From a virus (taxonomy: Duplodnaviria; Heunggongvirae; Uroviricota; Caudoviricetes), in the IMG/VR virus record IMGVR_UViG_3300045988_181891: DNA of 44,845 bases, one strand, 5' to 3'. Below are positions 1-44,845 of this stretch, piece by piece. The translations under genes were made by a program, and so were the position numbers. A model generated the notes under the pieces. The model saw only the letters and a program-made list of their open reading frames with translations, did no database searches and was not told the origin of the DNA. The stretch's first letter is position 1; each line of letters begins with the position of its first letter.

Positions 1-9
1 TTTATTAAG

Positions 10-45
10 AGCCTCAGATTTCGAAAGATTTCTGAGGCTTTTTTT
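10..45 (+). terminator. Rho-independent terminator-like hairpin ending an upstream plus-strand host gene
   Basis: 9-bp stem AGCCTCAGA (10-18) / TCTGAGGCT (31-39), 12-nt loop, followed by a run of 7 T. Confidence 0.4.
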
Positions 46-46
46 G

Positions 47-117
47 TTTTCACGCGAATTTTGTTTTCTCACGCTGATTGTTTTTTTATGCTGATTTTTT
101 TTTTGTCACGCAGATTT
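47..117 (+). repeat. Four imperfect direct repeats of the form TTTT-CACGC-N-GATT
   Basis: cacgcgaatt / cacgctgatt / atgctgatt / cacgcagatt, each preceded by a T-run. Confidence 0.3.
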
Positions 118-175
118 GGCTTTCCCTTCGGCCGCCGATTTTCAATTCGCAGATGACGCAGATTCTTTTAGCTGT

Positions 176-262
176 TTTTTCCTTTTACCTTTTTACTCTT
201 CTACTCTTTTACTCTTTTACCCTTTTATTCTTTTACCTTTTTACCTTTTTTCTTCTTGATTA
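176..262 (+). repeat. Tandem imperfect T-rich 7-8 nt repeat, (T/C)CTTTTAC units, about 10 copies
   Basis: ccttttacctttttactcttctactcttttactcttttacccttttattcttttacctttttacc read directly; the 61-aa ORF 78..263 is a translation of this low-complexity DNA. Confidence 0.5.
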
Positions 263-351
263 AGGTCAAGACATTTTGTTATAAAGTGTTTAAAAACTTC
301 AAAAAAGCGCTGATAATCAATAGATTACTTGCATATTTCGATTTTTTTTTG

Positions 352-359
352 TACCTTTG
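352..359 (+). promoter_or_regulatory. Bacteroidota-type -7 promoter box TAccTTTG, possibly for the 527..967 gene
   Basis: TACCTTTG inside gtacctttgca; about 170 nt upstream of the ATG, so the assignment is weak. Confidence 0.3.
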
Positions 360-526
360 CAAACGATAAGAATAAGGATAGCATGTTTATGCGTTTTCGC
401 ATAGATTGGTATCCGTTAAGGTATCTAACGGAACTGAGGTGAGCAGCCTTTCTTTTTCTCACAAGTTGCCACCGCGAAATCACTGATGTTGTATTTCAGC
501 TTTTCAGGTTCCATAAAACAAAAAAT

Positions 527-967
527 ATGAAGAGAATAACAATGGTATTGGTCAGCATCTTGGTGCTGGTTATGAAAGTATGTACAGCGTCGGCTGCTAC
601 AAATGGAAATGTATCCTCTACTGATGATTTCGATTGGACTCCAGTGATGGAAGCGATTATCCAGGTAGAGAGTGAGGGTAACCCCAAAGCAAAGAGTGGT
701 AATTCTGTTGGAGTTATGCAGATTACCCCAATCTTGGTGGCAGAGTGTAATGACATCTTGAAGAAAAGAAAAAGTAAGAAGCGTTACACATTAGCAGATA
801 GATATAGTATTTCTAAATCTAAGGAGATGTTTCTCCTGATGCAGTCTGTCCACAATCCTCTTAATAGCATTGAGAAGGCGATTCGTGCCTGGAATGGTGG
901 AAATCACTACAGTGTGAAGAGAACCCAGCGCTATTTTGAGAAGGTCATGAAGCTTTTGAAAAAGTAA
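527..967 (+). CDS. Secreted lytic transglycosylase (SLT-domain) protein, host flank
   Basis: N-terminal signal-like hydrophobic segment; SLT catalytic signature EAIIQVESEGNPKAKSGNSVGVMQITP. Confidence 0.65.
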   Translation: MKRITMVLVSILVLVMKVCTASAATNGNVSSTDDFDWTPVMEAIIQVESEGNPKAKSGNSVGVMQITPILVAECNDILKKRKSKKRYTLADRYSISKSKEMFLLMQSVHNPLNSIEKAIRAWNGGNHYSVKRTQRYFEKVMKLLKK

Positions 968-1173
968 TTGATTTTTGATATGTCCGATCTGTCCCGCTGG
1001 GATAGGTCGGATTTTGTTTTCTGTCTCTTTCTGTTTTTTAGATAGACAACCTTTTATTAGCTATTTGAGGTGATATTTATCATTTATCACTACATTTTTC
1101 TTGTTAAGTGTTAAAACATTGTTAATTAGATAACTTTTTGCTAGAAATATTTGGCGGTTATCGAAAAAAGTTG

Positions 1174-1181
1174 TACCTTTG
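1174..1181 (+). promoter_or_regulatory. -7 promoter box TAccTTTG for the tRNA gene
   Basis: gtacctttgcac about 30 nt upstream of the tRNA 5' end. Confidence 0.45.
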
Positions 1182-1212
1182 CACTCGCAATTCAGAAATG
1201 AGTTGATTATAT

Positions 1213-1288
1213 CGCGGCGTGGAGCAGTTGGTAGCTCGCCAGGCTCATAACCTGGAGGTCGCATGTTCGAGTCTTGCCGCCGCAACCA
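1213..1288 (+). tRNA. tRNA-Met: tRNA-Met (anticodon CAT), initiator-type
   Basis: 76-nt cloverleaf folded by hand: acceptor CGCGGCG/CGCCGCA with C1-A72 mismatch, U8, D-loop AGTTGGTA, anticodon loop CTCATAA, T-loop TTCGAGT, encoded CCA; near-identical in layout to E. coli tRNA-fMet. Confidence 0.85.
1270..1286 (+). repeat. attL core, 17-bp direct repeat AGTCTTGCCGCCGCAAC within the tRNA 3' end
   Basis: Identical 17-mer at 44538..44554; imperfect similarity continues for about 55 bp downstream of both copies (atcgggta..aacattct..atccgatt). Confidence 0.8.
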
Positions 1289-1404
1289 ATATCGGGTAAG
1301 AAGTTGGAAACAACATTCTTATCCGATTTTCCGTTTTGGGGAGGGACGGAAGCGAAATACTTTATTGTTGAATATCATTGGCTGGCAACGGACAATGAAA
1401 AAAA

Positions 1405-2568
1405 ATGACTGCAAAAGAAATTGATTTTTTGAGCTCGCGTGAAATAGTAGGTTTCACGCTGCCTGTGTTGCATACCAAGGGCGGTTACTGGTATGTTGAC
1501 TTTACTGCCTTTGACCCTGTTTCGGGTCGGATGAAGCGCAAGAAATATATGCTTAATAGGTACAAGACTGACCACAAGAAGCGTATGATGGGTACCTTGC
1601 TTATCCACAATATCACGGCAAAATTGACCGCTGGATGGAATCCTTGGGTGAATGCCGACAAGTCGAGACAATTCACCGAAATACCAATTATCTTTAGTCG
1701 TTATCGTGATTATATTAAGTCGATGACCGACAAAAAGTCGATGAAGGAAAAGACCTCTATCGACTACCTCAGCCGCCTCAAGACTCTGGAGTCTTTCATC
1801 ACTGAGTGCAAGAGTGTCAAATATGCCTATCAGATTGACCGTGCCTTCGCCATCGACTTCTTAGACCACCTGATGTATGACCGTGATGTGAGTGCTACCA
1901 CAAGAAACAACTATCGCTCTTGGCTTGTCTCCTTCGGCACTTGGCTTATGGATAGAAAATATATCAGCGAGAACCCTGCCATCGACATCAGAAACATCGC
2001 TCAGAAGGAGAAGTTCAGAGACCCTTTGACCGAGGGCGCGCTTAAGAAGCTGAAGACTTATCTCTATGATAACAACAGACATTTTCTCTTGGCTTGCCTC
2101 TTTGAATATTATACCTTTATCCGACCGAATGAGTTGACGCAGATAAGAATCAAAGATGTGTCGATTGCTGACCAGACGGTCTTTATCAGTTCTGCCATCA
2201 GCAAGAACCGTAAGGACGGACTTGTGGCATTGAACGATGAAATCTTGAAGCTCATGATAGAGCAGAAGATATTTGAGCATCCGGGACATTGTTTTATCTT
2301 TGGCAAGGGGTTGAAGCCTGGTGAGGAGCGAGCACCTTATAACCAACTGAGAGTAGAGTGGGGCAAGATGCGAGATGCTATTGGGTTTCCGAAGGAGTAT
2401 CAGTTTTATAGCCTGAAGGACACTGGCATCAGGGATTTGGCGAACGCACAGGGTATCGTGGTCGCCAAGGATCAGGCACGCCACTCTGATATATCTGTGA
2501 CGAATCGATATATCAAGAACCAGATGAAAGTGAACGAGGAGACCAAGCACTTCAAAGGTGGGCTTTAG
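1405..2568 (+). CDS. int: Tyrosine recombinase (phage integrase), Bacteroidota-type with N-terminal arm-binding domain
   Basis: ATG at 1405; C-terminal catalytic region HxxR...Y (ARHSDISVTNRYI); position directly beside the tRNA attachment site. Confidence 0.9.
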   Translation: MTAKEIDFLSSREIVGFTLPVLHTKGGYWYVDFTAFDPVSGRMKRKKYMLNRYKTDHKKRMMGTLLIHNITAKLTAGWNPWVNADKSRQFTEIPIIFSRYRDYIKSMTDKKSMKEKTSIDYLSRLKTLESFITECKSVKYAYQIDRAFAIDFLDHLMYDRDVSATTRNNYRSWLVSFGTWLMDRKYISENPAIDIRNIAQKEKFRDPLTEGALKKLKTYLYDNNRHFLLACLFEYYTFIRPNELTQIRIKDVSIADQTVFISSAISKNRKDGLVALNDEILKLMIEQKIFEHPGHCFIFGKGLKPGEERAPYNQLRVEWGKMRDAIGFPKEYQFYSLKDTGIRDLANAQGIVVAKDQARHSDISVTNRYIKNQMKVNEETKHFKGGL

Positions 2569-2586
2569 TCTCCTCGATGAGGTGGT

Positions 2587-2632
2587 GTCGTGGCTTCGCT
2601 GGTTTGTGTTTGATGAGTAGCGAAGTTACGAC
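2587..2632. terminator. Possible bidirectional terminator hairpin between convergent integrase and tail genes
   Basis: Imperfect 14-bp inverted repeat gtcgtggcttcgct / agcgaagttacgac with 18-nt loop; no clear T-run. Confidence 0.25.
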
Positions 2633-4524
2633 ATCATATAAAAATATCCTGTATAGATAGGCTCAATCTGGTCATCCTTGACCTCCATCTCTATTTTTTC
2701 GCATACGAATTTTTTGTTGTGTATGATGTATGTGTGAGATGGGTCAGGGATGGTATCAGATTGAAATTTTACCTGAAGGCAGTTTTTGTTGTCTATCTTG
2801 AGACCGCTGTCGTGGAGCTCACCCAAACAGGTTCCTGCTTGCCAAGCCTTGTTTAGGGATAGGGAAGCCATCAGAACGGTTGGAAACGTGCCAATATTGC
2901 CAGGATCGAGCAACTCCATCCTATACATGGAATTGATGCGGCTGTCAGTCATGAACTGCGGCCATCTGGACTTCTCCCCTACCCATGAGACGTTGCCATT
3001 GAGTGGGTGTTCGTATTTTTGAACTTTGCCAGGCACTATGAAAAACACATTCATGCACTCCTGGTCATCCTCGGAATCATCCAAGGTGGACTCATCATCG
3101 ATGGCATCCTGTATGGAGACGTAGTTGTAGCCATCCTCGTCTGTGTCGCTCTCTTTGGCTTCGGCTTCTTTGTCGTTTGGCATAGACAGGAGGCAGCGCC
3201 ATTCGCTGTGTTTACCCTCAAAAAGAAAAGACCTAAAGCTAACATTTTCCACGACCTGTGCTGCTGGGGATATGTTGAGGTCTGTGTAATCATCGGAGGA
3301 GTTATCCCTTATCAGTGGCGACCAGACACCAGCCAACTGCCAGCTCTTGTTGCCGTCGGTATCCTCGACATATATATAATAATCGCTGCCCAGATGACGG
3401 ATGATGGTGGTGCGCTTCTTCTTCTCGGACCATCCACTGGTAGTGGCAGGAAACTGAAAGTTGGTACCAACGGCTGTCTCGAACGAATCGACTATATCGA
3501 AATTATCAAAAACTTTTTTGGGAATGACTTCGTAATCACCTCTGTTGGCTGAGTCGCCTAAGTTGTACTGCAGGTTGGCTGTCGATGAGGTTGAGAACGA
3601 ACCATCGGCATCGTAGTCGGTGGTGTACTCGTCGAGTGTCTCTATCTCTACGGAGTCGGCGGATGATAGCTCTGAGGACTTGATGACCTGACAAGTCTTT
3701 TTGATGTCGTCGAAGTATATGGTGGCGTTGAAGAGCTTGCGGAACTCCTCGATGAAGGTGTAGCTAGTCCAATGAGGAAGGGCACGGCGAAGCTCTAGGG
3801 TCTTGAAGGCGGAGGCGATGTAGAGCAAGTTCCATGGAGAAACATCGAGGTCGTTGCGTGTGAGGGTGTAGCCCTCGTAGGCGATGACTCGCTTGAAGAT
3901 GTACATCAGGTTGGGCTGCACGGCGACGTTGCTGATGTATGGATCTTTGCTGCCTATGAAATTGCCCGTGCGGTCAACGCCCACGAAATTGGCTATCATG
4001 TCGTTGGTCTCGTCTCTGACTGGCATGAAGCACCACTTGCCCTGCTCGCCCAGAAACTTGCTCTGGTCGGCGACGAGCCTATAGACGGATTGAACCTTGG
4101 GGATGTTTTTCCAGCCCTGTGAAAAACCTTTATCTACCGTATAGCCTGGTGCGGATGCCTTGCCGAAGTCTATCTCGTCGATGTAGTGCTTGGTCATCTT
4201 GTCGTTGAACTTGATGCGAGACTTGCCGCCCACTATCTGAAGCTTTATCTCAGAGTCGGTGACGCTGATGATGGTACCCACGCCAGAGAGTACCAGGCGA
4301 CCGCTCACGTAAAGCTTGCAATCGTTGTAGGTCTGGGTGGATTTGGAGACATCGAAGCGGCTCACGTTGTGGAAAACTCGGCGGTTGGGCATTATTGCCA
4401 TGGGGAAATTGATGTCGTAGGAGTATTCGCCATCGTCGGTGACGTATTGGTTGGCGTATGTGAGCTTGATGGATTGGCTGGCAGCCGGATAGGCTGCCAT
4501 GCCATTGATGATGCATGTTATCAT
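2626..4524 (-). CDS. Phage tail protein directly downstream of the tape measure gene (candidate distal tail or receptor-binding protein)
   Basis: 632-aa ORF with ATG at 4524, 33 nt after the TMP stop; call by gene order only. Confidence 0.5.
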   Translation of the reverse strand: MITCIINGMAAYPAASQSIKLTYANQYVTDDGEYSYDINFPMAIMPNRRVFHNVSRFDVSKSTQTYNDCKLYVSGRLVLSGVGTIISVTDSEIKLQIVGGKSRIKFNDKMTKHYIDEIDFGKASAPGYTVDKGFSQGWKNIPKVQSVYRLVADQSKFLGEQGKWCFMPVRDETNDMIANFVGVDRTGNFIGSKDPYISNVAVQPNLMYIFKRVIAYEGYTLTRNDLDVSPWNLLYIASAFKTLELRRALPHWTSYTFIEEFRKLFNATIYFDDIKKTCQVIKSSELSSADSVEIETLDEYTTDYDADGSFSTSSTANLQYNLGDSANRGDYEVIPKKVFDNFDIVDSFETAVGTNFQFPATTSGWSEKKKRTTIIRHLGSDYYIYVEDTDGNKSWQLAGVWSPLIRDNSSDDYTDLNISPAAQVVENVSFRSFLFEGKHSEWRCLLSMPNDKEAEAKESDTDEDGYNYVSIQDAIDDESTLDDSEDDQECMNVFFIVPGKVQKYEHPLNGNVSWVGEKSRWPQFMTDSRINSMYRMELLDPGNIGTFPTVLMASLSLNKAWQAGTCLGELHDSGLKIDNKNCLQVKFQSDTIPDPSHTYIIHNKKFVCEKIEMEVKDDQIEPIYTGYFYMMS

Positions 4525-4557
4525 AAACTTATCATAAATGAGGTTTGATGAAAACCG

Positions 4558-7500
4558 TTATTTGTTTGACTTCATTTTTTGATATTGGCTCCATTGGCGG
4601 TCGAAGCCATCGGGGCCGGTGATGACCACGTATGACTTGATGCCAGCGTTGAGCTGCTCGTTGAGTCTGTCGATGGTGGTATGCACGCTATCGAGGGATG
4701 CGCCCATCTGCTCGGTGTCGCCACCTGAGACGTTGACCACTGGGGCGACCACGGCTGCGCTGCCTGTGCCCATGGCACGGCTCACGTCTTGGGCGGTGAG
4801 CGAGGCGACCGTGTTGTTGCGCTGCGCCATATCGATGAGCTGCAGGGCAGGGAGGAGCTGAGGATTGTTGACGGCGTTGTGGTTGGCGACGAACTCGCCA
4901 GCGTGAACCACGCCAGCCTCTTTCTTGTAATTGCCAGGACCAGTGAAACCACCCTCGTAATAGCCAGCCGCCTCTGCCTGGTGCTGCTTTTTGATTGTTG
5001 CTATCTGGAGCATGCCCGCTGCGGTGGCGAGACCTGCGGCGATAGGACCAAGGATGTGACCCACCACTGGGATGGCTGCGGCTGATGAGTAGGCGTTGAT
5101 GGCAGCCATGGCGGTTGAAGCTATGGCTTGTGCGATCTCTATCTTCATCGCCTTTTTGTTGGCCTTGCTCTTGGCTGCAGCCACCTCTTTGTCTCGCTTC
5201 GCCTCGAGACGCTTTTTCTTGGCTGAGTTGTTGCCAGCGGCAGAAATCTGCTTATCGTAGTTTTTCTCAATCTTGGCGACCTCTAGGTCTGAGCATGCCT
5301 GGGAGTAGGCGGAGGCAGCGCCCATCATCGTGTTGATGCTGCTGAAGGCAGCGCCAGCGATGGAGGCTATCTCTTGATAGGTCTCTTTGTTCATCTGCTT
5401 TTTGGCATCCTGGTATTGCTGCTCGCTGATTTTATCCTCGTCTCGAAGATTTTTGAGGTTATCGTTGACCATCTTTTGCTGTTGGATGGCTGCGATGGCA
5501 CCACCAGCGATTGTGGCGAGGTTGTCGCTGCCCATGGCATTGTTGCTGTCACCATTGCCCTTGGTCATCTTTTTGGCGGTGTCGAGGGCGGTGTTGGCAT
5601 CCTCCTTGCGCTGCTCATCGGCGGTTGGCTTGTATGAGGCGTATTTGTTGGCGATGCCCATCTTTGTGCGCTGGTATTCCTCCTCTCTGATGAGACCTGC
5701 CTTGTAGATGGCTTCGAGTCCCTGCAGATCTAGCTGCATCTGCTCTTCGTTGCCGAGCTTGCCGTATTCTTGGCGCAGCTGAAGGAGTTGCTCGTCGTGC
5801 TGCTTCTGAAGGTCGTATTTGCGTTGCTGTTGGGTCAGCTCTCGCTCTTTCTCGATCTGGGCATACTCGTCAGATGAGGAGAGGTAGAGGGCTTGCTTTT
5901 TGTTGAGATAGTCCTGGTATGAGAGGAAGAGAGCCTCGTTGACGGCATCCTCATTGTGATAGAGGTTGGAGTCTTTGTTGTAGTAATCGGCATTGAGCTT
6001 CATTTCTTTTTTCTGTCGCTCGGTCTCCAGGGCTTCGAGGTCGGCGGTCTGCTTTTTCTCGTAGTCGGCGGCGATATTCTCTTTCTCAGCGTTCAATCGC
6101 TTGAACTCTTCGCTCTCTGCCTCGCCATACTTTTTGAGGATGTCGAGGCGAGCCTGAAGCCCCTGTTCTTTGATATTCTTCATCTTCTCGTTGTATTCGG
6201 CGAGTCGAATCTGACCTGTAGCGTAGAGGGTCTTGGCATCGAGCTCTTCGGCTTGGTTGGCTTTCTTTGCATCGTCTAGCTCTTTTTTCATGTCAGCCTT
6301 GCGCTTAGCCTCTGCCTTGCGAGCGGCAGCCTCACGTTTCTTTTTCTCCTTTTCGGCAGCTTTGCGCTCTTTCTCGGTCATGGTATGACCAGAGGAAGGG
6401 GTGGTGTGTGTCTCTGTAGTTGCGCTATTGTTTAGTAAATTCTTCTTTACAGTCTTGTTGTACTGTTTCTGCAAATTTACGTTTTTCTCTAATTGCTGAT
6501 TATAGAAATTCTCTTCAGCATTGACTTGCTTTTGCAGGCTTAGGTTTGCCTGTAGTCTTTGCGTATGAACTTGCTTTTGCTTCTCGTTACTCTTCAGTGC
6601 CTCGTTTTGTTCGATGAGCTGACCTGTCCATCCATCAGCCACGGCATTGCTCTCATATTGCTTAGGATGAGCCTTGCGCTCAGCATCGACAGCCTTCAGC
6701 GAATATCGTATGCGGCTTTCTTTTTGTTTGAGTTCCAGTTTCTTTTTATTGATTTCCACCTTGCGCTCATAGATGGCTTCTGCCATGGCAGCATTTTCTA
6801 GCTCCTTGATGTAGTTTTGGATGGCAATCTGGTTGTCGTTATACAACTTGCCCTCTTTGGAGATAGAGGCGTGATATTCTGGGACGAGCTTTATCATATT
6901 TGCGATAGCTTGCTTTCGCTCGTCAACGGTATAGGCATTGGAGTGGATAACCTTGTTGAGCATATCGACCTTGTTGCGCTCATCGAGGGTAGCATCAGAC
7001 ACCTTTTTGGCGAGGCTGGCTTGAGCCTCTGCCACTGCTCTGTTGTTTTTAGCCTCTTGCGTGTTGTTGCGCATCGCCTCGTTGTAAGATGTTATGGCTT
7101 TGTATGCCCCATAGGCAGCCACGCCCACCACGGTGATGACTGTGGCGAGGGCAGCCCATGGATTGGTGAGACTTGCTAGGCGTGCTGCCCTCATCACCAC
7201 GATGTAGCCCTGTATGCCTTTTGTGAGATAAGCCCATGTGGCTTGCAGTGCCACTAAGGCAGCACGCAAGAGTGTAGATGTAGCGGTATAAGCTTTATCG
7301 ACAGCTGAAGCGTATTGTACGGCGGCTGTTTTAATCTTAATGGCGATGGTCTCCTTGTACCAGAGAGCAGTACAAACAGCGATGGCTGTTGACAGCACGG
7401 CTATTTGTTTTGCATAGGTGACGGTGAAGGTGATGAGCGTGGACATGACCTTTATGGTCAGACTGAATGATGTGATGCCATATTTCATGGCAGGGATGAG

Positions 7501-8904
7501 TTTTTCTCCGAGTTCGATGGTGAGGTCTTGGAATCGCTTCTTGGCTTTGTCTAGTTCTGCCTGTACCGTTGTATTCTGGGTATTGAACTCATTGATGACA
7601 CTGGTACCGTCGGCATACGACTTGGTGGCGATGTCTTGCGCCTCTTTCACTTGGTCGAGGTGTGTAGCCACGGCGGAGAGAACGCCCACGGCACGGGTGC
7701 CGTTAAGCTGCATCTCCTCAAACATCGGTGCCATCTCGGCGAAACCTCCCTTTGACTTCATCGCTTGCATGAACTTCATCAAGCCCTCATTGGCGTTGGT
7801 CTTCATCAGGTTGGAGAACTCCTTGACCTGCATGCCCGCTATCTTGGCGAACTTGGCTGGCTCTTGGTACATCTTGGTGATGAGCTGTGAGAAGACGGTG
7901 GCGGAAGTCGCCTCCTCTTGCATGTTTTGGTCGAGGGCAGAGGCGAGACCCATCAGCTGTGCCTGGGTCATGCCGGCCTGGATGCCGACACCTGAGAGGT
8001 CGGCGGTGAAATCGACGATGTAGCCAGCGTTTGCAGATGAGCTTTGTGCCAGCTCATTGACGGCGGAACCTGTGGCGAGCATCGCACCACGAAGGCCTTT
8101 GGTCTTATCCTCACCAAACATCTGGGCGAGCTTGCCGATTTTATCGACCGCCCCCTTGCCGAGGTCATCGCCGAGGGTGACATTGATTTTGTCGGCACCA
8201 TCAACGAACTCCTCGATCATCTCTTTGCTGGTGATGCCGAGGCGACCGGCAGAGCCAGCCAGCTCGTTGAGCTGCTCACGAGCTGTGCGGGTATCCATGC
8301 GCTTGAAGTCCTCGTTCATCTGATGAACCTGTTCGTCGGTCTGACCGGTGTATTTGCGCACGTCTGCCATCGACTCCTCCATGTCGGCATAGGCTTGGGC
8401 TGCAGCTCTCAAAGTAAGAGTGAGTGTGGTGAGACTGCCCAGTATCTGGGTGAAGGCACCCCAGTTTTTGTTAAGACCATCCCACATTCTAGAGAACAAA
8501 CTTCTGGAAGCTTTACCTTCGTCGTTGATGTGCTGCATCTCTGCTCGCACTTGCTTTAATTGCTTTTGCAGTTTTTTCCATTCGTCTGAGTTGCGCTTGA
8601 TGGCACCGCTTTTCAACTCTCTGTTGAGAGCCTTGGCGACTAGTTGCAGCTCCTTGTATGATGCAGAAGAAAGATTGTTGAGAACTTGGTTAACCTTCTC
8701 TTGGCTAGTCATGTATGCTTTTGTCTCAGCCTTTAATCTCTTTATCTGTCGTTCGAGGGCTGTTGTTGACTCGCCCTTTGCATAAGCCTCGTCTCTGGCT
8801 TTTTGCACTTCTTTCAGCTTGTTTTGCAATTCGTTGAGTTTATCCTTAGCCTCTTTGGTGTCAAGAATAACTCTGCTAACATGGGTATCTGTATTTGTTG
8901 CCAT
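4558..8904 (-). CDS. Tail tape measure protein
   Basis: 1448 aa; N-terminal TMP-type domain (NELAGSAGRLGITSKEMIEEF...), central hydrophobic helices, long charged coiled-coil regions; own promoter box upstream. Confidence 0.9.
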   Translation of the reverse strand: MATNTDTHVSRVILDTKEAKDKLNELQNKLKEVQKARDEAYAKGESTTALERQIKRLKAETKAYMTSQEKVNQVLNNLSSASYKELQLVAKALNRELKSGAIKRNSDEWKKLQKQLKQVRAEMQHINDEGKASRSLFSRMWDGLNKNWGAFTQILGSLTTLTLTLRAAAQAYADMEESMADVRKYTGQTDEQVHQMNEDFKRMDTRTAREQLNELAGSAGRLGITSKEMIEEFVDGADKINVTLGDDLGKGAVDKIGKLAQMFGEDKTKGLRGAMLATGSAVNELAQSSSANAGYIVDFTADLSGVGIQAGMTQAQLMGLASALDQNMQEEATSATVFSQLITKMYQEPAKFAKIAGMQVKEFSNLMKTNANEGLMKFMQAMKSKGGFAEMAPMFEEMQLNGTRAVGVLSAVATHLDQVKEAQDIATKSYADGTSVINEFNTQNTTVQAELDKAKKRFQDLTIELGEKLIPAMKYGITSFSLTIKVMSTLITFTVTYAKQIAVLSTAIAVCTALWYKETIAIKIKTAAVQYASAVDKAYTATSTLLRAALVALQATWAYLTKGIQGYIVVMRAARLASLTNPWAALATVITVVGVAAYGAYKAITSYNEAMRNNTQEAKNNRAVAEAQASLAKKVSDATLDERNKVDMLNKVIHSNAYTVDERKQAIANMIKLVPEYHASISKEGKLYNDNQIAIQNYIKELENAAMAEAIYERKVEINKKKLELKQKESRIRYSLKAVDAERKAHPKQYESNAVADGWTGQLIEQNEALKSNEKQKQVHTQRLQANLSLQKQVNAEENFYNQQLEKNVNLQKQYNKTVKKNLLNNSATTETHTTPSSGHTMTEKERKAAEKEKKKREAAARKAEAKRKADMKKELDDAKKANQAEELDAKTLYATGQIRLAEYNEKMKNIKEQGLQARLDILKKYGEAESEEFKRLNAEKENIAADYEKKQTADLEALETERQKKEMKLNADYYNKDSNLYHNEDAVNEALFLSYQDYLNKKQALYLSSSDEYAQIEKERELTQQQRKYDLQKQHDEQLLQLRQEYGKLGNEEQMQLDLQGLEAIYKAGLIREEEYQRTKMGIANKYASYKPTADEQRKEDANTALDTAKKMTKGNGDSNNAMGSDNLATIAGGAIAAIQQQKMVNDNLKNLRDEDKISEQQYQDAKKQMNKETYQEIASIAGAAFSSINTMMGAASAYSQACSDLEVAKIEKNYDKQISAAGNNSAKKKRLEAKRDKEVAAAKSKANKKAMKIEIAQAIASTAMAAINAYSSAAAIPVVGHILGPIAAGLATAAGMLQIATIKKQHQAEAAGYYEGGFTGPGNYKKEAGVVHAGEFVANHNAVNNPQLLPALQLIDMAQRNNTVASLTAQDVSRAMGTGSAAVVAPVVNVSGGDTEQMGASLDSVHTTIDRLNEQLNAGIKSYVVITGPDGFDRQWSQYQKMKSNK

Positions 8905-8926
8905 AATTGAATATTTTATTTTATGG

Positions 8927-8934
8927 CAAAGGTA
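8927..8934 (-). promoter_or_regulatory. -7 promoter box TAccTTTG (minus strand) for the TMP gene
   Basis: Plus strand reads caaaggta; about 23 nt upstream of the ATG at 8904. Confidence 0.45.
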
Positions 8935-8950
8935 ATAAGGAGGAAAACAT

Positions 8951-8991
8951 AATAAAAATACGAGACCGTATGTATTGCGGTCTCGTATTTA
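8951..8991 (-). terminator. Rho-independent terminator (minus strand)
   Basis: Perfect 13-bp inverted repeat AAATACGAGACCG / CGGTCTCGTATTT with 9-nt loop, followed on the minus strand by TTTTTATT. Confidence 0.6.
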
Positions 8992-9330
8992 CTTGGTTAT
9001 CTCTTGCTCTTTTTTAAAGAACTCGTATGCAAGATTGTTTGCATCCCAAACAAGATATTTCTTGTTGGTGTTTCTGAGTGTCTGTTTATCACCTGTTATG
9101 GAGTTTGCTATCGTGACGCAGAAGAATCTGCCTCGCTTTACGATTTCGGTTGCCGTATTGTTTGGCGATGCCAGTCTTATAGGCTCGTCAAAATTCTCAT
9201 CAAAAGTATCAAACAATGGTTCGGAAGCCACTGTGGCTGGGCAAGAACTATTGCCAAGCTTGTCGAGACCTTTGAGGAGTGCAACTGTTATAATCGCTAG
9301 TATCCAGCATCCAAATATAGTCGTAATCAT
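8989..9330 (-). CDS. Small membrane-anchored hypothetical protein
   Basis: ATG at 9330 sits 22 nt downstream of a TAaaTTTG box; N-terminal hydrophobic helix; the longer ORF-track start at 9528 runs through AT-rich intergenic DNA. Confidence 0.5.
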   Translation of the reverse strand: MITTIFGCWILAIITVALLKGLDKLGNSSCPATVASEPLFDTFDENFDEPIRLASPNNTATEIVKRGRFFCVTIANSITGDKQTLRNTNKKYLVWDANNLAYEFFKKEQEITK

Positions 9331-9359
9331 AATTTGTAAGTTTATTATTATCTTTGTTG

Positions 9360-9367
9360 CAAATTTA
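9360..9367 (-). promoter_or_regulatory. -7 promoter box TAaaTTTG (minus strand)
   Basis: Plus strand reads caaattta. Confidence 0.4.
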
Positions 9368-9552
9368 ATAATAATATTTGGAATATGCAAGTATTTTGTG
9401 TTAAATCTTTGATTTGTTTTGCGGTATGGTGGAAAAATATTATATTTGCAGTGGCAATTTAATTTTAGAAAGTATGAATAAAGATTTTGCTTTAATATTG
9501 GTAAACATAATATGCGCCTTAACGGCATTTGTTTGTATGATAATCACTATTG

Positions 9553-9909
9553 TTATTTCATTAGTGAGATTATAATAGTAATACACATAGATGCGATTGT
9601 AATAATCGTGCAAATGATATTGATATATTCTTTGTATTCTTTCAGAAGTGTCAGTCTCTCCTGTCTTCTCTTCTGTTTGTTATAGCCTTTCTTGGCAGCA
9701 TTCTCCCCTTGTGGTGTCAGCTTATAATAAGCTTCTCCCCACTCATAAACAAGTCCCTCGTCTTGAAGTGATTGTAGAACATCGTATGGCTCAATGTCAT
9801 ATCCATACGTATCATTTATAGCACTGTGTACATCGTCTTTGTTAGGACTACCTTCTAAGAACTGGCTTAAAATGAAATCTGCGATTTCTATTTGCTTTTT
9901 AGTCATCAT
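9553..9909 (-). CDS. Hypothetical protein with C-terminal transmembrane helix
   Basis: Start chosen at the tandem ATG (MMTKKQIE...); the ORF-track start at 9993 is GTG; promoter box upstream. Confidence 0.45.
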   Translation of the reverse strand: MMTKKQIEIADFILSQFLEGSPNKDDVHSAINDTYGYDIEPYDVLQSLQDEGLVYEWGEAYYKLTPQGENAAKKGYNKQKRRQERLTLLKEYKEYINIICTIITIASMCITIIISLMK

Positions 9910-10044
9910 AATCAAATAAAAACGGCTCGTGCATCGGGAGGGCAGTCCTTCAGCACGAGCCATTAACAGCTGTATATCTTTATGTCTTGCCACTCATGAG
10001 ACCTGCCCGAATCATGTTTGACATCATTGTCTTTAAATATGGTG

Positions 10045-10052
10045 CAAAGATA
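10045..10052 (-). promoter_or_regulatory. -7 promoter box TAtcTTTG (minus strand)
   Basis: Plus strand reads caaagata. Confidence 0.4.
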
Positions 10053-10092
10053 GCGCTTTTATCTGAATGCACCAAATGATTTTACGAAAACT

Positions 10093-10704
10093 TTATTTCA
10101 CCACCTCTATGTATCTCGAGTAATCAATCTTGGAGTGGGGATTGTGGCTGACTATCTGCACCTGATAGCCCTTGGTGCCCCATCGCCACCAGAGGAACTT
10201 GTGGCGGTAGGTGCGGCTCACGATGGTCGTCAGGCTGTCTCGAGACGAGTACTGGCACTCTCGCTTGGGGATGTCGATATGGAGGGAGAGCCATTGGTCT
10301 CGGTAGGTGTAGATGGAATCGGGGATGCCGGAACCAGCCACGGCGGCGGTCGGTTCGGGCGTGAGATAGACCGTATCGGCGGTGGTTGACGAAACTGTGT
10401 GGATAGACTGCACATCTTTGAGCCGCACTTTGAGGTCTTTGATGAGCTTGGTATCGGCGAGGTGGAGCTTTTGCAGCTCGTCGTATTTCGACTGAAGGGC
10501 GTTGAATATGGCGACATTGAGAGTGTCTCTCACGTTGGCATATTCAATGTCGTAGTTGAGGTTGGCTACGTTGTAGCTCTGTCGGTCGAGGTCTGCCTGA
10601 AGCTGCTCGCACTTGTTGGCGGAGTGTATGAATGCGACTGCGGTCACGATGAGCAGGGCTGCCAGAAGCTGGATGATAATCTTGGGTGTAATCTTTTTTG
10701 TCAT
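10093..10704 (-). CDS. Membrane-anchored coiled-coil protein, spanin-like lysis accessory candidate
   Basis: ATG at 10704 (MTKKITPKIIIQLLAALLIVTAVAF...); N-terminal TM helix then coiled coil; directly follows the amidase gene. Confidence 0.45.
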   Translation of the reverse strand: MTKKITPKIIIQLLAALLIVTAVAFIHSANKCEQLQADLDRQSYNVANLNYDIEYANVRDTLNVAIFNALQSKYDELQKLHLADTKLIKDLKVRLKDVQSIHTVSSTTADTVYLTPEPTAAVAGSGIPDSIYTYRDQWLSLHIDIPKRECQYSSRDSLTTIVSRTYRHKFLWWRWGTKGYQVQIVSHNPHSKIDYSRYIEVVK

Positions 10705-10733
10705 TGTCTTTTTGAAAATGATTGGTGAGTGAG

Positions 10734-11159
10734 TTATGCGATGTCTTTGTATTCGTCGATGGCATTGAAGCAAGGACACATCTTCTTCCATTTGGACTTG
10801 TCCTTGCCCCAGATGTCACGATGGCCCATTATCTGGGCATCTGGGAATTGTTGCTTCAGTTTGTGGAGTAGCAAAACGAGGGCGTCTTTTTGCTCTGGTG
10901 TGCGGTTGTCGATAGCCTTGCCCTTAGCGTCGATGCCACCGATATAGGCGACGTTGATGGCTGTGGAGTTGTAGCCCTGCACGCCGTTGCTCACCTTTTC
11001 GATGGCTAGGAGTTGGTGGATGCCGCCGTTTGGGGCGATGACGTAGTGATAACCTGGATTGGTCCAGCCCTTGCGGCGGAACTCTGCCTTGAGGTCGTCG
11101 ATGGACTGGCTTTGCGACCCTGCGGTGCAGTGAACGAAAATGCGTTTAATCTGTCTCAT
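10734..11159 (-). CDS. N-acetylmuramoyl-L-alanine amidase endolysin (Amidase_2/PGRP, T7-lysozyme-like)
   Basis: Zn-ligand pattern H (IFVHCTAG), H (MGHRDI), C (CPCF) plus GYHYVI and NVAYIGG motifs; internal ATG at 11159. Confidence 0.85.
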   Translation of the reverse strand: MRQIKRIFVHCTAGSQSQSIDDLKAEFRRKGWTNPGYHYVIAPNGGIHQLLAIEKVSNGVQGYNSTAINVAYIGGIDAKGKAIDNRTPEQKDALVLLLHKLKQQFPDAQIMGHRDIWGKDKSKWKKMCPCFNAIDEYKDIA

Positions 11160-11400
11160 TATTTTGCTTGTTATGATTGAACAATTTGTTTTTGATGTTG
11201 TCGAACTTGGCATCGATGGCGATGGCTACGCCGAAGATGGAGCCGGCATACATGAGCGACTGGGCAAAGTACCAGAGCACATTGTCGGTGACATCACGAG
11301 CCTGGGAGGTGAAGTAACTGATGTAAACCAGTATGATGGCGAGGAGGAGCACGGCGATGGCTGAGCCGTATTGTATCCATTCTTTAGTATTTCTCTGCAT
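11146..11400 (-). CDS. Holin-like small membrane protein
   Basis: 84 aa from ATG at 11400 with two hydrophobic helices; immediately upstream of and overlapping the amidase gene; ORF-track start 11430 is TTG. Confidence 0.55.
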   Translation of the reverse strand: MQRNTKEWIQYGSAIAVLLLAIILVYISYFTSQARDVTDNVLWYFAQSLMYAGSIFGVAIAIDAKFDNIKNKLFNHNKQNNETD

Positions 11401-11427
11401 GGTGAATCTTGTTTTTGTTTTACAGTG

Positions 11428-11435
11428 CAAAGATA
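11428..11435 (-). promoter_or_regulatory. -7 promoter box TAtcTTTG (minus strand) for the lysis cassette
   Basis: Plus strand reads caaagata; about 25 nt upstream of the holin ATG. Confidence 0.45.
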
Positions 11436-11449
11436 AGAAGGGTAGGGTG

Positions 11450-11487
11450 ATAATAAAAATACGAGACCGCCCTAACGATCTCGTATT
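11450..11487 (-). terminator. Rho-independent terminator (minus strand)
   Basis: 9-bp stem AATACGAGA / TCTCGTATT with 12-nt loop, followed on the minus strand by TTTTTATTAT. Confidence 0.5.
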
Positions 11488-11500
11488 ATATGTTTAACTG

Positions 11501-11908
11501 TTAGACCTCTCTTGAGAGAATCTCCTTGGCTATCTCTTTGGCCTCTTTGCGCCACGACTGATAAGCCTCGAACTCTGCCTCGTGAGTCTCGTCGCCATCG
11601 CCACGGTTGGCTAGGATGGCCTCTACCTGGTTTTGGCTGTATCGGGTGCGAACCAAACCAGCGGTGAAATCGTCGTAGGTGGCTGCGGTCGCCTGAATCT
11701 TGGTCGAGCCATCAGGCTCTGTGCCCTCATAGCTGTAAGCAGTGACACCCTCGGAGTTTTCATCTTCTGACTGCTCTGAGGTATCGGAAGAGCCTGTAGC
11801 GGCCTCAGGGTGATAGTTTTCAACTTTCTGCTCACCAGTGTAGAGCAGATAATGGTTATCGTCATATTTGACGAAGCTCTTGCGAGCTAGATAATACTTC
11901 TTGTTCAT
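11501..11908 (-). CDS. Hypothetical acidic protein downstream of the DGR RT gene
   Basis: ATG at 11908; 135 aa; no recognisable motif. Confidence 0.55.
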   Translation of the reverse strand: MNKKYYLARKSFVKYDDNHYLLYTGEQKVENYHPEAATGSSDTSEQSEDENSEGVTAYSYEGTEPDGSTKIQATAATYDDFTAGLVRTRYSQNQVEAILANRGDGDETHEAEFEAYQSWRKEAKEIAKEILSREV

Positions 11909-11914
11909 AATTGA

Positions 11915-13558
11915 TCACGTGAATTTATAGAACTTCTTTTTGAATTTATTGTGAAGCTCTGCGACCACGGTGGAGAAGGGTAGCTCATCACGACAGAAGT
12001 CGTTGAGGGCTTGGTCTATCAAGATCTTGGAGCCTGTATAGAGGTAGTGCTCCAGAGGTTGCCATACCTCGGTGCCGTCTGGCTCCAGGTGGTCGATGAT
12101 GCGATAGCGTAGGGAGAGGCGCTTCTTGGGCACCTCTTTGGTGACCATGTGGGTGGAGCCGTCCGGGGCGGTCTCCTCTTGCTGGATGGTCTCCTTCTCT
12201 ATCACCGAGTCATCGACCTTGTAGTCTATCACTTGAACGAGGAACTTGTTCTCGTCCTGACCCTCACGGCAGATGATGTCCTCGATGGACTGCTGCTGTG
12301 ATTTCTCCATACCGTCAAAAGGCACGCGCGCACGGCGAGCCTTGACGAGTTTACCGAATCTTTCCATACCGATTTTCTTATATAAGTTTTTAGAGTTTGC
12401 GTGGATGCCCAGACCTAGGCGAGAGGCTGCCTTGAGCTGTATCTGGCGGTCTGTGAAGCCCGCCTTGCGTAAGTTGGCGATCTGTCTGCAGAGGTCGTGC
12501 TTGAACCGCTTGCGCAACAGGGCGTGGTCGGCGTAGATGATCTGACCGCATAAGTCGATGCCATCGCAGGTGCGGTGGATACCCCAAGACTTATTGATGG
12601 ATAGGTGCCAGTCACGGGCGAGGTGCATCACGGCAAGCTCTGCCATCAGCCTGAGGAACACCTTATCCTCGTGGAGGATGTAGATGTTGTCCATGAAGCG
12701 GTAATAATGGCGAAGACCTTGGCGGCAGAAGCGCTCGAACCTATCGTTGAGCGACTTCACTCCCCCGCATAGCAGTTGAGCTTGCTGCTGAGTGCGACAG
12801 GTAACGAGCATGTCGCTCACGTAGCGAGCCTGCCAGTAACGGAACTTGTCGGTGTCTTGGAGAATGTCGAAGCATCGGAGTGCCAGGTAATCGAAGCGGG
12901 CGAGGAAGAGCTGACCCAAGAGTTGGGCGAGCTTGACGCCGAGCACGATGCCTGGATTGAAGCTATCGACCACCTCGTCGATGAAGGCGAGGAGCTTGCG
13001 GTCTTTGATCTTGCGGCGATATTCACTTTTGAGAAGAGCGTGGTCTATGCTCTGAAAATAATGGTGAATATCCATGGGCAAGCAGTAGAAGGTATCTTGC
13101 TGTGGCGAGTTGAAGATGTCTCGCTTGACAAGATTATAGAAATAATGGGTGCCCTTGCCCTTGGAACCAGCCGGACTGTGGCTGTAGAGTGTCTTGCGAA
13201 GGTTATCCTCTACAGGTTGCAGGGCAGCGTGCTGGATGACGTGGTCGATAACGGGCAGCTTGTTGACTTGGCGATGTTTTGGATAGTCGATATCTTTGGC
13301 GACATAGGCTGAGGTATGCCAAGTTTGTTGGGTGTAAGCATCGAGCATGCGTCCGATGTTATGGTCTAGGTTTGCCTCGAATTTTTGGACCGCACGGCGA
13401 GACATCTTTTGTCGGGCGTAGTCATAGAATGCCCGACGAAAGTTGTCTAGTGTCTCGACCTGTAGCGATATGTTGCCAAACCTTTTCATAAGCGGTGTAA
13501 TGTCTGTGTTGAACGGTGTATAAACTGTGTATAGTCTGAATCGTCTGCTTTTGTACAC
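11915..13558 (-). CDS. DGR reverse transcriptase-like protein with non-canonical motif C
   Basis: RT motifs recognised by eye: HVIQHAALQPV, SPAGSKGKGTHY, LPMDIHHYFQSIDH, GVKLAQLLGQLFL; sits just downstream of the template repeat; ORF-track start 13558 is GTG, first in-frame ATG is at 13489. Confidence 0.8.
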   Translation of the reverse strand: MYKSRRFRLYTVYTPFNTDITPLMKRFGNISLQVETLDNFRRAFYDYARQKMSRRAVQKFEANLDHNIGRMLDAYTQQTWHTSAYVAKDIDYPKHRQVNKLPVIDHVIQHAALQPVEDNLRKTLYSHSPAGSKGKGTHYFYNLVKRDIFNSPQQDTFYCLPMDIHHYFQSIDHALLKSEYRRKIKDRKLLAFIDEVVDSFNPGIVLGVKLAQLLGQLFLARFDYLALRCFDILQDTDKFRYWQARYVSDMLVTCRTQQQAQLLCGGVKSLNDRFERFCRQGLRHYYRFMDNIYILHEDKVFLRLMAELAVMHLARDWHLSINKSWGIHRTCDGIDLCGQIIYADHALLRKRFKHDLCRQIANLRKAGFTDRQIQLKAASRLGLGIHANSKNLYKKIGMERFGKLVKARRARVPFDGMEKSQQQSIEDIICREGQDENKFLVQVIDYKVDDSVIEKETIQQEETAPDGSTHMVTKEVPKKRLSLRYRIIDHLEPDGTEVWQPLEHYLYTGSKILIDQALNDFCRDELPFSTVVAELHNKFKKKFYKFT

Positions 13559-13697
13559 TTGATAACCTTCGACCGGATGACCGTGTTGTCATCATCTACC
13601 AGCTGTCTTATTAATGTGTATGTATCGCCATGGGGCGAGGATTGACCCTGTAATCTCGAAGTGGGAGCAAACGACCCACGAAGAGATATGTCTGTAA

Positions 13698-13819
13698 GTT
13701 GAGGGCGGCGCCGTAGTTCACATTGGCATTCGAGACAGCATTGTTCACGTTGAGCGTTGAAAGACCGCATTGACCACCATTGTTAGCGTTAGCACCACGA
13801 AGGCAGACACGAAAACCGG
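13698..13819 (-). repeat. DGR template repeat (TR), non-coding
   Basis: 122 bp matching 14109..14230 with 10 mismatches, all at TR adenines (plus-strand T); the ORF 13611..13832 is a translation of the TR, not a gene. Confidence 0.9.
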
Positions 13820-13853
13820 CACCTAGGGTCACACCCTGGTATCATAACCGCCG

Positions 13854-13861
13854 CAAAGGTA
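13854..13861 (-). promoter_or_regulatory. -7 promoter box TAccTTTG (minus strand) directly upstream of the TR
   Basis: Plus strand reads caaaggta, about 35 nt upstream of the TR. Confidence 0.45.
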
Positions 13862-14057
13862 ATAAAAATAATCGGTATGGAAGCATGTCAAAGAGCTTTT
13901 TTGATGTTTTTATTGATATTTTTTTTGTCGCCGACCGCCACAGGCGGTAACTTAAGGCGAGCTACGCTCGCTGGGTGCTTCGGCTTCGCCGAGGGTGCTC
14001 AGGTCTCTTTTGCACACCCAGTAAACCGATGCACACCCAGCAAACTGATGTAGTCTC

Positions 14058-15530
14058 TTAGGCCGCCTCGTAATACACGGGTTCAACGGACCACTCGGAT
14101 GCTGCTTCGCAGAGGGCGGCGCCGTAGTTCACATCGGCAATCGAGACAGCACTGCTCACGTCGAGCGTTGAAAGACCGCATCGACCACCAAGGTTAGCGT
14201 TAGCACCACGAAGGCAGACACGAAAACCGGATGTAGCACCAGACGTATTCCAGAAATAGCTAGTCCAGTAGGTTGACTCGGATGCGCCCGTAGCGGTCGG
14301 GAAGTTCTCTAGATGCTCCATCGAGAGCGTCTTGATATAGCCTTCGCCCTTGGTCGGCGAGGTGCTGTAAGCCACCATGCCATCGGTGGAACCTATCGTC
14401 CACGTGCCGTAGATGGACGGTGCCACGAGATGGGTCACGGAAGTGTCCTCGTTGCAACGCACCTGCTCGTCATCCATGTGTCGCCACAATAAGCCGAAGC
14501 CATTTTTGTAGCCGAAGAAGGATGGTATCTTGGCGGTATAGACCACGGTGCCATCGTCTTTTTTGACCTCGTAGCTCGCCTCGCCGCAAGCGTCGCCAAG
14601 CTCGATGCCAGCCGACATCGGCACGACAGGGCGATAGCCGTTGTAACCACCCCAATCAGGCATCTGTGTCACGCCAGCGCCGAGACCACCCTGGTAGAGA
14701 CCGTTGGCATCTTTTTGGCTGTTGACGGCATCCTGGTCGTAGTGGGTGCCGAAGATGACCCCGAAGAGCACGGAGATGGCAGAGGTGTGGCGCATGGTGG
14801 TGCAGAGCCAGCCTGTGCCGTTTTTGCGGGCAGCAGCACGCCAGTATTCGGTAGTCTGGTTGGTGGCAGCCTTGCCCAGCATGGTGCGGTTGGTGTTATC
14901 TAACGTGGAGTCGTTGTTGCCGCCTCGGTAGTTTGTGCCCTCGTTGATGTAGCTCACCAGCTTGCCTGTGCTGCGCTCTAGCGTGGCGAAGCCAGCGGCG
15001 GAGATGCTGCCCACAGGTATCTTGTAATTGTACTCGCCTGGTATCGGCGTAGGGCTGACCATCTCGTAATGGAGTCTGCCCACGGTCTTGATGACCATGT
15101 ACCACTCCTTGCCCCAGCCCCACTGGTAGTGCCCCTCTGAGCCATCGAGCTTGGCTGTCTCGCCGGTGGCATACTTGTGGTGGTCTTTGGAGTCGAGCTT
15201 GCGACGGGAGTGGTCATTCTTGACCAGATAACAGCCCAGACCCAGCTCCGTTGGTAGGGTCTGCAGTAACTCTAGCGAGCCCACATAAGTGGCGGCTTTA
15301 GGGGTTGCATTGTCGAGGTTCCACACTCGACCACACCAAGGATGCTGTCCCATTTGGACGGCGCTTTTGAGCGACATCTGCTCAGACCTGCCGGATTTTT
15401 TGTCGAAGACCTCGACAATCTTGTCAGTGGCGCTCATGTCTGACTGTGGGAGGTCGTCAACCTGTTGACCTCCATCGAAAGCGGCTATGATAGCCTTGAG
15501 CTTACTCTCTTCTTCTGATGTTAATGCCAT
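14058..15530 (-). CDS. DGR target protein, putative receptor-binding structural protein with C-terminal variable region
   Basis: 490 aa from ATG at 15530 (ORF-track start 15578 is TTG); VR occupies the C-terminus; GFRVCLRG segment resembles the C-type-lectin/FGE-like fold of known DGR targets. Confidence 0.8.
   Translation of the reverse strand: MALTSEEESKLKAIIAAFDGGQQVDDLPQSDMSATDKIVEVFDKKSGRSEQMSLKSAVQMGQHPWCGRVWNLDNATPKAATYVGSLELLQTLPTELGLGCYLVKNDHSRRKLDSKDHHKYATGETAKLDGSEGHYQWGWGKEWYMVIKTVGRLHYEMVSPTPIPGEYNYKIPVGSISAAGFATLERSTGKLVSYINEGTNYRGGNNDSTLDNTNRTMLGKAATNQTTEYWRAAARKNGTGWLCTTMRHTSAISVLFGVIFGTHYDQDAVNSQKDANGLYQGGLGAGVTQMPDWGGYNGYRPVVPMSAGIELGDACGEASYEVKKDDGTVVYTAKIPSFFGYKNGFGLLWRHMDDEQVRCNEDTSVTHLVAPSIYGTWTIGSTDGMVAYSTSPTKGEGYIKTLSMEHLENFPTATGASESTYWTSYFWNTSGATSGFRVCLRGANANLGGRCGLSTLDVSSAVSIADVNYGAALCEAASEWSVEPVYYEAA
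14109..14230 (-). repeat. DGR variable repeat (VR) inside the 3' end of the target gene
   Basis: 122-bp copy of the TR; encodes ...GFRVCLRGANANLGGRCGLSTLDVSSAVSIADVNYGAAL..., ending 17 codons before the stop at 14058. Confidence 0.9.
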
Positions 15531-15552
15531 AATAAAAATTATATTTAATCGA

Positions 15553-16317
15553 TTAAACAATGCGTAATTTATCACCAACTTTTCTAAGCTTGCCCGATGC
15601 CGACAGGCGAAGGCGAGGCTGGCGCACGGTGATGCTGACCTCTTGCCAGAGCGGTGTGTTGGCGGTGGGGATGACCCAGAACTTGGTGGTGCCCTCGCCC
15701 TTGATGATGAGGTTGCCGCTTGGGTCTGCCACGAGCGAGTCGCCCTCGGCTCGCTGGAAGAGCACGCTCTGAGGGAGGTAGCTCGGCAGGATCTGCACGG
15801 CGATGCGCAGAGCCACCTTGTTGCGTAGGCTTATCTCGGGGAGATAGGTCAGGTTCATGCGAGCTGGCGCGATGAAGCCTGTGGTTATCTGAGCGGCGAG
15901 ACCATCCATCTGCGCTATCTTGGCATCGGCTCGCTTGGATGCCGCGTCAGCCTCTGCAGCCTTGGTCTCTGCCAAGGCTGCCTGTGATGCTGCAGCCTCG
16001 CCCTGCTCGCCAGCCGCCTTGGCTGCGCTCTGGGCGAGGTTAGCCGCCTTGTTGGCATCGTCGGCCGCACCCTGCGCTCTGACGGTCGGTGTCTTGTCGA
16101 GCCACAAGCGCCACTTGGCGTTGGTATCTGAAGGAGTCGTCGTGTTGCCATCCTCTAGGGAGGCGAAGACTCCTGACGATGTGTGAACGATGTCGCCCTC
16201 GTCGTAGCCCTTGACGGTCTGGCCATCCTCATCTTGATAGGAGTAGCCCGACTGCCAGGTGCCCTGGTCGGTGAAGGCGACATTGCCCACGATAATGATG
16301 TTTGTGTTATCTGCCAT
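15553..16317 (-). CDS. Hypothetical structural protein with Ala-rich coiled region
   Basis: ATG at 16317; 254 aa. Confidence 0.55.
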   Translation of the reverse strand: MADNTNIIIVGNVAFTDQGTWQSGYSYQDEDGQTVKGYDEGDIVHTSSGVFASLEDGNTTTPSDTNAKWRLWLDKTPTVRAQGAADDANKAANLAQSAAKAAGEQGEAAASQAALAETKAAEADAASKRADAKIAQMDGLAAQITTGFIAPARMNLTYLPEISLRNKVALRIAVQILPSYLPQSVLFQRAEGDSLVADPSGNLIIKGEGTTKFWVIPTANTPLWQEVSITVRQPRLRLSASGKLRKVGDKLRIV

Positions 16318-16323
16318 AATGAT

Positions 16324-17166
16324 TTATACTTTAATGACTAACTTGTTTCTGCGCTTGACAACGTGTTCAGCGACATGACTGCCGTAGTCGATCATGAGGA
16401 GTTTGTTGCGCCGTTGACGGAACGCCGGATACATGGCACCGCCTCGGGCGATGACTCCTGTATCGACATAGGTGTGCTTGGAGAGATCCCACTGCCACCA
16501 GTTGCCGTTGTCGCCCATCTTGGGTGGATGGTCGTTGAGCTCCTGGGCTAGGTTGGTCTGCTTCTCGCTCTCGGTGAGGGCTGTGAGCGTATCATCGATG
16601 CGCTTGTTCTCGGCGGTGACACGACCCGCCTCGGCGGCTATGCGAGCATTTTCGGCTGTCGCTCGCTTGATCTCTGAATCCATGCGAGCTTGCTCTTGGG
16701 ACTGTCGGGTCTGCTCGGCAGCTTGTCTCTTGGCCTCGTTGCTCTCAATGGCAGCCTTGGAAGAGAGCGTGGCTTCGGTCGCCTGTTTGGCAGCCTCGGT
16801 CTGCGACTTGCTGGCACTGACCGCATCCTCTACCTTTTTGCGTTCGGCGGTGAAGTCAGTTGTCGCCTTGTTGACGCTAGCCGCCGCATCGTTGGCTTTG
16901 CCAGCTGCGGTGTTGGCCTCCTCTGTCGCCTGTTTCGCCTCCTCGATGCGGATATCCACATCTTTAGTCAAGAGTGACAGCGGTGCGATGACTTGCTTTT
17001 GCACACCGTCTTTGCTGTAGAGGGCGGGCATCGTACTGATGCCATCGAGCGAGGTGGCGAGCTCGCAAGAGAAGATGTTCTTGCTGTGCCGCTGTAGATA
17101 TTCGTTGAACTTAGGTAAGAGCCGGGCGCATAGCGCCTCGAACTCTGTGTCATTCTCTATGCCCAT
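16324..17166 (-). CDS. Hypothetical structural protein with central coiled coil
   Basis: ATG at 17166; 280 aa. Confidence 0.55.
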   Translation of the reverse strand: MGIENDTEFEALCARLLPKFNEYLQRHSKNIFSCELATSLDGISTMPALYSKDGVQKQVIAPLSLLTKDVDIRIEEAKQATEEANTAAGKANDAAASVNKATTDFTAERKKVEDAVSASKSQTEAAKQATEATLSSKAAIESNEAKRQAAEQTRQSQEQARMDSEIKRATAENARIAAEAGRVTAENKRIDDTLTALTESEKQTNLAQELNDHPPKMGDNGNWWQWDLSKHTYVDTGVIARGGAMYPAFRQRRNKLLMIDYGSHVAEHVVKRRNKLVIKV

Positions 17167-17169
17167 AGG

Positions 17170-17466
17170 CTATGATTTTAAGATGTCCTGTTTCCACTCG
17201 GCAATCTTGGCGAAGACAGCCCCTGCCTCTTCATCGCTCAGCACGGCAGTGTTGATGCGACATGAGAGGTTGGTATCCATAAAGCTGATGTATCCAGCAC
17301 CGCTCTCGGAGGCTGGTGCATCATCTTTGGACTCTGTACGTTTATAGACCTCACCGGAAAAAGAGACCTTGTCATCTCGCTTTGTCTTGGTGAACTTGAC
17401 GAAAACGCCTGTAACAACCTCAATCTCCTGGATGTCGGTTGTCGTAACTGTTGACTCTACCTTCAT
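17170..17466 (-). CDS. Hypothetical small protein
   Basis: ATG at 17466; tightly packed with neighbours. Confidence 0.5.
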   Translation of the reverse strand: MKVESTVTTTDIQEIEVVTGVFVKFTKTKRDDKVSFSGEVYKRTESKDDAPASESGAGYISFMDTNLSCRINTAVLSDEEAGAVFAKIAEWKQDILKS

Positions 17467-17468
17467 AA

Positions 17469-17771
17469 TTAATCTTGCTCTATTAGTTTAACAATCTGAC
17501 AATATACCCCTGGCACCAAGGAAGCCTTGGCGACCTCTTTGATCATGGTTAAGTCTTCGGTCGTACACTCGACCTCACTTGGTTTAGTGTGCATCTGCAC
17601 ACTCAGGTTGTAGGCTCTCTTAAGAGACTCATCATCAGCCTTGACGCTGTTATTGCTTCCGTTGAACAGATGAAGTCCGAGCACCTCATTCATCATCTGA
17701 GGCTGTCCGTTGCTGTCTGTCATCACCCCGCCCCTGTAGTTACGGATGGCGACCTTAAAATTTCTTTTCAT
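17469..17771 (-). CDS. Hypothetical small protein
   Basis: ATG at 17771. Confidence 0.5.
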   Translation of the reverse strand: MKRNFKVAIRNYRGGVMTDSNGQPQMMNEVLGLHLFNGSNNSVKADDESLKRAYNLSVQMHTKPSEVECTTEDLTMIKEVAKASLVPGVYCQIVKLIEQD

Positions 17772-17789
17772 ATCTGTCTAAGTTTAAAA

Positions 17790-20700
17790 TTAATATGCGT
17801 GGTTCAGCTTGCGCGCTGTGTATTTGGTCGTGTAGTCACTCACCTTGTTGCCCATGGTTGAGTTATAGACCAGCAGGAACGTCGCACTGTCGCCCTGTCC
17901 CATCTCTATGTAATCTTTGTTGCCGCAGTTCTCATCGAGAATCAAAGGTAACTCCTCTTTGTTCCATGCGTAGGAATCGCTTTTGTCTTTGATCTTGTTG
18001 CGCCCATAAATGAAGAAGTTTGTCGTGCCTGGCTCAGCGACCACCGTAAATGTCACGGCGAAGTTGGTAGATGAGCCACAGCCTAATGCGCTGCGCACCT
18101 CAGACAGTGTTGGCAGCGTTATGCCGCTTGACGAGACGTAGCTGTAGATGAGCCAGACGTTATTCTCAGAAATCTTGGCATAGCCATTATAGATGGTGTT
18201 TTTTGTGCTAAGCGCATATCTGCTATACTTATATCCACCTATCCATCCATTGAGTACGCCATTGCCAGCACCTGTGAAAGCAAAATTATAGGCACCGTTT
18301 TTAGCCGAGAGTATGGCTGCGATATTGTAACCAAGCCCCCACCAGTCGCTGCTGTCCTCATTTTCGAATCGAGCCACCGCACGCTGTCCTGATGCCGCTG
18401 GTAGTACGTTGCCACCGATGCCCGCAAAGCATTTATGGGTATCGTTGCGAAATATGATGTATGCATCATTGGTAAATGGGTCGTTTGTCAGACCCGTGCC
18501 CTGGATAGTGAATCCAGCGATCTTGCCCGCCAATGCCTCCATGGAGCCATCTTTGTTGATTTTGAAATTGCTGTTGGCCGTGACCACACCGTTAAGGTTG
18601 ATTTGGTCTGCCGTGATGGTGGCAGAGGAGATGCCGTTGGCAATCATTGTCTTGATGGTAGCCTCGGATAGAATCTTGCCATCGACACCCTCGATTTTTG
18701 TAGTCAGCGCATTGTAGTCTGCCGTCACAAGCAAGCCACCTTTGTTTTTGAGCGTGCCATCGGCATTGAATCGCTCGCTCATCAGGGCGTTGTAGTCAGC
18801 GGTGGTGATAAGATAGCTCGTATCTTTGAGCTTGCCATTGGCATCGAAACGAGCAACTGCCGAAGACCACGAATCGGCGTTTTGACTGACCAACGATATA
18901 GTCGGACCATAATCGTTGCGTATGTCTGAGCCTACGCTGTCGGCGTGTCTCCTGGCTTCGGCAACGGAACTGTTGAGGGCATTGTAGTTGTCAGACATAG
19001 TCCCTTGCAAAGTGTTTTTGGCTGCATTCAGCTCGTCTTTTGTCGCAGCCTTGCCCACCGTGGTATTGATGCCATTGACCGTTATCTTTAACTCAGCGAG
19101 TGCCGCCTTGGTGCCGTTGGCAGTATTGGTGACGCTCTCGACACGTGCAGTGATGCTGTCGATGTCGGTGTAGATGCCAGAAATTTTCTCGTTTGTGCTA
19201 TCCTGCCAGGTGTTGATGAGGTCGATGCGACCTGCCTCTATCTCTATTCTTGACGAGAGTGTTGTGTTGAGTTCGCCGTATCTCTTATCGACATATAGGC
19301 GTATTGCCTCTTTCTCAGCGTCCAGCTCGATGCCGAGCTGAGTTGTGGTACCATTGACCTTGTCGATGTTTTGTCCCAGCAGCTTGATGTTTTTGGCCGT
19401 CTGAAGTATTTGTGTCGAGACGGTCTTGCTCAGGTTGTCGAGCGGCTCGTCGGTGATGGTGAGCAGCGCGACGTAGATGTCTCCTGTATATCGGAGCACG
19501 AAGTCGCCGGTGCCATTCCACTTGCCATTTAGCTCTACCGTCTGCCACTCTGCCGAGTATGGCACGCTGACGCTCTGGGCTGACAGGTCGTTGGTCTTGC
19601 CTTCGACAGCCTTGCAACCCTCGAAGCCAAAGGTGAGGGTGCCAGCAGTCTTGGCGTAGATGCGAGCACTTATATATAAGGTGTCTTGCACCTCGGTGTA
19701 GTCATCGCCAGTGGTGTTCATGCCATCCTCGCCTTTTTCTGCCGATGGCTGGGTATATTCCTTGTGGGTACCGGGTTTGCGGATGAGATCATTGGCTTGT
19801 TTGATGCCGCTGTCCTGTATGTGCAGCATGTTGCGACCCTCGTTGTTGTCGATGCTCACTCGGTGGTTGCCACTCACGGTGGCGGCACCATTGACCATGA
19901 CAGGTAAGCCATTGGCATCGACCCAGAACTGGGACTCGTCTGTATCGTCGATGGTCCAGCCATCAATGAGCTGCTCATCGTTATAGCCTATCGCCGTCAG
20001 AAACTGACCGTTATGGAGGTAGTTGTTCTCCTCTGTCGCCTCGTAGGAGGTCTGTGCGAAGCGGGTGGCGAACTGGTTCTGCAGCATCTGTATTTTGGTG
20101 TCGATGCTCTCACCTGTGCGGCGGAGCACGAAGTCGCCCGTGGCGTAGAGGTTCTGCAGGAACTCACCGAAGCCTGATAGTGCACCGAAGAGTGGATGGG
20201 TGATGCCCCGTAAGTTGCCGAGGCGACCTTTGAGCGCATTGTCTGGGTCTGTCTTGAGACCATAGATGATGTCCATGTAGGGCGTATCGCTGCCCACAGT
20301 CATCATCTGTATGATGCCCTTGCGGTCGGGGTCGGTGAGGTTGTCGACCCTAACAAAAGTGTCTCGCTTGGTGATGAGCTGCTCTGCGGTGGCACCCTCC
20401 ATCGATGAGGTGAAGTTCTTGAACTTGACCCATGCTAGCATATCCTCGCCACTGCCCTCGCTGCCCACCTCTGTCACGATAAGCTCGTATCGCTTGGTGA
20501 CATAGTGATTGTTTTCGGTGGAGGGCATGCCATTGTACTGCTGCACCATCACGTAGTCATCCTTGCGGAATGGGTTGTACATCCTGCCCTCGTGGGTGTC
20601 GAGATAGACCCTGCCTGTCTCTGGATCGTAGTGGTCAACCTCTAGCATCGCCGTGAAGATGCGGTTGTCATTCTCGCCCAAGAGTTGGGAGATAATCATC

Positions 20701-21269
20701 TCGAAGATGCGCATGGTACCACGCACGATGAGATTATCGAGCTCTAGACCATACCTATTCTCTTGCACCCCGGCAGCGTTGGTCGTGGGGTTGTTGGCGA
20801 GTCGCCAGCCCTTGCCATCGAGGAAGCCCGAGACGAAGTCGGGAGAGCCTATGGTATCGTCAAAACGAGCAGCGCCCTTGACGTGCAGCGCACTGACTGT
20901 CGCCAAGCCCCACGCCAGGATCTCTTCGATGCAAAGCTTGTAACCCCCATTCTCTTTTGTGGCGAGGCAGAAGCCTTTTTGACCAGCCTCGGAGTAGTCA
21001 TCAGTGGCGATGGAGTGGGCGATGATGTCGCCCTCTTTGGAGAAAGAAAAGAGGTTGCCTATCTTGATGCCCTTGAGAAAGGTGATGAGCCCATGGGCTG
21101 TATCGTCGTTGATGGCGGAGAGTTTATCGTTGTCAGCAGAGGAAGCATAGTCGAGCAGGGACAGGAAGGCGTTGCCAATGCGGCTTGCCGTATTGGCGTG
21201 CTTGACTCTCTCGTCACGGATGCCCTCGAAAGCCTCTCTGATTTTGTTGATGTCTTTATTTTCTGCCAT
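17790..21269 (-). CDS. Large fibre-like tail protein (putative tail fibre or host-specificity protein)
   Basis: 1159 aa; internal repeated units (YLITTADYNALMSERF / LLVTADYNALTTKIEG), long coiled-coil shaft-like segment; own promoter box upstream. Confidence 0.55.
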   Translation of the reverse strand: MAENKDINKIREAFEGIRDERVKHANTASRIGNAFLSLLDYASSADNDKLSAINDDTAHGLITFLKGIKIGNLFSFSKEGDIIAHSIATDDYSEAGQKGFCLATKENGGYKLCIEEILAWGLATVSALHVKGAARFDDTIGSPDFVSGFLDGKGWRLANNPTTNAAGVQENRYGLELDNLIVRGTMRIFEMIISQLLGENDNRIFTAMLEVDHYDPETGRVYLDTHEGRMYNPFRKDDYVMVQQYNGMPSTENNHYVTKRYELIVTEVGSEGSGEDMLAWVKFKNFTSSMEGATAEQLITKRDTFVRVDNLTDPDRKGIIQMMTVGSDTPYMDIIYGLKTDPDNALKGRLGNLRGITHPLFGALSGFGEFLQNLYATGDFVLRRTGESIDTKIQMLQNQFATRFAQTSYEATEENNYLHNGQFLTAIGYNDEQLIDGWTIDDTDESQFWVDANGLPVMVNGAATVSGNHRVSIDNNEGRNMLHIQDSGIKQANDLIRKPGTHKEYTQPSAEKGEDGMNTTGDDYTEVQDTLYISARIYAKTAGTLTFGFEGCKAVEGKTNDLSAQSVSVPYSAEWQTVELNGKWNGTGDFVLRYTGDIYVALLTITDEPLDNLSKTVSTQILQTAKNIKLLGQNIDKVNGTTTQLGIELDAEKEAIRLYVDKRYGELNTTLSSRIEIEAGRIDLINTWQDSTNEKISGIYTDIDSITARVESVTNTANGTKAALAELKITVNGINTTVGKAATKDELNAAKNTLQGTMSDNYNALNSSVAEARRHADSVGSDIRNDYGPTISLVSQNADSWSSAVARFDANGKLKDTSYLITTADYNALMSERFNADGTLKNKGGLLVTADYNALTTKIEGVDGKILSEATIKTMIANGISSATITADQINLNGVVTANSNFKINKDGSMEALAGKIAGFTIQGTGLTNDPFTNDAYIIFRNDTHKCFAGIGGNVLPAASGQRAVARFENEDSSDWWGLGYNIAAILSAKNGAYNFAFTGAGNGVLNGWIGGYKYSRYALSTKNTIYNGYAKISENNVWLIYSYVSSSGITLPTLSEVRSALGCGSSTNFAVTFTVVAEPGTTNFFIYGRNKIKDKSDSYAWNKEELPLILDENCGNKDYIEMGQGDSATFLLVYNSTMGNKVSDYTTKYTARKLNHAY

Positions 21270-21285
21270 ATTTTTTATTTTGATG

Positions 21286-21293
21286 CAAAGATA
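21286..21293 (-). promoter_or_regulatory. -7 promoter box TAtcTTTG (minus strand) for the fibre-like gene
   Basis: Plus strand reads caaagata, 17 nt upstream of the ATG. Confidence 0.45.
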
Positions 21294-21321
21294 GGTATGA
21301 TGAGAACTATATAAAAATACG

Positions 21322-21780
21322 CTAGATCGGTGTGCCGAACATCTGCTTGAAGATGTCTGCCATCAGTCCCTGGTACTCATCGCCATAGAAGTAGCCCTCC
21401 ATGTCGTTGAGCTTCATGATGGAGGCGTAGTACTTGCGATTGAACCATGGACGGCGCTGTCGTGGCTCGCCGAGGTTGTGCTTGGCACGGTACTCAGGGT
21501 CGAGGAACTCTAGGTCGCCGGGGTTGCCATGGTAATAGCCATTGCCTGTGCCCGTCTCTTGGTAGAGACCGTAGAGCAGGAACTTGTGGGCTATCTGGCG
21601 AGAGGAACCGCCAAAGGATGTGGCTTGGACAGAGCTGAAGAGGGCACCGGTATGTCGGATGCGATAGTGGATGATTTTCTCTTTCCAGATATGCACCATC
21701 TCCTCTGCCCATCCTCGCTCGTAGGCGTAGATGTCCTCTTGTGAGACGGGTTGCTTGATGTCATTCGTTCCATTCCTCAT
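21322..21780 (-). CDS. Hypothetical structural protein
   Basis: ATG at 21780; 152 aa. Confidence 0.5.
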   Translation of the reverse strand: MRNGTNDIKQPVSQEDIYAYERGWAEEMVHIWKEKIIHYRIRHTGALFSSVQATSFGGSSRQIAHKFLLYGLYQETGTGNGYYHGNPGDLEFLDPEYRAKHNLGEPRQRRPWFNRKYYASIMKLNDMEGYFYGDEYQGLMADIFKQMFGTPI

Positions 21781-22291
21781 AATTATACTCCAGGTCTAGT
21801 GGCTCGCTCACGTCAAGATGGAACTCGACGCCTGTGAGACCGTTGATGAAATAGGCACCTATCTCTCGGCTGTCTATCTGGTCGCTGAGGGTGTAGGTGT
21901 TATAGTTGTCTTGCCAGTTGTATTTGTCGATGACAATCTTGCTCAGGAACTGTCGGAATATCTTGCGGCAGGTGTTGAGCTTCTCTTGTCGGTCGTTCAT
22001 GTCGAACTGTTTGTATCGCATGAGAATCCACACGGTATAGGTCATCACCTTGCGATAGCTGCCATCGCCGTTGATGGCGACGTTGCCCTCGTTGGTGTCG
22101 TCGATGACCACGAAGTTTTTGCTCTTCGCCATATTCTGTAGCATGCCCTCAAACGAGGCAGGGGTGCTGCAGGTGGTTGGAGTGAAGCCAAGCTCGGAGG
22201 TGAGCTTGTTTTGGCGGGTGAGGTCTCTAAAGTAAGAGAAGGCATCGAACCCCACCTGAGTGTCGGGAGTCTTAACATCTGTACTGATCAT
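21761..22291 (-). CDS. Hypothetical structural protein
   Basis: ATG at 22291; 176 aa. Confidence 0.5.
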   Translation of the reverse strand: MISTDVKTPDTQVGFDAFSYFRDLTRQNKLTSELGFTPTTCSTPASFEGMLQNMAKSKNFVVIDDTNEGNVAINGDGSYRKVMTYTVWILMRYKQFDMNDRQEKLNTCRKIFRQFLSKIVIDKYNWQDNYNTYTLSDQIDSREIGAYFINGLTGVEFHLDVSEPLDLEYNYEEWNE

Positions 22292-23085
22292 GATTTTTGT
22301 TTTAATCGTTTGTCTAACTCGTCAGCCTCGCGAGCCTTGGCATCCAGTTCGGTGAGTGCTCGCCATACGTCTGAGTCTCTAATCTGCCCTTCTTTGGTGA
22401 TGTCGCCGCCCGTGAGGGCACGGATCTGGGCGTTCATCGCCTCTATCATATCGTAGTCGCCATCAGCTGAAGCTGGCTTGAAGAGGTGTGGAAAACTTGT
22501 GGAAAAGTTTTGCTTGACCCACATGAACCACAGGAAGGCACCCATCACCTCGACTGGCGTACACTCGATATGTTCGGGTGGGTTGCCCTTGGCATCGAGA
22601 TAGAGGTAGCGCATCATCTCTCTGAGCGGTGCGTCGCTCGACTGGTCTGACTGCAGAAACTGCTGGAAGTAGTTGTCGGCGATGAGGTAATGTTGAAATG
22701 GGTACTCGTGCAGCTCGATGTCGGCGGCTTGGAAAAGCCCGATATGATCGAGGCGGTTGTCTGCGCCCTTGCCGTCGAATATGTAGTCGAAGGCTTGGCA
22801 GAAGTCTTGCACTTGCCATAGCTGAAGGAAGAAGCGCACAGTCTTGCCACTGTCTAGCTGGGTTTGGCAGAGCCAGCCGTCTTTTTTCTCGTTGAGCACC
22901 TCGATGCCAGCGAAGCGAGCGAAGAGGTAGGTGCGCACCTGCCACTCTTGCCACCCTTGGGTGAGGAGGTAGAGCACGTAGCGCAGCTGGTCTTGGGTGA
23001 GCTCGCCCCAGGAGTGAGGCACGTGGAGGTTGAGCGTGCCGTCAGCCAGCAAAGAAGAAGGTTGTGTCGTCAGCATTGTTTTCAT
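22288..23085 (-). CDS. Hypothetical structural protein
   Basis: ATG at 23085; 265 aa; start/stop overlap with neighbours. Confidence 0.5.
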   Translation of the reverse strand: MKTMLTTQPSSLLADGTLNLHVPHSWGELTQDQLRYVLYLLTQGWQEWQVRTYLFARFAGIEVLNEKKDGWLCQTQLDSGKTVRFFLQLWQVQDFCQAFDYIFDGKGADNRLDHIGLFQAADIELHEYPFQHYLIADNYFQQFLQSDQSSDAPLREMMRYLYLDAKGNPPEHIECTPVEVMGAFLWFMWVKQNFSTSFPHLFKPASADGDYDMIEAMNAQIRALTGGDITKEGQIRDSDVWRALTELDAKAREADELDKRLKQKS

Positions 23086-23887
23086 AAGCTATATTGTGGC
23101 TAGCCTTGTAGGCGGTGGAATCTCTATATTTGGCGAAGTCATCGATGTTATCGTCTATGAGGGAGAGTAGGCTGAAGAAGAGTTTGTCTCTCGCCCTGAG
23201 GTCGATGGAATCGCCGTTTTTTGTGATATGGCACCCGATGAAATCGTAGATGCGCATGATGGCGACCCGATGGGAGGTGGTCGGGAACTGAGCCTTGCGC
23301 TCCTCTTCGAGCAACTGGTCTATCTGTGCATCGGAGAGCTCTCGGCGCAGGAAGGTCTCGGCTTGGTCTATCTCGCCCTTGTGCGCCACGAGGTCATCGA
23401 AGGTAAGCTTGCCGGGGATGCCGCAGAACTTGTTGAGGATGTATGGCGACCAAATGAAGGAGCGGATGGTGTTGAAGGCTTGCAAGCTGTCAGCCCAGCC
23501 CTCGACCTGTCGCAATCGGTTGATGACGTTGTGCTGGGCGTAGTCTCGCCTGTAGGCAAGCTCGTGCTCCATGGCATCGACACGAGCCTGTGAGGCTGGG
23601 GCGATGTTGTCGTTGGAGACCACCCCGAAGCCGTTGTCGGTCATGATGATGTCGTGGGAGTGGAGACTATCGAGGAAGGTGGCCAGTATGACATAGTCTC
23701 TGGCGTAGCGCTGCAGGGGCGAGTCTTCGGTCGAGACCGCTTGCTCGGCATCTGCGCCCACGACGGTGGCGATAAGATCGTCAAAATGGTTCTCGAAGGA
23801 TGGCTGCATCTTGGTGAAGACATCCTCGGAGGCTGCCGCCACGAATGGCAGCAGCTGCTCGAACTGGTTTATATCAATCTGTATCAT
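23042..23887 (-). CDS. Hypothetical structural protein
   Basis: ATG at 23887; 281 aa. Confidence 0.5.
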   Translation of the reverse strand: MIQIDINQFEQLLPFVAAASEDVFTKMQPSFENHFDDLIATVVGADAEQAVSTEDSPLQRYARDYVILATFLDSLHSHDIIMTDNGFGVVSNDNIAPASQARVDAMEHELAYRRDYAQHNVINRLRQVEGWADSLQAFNTIRSFIWSPYILNKFCGIPGKLTFDDLVAHKGEIDQAETFLRRELSDAQIDQLLEEERKAQFPTTSHRVAIMRIYDFIGCHITKNGDSIDLRARDKLFFSLLSLIDDNIDDFAKYRDSTAYKASHNIAYENNADDTTFFFAG

Positions 23888-25280
23888 CTTGTTGCTTTGA
23901 TTTTAGGTTGTTGGAAACTTGCTTGGCATCCTTGTTCTCGTCGAGGGTGGTGAGCATGATGAGCGGCACGTCTGGATAGACCTTCTGCTCCCAGTGGTTG
24001 AAGTAGATGACCACCCAGTGAACGGTCTCCATGAGGTCGTGGAACGCCTTCTCTATCGACTGCTTGAGGGTGAAGAGCTCTCGCTTGTCTGAGCCAGAGT
24101 TGTTGGTTTGGCTCTTGCCCGGTGTGGCGCCCACGAGATTAGGGTGGATGTTGTCGGCATAACACTGCATGTTGTTGCTCTCGGCGATGTCGTCGCTGTA
24201 GTCACCGCCATCCTTTGAGGTGTCGATGCGCGTGATGCGCACCATCTTTACCTCTTTGCCATCAGGTGTGGTGTAATAGCCCGCTATCCAGAGCTTGCCG
24301 CTATTCTCGATGCCTGAGATGAAGGAGCGGATTTTTTCTTTCTCCTTCAGCTTGCGCTCCTTTTGCTTTGCCTTGTCGGTGATGTGCTCCTCTTTGAAGA
24401 TGCCACGCCAATAGTCGTTGTGTATCTCTACGAGGTAAGGGATGGCAGCGTGGTTTTTGAGCTTTGCCATCTTGCCGATGGCGATGAGCCGGGAGATGTC
24501 GTACCACTTGTCTCGGAAGATGGCGCTGTAGTAGGGCACGGGGTAGTATTGACTGCCAGGAGTAGGGAAGCGAGTCACGATGGCGAAGACTCTGTCTTTG
24601 CACTTTGCTCCACCCGTCTGTCTGGTCAGGGTCTGTCCGCTTTGACCGTCGAGCCCCATGCGCTGCTGTAGGTCGCCCAGTGGGTCTAGCTCGTCGAGGA
24701 GTGGCAGCACCTCGATGTTGTCGGGATTGACGGCATTGCGCCAGTTGGCATAGAGCACGTATTCGGAGCGACCGTTTTTGCTCTGGGTGAACCGACAGTA
24801 GCACGCCTCTTTGTGCCGGATGCCCACGATGCGATCGCCCTTTTTGTTGAGGATGATGGCTGAGACACAAAAGAAGAAGTACTTCATGTCTGTGATTTGC
24901 TCGAGGAAGAAGCGCGAGAGGTTGTTGTGCATCTTGAAGAGGTTGACCTCTTTGTCTTGTGTCGGAAGCTTTGTCTTGATGTCGTTGTACTGGAAGCCCA
25001 TGCCGTAGCAGGTGAGCACGTTGAAGAGCTTGTTTTGCGCCATCACGCTGCTCTCGCCGATGTTTTTGATGAGCTGGTAGGGCAGCTTGTTGTCTGCCCC
25101 GAAGGGGATGTAGGTGTATCTTTGCTTGTCCACCTCTACGGAGACGGTGGGTGTGGTACCATCATCATCGAAGATGGATGAGGACCCGACGAAGCCGCTG
25201 GTGGGCGACGAGGTCTGGTAATCGAGCACCTCGCCCATGGTGGCGTATGTGATGTCTATGTTATTGCTTTTGTCTGCCAT
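23874..25280 (-). CDS. Hypothetical structural protein (portal candidate by size only)
   Basis: Start placed at ATG 25280 (MADKSNNIDITY...); the longer ORF-track N-terminus overlaps the upstream gene and looks non-coding. Confidence 0.45.
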   Translation of the reverse strand: MADKSNNIDITYATMGEVLDYQTSSPTSGFVGSSSIFDDDGTTPTVSVEVDKQRYTYIPFGADNKLPYQLIKNIGESSVMAQNKLFNVLTCYGMGFQYNDIKTKLPTQDKEVNLFKMHNNLSRFFLEQITDMKYFFFCVSAIILNKKGDRIVGIRHKEACYCRFTQSKNGRSEYVLYANWRNAVNPDNIEVLPLLDELDPLGDLQQRMGLDGQSGQTLTRQTGGAKCKDRVFAIVTRFPTPGSQYYPVPYYSAIFRDKWYDISRLIAIGKMAKLKNHAAIPYLVEIHNDYWRGIFKEEHITDKAKQKERKLKEKEKIRSFISGIENSGKLWIAGYYTTPDGKEVKMVRITRIDTSKDGGDYSDDIAESNNMQCYADNIHPNLVGATPGKSQTNNSGSDKRELFTLKQSIEKAFHDLMETVHWVVIYFNHWEQKVYPDVPLIMLTTLDENKDAKQVSNNLKSKQQDDTD

Positions 25281-25285
25281 AATCT

Positions 25286-25546
25286 TTATAAGTATATTGA
25301 ATGGTCGTTGTATCTGAAGATGAAAATGTCTCTCACCTTGCGTATCTGGTGGTTGACTGGGTTGTAGAGGGTGTGGGTGCCGTTTTGCCAGGATGAGGAC
25401 TTGACGAGCCATCCCCTGTACTGGATGATGGAACCATCGCCGCCCTTCCAACAGTCGATGTCAACGGGCGAGCGGTCGATGCGCGAGATGTCGAGGGCAC
25501 GGCGCAGCTCGTTGATGTGTATTGCCTTGGGTGTCTTGTCTGCCAT
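25286..25546 (-). CDS. Hypothetical small protein
   Basis: ATG at 25546; 86 aa. Confidence 0.45.
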   Translation of the reverse strand: MADKTPKAIHINELRRALDISRIDRSPVDIDCWKGGDGSIIQYRGWLVKSSSWQNGTHTLYNPVNHQIRKVRDIFIFRYNDHSIYL

Positions 25547-25563
25547 ATATCTGAAGATGTTTT

Positions 25564-26625
25564 TTAGTTGAACGTATCGTCGAAGGAGTCGTCGAAGATG
25601 CGACCGCCCGTATTGTCGATGTTTTTGAACACGACATTCTGGACTCGCTGGGCATATTGGTAGCTGAAGGTGAACTCAGCCATGTCATCCAGCTCGTTGG
25701 TGCGCTCGCTCTTGGAGTCGGTGAAGGTAATCTCTTTGTCCTGTGTGTAGTCACGGAACAGATAGATCTCATCGGAGCGCAGCAGGTCTTCGGCGAAGTG
25801 TGCCATGGACGGAGGAATAACACCTGTGTCGCCCTCGAAGGTGCGGGTCTCTTTGACGGAGTAGTTGATCTTTTTGCCGCTGATGACGGCGCTCTTGCGC
25901 TCGAAGGTAGGTGCAATCTTCTTTTTGCCTAGGCAATAGAAGATCTCTTGGCACCCGAAGGAGTTGGTGAAGAGGAGCACCGGGTCGGCGACCGCCTCGG
26001 TATGGTCTATCTGGAAGTCTTGCACTCGCTTGCCCACGGTGACGGTGTAGGCGAAGAGGTCGCCACGGTCGGCATCGTAGTAACGGTCGGGCGAGACATC
26101 GAAGGTGGTGATGTTATTCACCGTATGGGTAGGGGTGGCATCGGCGGCGATATTGCCCTCCACGACCTTGCCGTCTTTGTAATATCGGGCTGTGACGGCG
26201 GCAGTGGTTCTGTCGGCACCTGCGGCATGGAGATATTCACGGTGTCCGAGCTGTGTGAGCTTGGCACCATCGAGGAGGGTGAGGAAGTATTGGTCGAGGA
26301 ACGACTGGCACGACATGTTGATGTCAACGGTGGCGTAGTAGGCGGTGAACTCGCACGACCAGTTGGCGACATCGCTCTCGCCATTGTGCTCGACAATCTT
26401 GATGGCGCACTTGGCGACCACGGTCGTGCGCACGGCATCGGAGATGAGCGTGCCGAGGTCGTAGATGGTGATGGTGCCAGCCACTGGGTAGTAAGTCTCG
26501 CTGAGCAGCTCTTCGCCCTCGCAGGTGATGGTAACGGTAGCGCGCTCGCCACCTATCTTGAAGGAGAAGGAGTCGAGCGCACTGGTGAACAATGGCGAAG
26601 ATGGTTGGTTGGTAACTGTAATCAT
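25564..26625 (-). CDS. Hypothetical structural protein
   Basis: ATG at 26625; 353 aa; promoter box and terminator upstream. Confidence 0.55.
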   Translation of the reverse strand: MITVTNQPSSPLFTSALDSFSFKIGGERATVTITCEGEELLSETYYPVAGTITIYDLGTLISDAVRTTVVAKCAIKIVEHNGESDVANWSCEFTAYYATVDINMSCQSFLDQYFLTLLDGAKLTQLGHREYLHAAGADRTTAAVTARYYKDGKVVEGNIAADATPTHTVNNITTFDVSPDRYYDADRGDLFAYTVTVGKRVQDFQIDHTEAVADPVLLFTNSFGCQEIFYCLGKKKIAPTFERKSAVISGKKINYSVKETRTFEGDTGVIPPSMAHFAEDLLRSDEIYLFRDYTQDKEITFTDSKSERTNELDDMAEFTFSYQYAQRVQNVVFKNIDNTGGRIFDDSFDDTFN

Positions 26626-26648
26626 ATCAATGTCTCATTAAAACGATG

Positions 26649-26656
26649 CAAAGATA
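26649..26656 (-). promoter_or_regulatory. -7 promoter box TAtcTTTG (minus strand)
   Basis: Plus strand reads caaagata, about 24 nt upstream of the ATG at 26625. Confidence 0.45.
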
Positions 26657-26667
26657 GGAAGGAAGGG

Positions 26668-26710
26668 GAGAAAATAAAAATACCTGATTGTCATCACGAC
26701 AACCAGGTAT
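26668..26710 (-). terminator. Rho-independent terminator (minus strand)
   Basis: 12-bp stem ATACCTGATTGT / ACAACCAGGTAT (one mismatch), 7-nt loop, followed on the minus strand by TTTTTATTTTCTCC. Confidence 0.45.
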
Positions 26711-26802
26711 CGACTCATGGAGCTGACCACGCCTTGTTAAGCCTAAGGCTCCATTCCGAGACTGTTTTATGTTGTAAATGAAAAAAAATGTGCTTGTCTT
26801 GC

Positions 26803-27114
26803 TTACTCTTCGGGCTGTGCGCAGTTGATTATCCAGACGAGTCTGCCACCCTCGACAGACTTCATCTTGAAGCCGTGCTCGACCATGTACTCGGTGATGA
26901 CGGAGATGGGAGCGACGACCATGCCGCTGATGGCCTCTTGTATATCTTTGGAGGATAGAAAGTCAACGCATTGGCTGTATGGGTCATCGCCCGGTGTGTC
27001 GCCATCGAAGTAAGCGTCGAGCGCCATGCGCACATAGTCGATCTTGCTCTCTTGCTCTGACTGTTGCTGCTCGTCGCTGTTGGCACTGAAGCCCATCACA
27101 CGCATACGTTTCAT
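26803..27114 (-). CDS. Hypothetical protein
   Basis: ATG at 27114; 103 aa. Confidence 0.5.
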   Translation of the reverse strand: MKRMRVMGFSANSDEQQQSEQESKIDYVRMALDAYFDGDTPGDDPYSQCVDFLSSKDIQEAISGMVVAPISVITEYMVEHGFKMKSVEGGRLVWIINCAQPEE

Positions 27115-27380
27115 GCCTCACCTCCTTTCGCCTCCAGTGCTATGTTGATGGTCTTGAAGAGCTTGCTCATGTGGTCGAAGTTGTTGAGCATGAGGAGCAC
27201 TTTGTCGGCACCGCCGAGGTCTTCGACACAGTTGGTCACCACCTCGTCTGAGATAAGCACCTTTTTGACTTGCTCAAGGTACTCGATGAAGTAGCTGAGC
27301 TGGTTGACATCCATCATTTCTACGAGCGCATTCCAGACCTCTGCTGTCATGTGCATATTTGTTGCGTTGTTTGTGTTCAT
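27111..27380 (-). CDS. Hypothetical protein
   Basis: ATG at 27380; 89 aa. Confidence 0.5.
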   Translation of the reverse strand: MNTNNATNMHMTAEVWNALVEMMDVNQLSYFIEYLEQVKKVLISDEVVTNCVEDLGGADKVLLMLNNFDHMSKLFKTINIALEAKGGEA

Positions 27381-27742
27381 GCTACGACTCCTCCCATCAG
27401 ATAACCACCAAAGAAAACCACTGCCATGAAGGCTGCGAAGCCTAGTGTGGCCTTGACCACCTCGCCGTAGGTCACGCTCTCGTCGCAGAGTGCGGTGAAG
27501 GTCTCGCTCTCGGTCTTGGCGAGCTTCTTGATTTCACACTTGAGGGTATTGATACCCTCCTCTACGCTGATGCCTGCAGGTCTCACCTGCGCATCACTAA
27601 TTAAAATTGAATTCTGCATAATTGCCATCTTATAACCATTATAGACCGATCTTGATGTATAAATACAATGGTGGCGGTCACATTCACCGTTGGTTATAAG
27701 ATGGTAGCTTTCCCAGCGAAGGTCAAGTATCTTACGGATCAT
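27377..27742 (-). CDS. Hypothetical protein with C-terminal transmembrane helix; start uncertain (27742 or 27628)
   Basis: Both candidate starts are ATG; a 10-bp inverted repeat sits at the internal start. Confidence 0.45.
   Translation of the reverse strand: MIRKILDLRWESYHLITNGECDRHHCIYTSRSVYNGYKMAIMQNSILISDAQVRPAGISVEEGINTLKCEIKKLAKTESETFTALCDESVTYGEVVKATLGFAAFMAVVFFGGYLMGGVVA
27629..27700. repeat. 10-bp perfect inverted repeat CTTATAACCA / TGGTTATAAG separated by 52 bp
   Basis: 27629..27638 and 27691..27700; a third copy CTTATAACC at 27868..27876 abuts the promoter box at 27882. Confidence 0.45.
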
Positions 27743-27881
27743 GCAACCGCCATATTGAAAAGACCTTTTTCCCGCTGCCGGGAAAATGATACTTTATAGG
27801 CATAAAAAAAGCCCACGGCGTGAAGCCTAGGCGAAACAGTCGCCATCGCTGAGTAGATTACTACTATCTTATAACCGATGG

Positions 27882-27889
27882 CAAAAGTA
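27882..27889 (-). promoter_or_regulatory. -7 promoter box TActTTTG (minus strand)
   Basis: Plus strand reads caaaagta. Confidence 0.35.
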
Positions 27890-28021
27890 CGAAGAATAAT
27901 TGGAACCGCCAAAAAAAAAGCGAGAAATTTTGAAATAAATGACTTTTTTATGTTTTAGAGCATAAAACAAGGGGGTGAGGAACGAAAAAGCCCCGGATGC
28001 TCACGCACCCGAGGCTGACAG

Positions 28022-28414
28022 TTATTTTTGGAAATAAACTTTTAAAGGGATTGAATTCTCCACATTGCCAATTTTGAAAGAGAACTGATAGTTGCCCTCT
28101 GCAGGGAACTGGAGGTCGGAGAACTCAAAGATGAAGTTGCTGAAGAGAAACTCATCTGAAGGGTGTGGCTCAATCTTGGAATTGATGGGCTGGCCAAGAA
28201 TCATCTTGCCAGTGCTCATCTCTGTAACCTCTGCCGAGAACTCTTGCTGAAGTTTGCTTTCCTCGCTGTTCATCTTAACTCTCGCTACCATGAAGAGGTT
28301 GTTCTTAGGCAGCGGTGCTTTTCTTACCACATAGTGGTCAAAAGTGCCCACGATGGTAAGTTTGCCGTCATTATCTTGTGCAAAGTCACACAATGCAAGA
28401 ATATCTATGTTCAT
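28022..28414 (-). CDS. Hypothetical protein, accessory cassette gene 3
   Basis: ATG at 28414; 130 aa; locally AT-rich. Confidence 0.5.
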   Translation of the reverse strand: MNIDILALCDFAQDNDGKLTIVGTFDHYVVRKAPLPKNNLFMVARVKMNSEESKLQQEFSAEVTEMSTGKMILGQPINSKIEPHPSDEFLFSNFIFEFSDLQFPAEGNYQFSFKIGNVENSIPLKVYFQK

Positions 28415-28851
28415 TTTATATGTCCTTTAATGTTAGACTCGATAGCCGAGTGTTTGAAAAGTTTTTTATAATTGTCGAATGAATATTTGAGTTTGCTCAC
28501 CGTGCGCTTGTTTGTGCTCACTAGGTTGGCTCCATGTCTGCCAGAGATGCCTTCCTTGGTATTGAACTTCAGAGAATTTCTTTTGGAGTCAACCCAAAGC
28601 CTGATGGCATCGCCTTGTATCTTGTCACCCACATTGCCATGGACGTTGAGATCTTCTCGTATTTTCTTGTCCTCTTCGTTGAGCTCAAGAGCTTCGGTGA
28701 TTTCTACGGAACTATTTCGGTCTAGTTCGTATAATGTCATCTTTTTGCCCGTGATAGGTTCCTCTTTGAGTCCCTTCCACTCAGCCCTTCTGGCAATGAC
28801 ATCAGCTTTTTTGCCCTCTATGATTTCACCTTCTTTGATATATATAGCCAT
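28411..28851 (-). CDS. Hypothetical protein, accessory cassette gene 2
   Basis: ATG at 28851; 146 aa; 4-nt start/stop overlap with the downstream gene. Confidence 0.5.
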   Translation of the reverse strand: MAIYIKEGEIIEGKKADVIARRAEWKGLKEEPITGKKMTLYELDRNSSVEITEALELNEEDKKIREDLNVHGNVGDKIQGDAIRLWVDSKRNSLKFNTKEGISGRHGANLVSTNKRTVSKLKYSFDNYKKLFKHSAIESNIKGHIK

Positions 28852-29279
28852 TATTGGATACTTTTTTGCATTGATTTTTCACTGAAAGAGAATACCTCAG
28901 CCATATCATCAGGCGAGGTGATGCTCATGAGCGATGGGCTGACCTCAAGAGCCACCTCAATGTCTTCAATGGAAGCATCTTTATCTTGTTTGATGATGTA
29001 CTTATCCTCATGCTCTTCAATCTCTTTATCAAACTCTTCTTCGGTAATATTGCCGTCAAGCATTTCGCAATATAGTTTGAAGTAGTTGCGCTCACGTGTG
29101 CGGTTGTTAACGGCACGAGTCATCAACTCCTTGAGTCTGTCGGCAGTACTAATGTTGAAAAAGTTAGCCTTATTGGTAACACCAGCGAATGCAACCTTGC
29201 CAGTACCTTTGTCTTGTATAGCCACAACAGGGCTGCCATCAGTTTGGTATGTTGTATATATAGTCGTTGTATTGCTCAT
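28851..29279 (-). CDS. Hypothetical protein, accessory cassette gene 1
   Basis: ATG at 29279, 31 nt downstream of a promoter box; 142 aa. Confidence 0.5.
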   Translation of the reverse strand: MSNTTTIYTTYQTDGSPVVAIQDKGTGKVAFAGVTNKANFFNISTADRLKELMTRAVNNRTRERNYFKLYCEMLDGNITEEEFDKEIEEHEDKYIIKQDKDASIEDIEVALEVSPSLMSITSPDDMAEVFSFSEKSMQKSIQ

Positions 29280-29309
29280 AATTCACATCCTGTTTATATT
29301 AACACGGTG

Positions 29310-29317
29310 CAAAGATA
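29310..29317 (-). promoter_or_regulatory. -7 promoter box TAtcTTTG (minus strand) for the three-gene accessory cassette
   Basis: Plus strand reads caaagata. Confidence 0.45.
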
Positions 29318-29439
29318 CGGTTATTTTTTGTAAATCGCAAATTTAATGATAAATTTAACAACAAAAATTGCAATAAAGATTGGAAAATGGTATATAAAGA
29401 ATGCTCGACCGCTTTTTGGCTCTTGCCAGACGCTTTCGC

Positions 29440-29488
29440 CGCAGGCGAAAATTTTTGGAAAATGAGGGGGAAGGTTTTAGCCTTCCCC
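29440..29488 (-). terminator. Terminator-like hairpin downstream of the RadC gene
   Basis: 8-bp stem GGGGAAGG / CCTTCCCC with 6-nt loop (29467..29488), followed on the minus strand by a T-rich tract; a second small hairpin lies at about 29436..29451. Confidence 0.35.
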
Positions 29489-29507
29489 TTACCTTATTAT
29501 ATATATA

Positions 29508-30191
29508 TTATAGCTTTCCTTTGTCGTGGTAGCTGTAGAAGCCATCCTCAGCCAAGATGATATGGTCCATCAAGAAAAGTCTCATCACCTCGCACGCCTT
29601 GGCTATCTTCTGCGTGAGCATATCGTCCGCCTTGCTCGGCTGCGTGCTGTTCGATGGGTGGTTGTGTGCCACGGCGATGATGGTTGCATTGTTGAGCACG
29701 GCTTCTTTCATTATCAGTCGAACGTCCACCGCTGTCTCGGTGATGCCTCCCTCGCTGAGCTTGGTGCACTTTATCAGCCTAAAGTTTTGGTTCATCAGCA
29801 CTACCCAAAAGCCCTCTGTCTCATTGCAGCCTATCATTGGGCGAAGATAGTTGTAGAGTGCCAGGCTGCTGCCTAGGTCGGTGTTTCTCGCTACCTTTTC
29901 CATTTGGTAGCGTCTGCCTAGCTCGATGGCTGCCTGTAGGGCTATCGCCTTGCAGTCTCCAATTCCTGGTACCACTTCCAGGTCTTCTATTCTCGCCTTG
30001 CCGATGTTGCGAAGCGAGTTGCCCATGATGTTATAAATCTGTCGTGCCTGCTCTTGGCTGTCCTTGGTACCTGCCCCTCTGTTGATTACCAAAGAAATCA
30101 AGTCAACGTTGGTAAGGGTGTCGAAACCTTGGTTATAGGCTCTGTACTGCGGTCTCTCCTCCATACAAAGATTGTTATAATTTTGTCTCAT
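29508..30191 (-). CDS. radC: RadC-like JAB/MPN domain protein
   Basis: Signature AHNHPSNSTQPSKADDMLTQ (HNHPSG..PS..D motif) and N-terminal helix-hairpin-helix segment VPGIGDCKAIALQAAIELGRR. Confidence 0.75.
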   Translation of the reverse strand: MRQNYNNLCMEERPQYRAYNQGFDTLTNVDLISLVINRGAGTKDSQEQARQIYNIMGNSLRNIGKARIEDLEVVPGIGDCKAIALQAAIELGRRYQMEKVARNTDLGSSLALYNYLRPMIGCNETEGFWVVLMNQNFRLIKCTKLSEGGITETAVDVRLIMKEAVLNNATIIAVAHNHPSNSTQPSKADDMLTQKIAKACEVMRLFLMDHIILAEDGFYSYHDKGKL

Positions 30192-30206
30192 ATCTTTTGT
30201 TATTTG

Positions 30207-30731
30207 TTAGTTATACATTCTCTTTGTTCTCGCTAGGAACATCGCTCCCATCACTTGTGCGCCACATTCGGCTAGCTCGTTGGCGAACTCTCGGGCGGTC
30301 GCTCCGCTCGTCACCACGTCGTCGAAGATGATGACTTTCTTTCCGCTGAAGTACTCTCTATCGAGTGCCACTCTGTAGTCGAAGCTCTCACACACTCTGT
30401 CTGTGCTGAAGTGCTTGGCTGTGCGCTCTCCATAGATGGAAATGTGCTCGTTTCCGTTCTGTACCTTTGCGCCTTGGCTCACCTTTTGGGCGAAGCGAGA
30501 AAAGCGCTTGGTGTACTTCTTTGAGTTGGCTGCTGGAGCGCAAACCATCACGAAGTCGCTGGCTTTGTCGCCATAGGTGTTGACGAAAGAGCTGACCACC
30601 ATATCGGCAGCTGCGTCTGTCGCCCACTGCTTTCCATCCTTGAAGGCAAAGATGAAGTTTCTCACTTGCTCTGCTTGTGCTGAGCGGTCGAAACGCTTGG
30701 AGCTGTACTCGTAATAATTGAAAGTTTTCAT
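30207..30731 (-). CDS. Phosphoribosyltransferase-domain protein (ComF-like PRTase)
   Basis: PRPP-binding motif KKVIIFDDVVTSGATAREFANEL near the C-terminus; ATG at 30731. Confidence 0.6.
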   Translation of the reverse strand: MKTFNYYEYSSKRFDRSAQAEQVRNFIFAFKDGKQWATDAAADMVVSSFVNTYGDKASDFVMVCAPAANSKKYTKRFSRFAQKVSQGAKVQNGNEHISIYGERTAKHFSTDRVCESFDYRVALDREYFSGKKVIIFDDVVTSGATAREFANELAECGAQVMGAMFLARTKRMYN

Positions 30732-30779
30732 ACGCTTAAAATTTTTATTCTAGCCAGAGGGAGGAAGGAGCTTTTTTAT

Positions 30780-31629
30780 TTGAACTCGTCTTTGCCTGCC
30801 CGTCTGAGAGTTTTTTTTATTCTGTCCGTCGGTCGTTTTTGTCGCTTTTTACGGTGCGATGCAGACGAGCGGAGAAGAGGTATGAAAGCCAAGGAATTTT
30901 GCAAAAAGTTTATGGAAAACCGTCATCTCTGATTGCGGAAGGCTGCCGAAAAGTTTTTGGAAAATAGATTTATCGGTACTTGGTGCATGCCGTCCGCCGT
31001 ACCTTTGCACCCGAAAAAGAGATAATGACCGATGGATAACCGATAAAGGGAAAAGCTCTCGGACAGGAAAAGCGGGCAAAGAAAAGGCTCTGCCTTACCT
31101 TGGTGGTTAAGCCTTAGCGACGTTTGAGCGCCATCACGGTCACTACCGCTTGAAAATTCGCAAATTTTAACCATAGCGTATGAAATGAAAGATGGAAAAT
31201 TTGCGTCATCAAAAACACCATGTTTTTCAGACTTTAGGAGGAAAAACATACCTTGGAGCGATGAAATCGCAGCATTTGGCATGCTTCGACCCCGAGGTTG
31301 AAGATGCCGAATGTGTCGTTTTGCGACAGGTTTTCCACACCCACGGATTGGAAAACCCCGATTTTATCGTGGTTTTAGGGATTCAAAGGGAAAATAATTC
31401 CCCTTTGTCGGCGATAGCACCCCCCACCGCCCTACGCCCGAGCGCGCCTTCCGCCCCCTTGGAAAAGACGGAATATGTAAAAGACCGTTAACGTTTTTGT
31501 AGGAATGTAAAAAGCCAAAAGGCACGAAAAAAGGGAACACGCTTCGCAGCGCACTCCCCTTATCGGCGGTCAAGCAAGAATGCCAGCCACCTAACTTATA
31601 TAAGAATCGTACTATCTAAAGAAATCAAA
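30780..31629. other. 850-bp ORF-poor region between the terminase and accessory genes; candidate non-coding RNA or packaging-related cis element
   Basis: No convincing ORF on either strand; plus-strand promoter box at 31000; C-rich tract around 31420..31465; a 7-bp stem hairpin around 31390..31415. Confidence 0.3.
31000..31007 (+). promoter_or_regulatory. Plus-strand -7 promoter box TAccTTTG inside an otherwise minus-strand region
   Basis: The 12-mer GTACCTTTGCAC is identical to the one in the host tRNA promoter (1173..1184). Confidence 0.35.
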
Positions 31630-33231
31630 CTATAGCATGGAACCCGTGGCGATGTAGCCATCAGCCTGAGGGTATTTCTCCATGCCAATCATGAGCGTGT
31701 CGTAGGCATCGGAGCCATCGGTGCGAGCCTCCAACTTATCCTCCTCGGTCTCAGCCAGCTTCTCGCCTCGCTTATCCTTCTTGCCGTTGTAGACCCCGGC
31801 CAGGCGGATGGAGATGAGCAGGTCTTCGTTGTTCTCGCTGTTGATCATCGAGCGATGCTCAGCCTTGCCGAGGAACATGCGGTTGAGCAGAAGCATCTTT
31901 TCGAGATGTCCCATCGGGTTGCCCAGATAGACCTCGTTGACATACCAGCCATGGTCGGTGAGGTAGTCGGTGATGAAGGTATGGAAGTCATCGTTCATCA
32001 GGGCGTAGTTGTTGCCCACGAAGGTGGAGTCGTAGTAGAAGTTGACCTCTTTGCACCGATGGTACTCATAGTACTGCATGAACTTGTCGAGCAGGGCTGG
32101 CAGCTTCTCCTCATACTTCACGAAGATGCTCTTGAGGCAGCGTGCCTCGCCCCGCAGGTTGTCTTGTCCGACGGCTATCCAGTTGATGAGGGCGTTGGCA
32201 TCGAAGGCGATGCAGAGCGGACGGTCGGGGTCAACGTCGGCATCCATTCTGGAATCTACATGCTTGAGCTTGTCGATGTCGTAGCCCAAGCCATCGAGGT
32301 AGGCGAGGTTGGGCGCCGTGTATAGGTTGGCATCCCTGAGGTTGGAGTAGAAGCCATCGAGCGAGATGGAAGGTCGCTTGCACATGATGGAGGTCTGGAA
32401 GGTGAGGGCAGGGAGGTCTCGCTTCATCTGCTTGATGAACTCCATGCCGAGCACCTCGATGTTATAGACCGATGAGTACTCTTTATAGAAGAGTGCCTTG
32501 GAGCGCAGTTGCGCCAGGAGCTGACCAATCTCTCGGAGTCGGCGCTGGGCATAGCCTGAGACATGGCCCGAGGTCTTGATGCGGTTGCGTATGTCATACT
32601 CCTCTACCACGAGCGAGGCGATGGCGTCGATGAGCAGCTGGTCGCAGTCTTTCTTGTAGTTGAGGAACCAGGAGCCCTTCTTGGTCACGGGCATATCAGA
32701 GGTGATGAGCATGCCATGGTGGTAGTAGTGCTGGCCGAAGAGGTTGACGTTGCCTCGATTGGCAGGGAAGGTCTCGTCTTTGAGCTGTTCGAAGTTGATG
32801 AACTTCGCCTCGTCGATGTCGAGGTAGTCGAGCGAGAGGGAGTTGGAGGTACCCTTGCGGTCTTGCGAGATGATGGTACCGATGGAGCCGTTATAGAAAG
32901 AGATGGTGTTCTCCCAGTTGCTGGGCGGTATGACCGGGTCGGGCCATCCCAGTTTTTTGGGAGGCTTGACCCCGATGAGATAATGCTTGCCCCGGTGGAA
33001 GCCCCATCGCTCCCAGTGCTGAAGCATCGACGGTATGGTGTTGGTGAGGCATCGCTTGGTGTTGGCGGATACGAAGCCGCCGTTGCTGCCAGGCATGCGC
33101 TGCATGTTGCGCAGGTTGAAGGTGGCGTGGAGAATGCTCTTGCCGATGCCTCGACCGCCCACGACCACGTTGTCGCGGGCGGAGATGAGGTTGACCTCCA
33201 TCTGGGCTGGGTTGAGATATTGATCTATCAT
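31630..33231 (-). CDS. Terminase large subunit
   Basis: Walker A VVGGRGIGKS, Walker B-like LDYLDIDEA, C-terminal acidic nuclease-type region; start/stop overlap with the upstream small gene. Confidence 0.8.
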   Translation of the reverse strand: MIDQYLNPAQMEVNLISARDNVVVGGRGIGKSILHATFNLRNMQRMPGSNGGFVSANTKRCLTNTIPSMLQHWERWGFHRGKHYLIGVKPPKKLGWPDPVIPPSNWENTISFYNGSIGTIISQDRKGTSNSLSLDYLDIDEAKFINFEQLKDETFPANRGNVNLFGQHYYHHGMLITSDMPVTKKGSWFLNYKKDCDQLLIDAIASLVVEEYDIRNRIKTSGHVSGYAQRRLREIGQLLAQLRSKALFYKEYSSVYNIEVLGMEFIKQMKRDLPALTFQTSIMCKRPSISLDGFYSNLRDANLYTAPNLAYLDGLGYDIDKLKHVDSRMDADVDPDRPLCIAFDANALINWIAVGQDNLRGEARCLKSIFVKYEEKLPALLDKFMQYYEYHRCKEVNFYYDSTFVGNNYALMNDDFHTFITDYLTDHGWYVNEVYLGNPMGHLEKMLLLNRMFLGKAEHRSMINSENNEDLLISIRLAGVYNGKKDKRGEKLAETEEDKLEARTDGSDAYDTLMIGMEKYPQADGYIATGSML

Positions 33232-33857
33232 AGTGCTTTGTCCTCCTTGACTTCTTCTGTAGGTGTATATTCCAAGAGCTGTTCGTCGTAGTCCTCGGCC
33301 TCGATCTTGACGAGATCCATGGAGTTGTCGGTGTATTTCTTGACGAGCTTCTTGATGGTCTGCATCACGTTAGGGATGCGCTTGAGACCCAAGTGTCGTG
33401 GGTCGGTGGTAGGGATGAAGACCTGAGGCTGAATCTGGTCGTAGCCGTTGTCGGTAGGATCCTCTTTGTCGAGCAGGTGATATTTGCCGTATGCAGCTGC
33501 GGCGGCAGCCATGGCTCGGGCATCGCCCATGGAGTCGGCCTTGTCGTAGGTGCGCTGTATCATCTGGTCGAAGCGATAGCGGGCGAAGTCTTTTGACACT
33601 TTTTGCAGGTTGCCCAATATGAGCTTGATGAGGTGCAGGTCGTTGTAAGCCATCATGCGCTGCACCTTGTAGTCGTGCATATCTTTATAGACCAGCTCTT
33701 GGTCGCTCTTGCGAGGGTTGATGAGCCACCAGGCATAGAGGGCACGGATGCGCAAAATGCGGTCGCGCACTGGGGCGGGCACATTTTGCGCATCCATCTC
33801 TTCGGGTGTGCGGTCCATCAGTTCGATGATGGCATCGATGTTGGCGGGTTCTCTCAT
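33228..33857 (-). CDS. Putative terminase small subunit (by position)
   Basis: 209-aa gene whose stop overlaps the TerL start (ATGA); no diagnostic motif. Confidence 0.4.
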   Translation of the reverse strand: MREPANIDAIIELMDRTPEEMDAQNVPAPVRDRILRIRALYAWWLINPRKSDQELVYKDMHDYKVQRMMAYNDLHLIKLILGNLQKVSKDFARYRFDQMIQRTYDKADSMGDARAMAAAAAAYGKYHLLDKEDPTDNGYDQIQPQVFIPTTDPRHLGLKRIPNVMQTIKKLVKKYTDNSMDLVKIEAEDYDEQLLEYTPTEEVKEDKAL

Positions 33858-34135
33858 ATTCTAATCTCCTCTAACATTTGGTTCAGATATTCGTGTGTGC
33901 GCTGCACCGCCTGTGGCGAGCCAGCCGCAGCCAGGTCTAGCTCGTTTTTGCGTATCTGCTGGCGCACCGTCGCCATGCCCAAGTAATAGACACGGTGAAG
34001 CTCGGAGTCGGGCTTCAGTATCTCGTCACGCAGATCGTCCTCGCTAATATCCAAAAGGACGGACATCTCGGATATCGGAGTCAACGTCTCCGCGAAGTCT
34101 TGCACTTTTTTGAGTAATTCCTGAGAAATTTCCAT
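33854..34135 (-). CDS. Hypothetical small protein, translationally coupled to the putative small terminase
   Basis: ATG at 34135; stop overlaps the next start; overlaps the upstream gene by about 90 nt, so the true start may be internal. Confidence 0.4.
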   Translation of the reverse strand: MEISQELLKKVQDFAETLTPISEMSVLLDISEDDLRDEILKPDSELHRVYYLGMATVRQQIRKNELDLAAAGSPQAVQRTHEYLNQMLEEIRI

Positions 34136-34619
34136 TGATTCTTAAGCTTTGAGTGTCACAATGAAGGGTATATCCGCCGAAGAGGTCGGCGAAGACCTGC
34201 GGGTCGGTGGTGATGATGGTTGACTCGTCACGGCTGCCGTAGGTCTGGTTTTGCGAGGTGACGACCGACACGACGTGCTGGTCGTTGCGGAAGAGTGTCA
34301 CCTTGGAGTGGTTTTGCCCCAGGAACACATCGTCGAAGCAGGTCTGCATCATGCGCCACAGCTGCACGGTCTTTTTGCTCGCCTTGACATCGAGCAGCAT
34401 CGTTGCTGACAGGATGCTGCCCGACTGGCGCATCAGGCGGAAGCCTCGCAGGAACTCCTCGGAGGTGGAGTAGGAAGACACCCACACATCTGCAGGGCCT
34501 ATCTGGGAGAGAATCCACTTGATGAGACCGAGGGTGTGGAGGTGCCGCCCGAAGTAGGCTTGCGTCTGGGCATCGGCGATAGGACGGAGCAGGTCACTGA
34601 CCTTGACCTTGGTCGGCAT
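34044..34619 (-). CDS. Hypothetical protein
   Basis: ATG at 34619; 191 aa. Confidence 0.5.
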   Translation of the reverse strand: MPTKVKVSDLLRPIADAQTQAYFGRHLHTLGLIKWILSQIGPADVWVSSYSTSEEFLRGFRLMRQSGSILSATMLLDVKASKKTVQLWRMMQTCFDDVFLGQNHSKVTLFRNDQHVVSVVTSQNQTYGSRDESTIITTDPQVFADLFGGYTLHCDTQSLRINGNFSGITQKSARLRGDVDSDIRDVRPFGY

Positions 34620-35337
34620 TGGCGGCTAGCTTAGCCTTGGCTACACGGTCACGGTCGGCATTGGTAACCTGGTATGAGTCGTAGGTGAGCATGTCGGCAC
34701 GATAGCGCTTGTCGAGGTCGGAGAGTATCTTGAGAAGCTCGTATCGGTCGCATGGCTCAAGGCGCTCCATCGTCTTGAGCGTCTCGAAGGTCGATTTAAT
34801 CTGCTTGTATCGCTTGGCGTTGGCATCCCAGAGAGCGGCAACCTCGGCAGGAAGGAACTCATGGTCGCTGCGCTTGCCCTTGCGGATGACCGCCACGCCA
34901 TCGCTCTCGGAGGAAGGCAGCTCGGCATCATCGGTCGAGCCATCATCGTCGATGGAATCGGCATTTTTTGCGATTTCATTGCCATTTTCGTCGGTTTCAT
35001 CGGTCTTTTTGGTCGTTTTCTCGGTCGTATCGGTCGTTTCTTCGGTCGTTGCCACAGGTACGCCCTCACTGATGATGGCTTGCGCCTCTGGTATGACGAT
35101 GGCATCCATCTGCTTGACCTCTTCGATGGTCATGCCATCGAGACGAATCTTCAGGAACTTATTCAGCTCATACTCGATGTTGGTGCGATAAACCTGTGGC
35201 TGTCGGGTGGCACGGAAATGGTAGAAGCGATTGCGGTTGAGACGGAAGAGCATGTCTGCGCCCTTGATGATGTCAGCGTCGCTCTCGTGCTTGGCATTGA
35301 GCCACGCCTGTATCTGTTTGGTGAATTGATGATCCAT
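34594..35337 (-). CDS. Hypothetical acidic protein
   Basis: Start placed at ATG 35337 (MDHQFTKQ...) just downstream of the terminator at 35353..35397; the ORF-track N-terminus reads through the terminator. Confidence 0.45.
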   Translation of the reverse strand: MDHQFTKQIQAWLNAKHESDADIIKGADMLFRLNRNRFYHFRATRQPQVYRTNIEYELNKFLKIRLDGMTIEEVKQMDAIVIPEAQAIISEGVPVATTEETTDTTEKTTKKTDETDENGNEIAKNADSIDDDGSTDDAELPSSESDGVAVIRKGKRSDHEFLPAEVAALWDANAKRYKQIKSTFETLKTMERLEPCDRYELLKILSDLDKRYRADMLTYDSYQVTNADRDRVAKAKLAANADQGQGQ

Positions 35338-35352
35338 ATATAAGAATGTTTT

Positions 35353-35397
35353 TGATGAAAAGAACAAAGGTGGCTCAGGCACGAAGCGAGAGCCACC
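35353..35397 (-). terminator. Rho-independent terminator (minus strand)
   Basis: 8-bp stem GGTGGCTC / GAGCCACC with 13-nt loop, followed on the minus strand by TTTGTTCTTTTCATC. Confidence 0.45.
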
Positions 35398-35453
35398 TAA
35401 GCTTTGAAGTTTAAACCGTATGTAGTTATGCAAAAATTTGGGCAAATGAACGT

Positions 35454-36050
35454 TTATGCCGCCTCCCATACAGAGCCATCGGAACCCTTGATGTCTCCGG
35501 ACTCAGTCTCGATCTTGCCAGGATAGAACGGTGTAGGGCAGAAGTCTGTCGCCTCGGTGTTGACGGTCGTGGTGCAAGCATCGGTCACGCCGCTGCCTGA
35601 TGCCTGGCTGACGGTAATCTTAGGTGCGAATGCCTCGCAGCCGATGAGACGGGCACGACCCTTGCGGTCTTGCACCATCATGATGAGCTCGTCGTTGATA
35701 GCCATGGTAGCGAAGCCACTGATGTCCTCGTCGGTACCACCCACCACGAACTCGCCTTTGTTGAGGAACGTAGCGGAAGGTGCCTCGCCCTGAGTCTCTG
35801 CAGTAAAATTGCTCTTGGCATCTACGAGGTCGAGACTGTGCCACTTGGCATCGCTCGCCAAGGTGAAGTCGCCTGTATATTGAGCCAGCTTAGCTGGGTC
35901 TGTGGTCTCGTCAGTTGCCGCTGGCAATGTTGGCCAAGTCAGAATCTGACTCTTCAAGATGAAGAAAACACGAGGGCGAACGCCTGGGGCTATGCGAGCC
36001 CCAGGACATTTCTTAACTGATTTATATAAATCTTTTGTATTACAAGCCAT
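35454..36050 (-). CDS. Hypothetical structural protein following the capsid gene (decoration or head-tail candidate)
   Basis: ATG at 36050; 198 aa; followed by a terminator. Confidence 0.5.
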   Translation of the reverse strand: MACNTKDLYKSVKKCPGARIAPGVRPRVFFILKSQILTWPTLPAATDETTDPAKLAQYTGDFTLASDAKWHSLDLVDAKSNFTAETQGEAPSATFLNKGEFVVGGTDEDISGFATMAINDELIMMVQDRKGRARLIGCEAFAPKITVSQASGSGVTDACTTTVNTEATDFCPTPFYPGKIETESGDIKGSDGSVWEAA

Positions 36051-36083
36051 AATTTTATCTCCTATATATAATAAGGTGAAACT

Positions 36084-37193
36084 TTACTCCTTGCCCTCAG
36101 CTCCGGTATCGTCTGCAGAAGAATTCTTCTGCTCTGCATCGCTAGCTGTGTTGCTGCTTGCAGGATCAGCACCTGAACCCTTTGTGATGAGCGATGTGGT
36201 ACCATCGTTTGTGATGAACAGGGCTCGTTCTTTATTGATGCTCTCGTACTGGCAACCTAAGAACTTGGTGGCGATGAAGTCGAGCTTCCAAGGGTGGTAC
36301 TTTTCTACGCTGATCTTCTCCTCGTCGCTGTTGTTTGCCTCGTTGACACCCACGAGCATATTGTTGCGAGTGGTGAGCTGGAAGAACGGAGCGTTCTTCT
36401 TGTTGATGAGTGGTACCATCTCAACGTTGTCGAAACCCTCGACGGTGTTGTGGTTGTAACCGGTATTGTATGGCACATTGCCAAACTTATTGAGGTAGTT
36501 GCGGTTGTAGAGATTGATGAACGCCTGTGGAACGTAGAGATAAAGCTTCTCTTCGCCAATCAGTTCTTCGTCAGCCTCCTCGCAAATGGCCTGTGCGAAG
36601 TCAACGGCGTTATCGCTGCTGATATTCTTACCACTGCCCAAAATATCTGAAACTTTGATGAGGTTGCCGAGGTCTCGAGACAGCTTGCCATTAGTCAACT
36701 CAGTCTTGGCGATGGTATCGAAACCATTGAAGAGGTCTTTTGAGCCTTTGCCCTCGTCGTTGCGCACGGCATCGAAGAGGTGGAGGTTGAGGTTCTTGCC
36801 CAGCTTGAGCGCCAAGAGCTGCAGCACCTGAAGGGTGATTGGCACGTTCTTAAGCGCTTCGCCATTCATGGCGTTGGCCCCCCAAATGGTGGAATAAACT
36901 GAGTTCGGGGAGAACTTGATGTCAACGTTGCCGAGGAACACCTGCAAAGTGCGAGGTGTAATCTTTACGCCACCATCGCCCACGCGGTTCTCGTCGTATG
37001 GACCAAACTCTGCGTTGCCGAGCAACTCGCCCACGGTCTCTGAAACTCTGATGCCCGGGCGCAGGGTCATGTACTTGAGTGACTGAGCCAAGCCTTTGGT
37101 AGGCATCGTAATCAACTTCGAACGGTAAGTTTTCGCAGTGTTCTGCAGCTGTACATCGACATCTACAGGCACAATGAATTTATTATCTGCCAT
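36084..37193 (-). CDS. Putative major capsid protein (by position after the prohead protease)
   Basis: 369 aa from ATG at 37193 (ORF-track start 37202 is TTG); directly follows the ClpP-type protease gene and is followed by a terminator. Confidence 0.5.
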   Translation of the reverse strand: MADNKFIVPVDVDVQLQNTAKTYRSKLITMPTKGLAQSLKYMTLRPGIRVSETVGELLGNAEFGPYDENRVGDGGVKITPRTLQVFLGNVDIKFSPNSVYSTIWGANAMNGEALKNVPITLQVLQLLALKLGKNLNLHLFDAVRNDEGKGSKDLFNGFDTIAKTELTNGKLSRDLGNLIKVSDILGSGKNISSDNAVDFAQAICEEADEELIGEEKLYLYVPQAFINLYNRNYLNKFGNVPYNTGYNHNTVEGFDNVEMVPLINKKNAPFFQLTTRNNMLVGVNEANNSDEEKISVEKYHPWKLDFIATKFLGCQYESINKERALFITNDGTTSLITKGSGADPASSNTASDAEQKNSSADDTGAEGKE

Positions 37194-37194
37194 A

Positions 37195-38220
37195 TTATGC
37201 AAACTGATTTAAAACATCCAACACTTGATCTGAGCAGAAATCCTCGACCTTGGTGTCATCGACAGCAGTGTGCGTGTCGCCACCAGGCTCTCCCTCCAGA
37301 TCCTTCACTTTATCCTTCAGGTCATCTCTCTCCTTTTCGAGATTCTTGACCTTAGTCTCTAACTCCTTCTTCTCGTCCTTGACCTTCTGAAGCTCTGTGT
37401 CTTTGTCGGTCACGGCCTTGGAGTCGGCAGCGATCTTATCCTCCAGTTTCTGCATCTGCTCCTGTGAGATTGTGCAGTTCTTTGCGGAATCTTCTGCCTC
37501 AATGCCCTCGATATTGAGGACATTGTTGATGTGAGTCCATTTTTTGATCATATTAATAATTTTATTTTGTGATTTATCTTTGCCGAATAATCGGTCGATG
37601 ATGCTTGGCTTTTTATCATACCAGGAGTTAACAACCTCTGGGAGAACAGGAAGGTTGTTGTACTTGATGAAGTCTTGCGTCTGCTCGGTGATGTCGGCAG
37701 GCTTGCCATCCATGGCTTCATCGACGAGACCCAGTTCGATGCACTCATCGACGGTGTGCCACATCGCTTCGGACATCACCTTGACGATGTCCTCGTGCTT
37801 CTTGCCCGAGCGATCGCAGTAAACGTTGGCGATGATGTTGTCGATTTTCTGCTGGTTCTCTTGCTGTTTTTGAAGTTGCTCGATGAGCGAGCCTATCTGC
37901 TCCTCGTTGAGCGCAGACCACACAAACTGCTCGGTAGAGCACTTGTGTACCAGGAGCAAGCTATATTTGCTCATGCGAATCTTGCTGGCACCCATCGCAC
38001 AGATGGTGGCAGCAGAGGCAGAGAAGCCCGCCTGGAAGTCAACGGTCACGTCGCCATGGGACTTGAACATCTGACAGATGGCGAGACCTGCGGAGACCTC
38101 GCCACCCAAGGAGTCGATGGCAACATCGACGTGCTTATCTTTGTTGGCCTTAAGAACATCGCGAACCATGAGCTTGGTCCACGAGCCAATATATCCTGTG
38201 ATAGAAATTTGGTACTTCAT
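37195..38220 (-). CDS. ClpP-family prohead protease with C-terminal coiled-coil (scaffold-like) extension
   Basis: ClpP signature IDSLGGEVSAGLAI and GFSASAATICAMGASKIRMSKYSLLLVHK; C-terminal about 100 aa is K/E-rich coiled coil. Confidence 0.8.
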   Translation of the reverse strand: MKYQISITGYIGSWTKLMVRDVLKANKDKHVDVAIDSLGGEVSAGLAICQMFKSHGDVTVDFQAGFSASAATICAMGASKIRMSKYSLLLVHKCSTEQFVWSALNEEQIGSLIEQLQKQQENQQKIDNIIANVYCDRSGKKHEDIVKVMSEAMWHTVDECIELGLVDEAMDGKPADITEQTQDFIKYNNLPVLPEVVNSWYDKKPSIIDRLFGKDKSQNKIINMIKKWTHINNVLNIEGIEAEDSAKNCTISQEQMQKLEDKIAADSKAVTDKDTELQKVKDEKKELETKVKNLEKERDDLKDKVKDLEGEPGGDTHTAVDDTKVEDFCSDQVLDVLNQFA

Positions 38221-38243
38221 ATATCTTTGCGATTTTTACGGCG

Positions 38244-38251
38244 CAAAGATA
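38244..38251 (-). promoter_or_regulatory. -7 promoter box TAtcTTTG embedded in an 11-bp perfect inverted repeat (38221..38231 / 38243..38253)
   Basis: atatctttgcg - atttttac - ggcgcaaagatat; the second arm abuts the protease ATG. Confidence 0.4.
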
Positions 38252-38280
38252 TATAATAATGTATAAGGATAAAAAAACTT

Positions 38281-38700
38281 TTATTGGATGATTTGGAGCG
38301 GTTTTATCACGTCAGACCATGTCACGGTATAAGTGATGAGCGATGAGTCTGTGTGTGAGCTTGGCATATTTTCGGTGCGAGTGAGCACCGGGAAGGGACG
38401 CTGGTCTCTGCCCAGAAGATAGGCGCACCCATCGGCGGTAGTCACCTTGTAGGCGAGCGGGTGAACCTCTGAGTCTATCTGCTCGCTCGACTTGAAGGTG
38501 AGCTTTGAAGTGAAAATGCGAACCTTGGACTCAATTTTGTCGGTGATTTCACAACTCGACGGCATTTTGCACTTTATCTGCTGGAAGACTGCACTTGCAG
38601 GAATGATGCAAAGATTTTTGGCTGGGAAGATGATAGCCTTGAGGTCATCGGCTCTCACGACCTCAATCTTGATGATGTTTTTGATGTATGACATAAGCAT
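38281..38700 (-). CDS. Hypothetical protein
   Basis: ATG at 38700; 139 aa. Confidence 0.5.
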   Translation of the reverse strand: MLMSYIKNIIKIEVVRADDLKAIIFPAKNLCIIPASAVFQQIKCKMPSSCEITDKIESKVRIFTSKLTFKSSEQIDSEVHPLAYKVTTADGCAYLLGRDQRPFPVLTRTENMPSSHTDSSLITYTVTWSDVIKPLQIIQ

Positions 38701-38779
38701 GAAAATTTATCTTTTTGTTTGGAATCGACGGATATTTCGGTTTTGTTCGGAGTTGTTTGCAGAGACGGAAAAATTTGTA

Positions 38780-39364
38780 TTAATCTTTGCTAAATCTTGT
38801 TGTAGATGTTAAATTTACGCCTCTTTTTGCGTGTTGATCACGCATTCTGTAGAAACATTGGCGTACGGTATCCTCGTAATCGATGCCAATGCCATGCTGT
38901 TCGCACCATGCCGAAATGAGCGATGAAAGCTTGCATGAGCGGTCGGCGATGTCTTTGAGCGAAGCCCAGAGATCCATCTTGAAGAGGTCGGAAATCATCT
39001 CTTTGACGGCACGTCTGGCACGTGGCCCGAGGTAGTTGTACTCTCGCACAGGCTTAGCCTTGGAGTCAGGCAGCTCGATGGCAAGATACTCTTCGGGATG
39101 GGTGAGCCATCGGCTCTGCTCGAACTCCTCGTCGTGGAAGGTATGCTTGACACTTTGGTGCAGTTGGCTGGCATCAGCCTGCTGCATCTCTTGGATGTTC
39201 TCTTGGTCGATAGGCGATAGGTTGACAACGGGAGGTCTGCTGGTGAACTTGCGGAGCACAGCCACCTCGTTGCCGATGGCAGGGAAGACCACTGGGTTGC
39301 CATAAGCTCGGTAAGCCCATTGTCTGATGTGGGTAGGAACTTTGATGTAAACAATTGGATTCAT
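38780..39364 (-). CDS. Hypothetical protein, first gene after the candidate origin
   Basis: ATG at 39364, 21 nt downstream of a promoter box; 194 aa. Confidence 0.5.
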   Translation of the reverse strand: MNPIVYIKVPTHIRQWAYRAYGNPVVFPAIGNEVAVLRKFTSRPPVVNLSPIDQENIQEMQQADASQLHQSVKHTFHDEEFEQSRWLTHPEEYLAIELPDSKAKPVREYNYLGPRARRAVKEMISDLFKMDLWASLKDIADRSCKLSSLISAWCEQHGIGIDYEDTVRQCFYRMRDQHAKRGVNLTSTTRFSKD

Positions 39365-39384
39365 ATAGCTATGCAATTTTCGTG

Positions 39385-39392
39385 CAAAGATA
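39385..39392 (-). promoter_or_regulatory. -7 promoter box TAtcTTTG (minus strand)
   Basis: Plus strand reads caaagata. Confidence 0.45.
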
Positions 39393-39504
39393 CAAAGAAA
39401 ATTTGAAATAACTAACGATAATCGGTAAAAACTAACTTTTATCAGTAAATTTGGTGTGATATAATTTCGTCCGAAAAGTTTGTATTTTTGTATCGTACAA
39501 ACAA

Positions 39505-39760
39505 GGCTCTGTAACTAGCTGATAATCAATACTATTTTTGTGATACAATTTTCTGATACAGAAATTGTAACTCTTTAGCTTTTGTAACTTGGGGTTTTGT
39601 CGAGGTCGAAGACCTGTAGGAGAAGGGGCTTGTTACAAACTTGAAAAACTTTGTAACCGAGTTGTAACGCAACTTTGTAAACATCGGCATGGCGGCTTAA
39701 CTCACTCTTTTTTAGTTATTTACCTCTTTTGCTAACATTATGTTACAGAGTTACAAAGGA
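39505..39760. repeat. Iteron-like array of TTGTAAC heptamers (candidate replication origin)
   Basis: Direct copies at 39565, 39582, 39651 and 39662, variant TTGTAAA at 39676, inverted copies GTTACA(A) at 39632, 39742 and 39750; AT-rich, non-coding, beside the primase gene. Confidence 0.5.
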
Positions 39761-39902
39761 TTTGTATAAAATAAAAGAAAGGGGTGTGGGGAAAACGATG
39801 GCACGGGGCGTGAAGGAGGTTAGAAAAGGCCCATCGAGACACCCAGGACACCCCCATTGGCCAATGGAGGGGTAGCGAGACGAAACATCGCCCATGGCAA
39901 CG

Positions 39903-39937
39903 AAAAAAGGGAGCGACGGCCAATGCGCATCGCTCCC
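39903..39937 (-). terminator. Rho-independent terminator (minus strand) after the primase gene
   Basis: 8-bp stem GGGAGCGA / TCGCTCCC with 13-nt loop, followed on the minus strand by TTTTTT. Confidence 0.5.
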
Positions 39938-40069
39938 TCGTAACATGGGAAAAGAATTATAAATCAGCAAAAATCTGCCTATGAAATCAGCCCTCGTCTG
40001 CTTGCAAAAATAGTGAAAAATTGCTTGAAAATTTAGCCGAAAATATTTGCATAATTCAGATATTTTTTG

Positions 40070-40077
40070 TACCTTTG
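40070..40077 (+). promoter_or_regulatory. Plus-strand -7 promoter box TAccTTTG pointing antisense into the primase gene 3' end
   Basis: GTACCTTTGCAC 12-mer identical to the tRNA promoter; TTTG at the expected -33 spacing (40046..40049). Confidence 0.3.
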
Positions 40078-40118
40078 CACTATAACTTGGGGCTATCTAT
40101 TCTATTATATATGGATGG

Positions 40119-43073
40119 CTAGAAAGGTTTATCACTATCTTTATCTACCTTGCTCCAGTCAATGGTAGATTGATATTCACCCCCAGCTGCAGGGACATCA
40201 GCCTTGGCAGCTTGTTTATCCTCTTTTTTATCATCACTCTTCTTGCTTCGGAGATAGATCATCTCGACAGGGCTGCCGTCTGGGTTAGCTGGATCGCGTC
40301 TGATGATGCGGTGCTGGCTGTTGCAGAGATCAGCTGGGTTCAGCTCTTGGATGTATGGACACAGCTCGACGAAGGCTCTGAGCTTTTTGGTGAAGCTCTG
40401 TGTGGTCGCCTTGTTGATGCCTGAGAACTGCTTGAAGTCATTGAACGCACGCTCTCTCACGATAAATGTATCGAGTCGCTCGCTCTCTTCTGAGAAGTAG
40501 GATGCAGCCCAGTCTTCGAAGTTGACACCCATGTCGGCCTTGAACTTGCGCTTGATGATGTTATCCATCGGTGGCATGATCTTGATAGGTTCGCCAGCCA
40601 AGGAGAGATAGAAACGACAGCACTGCAGGAAAAAGTTGATGTCAGCATTCCACTCATCCTCAGTGTATGTCTTTGAGAAGAGATCTTCGTCGAAGTCATC
40701 ACGGATGCTTCGGGTCTCTTGGTAATCATTCTCCTCTGTGCGCTGATGGTAATAGTCGGAGAACACCATATAGAGCAGTCTCGCCTCTGAGGAAGGGTCG
40801 AAGTCTGCCGGCACGTAGTTGGTGGTGAAGGCAATCTTCGGGCTATCCTCGAAAGGAATTGTGAAGCTCTGGTTGTTCTTTGGGTTGACTGTCATATCTG
40901 AAGTAATGTTATCGTAAAATAAACCTGTGTTGAGATAGCGGTCACAGTCATCGAGGAGCAGCATCTGGGTGTGCTGTGTCACCTGATCGAAGACGTGTGG
41001 GTTGTCCATCAGCTTAGGGTTGCGTCCGGAAAGCTTGACTGTTTTCATCAGCAGTGAAAGCGTCTTGAAGAAGAAACTCTTACCGGAACGGCCGTTGCAC
41101 TCGTTGTTTTCACCAATCTTGTTGTCCATCGCCATCGGAGCCCAAGCCCTGGATGGTGCCTTGTAATGATGGAGCATGTAGCCGAAGGTGAAAATCTTGT
41201 TTATCAAGTTCTGCTTTTGCTCTTGTATCTCGTTGTCGGCAAGCCCTTCGCCAGCGATGTCGAAGAGGTGTGCCTTGTGGTATGCCTCTTTCTCCTCGAT
41301 GCTCTTGTCCTCAAAAGCATACTCTAGCTCTTTGCGCCAGTAGGTGCGAGAGGCGTTGATGAGATAGCCGAAGAAGTGGGACTTCACGTTCTTGACCTCG
41401 ATGTCGAACTTCGGCCTGCCATCCTCGTCGATGGTTCGTGTGATGGAGAACATGTCATCCAACTTCTTGAAGTTGTGGTTGATGACATTCTCTTGCCAAA
41501 CATAGTTTTTGAGCGAGCTGCCCTCACGCTGGTACTCGTTTAGTCCATCTTTGGTGACCTCGACGCTGACACGAGGGAAGAAGAACAACTGCGAGTGGTT
41601 GGTGTAGCTGGTGAAGTCTAGCGTAATCTCTTGGAGCGAGTCGAGCGCCGATGCCGACAGCTTTGGCGTGTTGAGCACCAAGTTAAGGATGTCACGCTTC
41701 TCAGCTCTCTCGATGACCCATTGGCGGCAGAACTCACGGATGTCTCTCGTGGTGATGAGCTTGACGATGTTGCCCGTGATGCGAACATATTTGGTGATGG
41801 TCGAGTTGTCATCGTGCAAGGTATAGAAACCATTGAGACGAAGAAAATTGTAGAGGCACGCCGTGTCGATGTAGTGGTCCCAGGTGTTAGCCTTTTTGTT
41901 GAGCTTGCTCACCCAAAATCGGGCTGGCATCGCCAGTGTCATGAGGTTGCGGAAGTCTTTGCGAGTATTGCGCAGCTCCATCCAGTCTCGCAGGTCTTTG
42001 CGCCCCTTGCCACGGTTGTCGTGGTAGGTGCGAAGCCAAGAAGGCAACCATATCGTATGGATGTCGATGAAGCGCAGGGCAAGCTCTGTGCCCTTGGCGA
42101 TGCCCGTCTCGTCGATGTCGGGTATATTGTAGAGCACCTCGACATACTTCATAATCTCTCGGTACTCCTCGTCGCTGAGCTTGTAGGTCTCGGAGTTGAA
42201 CCATAACGGGTTGTAGCCCATGGAACGGCAGCAGAGACTGTCACGCTCGCCACTGCAGATGAAAGCCTCGGGAAGTTTCTTCTCCTTGTAAGGCTTGGAC
42301 TCGTCTGTGTTGGTCTTGTTGTACTCAGCCTCTTCACGGCGGTTGAACTCGTGATAGGCAGCCTTCAGCTCAGCTAGGCCATTGATGTATTGCTTAGGCT
42401 TGATGCCGTCTGGGGTGTAAGAGAATCGCCACTGCTTTTGGTAGTTGAGAGGCTCATATATCTTGTAGAACTTAACCTCAGGCTTGTCGCCTTCAGCTGG
42501 GCGAACCAAGCACTCACGCATAAAGATAGGGTAGTGCTCGTTGCTGTGCTTAATCTTGACCTTGCGGTCTTTGACGTATCCTATCCACTTGGCGGAATGC
42601 CAGTTGAGTGCATCGACGTGCTCTTGCTTGACGTTTGGACCCAGTACCTTCAGTTCATCCTCGGTGAACTTCTCGTTCAGCTCGAAAGGTCTGGTACCAT
42701 CTTTCTCGTTGATGGTGGCATCACGCTCTGTGAATGTAGGCTTGTTGACCTCTTTTTTGAGTTCATCGCTAACGTTGTATTCGGAAGCCAGTCTCAGGAT
42801 GGCATCAGGAAAGCGGTCGATGCACTTCTCTCTCATGTAGAGGTCGATAGGTGACTCGGCAGAGCCGTCGCCGCCGAAGTCAGTCACTCGCCAGCAGTCT
42901 TTGAACTTTTTGAGACTGCAGGAAGGTGTTTTCTCATTGCGGATGGCAAAGTGCTTTTTAGGCGTGCCAGTCGTGCAATATTTCTGGACGCATTCTTTTG
43001 CGTCCGGGTATAGTGAGATGATGATGTCGAGACCATCATCTGTAGCTTGATAAATTTGTTCTGCTTTGATCAT
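40119..43073 (-). CDS. DNA primase-helicase (Toprim domain plus P-loop NTPase; P4/D5/VirE-like)
   Basis: Toprim motifs CSGERD and DIDETG; Walker A GRSGKS and Walker B LLLDDCD; ATG at 43073 (ORF-track start 43103 is TTG). Confidence 0.75.
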   Translation of the reverse strand: MIKAEQIYQATDDGLDIIISLYPDAKECVQKYCTTGTPKKHFAIRNEKTPSCSLKKFKDCWRVTDFGGDGSAESPIDLYMREKCIDRFPDAILRLASEYNVSDELKKEVNKPTFTERDATINEKDGTRPFELNEKFTEDELKVLGPNVKQEHVDALNWHSAKWIGYVKDRKVKIKHSNEHYPIFMRECLVRPAEGDKPEVKFYKIYEPLNYQKQWRFSYTPDGIKPKQYINGLAELKAAYHEFNRREEAEYNKTNTDESKPYKEKKLPEAFICSGERDSLCCRSMGYNPLWFNSETYKLSDEEYREIMKYVEVLYNIPDIDETGIAKGTELALRFIDIHTIWLPSWLRTYHDNRGKGRKDLRDWMELRNTRKDFRNLMTLAMPARFWVSKLNKKANTWDHYIDTACLYNFLRLNGFYTLHDDNSTITKYVRITGNIVKLITTRDIREFCRQWVIERAEKRDILNLVLNTPKLSASALDSLQEITLDFTSYTNHSQLFFFPRVSVEVTKDGLNEYQREGSSLKNYVWQENVINHNFKKLDDMFSITRTIDEDGRPKFDIEVKNVKSHFFGYLINASRTYWRKELEYAFEDKSIEEKEAYHKAHLFDIAGEGLADNEIQEQKQNLINKIFTFGYMLHHYKAPSRAWAPMAMDNKIGENNECNGRSGKSFFFKTLSLLMKTVKLSGRNPKLMDNPHVFDQVTQHTQMLLLDDCDRYLNTGLFYDNITSDMTVNPKNNQSFTIPFEDSPKIAFTTNYVPADFDPSSEARLLYMVFSDYYHQRTEENDYQETRSIRDDFDEDLFSKTYTEDEWNADINFFLQCCRFYLSLAGEPIKIMPPMDNIIKRKFKADMGVNFEDWAASYFSEESERLDTFIVRERAFNDFKQFSGINKATTQSFTKKLRAFVELCPYIQELNPADLCNSQHRIIRRDPANPDGSPVEMIYLRSKKSDDKKEDKQAAKADVPAAGGEYQSTIDWSKVDKDSDKPF

Positions 43074-43100
43074 AATTCTTTTCCATTGTAAATTTTCTTG

Positions 43101-43108
43101 CAAAATTA
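43101..43108 (-). promoter_or_regulatory. -7 promoter box TAatTTTG (minus strand) for the primase gene
   Basis: Plus strand reads caaaatta, about 28 nt upstream of the ATG. Confidence 0.35.
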
Positions 43109-43241
43109 TTGCAAAGCGAGTTCAAAACAAAATACTTATTTTTTGTCGCATAGAGCCTTTGGCTCATACTCGACGTATCTGTGGAGAGGGTGGCAGTATC
43201 TGCCATTGATGCAGTTGCTGCCATCCTCGCACTTTTGGCAT

Positions 43242-43553
43242 TTAATCGGTGGCATCGACTTTTATATCAAAAGTGTCGTTGTGTAGCAACATCTTGGTAT
43301 GAACATAAATTGGTTTTTGTTCATCCTCATCCCATCCAACCTCTCGGAAGTCTCTGCCATCGATATAGCATTCGGTGGCGTATCCTTTGTCGGTCCACTC
43401 TACGATATGGTCTTTGTCGAACTCGTCTCTTGCTGGCACTGTAGCCAGAACACGAGTGCCAAACTTGCTGTAGCTAATCTCGTGTATAGTGACGTTAGGG
43501 TATTTCTCGATGATTGCCTCCTCGATAGATTTTGTCTTAGTCTTCTTTTTCAT
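43242..43553 (-). CDS. Hypothetical early protein
   Basis: ATG at 43553; 103 aa. Confidence 0.5.
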   Translation of the reverse strand: MKKKTKTKSIEEAIIEKYPNVTIHEISYSKFGTRVLATVPARDEFDKDHIVEWTDKGYATECYIDGRDFREVGWDEDEQKPIYVHTKMLLHNDTFDIKVDATD

Positions 43554-43743
43554 TGTTCTTCATTCTGAATTTAACAATACCTGCCACGATGCCGTCTTCT
43601 TGGTCATCGTAGAACATATTTAAATCTGTTGTGCCCTTATGGAGTGTACCATAGGACACGTCAACGGCAACGCTGGCATCCTCGAAATCTTTGAGGATGG
43701 CTTGAAGCTGTTTGCTGTTGCATCTGACTGTCATTTTTCCCAT
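43537..43743 (-). CDS. Hypothetical small early protein
   Basis: ATG at 43743; 68 aa. Confidence 0.45.
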   Translation of the reverse strand: MGKMTVRCNSKQLQAILKDFEDASVAVDVSYGTLHKGTTDLNMFYDDQEDGIVAGIVKFRMKNNEKED

Positions 43744-43949
43744 GATCCATCATTGATAATTTGCTCGATGACCTCTCTGTCGATGGCACGCCAAGTATTG
43801 GTGCGCATCTTATTGTAGATGGTGTTCTGGCTCATCTCTAGCTTTAGCTGCAGTGTGGCCATGAACTTGCTTCTCTTTTTGCGTGGTATCTCATTATACC
43901 ATGCGAGGATGATATTTTCATCATCATTTTTTTTGTTTTTTTCTTGCAT
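43731..43949 (-). CDS. Small basic protein, Cro/excisionase-like candidate (first gene of the minus-strand early operon)
   Basis: ATG at 43949, 22 nt downstream of the promoter box; divergent from the repressor gene; possible HTH segment LQLKLEMSQNTIYNKMR. Confidence 0.45.
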   Translation of the reverse strand: MQEKNKKNDDENIILAWYNEIPRKKRSKFMATLQLKLEMSQNTIYNKMRTNTWRAIDREVIEQIINDGSWEK

Positions 43950-43977
43950 ATTCCAATATTTATTATTAATTTTGTTG

Positions 43978-43985
43978 CAAAGTTA
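43978..43985 (-). promoter_or_regulatory. -7 promoter box TAacTTTG (minus strand) for the early operon
   Basis: Plus strand reads caaagtta. Confidence 0.45.
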
Positions 43986-44070
43986 GTAATAAAAATCGGA
44001 AAATACTAACGAAAGTAAGTAAAAACACCTATGATAATAGGTTAAATATTATTAATTAAATTAGGTAATT

Positions 44071-44448
44071 ATGTTTAATGGTCAGATAATCAGAAAGTTA
44101 ATGTCGGATGCTGGCTTAACTAAAAAAGAGTTTGAAAGACGTATGTTCGGTAGTAAATCGACCGACCTCAACCATTTGGAAAAAGCGAAGAATCTTCGCA
44201 GTGACACTCTCGAACGTCTGCGTGAGGTGTTGAAGTGCTCTATGGATGACTTCTTTACAGCACCCTCATGGGCTGAGAACGGAAAGGGGACAGTCGTAGG
44301 CTCTAACAATGTGCTGTCAACAGTAGCCATCGGCAACGAAGTGATGGAAGCCCAATATCTCAAGGAGTTGCTCTTGGAGAAGGACAAACGCATCAGCACT
44401 TTGGAAAATTATATCAAGCTTCTGGAGACTAACTTAAATAAGGACTAA
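44071..44448 (+). CDS. XRE-family HTH transcriptional regulator (putative prophage repressor)
   Basis: HTH region GLTKKEFERRMFGSKSTDLNHLEKAKNLRSDTLERLREVL; divergent arrangement across a 120-bp AT-rich switch region. Confidence 0.7.
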   Translation: MFNGQIIRKLMSDAGLTKKEFERRMFGSKSTDLNHLEKAKNLRSDTLERLREVLKCSMDDFFTAPSWAENGKGTVVGSNNVLSTVAIGNEVMEAQYLKELLLEKDKRISTLENYIKLLETNLNKD

Positions 44449-44537
44449 TACGAAACATAATTCGTAAGATGAATCCTTATATATAATAAGGTGTATAAAA
44501 TATATCGTATAATCTCAGCAGTGATATCCAACTCGTT

Positions 44538-44554
44538 AGTCTTGCCGCCGCAAC
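44538..44554 (+). repeat. attR core, 17-bp direct repeat AGTCTTGCCGCCGCAAC (displaced tRNA 3' remnant lacking CCA)
   Basis: Identical to 1270..1286; downstream about 55 bp resemble the sequence after the tRNA at the left end. Confidence 0.8.
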
Positions 44555-44718
44555 AATGCAAATCGGGTAGAAAGTTGTAATTCAACATTCTATCCGATTC
44601 TTTTTTTATCCCTATATTTATAATTTAACACTAAATATTTGCATATATCGAATAAAACTACTAATTTTGCACACAGATATTTTTATGTGCAATCATTTTA
44701 ATTAGGAGGGGCTTCAAT

Positions 44719-44845
44719 ATGTCAATTTCCAAAACAAGACAAAAGTTAGTAGATGTCGCCCGACAACTGTTTGCAAAGAACGGTATAGCAAATACCACTA
44801 TGAATGATATTGCTGTAGCTTCTGGTAAGGGTCGCCGTACGCTCT
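44719..44845 (+). CDS. TetR/AcrR-family transcriptional regulator, 5' fragment truncated by the window end (host flank)
   Basis: N-terminal TetR HTH signature RQKLVDVARQLFAKNGIANTTMNDIAVASGKGRRTL; ATG at 44719. Confidence 0.7.
   Translation, partial: MSISKTRQKLVDVARQLFAKNGIANTTMNDIAVASGKGRRTL

Follow-up and report, generated by a model that had tools for sequence, protein, structure and literature searches.

What does a conserved stretch of phage DNA do when no gene can be recognised in it? The window analysed here, a 44,845-nucleotide stretch identified as a tailed dsDNA prophage, contains such an interval between two minus-strand ORFs (Table 1). An earlier note on this DNA had described the interval as free of credible genes and had proposed an antisense or small RNA, a packaging site or a decayed gene as its content. 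That no gene lies here is borne out by our analysis, in which the interval proved to hold short ORFs only, none with a Pfam or PHROG match and none conserved. It lacks tRNA and tmRNA genes, and a known RNA family was rejected as an explanation: Rfam 15 covariance models gave no match in 30600-31800, at the gathering threshold or even at E ≤ 10, and over the whole window they matched only a tRNA and RT-17, both outside the interval. A scan of the interval for sigma-70-type promoters and terminators returned nothing above chance (0 sigma-70-type sites). Similarity searching of a phage collection yielded a sole match (126 nt, 75%) to an unannotated gut phage contig, and the near-mode search of the same collection yielded none.

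A comparison of relatives revealed that the interval is kept in more than 100 related phage loci. The ORF at 31192..31491(+), for which the earlier note had suggested a check of coding-type conservation, is not kept open: at least 10 relatives (L052, L043, L007, L055, L035, L027, L012, L024, L014 and L017) have stops or frameshifts in it, and the ORF at 30923..31282(-) is missing or altered in many; family searches with these two ORFs, both broken in relatives, were without a match. Small ORFs in the PRTase leader, read by eye, are not conserved either. The existence of 99- and 119-aa ORFs in the window is what a decayed gene or neutral spacer has in its favour, but what relatives retain is the nucleotide sequence, with compensatory changes, and not the reading frames, which are broken, and the motifs are common to unrelated phages and plasmids. 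We rejected this explanation as hardly credible. These observations support the view that the interval is functional non-coding DNA. It is not the single feature that had been described: from the TerL-like gene inwards it consists of a terminator and two separable conserved modules, namely a block that we term module A and a long imperfect palindrome.

Table 1. Coordinates of the features in and around the gene-free interval.
Feature	Position	Strand	Details
Terminator-like hairpin GGGGAAGG..CCTTCCCC	29467..29488	-	after RadC; cassette end
RadC-like JAB protein	29508..30191	-	second cassette gene; PF04002 1.2e-35, NF000642 1.1e-51
ShosT/ComF-like phosphoribosyltransferase (PRTase)	30207..30731	-	first cassette gene; PF00156 4.5e-7
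Gene-free interval	30732..31629		between ORF 30207..30731(-) and ORF 31630..33231(-)
Long imperfect palindrome, ~330 nt	30768..31094	+	5' arm ~30768-30912, loop ~30913-30948, 3' arm ~30949-31094
Conserved block GTAAAAAGCG	30843..30852	-	opposes duplex start site; kept in all element types
Broken -7 box (TACCTCTTC), PRTase-side arm	30874..30882	-	opposes good -7 box in hairpin, leaving the latter partly unpaired
Bacteroidetes-type promoter, 3' arm	30976..31007	+	-33 GTACTTGG (TTG 30979-30981), -7 TACCTTTG (31000-31007)
Module A, conserved non-coding block	31159..31526	.	found with or without the PRTase cassette
Inverted repeat CGCAAATTTT / AAAATTTGCG	31159..31205	.	halves at 31159-31168 and 31196-31205
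Hairpin CAAAGGG-AAAATAATT-CCCCTTTG	31384..31407	.	immediately before C-rich motif
C-rich 21-mer CCCCCACCGCCCTACGCCCGA	31421..31441	+	first half of bipartite motif
CGGAATATGTAAA	31469..31481	+	second half of bipartite motif, 24-30 nt past the 21-mer
Intrinsic terminator of TerL-like operon	31527..31559	-	hairpin GGGGAGTGCGC..GCGTGTTCCC, then TTTTTT
TerL-like gene, 533 aa	31630..33231	-	upstream neighbour in gene direction; phrog_2 terminase large subunit, E=1e-4

The upstream neighbour, which the earlier note called a large terminase gene, keeps that name as a weak assignment. In addition to the PHROG match, a profile built from eight homologs has a terminase ATPase as its best PDB match (E=0.046), and the GRGxGK(S) and DE residues (Walker A/B) are invariant among these homologs; Pfam, NCBIfam and PDB phmmer searches with the gene gave no match. 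The intrinsic terminator that closes the TerL-like operon has a predicted RNA fold of -23.7 kcal/mol and is found in every relative; at 31543/31548 a T:A pair is replaced by A:T, a compensatory change.

Module A follows this terminator. It is 70-100% identical in 38 unique relatives and contains invariant blocks and covarying hairpins, and its two strands fold alike in alifold (-172 vs -183, with 22 vs 23 pairs that carry double changes); Rfam gave no match to it, even at E ≤ 10. The C-rich run that had been noticed in this region is present and has an invariant core, the 21-mer of Table 1. An exact copy of this 21-mer, if Y/R is allowed at three positions, is found in 72 IMG/VR contigs, among them lineages whose flanks cannot be aligned; the window holds one copy (chance expectation 0), and its position is always downstream of the TerL-like gene, also in lineages with unrelated flanks. 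The second half of the bipartite motif is invariant in alignment A3 and likewise present in the unrelated-flank lineages. A hairpin reported at 31390..31415 is real, though its true coordinates are 31384..31407, and it persists in the most distant relatives: in three loci (L011, L014 and L026) the same site holds a hairpin of different sequence, and in other lineages too a hairpin directly precedes the C-rich motif. At the far end of the module lies an inverted repeat, each half of which is a near -7 box (AAAATTTG), the halves facing outwards; the pair 31158/31206 is TA, GC, GT or CG among relatives.

From lineage to lineage the conserved C-rich motif goes with the TerL-like gene, as a cos or pac site would, and module A is possibly a packaging or regulatory site. 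Within the interval, the proposed packaging role possibly concerns this motif alone. In the G2 group the motif is absent between TerL and the palindrome, and in the two full-length contigs that could be checked (L317 and L353) the contig end does not lie at the motif. The 21-mer is put forward as a candidate packaging or regulatory site in a common human-gut phage family.

Beyond module A lies a mobile cassette that consists of the palindrome, the ShosT/ComF-like PRTase gene, the RadC gene and a terminator. In phages that lack the cassette, module A is joined straight to the promoter region of the gene beyond it, which has its own TATCTTTG box at 29310-29317, and the left half of the 31159..31205 repeat is the junction of the cassette insertion. 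Palindrome and PRTase-RadC are gained and lost jointly. Each phage, like the window, has one copy of the palindrome, and wherever the DNA downstream of a viral element could be read (45 elements), the palindrome stands 64-93 nt before a PRTase gene. At least 18 genome loci, as well as distant phages, have RadC after the PRTase gene. The cassette encodes no recombinase.

The PRTase is matched in PADLOC by ShosT (1.6e-9, 36 bits), PsyrT (9e-9) and the retron PRTase_III-A (2.4e-4), and its match to the ComF model TIGR00201 (1.6e-7) falls under the model cutoff. Its partner is RadC in the window and a protein of an annotated SLOG family in the conjugative plasmid pMMCAT, which we take to be related to the DprA-like ShosA. 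The cassette resembles the ShosTA toxin-antitoxin defence system (PMC11961720, PMC12961424) in that ShosT is the best PADLOC match of its first gene, but the similarity is weak and the window's PRTase is partnered by a RadC/JAB protein.

The palindrome is built of nested inverted repeats with a common centre. On the evidence of these repeats and of the fold, a model with two short arms and a 250-nt loop was replaced by one in which the whole element pairs. The PRTase template is the plus strand, and in single-stranded form this strand is predicted to fold into a single rod of 110 pairs, 12 of them G:T (-62.3 kcal/mol, z -5.41, with 0/100 shuffles as good), vs -42.4 kcal/mol and z -1.54 for the minus strand. 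Among 26 diverse representatives, whose PRTases are 37-100% identical, the palindrome is kept, with 85-95% of pairs on one hairpin axis; the arms cannot be aligned between element types but are complementary within each. Across 28 close relatives, pairing is kept in 99.5% of cells, a level reached in 0/500 shuffles, and 45 cells show double changes vs 13.8 in shuffles, the structure having been derived from these same, related sequences.

The strand difference extends to relatives. The template strand is the more stable in 91/97 unique loci, with a mean advantage of 9.6 kcal/mol, and among the 26 representatives it is better in 22, with a mean z of -7.7 vs -5.5 for the other strand when scored against mononucleotide shuffles. 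A register-neutral count of pairs, 163 G:T vs 103 A:C, also favours the template strand. In loci beyond the window's own clade the bias is moderate, and it could stem in part from the G+T richness of the plus strand.

The 3' arm of the palindrome carries the plus-strand promoter that the earlier note had picked out by its -7 box. The window contains 53 TAnnTTTG boxes vs 20 expected, and a single box alone is not significant. What supports a genuine promoter is its recurrence: among 107 unique relatives, 74 have a strict -33 TTG and -7 box at the right spacing on this strand and none has them on the other, with -33 and -7 conserved and the spacer variable. In duplex form its predicted start is at ~31013-31016 and its direction is away from the PRTase gene. 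The PRTase-side arm presents a broken counterpart. Arm-against-arm alignments of the 26 representatives show that the -33 and start regions match, while the PRTase-side -7 is always defective, with TTTG retained in some lineages. In the folded strand, this mismatch leaves positions 1-3 of the good box with a mean pairing probability of 0.30-0.46 vs ~0.9 in the flanks, and the least paired position is the "A" of TA.

A promoter that faces away from its gene between inverted repeats is a common arrangement in Bacteroidales, where in invertons such repeats flank a TAnnTTTG promoter pointing away from the regulated gene. The locus could on this account be an inverton caught in the OFF state, with phase-varying PRTase-RadC. 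Flipped copies are what such a switch would leave, but a search for the flipped-junction pattern had 0 matches in viral contigs (the native control had 22) and 0 in metagenome contigs, and the promoter faces the gene in 0/107 unique loci. Unlike the short arms of an inverton, complementarity here covers the whole 330 nt and includes conserved bulges, and the cassette has no recombinase. We rejected the inverton as very improbable.

Taken with the geometry of the fold, these features lead us to read 30768..31094 as a hairpin promoter, active in single-stranded DNA, that may control the mobile PRTase-RadC cassette as a Bacteroidales counterpart of the plasmid promoter Frpo; we are evenly divided between accepting and doubting this model-based reading. 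In duplex DNA, the sole consensus promoter (-33 TTG, -7 TACCTTTG, plus strand) would fire away from the cassette and the PRTase side would offer a broken -7 box, so the cassette would be silent or nearly so. A single-stranded plus strand, the template of PRTase-RadC, would fold on itself into a rod of ~110 bp, in which the good -33/-7 arm faces the template arm, with the -7 box inside the conserved mismatch bubble. RNA polymerase would then read along the 5' arm into PRTase-RadC, starting the mRNA at ~30850 with a leader of ~120 nt. It is because the folding strand is the template of the downstream genes that such a promoter would read into them. Should the hairpin promoter fire, the PRTase mRNA would presumably have its 5' end region at the block GTAAAAAGCG. 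Hairpin formation and transcription in vivo are what this model predicts, and in a tailed phage the single-stranded DNA might come from replication intermediates or supercoil-driven extrusion, or the element might be an inherited plasmid-adapted module. Counting against the hairpin promoter, the window is a dsDNA prophage with no known single-stranded entry stage, and the phage element is tied only to the PRTase.

The same promoter can be read without invoking single-stranded DNA. In this account, a plus-strand non-coding RNA would begin at ~31014, extend into module A in antisense to the TerL-like gene's end, and act as a regulator of either the cassette or the packaging genes. Expression of the PRTase would depend on a promoter on its own arm that is weak or requires an activator. 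The palindrome would have originated as an inverted duplication whose halves diverged but stay similar through gene conversion, or because the RNA and the PRTase leader have to match for mimicry or a decoy function. The outward promoter is indeed of consensus type and conserved, L116-type loci have a hairpin and T-run ~190 nt downstream of it on the plus strand, and part of the outward RNA's sequence would recur, in the same sense, in the PRTase leader. The TTTG kept in some PRTase-side boxes is also in line with this account, and, judged by its sequence, that box may itself act as a weak promoter or as one that needs special activation. Yet conservation between cassette contexts does not extend to the DNA downstream of the outward promoter, and the account leaves unexplained the better fold of the template strand, the gene-side -7 that is broken in every lineage and the identical copies before three unrelated operons of pMMCAT. 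We consider duplex regulation unlikely, though worth keeping in view. Of the earlier proposal of an antisense or small RNA, what stands is that an outward duplex transcript is possible, and its product could be the real function; the promoter itself is an arm of the palindrome, and its geometry fits a hairpin promoter better than a dedicated small-RNA gene.

Some other readings, most of them RNA-based, were also set aside. Since the repeat is inverted, a leader with its start within the palindrome would match the outward RNA in sense, and the two would not pair as antisense partners, which also counts against duplex regulation through complementarity to such an mRNA. A type I toxin-antitoxin system of the hok/sok or tisB/istR kind was rejected for this wrong repeat polarity; its antisense pairing would require an mRNA from upstream of the element, beyond the terminator. 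A plus-strand RNA over both arms was likewise rejected, because antisense -33/-7 promoters were found in 0/97 PRTase coding sequences and the upstream operon ends in a terminator. A riboswitch or PRTase leader was abandoned for two reasons: in pMMCAT the same element stands before unrelated operons, and it is the template, not the mRNA strand, that folds better. An end-resection sensor, in which 5'-3' resection starting at a cos end close by would expose the hairpin strand, fits the gene order of the window but fails for L315-type gene order, where the C-rich motif is on the opposite side of the cassette, and was dropped as a general model.

The plasmid pMMCAT provides another setting for the element. 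It holds three homologous elements, 98-100% identical and in the same orientation within 13 kb, one each before an LPD28..N6-methylase operon, a PRTase-SLOG operon and a PcfK-PcfJ operon. The region contains SSB, methylase, ArdC-like and toxin-antitoxin genes, adjoins the tra genes and is co-oriented towards them, and it presumably corresponds to a leading region.

The pMMCAT copies also bear on the possibility that the element is a single-strand priming site or lagging-strand origin, like the sso of rolling-circle plasmids or the minus-strand origin of filamentous phages, at which a hairpin promoter would make primer RNA and adjacency to the PRTase would be secondary. Such sites share the hairpin-with-promoter architecture and strand specificity, and the title of Masai & Arai 1997, cited in PMC11541004, assigns Frpo itself a dual role in transcription and priming. 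A mere priming site is at odds with the gain and loss of the element together with PRTase-RadC, with its fixed short distance upstream of the operon in every case and with three copies inside 13 kb of pMMCAT; the phage, moreover, has its own large protein of a type annotated as DnaG-like primase in relatives. We judge this explanation improbable.

Returning to the hairpin promoter, we suggest, tentatively and with belief falling somewhat short of doubt, that the elements form a previously undescribed class of "strandedness-switched" promoter in Bacteroidales conjugative plasmids and widespread tailed gut phages, which would fire outward in duplex DNA and into PRTase-RadC (or SSB-region) operons only when the template single strand folds. 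If so, a tailed phage would have wired a defined set of genes to sense single-stranded DNA, whether from replication intermediates, supercoil extrusion or nuclease processing, which would raise the question of when a tailed phage exposes such DNA. PRTase-RadC and PRTase-SLOG pairs would then be early-acting genes, and the combination of a palindrome, a one-sided TAnnTTTG, a -7 bubble and a better template fold would be a signature of early or establishment genes in Bacteroidales plasmids. Annotators would also be warned that an "outward-facing" promoter beside an apparently promoter-less operon may be that operon's own.

A comparison with known systems reveals partial parallels. The ssoA and ssoU origins of rolling-circle plasmids and the minus-strand origin of filamentous phages are strand-specific promoter-mimic hairpins that are used by host RNA polymerase in single-stranded DNA only. 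Like them, the palindrome is predicted to form a strand-specific hairpin that bears a promoter; unlike them, in that they yield short primer RNAs without a downstream operon, it is tied to PRTase-RadC or other operons. The early promoters of phage N4 are 5-7 bp hairpins that are extruded from supercoiled DNA with SSB and are recognised by the virion RNA polymerase. They set a precedent for topology-activated hairpin-form promoters in a dsDNA phage, whereas the element described here is a 110-bp rod with host-type -33/-7 sequences.

The closest comparison is with the single-strand promoters Frpo and ssi. In PMC11541004 and PMC9849209 these are represented by a small number of known sequences of enterobacterial plasmids, with more candidates found through the -35/-10 consensus. 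Our literature search returned no paper that links single-strand promoters with Bacteroidota, and the pMMCAT study does not mention them. There is no sequence homology between Frpo/ssi and the palindrome: blastn of 30760-31100 against 72,556 plasmid records, the F plasmid included, gave no match. The Bacteroidales element also differs in its use of the Bacteroidetes -33 TTG and -7 TAnnTTTG in place of -35/-10 sequences and in its occurrence in Bacteroidales and, unexpectedly, in tailed dsDNA phages, where it always stands before a PRTase gene. Frpo/ssi elements lie in the leading region of conjugative elements, and the leading-region genes of the F plasmid point towards oriT; the window, in contrast, is a tailed prophage.

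Several features of the architecture are shared. As in Frpo/ssi of F and ColIb-P9 (PMC9849209, PMC11541004), a non-coding template strand of ~300 nt forms a long imperfect stem-loop that carries host promoter elements. In the window it is the plus strand that is predicted to form this stable stem-loop; the host-type -33/-7 promoter lies within the stem, on the 3' arm, and is paired save for the -7 bubble, and the pair-table geometry shows the folding strand to be the template of the downstream genes. The F plasmid region upstream of ssb is predicted to fold into a rod comparable in size (z -7.3). In duplex DNA both kinds of element are expected to be inactive or to point the wrong way, and both stand directly upstream of operons of establishment or anti-defence type. 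As for near-identical copies within one genome, the F plasmid has two 92% identical Frpo copies before leading-region operons (PMC9849209), pMMCAT has three copies of the Bacteroidales element, and the phages have one each.

Nearly all genes of the window, a tailed Segatella copri prophage, lie on the minus strand; among the encoded products are a tape-measure protein, tail proteins, a ClpP-type prohead protease and a reverse transcriptase. The gap under study separates genes for a 533-aa TerL-like and a 174-aa protein. An earlier note called the upstream gene the large terminase, and it does match phrog_2, though the match is weak overall (E=1e-4). With a profile built from eight homologs, the best PDB match is a terminase ATPase (E=0.046), and no homolog departs from the Walker A and B residues, but the putative TerL identity is still a weak one. 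The 174-aa protein is, judging by its sequence, a type I phosphoribosyltransferase (PRTase); its top match in a defence library is ShosT and its likeness to ComF is weak. The following gene codes for a RadC/JAB protein, and the PRTase locus is identical to one in the MAG contig JAJXAL010000006.1.

The gap is gene-free, as had been proposed: its only ORFs lack any family match. The ORF at 31192..31491 (99 aa, plus strand), which had been singled out for a test of coding-type conservation, is interrupted by stop codons or frameshifts in 10 or more relatives while its nucleotides remain conserved, and a 119-aa minus-strand ORF is likewise not preserved among relatives. Rfam gave no match within the interval, even at E<=10. 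Among 72 IMG/VR relatives, many retain the entire ~870 nt at 77–100% identity, and the ~450 nt nearest TerL persist also in relatives without the PRTase gene. Because its ORFs are broken, its nucleotides conserved and its parts kept separately, the island is functional non-coding DNA with separable parts. A decayed gene, one of the roles considered earlier, is at odds with broken frames over conserved nucleotides and with compensatory changes; this reading is effectively excluded, its probability being minimal. The terminator of the TerL-like operon shows a compensatory change across relatives.

Features of the island, its neighbours and the pMMCAT homologues (positions in the window unless stated)
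Feature	Location	Strand or arm	Remark
TerL-like gene	31630..33231	minus	533 aa
Terminator	31527..31559	minus	hairpin and T-run, ~70 nt past the TerL-like stop codon; -23.7 kcal/mol
Module A	31159..31526		conserved in 38 unique relatives
Bipartite motif	31421..31481		
Core of C-rich run	31421..31441		
Hairpin near C-rich run	31384..31407		
Promoter box TACCTTTG	31000..31007	plus	
Defective -7 box	30874..30882	PRTase-side arm	reads TACCTCTTC in the window
PRTase gene	30207..30731	minus	174 aa
RadC/JAB gene	29508..30191	minus	
Palindromic element copies in pMMCAT (L264, NZ_CP072219.1)	5479-5852, 8549-8946, 17652-18026		

Module A, the part of the island nearest the terminator, combines invariant blocks with several hairpins that keep their position while their sequence changes. 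Alifold support is equal for its two strands and therefore makes no call between RNA and DNA action. The C-rich run and nearby hairpin described in the earlier note are both present here. The most striking feature of the module is a bipartite motif, CCCCCAC(C/T)GCCCT(A/G)CGCC(C/T)GA followed after 24–30 variable bases by GCGGAATATGTAAA, with a hairpin just before it. Exact copies of the 21-mer stand in 72 viral contigs, some from lineages with flanks unalignable to the window, and always downstream of a TerL-like gene (52–56% identity). It lies ahead of PRTase-RadC in the window, after these genes in contigs of the L315 type, and in contigs of the L318 type where the genes are absent; other carriers with otherwise unrelated flanks include contigs L349, L342 and L353. 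In the L057-L072 group of loci (TerL identity 52%), the motif was not found between TerL and the PRTase element. The motif would fit a candidate packaging (cos/pac) or regulatory site. At 31159..31205, two near -7 boxes (AAAATTTG) stand back to back as an inverted repeat (CGCAAATTTT / AAAATTTGCG) that marks the insertion junction of the PRTase-RadC cassette, and the pair 31158/31206 covaries.

PRTase homologs that are merely 37–52% identical share one upstream layout, in which a -33 TTG and a -7 TAnnTTTG, separated by an unconserved spacer, are conserved on the strand opposite the PRTase gene. The promoter box noted earlier in the window is present and belongs to this layout. Complementary arms, wholly different in sequence from lineage to lineage, flank the promoter; a description as two arms around a 250-nt loop was replaced, after a repeat search, by nested inverted repeats with a single centre, a palindrome spanning 30768..31094. 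Analysis of covariance and conservation in relatives, a check suggested earlier, finds this palindrome conserved with compensatory change. For 61 long-range pairs compared across 28 close relatives, pairing is 99.5% (97.3% in shuffles) and drops to 40–52% when the partner is slid by 1–3 columns. Double changes occur in five of the 61 pairs, in a structure derived from the same, related sequences. In two loci from Segatella/Prevotella genomes (L124, L130), the palindromic element is separated from the PRTase gene by an additional small ORF of ~85 aa.

Folding is biased towards the template strand of PRTase-RadC. Folded as ssDNA, the plus strand gives a single rod of 110 bp (-62.3 kcal/mol, z -5.41, with no shuffle equally good); the minus strand attains no more than -42.4 (z -1.54). 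Across 26 diverse representatives, 85–95% of predicted pairs share one axis and the template strand has the more extreme z-score in 22; it is also the more stable strand in 91 of 97 unique loci. A register-neutral count, in which one arm was aligned to the other's reverse complement and all mismatches were scored equally, yields 163 G:T versus 103 A:C (naive binomial p=3e-4; sign test across representatives 18:6), a bias that is strong within the window's own clade and modest outside it.

When each arm is written 5'-3' and the two are aligned, homology is clear at the -33 region and the start region (GTAAAAAGCG), and the -7 box on the PRTase-side arm is defective in all lineages. The consensus promoter is thus one-sided, and its good -7 box falls in a conserved mismatch bubble within the hairpin because its counterpart is defective: mean pairing probability is 0.30–0.46 at box positions 1–3 versus about 0.9 on either side. 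A promoter facing the PRTase gene was found in 0 of 107 unique loci, and a flipped-junction pattern had no match in viral or metagenome collections (native junction: 22). An inverton is effectively excluded on these grounds, its probability being very slight.

We give about even chances to the palindrome working as a hairpin (single-strand) promoter of PRTase-RadC. Read from the sequence, the promoter occupies the 3' arm when the plus strand forms the hairpin and points to the hairpin base, so that the 5' arm, and then the plus strand into PRTase, would serve as template. The product would be a sense PRTase-RadC mRNA starting near 30850, whereas in duplex DNA the same promoter would fire in the opposite direction. 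We infer in vivo formation and transcription of the hairpin; PRTase-RadC expression would then depend on a single-stranded state. The main alternative, a rather unlikely one, is regulation on duplex DNA, in which the strong promoter would make a regulatory RNA and PRTase would have a weak promoter of its own. This accounts for the strong promoter but neither for the strand bias nor for a gene-side -7 box broken in every lineage. With no conserved antisense promoter in the PRTase coding region, the upstream operon being terminated, an RNA explanation of the plus-strand bias lacks a source of plus-strand RNA over both arms.

The palindrome is co-inherited with its downstream genes. Phages without PRTase-RadC also lack it, and module A there joins the next gene's promoter directly; downstream of RadC lies a hairpin terminator. 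In distant relatives, too, a TerL-like gene is followed by a gap of ~800 nt and then by PRTase and RadC, and in all 45 other viral elements whose downstream DNA is readable the PRTase gene lies 64–93 nt downstream. A priming site for complementary-strand synthesis would suit the structure, but it does not agree with such tight operon coupling, and we regard it as improbable.

PRTase homologs (31–33% identity) are also carried by 35 Bacteroidales plasmids. The conjugative plasmid pMMCAT has its PRTase gene ahead of one annotated as a SLOG family protein (L264 9515-10129). ShosA, the ShosTA partner, is DprA-like, and the PRTase/SLOG pair may thus be ShosTA-like. The PRTase partner is SLOG-annotated in plasmids and RadC/JAB in phages; a ShosT-like enzyme with interchangeable partners is suggested. 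The pMMCAT pair lies among LPD28, orphan N6-methylase, HU, MazEF, HipA, SSB and PcfK/PcfJ genes, in a neighbourhood co-oriented towards the adjoining tra genes; the tra side also contains ArdC-like and second SSB genes. Upstream of PRTase, a ~375-nt element has the same architecture and visible homology to elements of the L122/L127 type of related loci. Three copies, 98–100% identical and in the same orientation, stand in this SSB/methylase region ahead of three different operons, which duplex-DNA regulation does not account for. The gap before the SSB gene (16578-16908) has an outward -7 box, and its template folds better (z -5.4 versus -3.7).

For a hairpin promoter, conjugative entry would be the obvious source of single-stranded DNA in plasmids. 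The source in a tailed dsDNA phage is not obvious; possible ones are replication intermediates and supercoiling-driven extrusion, the latter with a precedent in phage N4. End resection from a cos site close by could expose the strand in the window's gene order, but this idea was dropped because it does not fit the L315-type order.

Elsewhere in the window, an RT-17 RNA (RF03020, 59.9 bits; 13541..13642, minus) adjoins the reverse-transcriptase ORF (11915..13558, minus; phrog_1423, 2e-52), beside tail genes; together they are probably a diversity-generating retroelement. A tRNA-Met (1213..1288, plus) with a TACCTTTG box ahead at 1174 and a 387-aa ORF behind (1405..2568, plus) looks like the prophage's integration end (1174..2568). 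A possible regulatory switch region is the 740-nt gap 39377..40118 ahead of a 994-aa gene: TAnnTTTG boxes occur there six times over the two strands, one of them a TACCTTTG at 40070 (plus). Further inverted repeats lie in 27680..27888 (28 nt, 79% complementarity, 153 nt apart) and in 33746..33795 (21 nt, 86%, 8 nt apart), the latter within a 209-aa gene upstream of the TerL-like gene.

We found no paper that connects single-strand promoters with Bacteroidota, nor are they mentioned in the pMMCAT preprint; the phage location of the element and the module A motif should be most unexpected to specialists. The palindrome would act like Frpo/ssi, the single-strand promoters of conjugative plasmid leading regions, but the window element has no sequence similarity to any plasmid record and does not lie in a leading region. 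It is therefore not a member of the Frpo sequence family, and its promoter is of the Bacteroidetes type, following the Bacteroides consensus. As a control, the template strand of the F plasmid region upstream of ssb folds as a ~320-nt rod (z -7.3). Frpo stem-loops rebuild promoter boxes and drive early expression from the incoming single strand until conversion to duplex inactivates them, and the F plasmid carries two Frpo copies, 92% identical, ahead of leading-region operons (PMC9849209, PMC11541004). The repeated pMMCAT copies ahead of operons mirror this arrangement.

Follow-up and report, generated by a model that had tools for sequence, protein, structure and literature searches.

In P4, the alpha protein reportedly binds short iterons at ori and crr, and the type I iterons are short repeats, some direct and some inverted, scattered across several hundred bp outside coding sequence. 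The GAGGC pentamers recognised by SV40 large T and the sites of papillomavirus E1 are likewise short head-to-head words, accompanied by an A/T tract and associated with the assembly of an SF3 ring. P4 alpha combines primase, SF3 helicase and winged helix in one chain, and the candidate origin-binding domain of the pRN1 protein ORF904 has been matched to the structures of RFX and P4 alpha (PMC2777425). In pRN1, the gene is followed by a terminator and then by the origin, where a poorly conserved segment lies between well-conserved flanks (PMC4234260).

Here we analysed a stretch of 44,845 nucleotides (hereafter, the window) in which an array of TTGTAAC repeats close to a primase-helicase gene had been proposed as an origin of replication. 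The array is similar to P4 ori and crr in that its repeats are 7-8 bp long, occur in both orientations and are spread through a non-coding region of a few hundred bp. The window holds a near-complete temperate phage whose host type is Segatella (Prevotella) copri and whose genes are nearly all on the - strand. Its tyrosine integrase gene adjoins a tRNA-Met, and this site is the probable left end of the prophage and its attachment site; tail genes are present, a ClpP-like protease is encoded among the head genes, and a cI-like HTH gene lies at the far end of the window. An Rfam RT-17 RNA and a reverse-transcriptase gene constitute a diversity-generating retroelement, and the Bacteroides phage BT-TP2 likewise carries one. 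Metagenome-assembled genomes of S. copri and many IMG/VR contigs contain near copies of the phage, and the closest cultured relatives are BT-TP2 and, more distantly, the marine Polaribacter phage Leef_1. Human-gut Prevotella/Segatella and Bacteroides very commonly carry prophages of this group, with their primase-helicase. We found no replication origin for BT-TP2 or Leef_1 in the literature, and none is known to have been described for the phage group or for its primase-helicase family; the type of element is itself a familiar one.

The repeat array and its flanking elements

A gap of 754 bp separates the stop codon of the 984-aa primase-helicase gene from the ATG of p198, and the array is located in it (coordinates of all features are collected in the table). 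The original prediction had counted five direct and three inverted repeats, and this count is exact for the hexamer TGTAAC/GTTACA, which occurs at 39510, 39566, 39583, 39652 and 39663 on the + strand and at 39632, 39742 and 39750 on the - strand. Six exact TTGTAAC heptamers are found in 39505-39760 (+ strand at 39565, 39582, 39651 and 39662; - strand at 39632 and 39750), with the predicted spacings of 17 bp (39565 to 39582) and 11 bp (39651 to 39662) between adjacent copies. When the near-variants TTGTATC (39489, +; 39542 and 39555, -), TTGTAAA (39675, +) and TTGTTAC (39630, +) are included, the array comprises about 13 sites in both orientations, from approximately 39489 to 39755 (~270 bp). 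A near-palindrome, CTGATAATCA (CTGATTATCAG in relatives), is located at 39519-39528, in the promoter-proximal part of the array.

Homopolymers aside, TGTAAC is the top clustering 6-mer of the window, with 8 of its 15 copies in the 256 bp of 39505-39760 (Poisson P ~1e-16). Dinucleotide shuffles of the intergenic region alone gave a mean of 0.28-0.42 copies and a maximum of 3-5, and none of 2000 reached 8. For the heptamer, the whole window contains 10 copies against 3.4 +/- 1.9 expected, a number that 0 of 100 shuffles attained, and 6 of these 10 copies lie within 39565-39756. The prediction had been made to depend on the heptamer being more frequent than the local base composition would allow, and the repeats proved to be far above that expectation. 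It could be argued that the array has no specific function and is a chance or low-complexity cluster, a structured non-coding RNA or a small ORF, as the region is A+T-rich and the repeat contains TTTG, a common Bacteroidetes promoter word. Against this, which we consider extremely unlikely, stand the local shuffles, the lineage-specific repeat cores of more than 150 loci (next section), the lack of an Rfam match in the array region at gathering threshold or at E <= 1, the folding of the 524-nt region, which was not above that of shuffles (z -1.26), and the presence of sites on both strands. Both orientations, no Rfam match and no excess folding together point to an element that acts at the DNA level and is bound by protein.

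No tRNA is present at the array. DnaA boxes are missing from the surrounding 6 kb and show no excess in the window, and the GC skew has no inflection at the array, two observations that do not favour an origin; the skew is monotonic, because all genes are on one strand, and hence uninformative. A sigma-70 scan is uninformative in this phylum.

On the primase side, the terminator of the original prediction is real, with a hairpin of -32.7 kcal/mol (z = -6.3) and a T-run (39903-39908, UUUUUU) after the stem; in relatives, a hairpin and T-run of other sequence occupy the same place as the early-operon terminator. Between terminator and array, a pyrimidine tract contains the invariant box CCCCACACCCC (GGGGTGTGGGG on the + strand, 39781-39791), situated 25-30 bp ahead of the first repeat pair. 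This box, of general form CCCC(G)ACACCCC, is kept in the window clade, in other Prevotella/Bacteroides lineages and in Leef_1, though the repeat core changes. At the opposite end of the array lies a 43-nt block which is at least 95% conserved in the window clade and contains TGATATAAT and TTTCGTCCGAAAA, and whose core TTTTCGGACGAAATTATATCA is discernible in other clades. The block is held in the most A+T-rich stretch (39380-39580, 22-35% G+C), which is also the promoter region, and we consider it a candidate unwinding or loading region.

The Bacteroidetes sigma-A promoter has the consensus TTTG ... TAnnTTTG. Beyond the array, where the promoter of the next operon had been anticipated, we found a TAtcTTTG box on the - strand with no clear TTTG at -33 in the window, and in most lineages examined a TAnnTTTG box stands 28-48 nt ahead of the p198 start codon. 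The tandem repeat pair was also considered as a TAnnTTTG promoter box and was rejected, as it fits some lineages only. Just beyond the primase stop lies a second promoter-like element, well formed and of Bacteroidetes type, whose antisense orientation directs it towards the hypervariable 3' end of the primase gene. This element is at least 95% conserved in 45 distinct intergenic sequences of the window clade, and the L049/L052/L054/L088 clade has a TAccTTTG/TAtcTTTG box at its position. The antisense element and the late promoter region are the two arms of an imperfect inverted repeat of 54 nt (I1), and in several clades, that of the window among them, they make up an outward-facing pair bracketing the array. 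The antisense element could produce an antisense RNA or aid the opening of an origin. A 23-nt tandem duplication (TGCTTGCAAAAATAGTGAAAAAT / TGCTTGAAAATTTAGCCGAAAAT) was observed at 39999-40044, between primase stop and terminator, and the ~85-bp stretch around it is absent from most of the window clade.

Table. Coordinates of the array, its neighbours and other phage features in the window
Feature	Position	Strand	Remarks
tRNA-Met	1213-1288	+	
Tyrosine integrase	1405-2568	+	adjoins tRNA-Met
Reverse-transcriptase gene	11915-13558	-	phrog_1423, E 2e-52
Rfam RT-17 RNA	13541-13642	-	59.9 bits; overlaps start of reverse-transcriptase gene
ClpP-like protease	37195-38220		among head genes
p198, 194 aa	38780..39364	-	first gene of head operon
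Late (head) operon promoter, -7 box TAtcTTTG	39385..39392	-	21-28 nt before p198 ATG
Conserved 43-nt block	39455..39497		+ strand TGTGATATAATTTCGTCCGAAAAGTTTGTATTTTTGTATCGTA; directly after last repeat
Array main body	39489..39681		TGTAAC sites and variants; repeat positions are conserved columns in window clade
Head-to-head pair GTTACAAACTT gaaa AACTTTGTAAC	39632-39657		in array main body
Tandem direct repeat pair TTTGTAAC tc TGTAAC	39742..39757	-	first array element in gene direction
Pyrimidine tract with invariant CCCCACACCCC box	39761..39795	-	TTTTATACAAA after box
Early (primase) operon intrinsic terminator	39903..39937	-	stem 39909-39916 / 39930-39937
Antisense promoter-like element (TTTG, 20 nt, TAccTTTG)	40046..40077	+	just 3' of primase stop
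Primase-helicase gene, 984 aa	40119..43073	-	ATG at 43073; stop 40119-40121
Primase-helicase C-terminal domain, residues 834-984	40122..40574	-	predicted winged helix and acidic tail ending ..DKPF

Conservation of the module across related phages

Blastn of the intergenic region against phage records gave no match, BT-TP2 included, and despite this the intergenic DNA of BT-TP2 has the same layout and motif array. Comparisons were therefore anchored on proteins, and 80 viral and 30 genomic loci were collected with the primase protein as anchor. The module is present in more than 150 related loci, as far as Leef_1, and thus the array was indeed recovered in syntenic relatives, a point on which the original prediction had also staked itself. 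In loci with 88-100% primase identity, 5-10 copies of TGTAAC are concentrated within 300 bp on the downstream side of the primase gene, and the hexamer is nearly absent elsewhere; the array is the top 7-mer cluster of the locus in 74 of 86 loci.

Groups without TGTAAC have another word at the same positions. The repeat core is TTGTGAT in the L057 group, TTGTGAC in L094/L110, TTGTC[A/T]AC in L097, TTGTAAT in L053/L054, TTGTAAACA in L050/L077/L095, TTGTTAC in L092 and L099-L105, and TTGTATC in L078, and among distant loci the words are GGTTGTAAC (L166), TGTGGTAGG (L168/L170), TTTGTGCGC (L164) and, in at least 13 copies, TTTGTAATC (Leef_1). Read in gene direction, the order of the elements is constant: the terminator is followed by the pyrimidine tract with its CCCC(G)ACACCCC box, the tandem repeat pair, an A-/purine-rich stretch of ~50 nt, 2-3 reversed copies and a forward one placed head-to-head, more reversed copies, the conserved block, the TAnnTTTG box and p198. 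Every lineage examined has, at this same place, a tandem pair built from its own motif, and an inverted pair around an A/T-rich spacer of 10-12 nt is a recurrent feature of the centre of the array.

The distance from the primase gene to the array is far less constant, since 0.4-5.6 kb of variable genes can intervene. Accessory genes amounting to 1.4-4 kb separate the two in L099, L101, L103, L105, L098, L078 and the L150-L167 group, and in Leef_1 the distance is 5.6 kb, whereas no lineage examined has a gene between array and p198, and the array is always directly upstream of the latter. Adjacency to the primase gene, on which the original prediction had leaned, therefore loses its force as an argument for an origin: 1.5-5.6 kb intervene in distant relatives, and the constant neighbour is p198. 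Insertions at the 3' end of the early operon, upstream of the terminator, would preserve an ancestral order of terminator, origin and promoter, and the variable distance is in this sense compatible with an origin. In L166, the gene directly upstream of the array (4369-5598) encodes a 409-aa VapE-like SF3 NTPase (PF05272, E 5e-19) and not the 984-aa protein. The module formed by array and p198 may, this locus suggests, pair with different helicase genes, and we count the presence of an SF3 helicase gene beside the L166 array in favour of an origin.

This pattern of linkage is the main argument for the chief rival reading, in which the array controls the late (head) operon in cis. Its repeats would serve a phage regulator (p198 at its own promoter, or another protein) as operators or enhancers that time late expression, with no part in starting replication, a reading that we regard as possible and rather doubtful. 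It agrees with the inheritance of terminator, box, array, promoter and p198 as a unit from gut Bacteroidales phages to Leef_1, and with an array that always stays next to p198, even where the primase gene is as much as 5.6 kb distant. p198 is the conserved first gene of the head operon across Bacteroidota siphophages (the L174 copy is at 29520-29993). Its model is confident (pLDDT 84) and has no known-fold match, and the one structural match, in BFVD, is the uncharacterised Leef_1 protein gp39. There is a weak resemblance between its C-terminal part and DNA-binding domains of three helices, and in BT-TP2 the homologue carries the annotation 'transcriptional regulator'; p198 is possibly DNA-binding. 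Against regulation of this kind, ~13 sites over 270 bp would be large for a simple operator, and the weightier objections come from the co-variation described in the next section.

The position of the array at the start of the head-gene block could also indicate a packaging recognition site, with cosB- or pac-like sites for a small terminase at the head of the morphogenesis operon. Repeats in both orientations recall the R sites of lambda cosB. Leef_1, in addition, has been reported with cohesive 3' ends (PMC8776804). We nevertheless judge a packaging role very unlikely: the large terminase of BT-TP2 (gp17) is encoded ~8 kb downstream of the array, as are the small genes just upstream of it, p198 has no small-terminase similarity, and the start of the Leef_1 record, which may be its cos end, is ~8 kb from the array. 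Moreover, the repeat type follows the primase domain, with late genes 97-98% identical across the swap that we describe below.

Covariation of the repeats with the primase C-terminal domain

No other replication initiator gene was recognised among the window ORFs scanned, and the primase-helicase would therefore need an origin or assembly sites. By eye, its sequence shows the Toprim-like motifs FICSGERD and NIPDIDETG, a Walker A (GRSGKS) and a Walker B (LLLDDCD). It has 67% identity to BT-TP2 gp6 and 36% to a Leef_1 protein annotated 'DNA primase/TOPRIM', and it belongs to a family of more than 1000 homologues, with single 90%-identity clusters of up to 6355 member sequences, which is named 'hypothetical protein' wherever a source gives a name. 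The helicase part matched one Pfam family, DUF5906, with E 9e-5 and a score of 23.5 bits that falls short of the 27.6 cut-off; otherwise Pfam gave nothing at E <= 0.01 and NCBIfam nothing at E <= 0.1, and there was no sequence match in the PDB, even by profile search. By the P4-family primase C-terminal, D5_N / Pox_D5 and Toprim models, the protein does not fall among the P4 alpha-type sequences.

The last 150 residues, modelled from an alignment (pLDDT 78), are arranged as helix-helix-strand-helix-helix-strand-wing-strand, with the origin-binding domain of P4 alpha and RFX among the best structural matches. According to this model, the C-terminal domain is a winged helix of origin-binding type, and we propose it as the reader of the repeats. 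The extreme C-terminus (40122-40190, - strand) is an acidic tail with a terminal aromatic residue (..DSDKPF, ..NEAF, ..EKPF) in nearly all aligned homologues, recalling the partner-binding tails of SSB and T7 gp4.

Two neighbouring proteins are candidate readers, the primase-helicase with its winged helix and p198, and to choose between them we relied on the clade L049-L056 / L077 / L088 / L095 / L097. Its members are 83-99% identical in the primase body, and the C-terminal domain has 29-66% identity between different domain clusters; the DNA-binding-like region of p198 is nearly invariant, and the repeat spectrum tracks the C-terminal-domain cluster, with TTTGTAAT in cluster 0, TTTGTAAACA in cluster 1, mixed repeats in cluster 2 and ten uniform copies of TTTGTAAC in cluster 3. 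The repeat type does not go with p198, contrary to what an operator read by p198 would lead one to expect: p198 is 98% identical behind both TTTGTAAT and TTTGTAAACA arrays, and the p198 tree groups L054, L090 and L077 on one side and L053, L095 and L055 on the other, so that each p198 background has both repeat types and the tree is discordant with repeat type. Regulation of the late operon would therefore need a reader other than p198, or a p198 that reads the invariant TTTGT part only.

Recombination events within the clade narrow the choice. L053 and L095, which have different repeat types, share 95-100% identity in the helicase and 97-98% in the sequence that starts with p198; all that separates them is one cassette of ~1.1 kb, from about -430 to +700 relative to the primase stop, which contains the C-terminal domain and the array. 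The same cassette swap separates L054 and L077, in a second background. The only coding sequence exchanged along with the array is that of the primase C-terminal domain, a further point against control of the late operon by another regulator. The non-coding patch between the diverged domain and the array is mostly 85-87% identical in L052 and L054 (68-87% across windows of the alignment) and, taking this pair together with L051 and L053, mostly 70-95% with a few windows lower; domain and array are therefore two separate diverged patches and not a single bad alignment. The early ORFs of L054 are 81-97% identical to those of L051, which has the other repeat type, and 44-90% identical to those of L053, which has the same type, and no early ORF tracks the repeat motif.

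Partial Mantel tests on 27 lineage representatives, a type of test known to be liberal, gave a correlation between motif-spectrum distance and C-terminal-domain distance of r = 0.45 (p = 0.0005) with p198 and primase-body distance removed, and of r ~0 between motif and either p198 or primase body when domain distance was removed. Since the C-terminal domain and the array are physically close in most lineages, part of the co-variation could be due to linkage. In the Bacteroides-type p198 family, p198 residues and the primase domain both split between the TTGTAAC and TTGTTAC groups; the difference in p198 would suit late-operon control, and because both proteins split with the motif this family does not discriminate between the two readers. 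Taken together, these comparisons of sequence provide good, though indirect, evidence that winged helix and repeats are a matched pair.

A candidate origin and its relation to known systems

We consider that the array is a P4-like iteron replication origin read by the winged helix of the primase-helicase, and assign to this reading a probability of about 0.6. The primase-linked iteron origin of the original prediction thus finds partial support, on different grounds: the type of element, bound by protein, and the partner protein, with its winged helix, co-variation and co-recombination, support it, while the reasoning from adjacency does not. Binding of the repeats by the winged helix is what we infer from fold similarity in the model and from co-variation and co-recombination in the sequences. 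That the sites serve an origin is suggested by a helicase-primase with a winged helix of its own, by the precedents of P4 and pRN1, and by the A+T-rich DNA with its 43-nt block.

In the mechanism that we propose, the early operon, presumably expressed first, would yield the 984-aa protein, whose gene is seen in the window, and the winged helix would recognise the ~13 TTGTAAC-type sites over ~270 bp, including the tandem and head-to-head pairs. Many bound copies would then nucleate helicase rings and lead to the opening of the A+T-rich stretch at 39380-39580; to judge from the domain make-up, the SF3 helicase would unwind the DNA and the Toprim domain would prime synthesis for the host polymerase. 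Domain and sites must match in such a scheme and would therefore evolve and move between phages as one cassette. A matched domain and origin would also explain the hypervariable end of the primase gene, as an incompatibility-like diversification. The candidate origin and its swappable domain would provide a testable model of how replication starts in these phages, and a possible basis for Segatella/Prevotella replicons and tools.

One feature goes beyond this textbook picture, namely the constant association of the array with the late promoter. Why an origin should stay linked to the p198 promoter is not obvious, which counts against our reading, and the strict coupling is just as suggestive of an array that acts on the late promoter or depends on it. 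Its fixed place directly upstream of that promoter may hint, speculatively, at an interaction with late transcription. A dual-purpose switch across Bacteroidota siphophages can thus be envisaged, in which the origin, read by the winged helix, is welded to the late promoter and the CCCCACACCCC box and, in several clades, flanked by the outward-facing promoters, and either initiator assembly or the first forks would license the head operon, or promoter firing would open the origin. We think such a switch unlikely; it would explain why no insertions occur between array and p198 while the primase gene drifts by kilobases.

Compared with known systems, the primase-helicase would resemble P4 alpha (PDB 1ka8) in that a single polypeptide, as judged here from motifs and a model, combines a primase of Toprim type with an SF3 helicase and ends in a winged helix. 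It differs from P4 in having no detectable sequence relationship, a Bacteroidota host, a cluster tied to a late promoter, and one repeat cluster where P4 has two (ori and crr). With pRN1 it shares the layout of gene, terminator and origin and a winged helix matched to the same RFX and P4 alpha structures; however, pRN1 has a 100-nt stem-loop without iterons and a primase of archaeo-eukaryotic type, whereas the present locus has a repeat array with no significant structure. The specificity modules of lambdoid phages (the N-terminal domain of O with the ori iterons) and of the iteron plasmids with P1 RepA, R6K pi or F RepE use mostly direct iterons of 17-22 bp and initiators that lack helicase function, in contrast to sites of 7-8 bp in mixed orientation whose putative initiator is the helicase-primase itself. 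The conserved head-to-head pair in the centre of the array is reminiscent of SV40 and papillomavirus, which are eukaryotic systems with another origin-binding fold and a core origin of ~64 bp as against the 270-bp array. Most likely, the element serves as an iteron-type origin in Bacteroidota phages whose primase-helicase family is similar to P4 alpha in architecture and unrelated to it in sequence.
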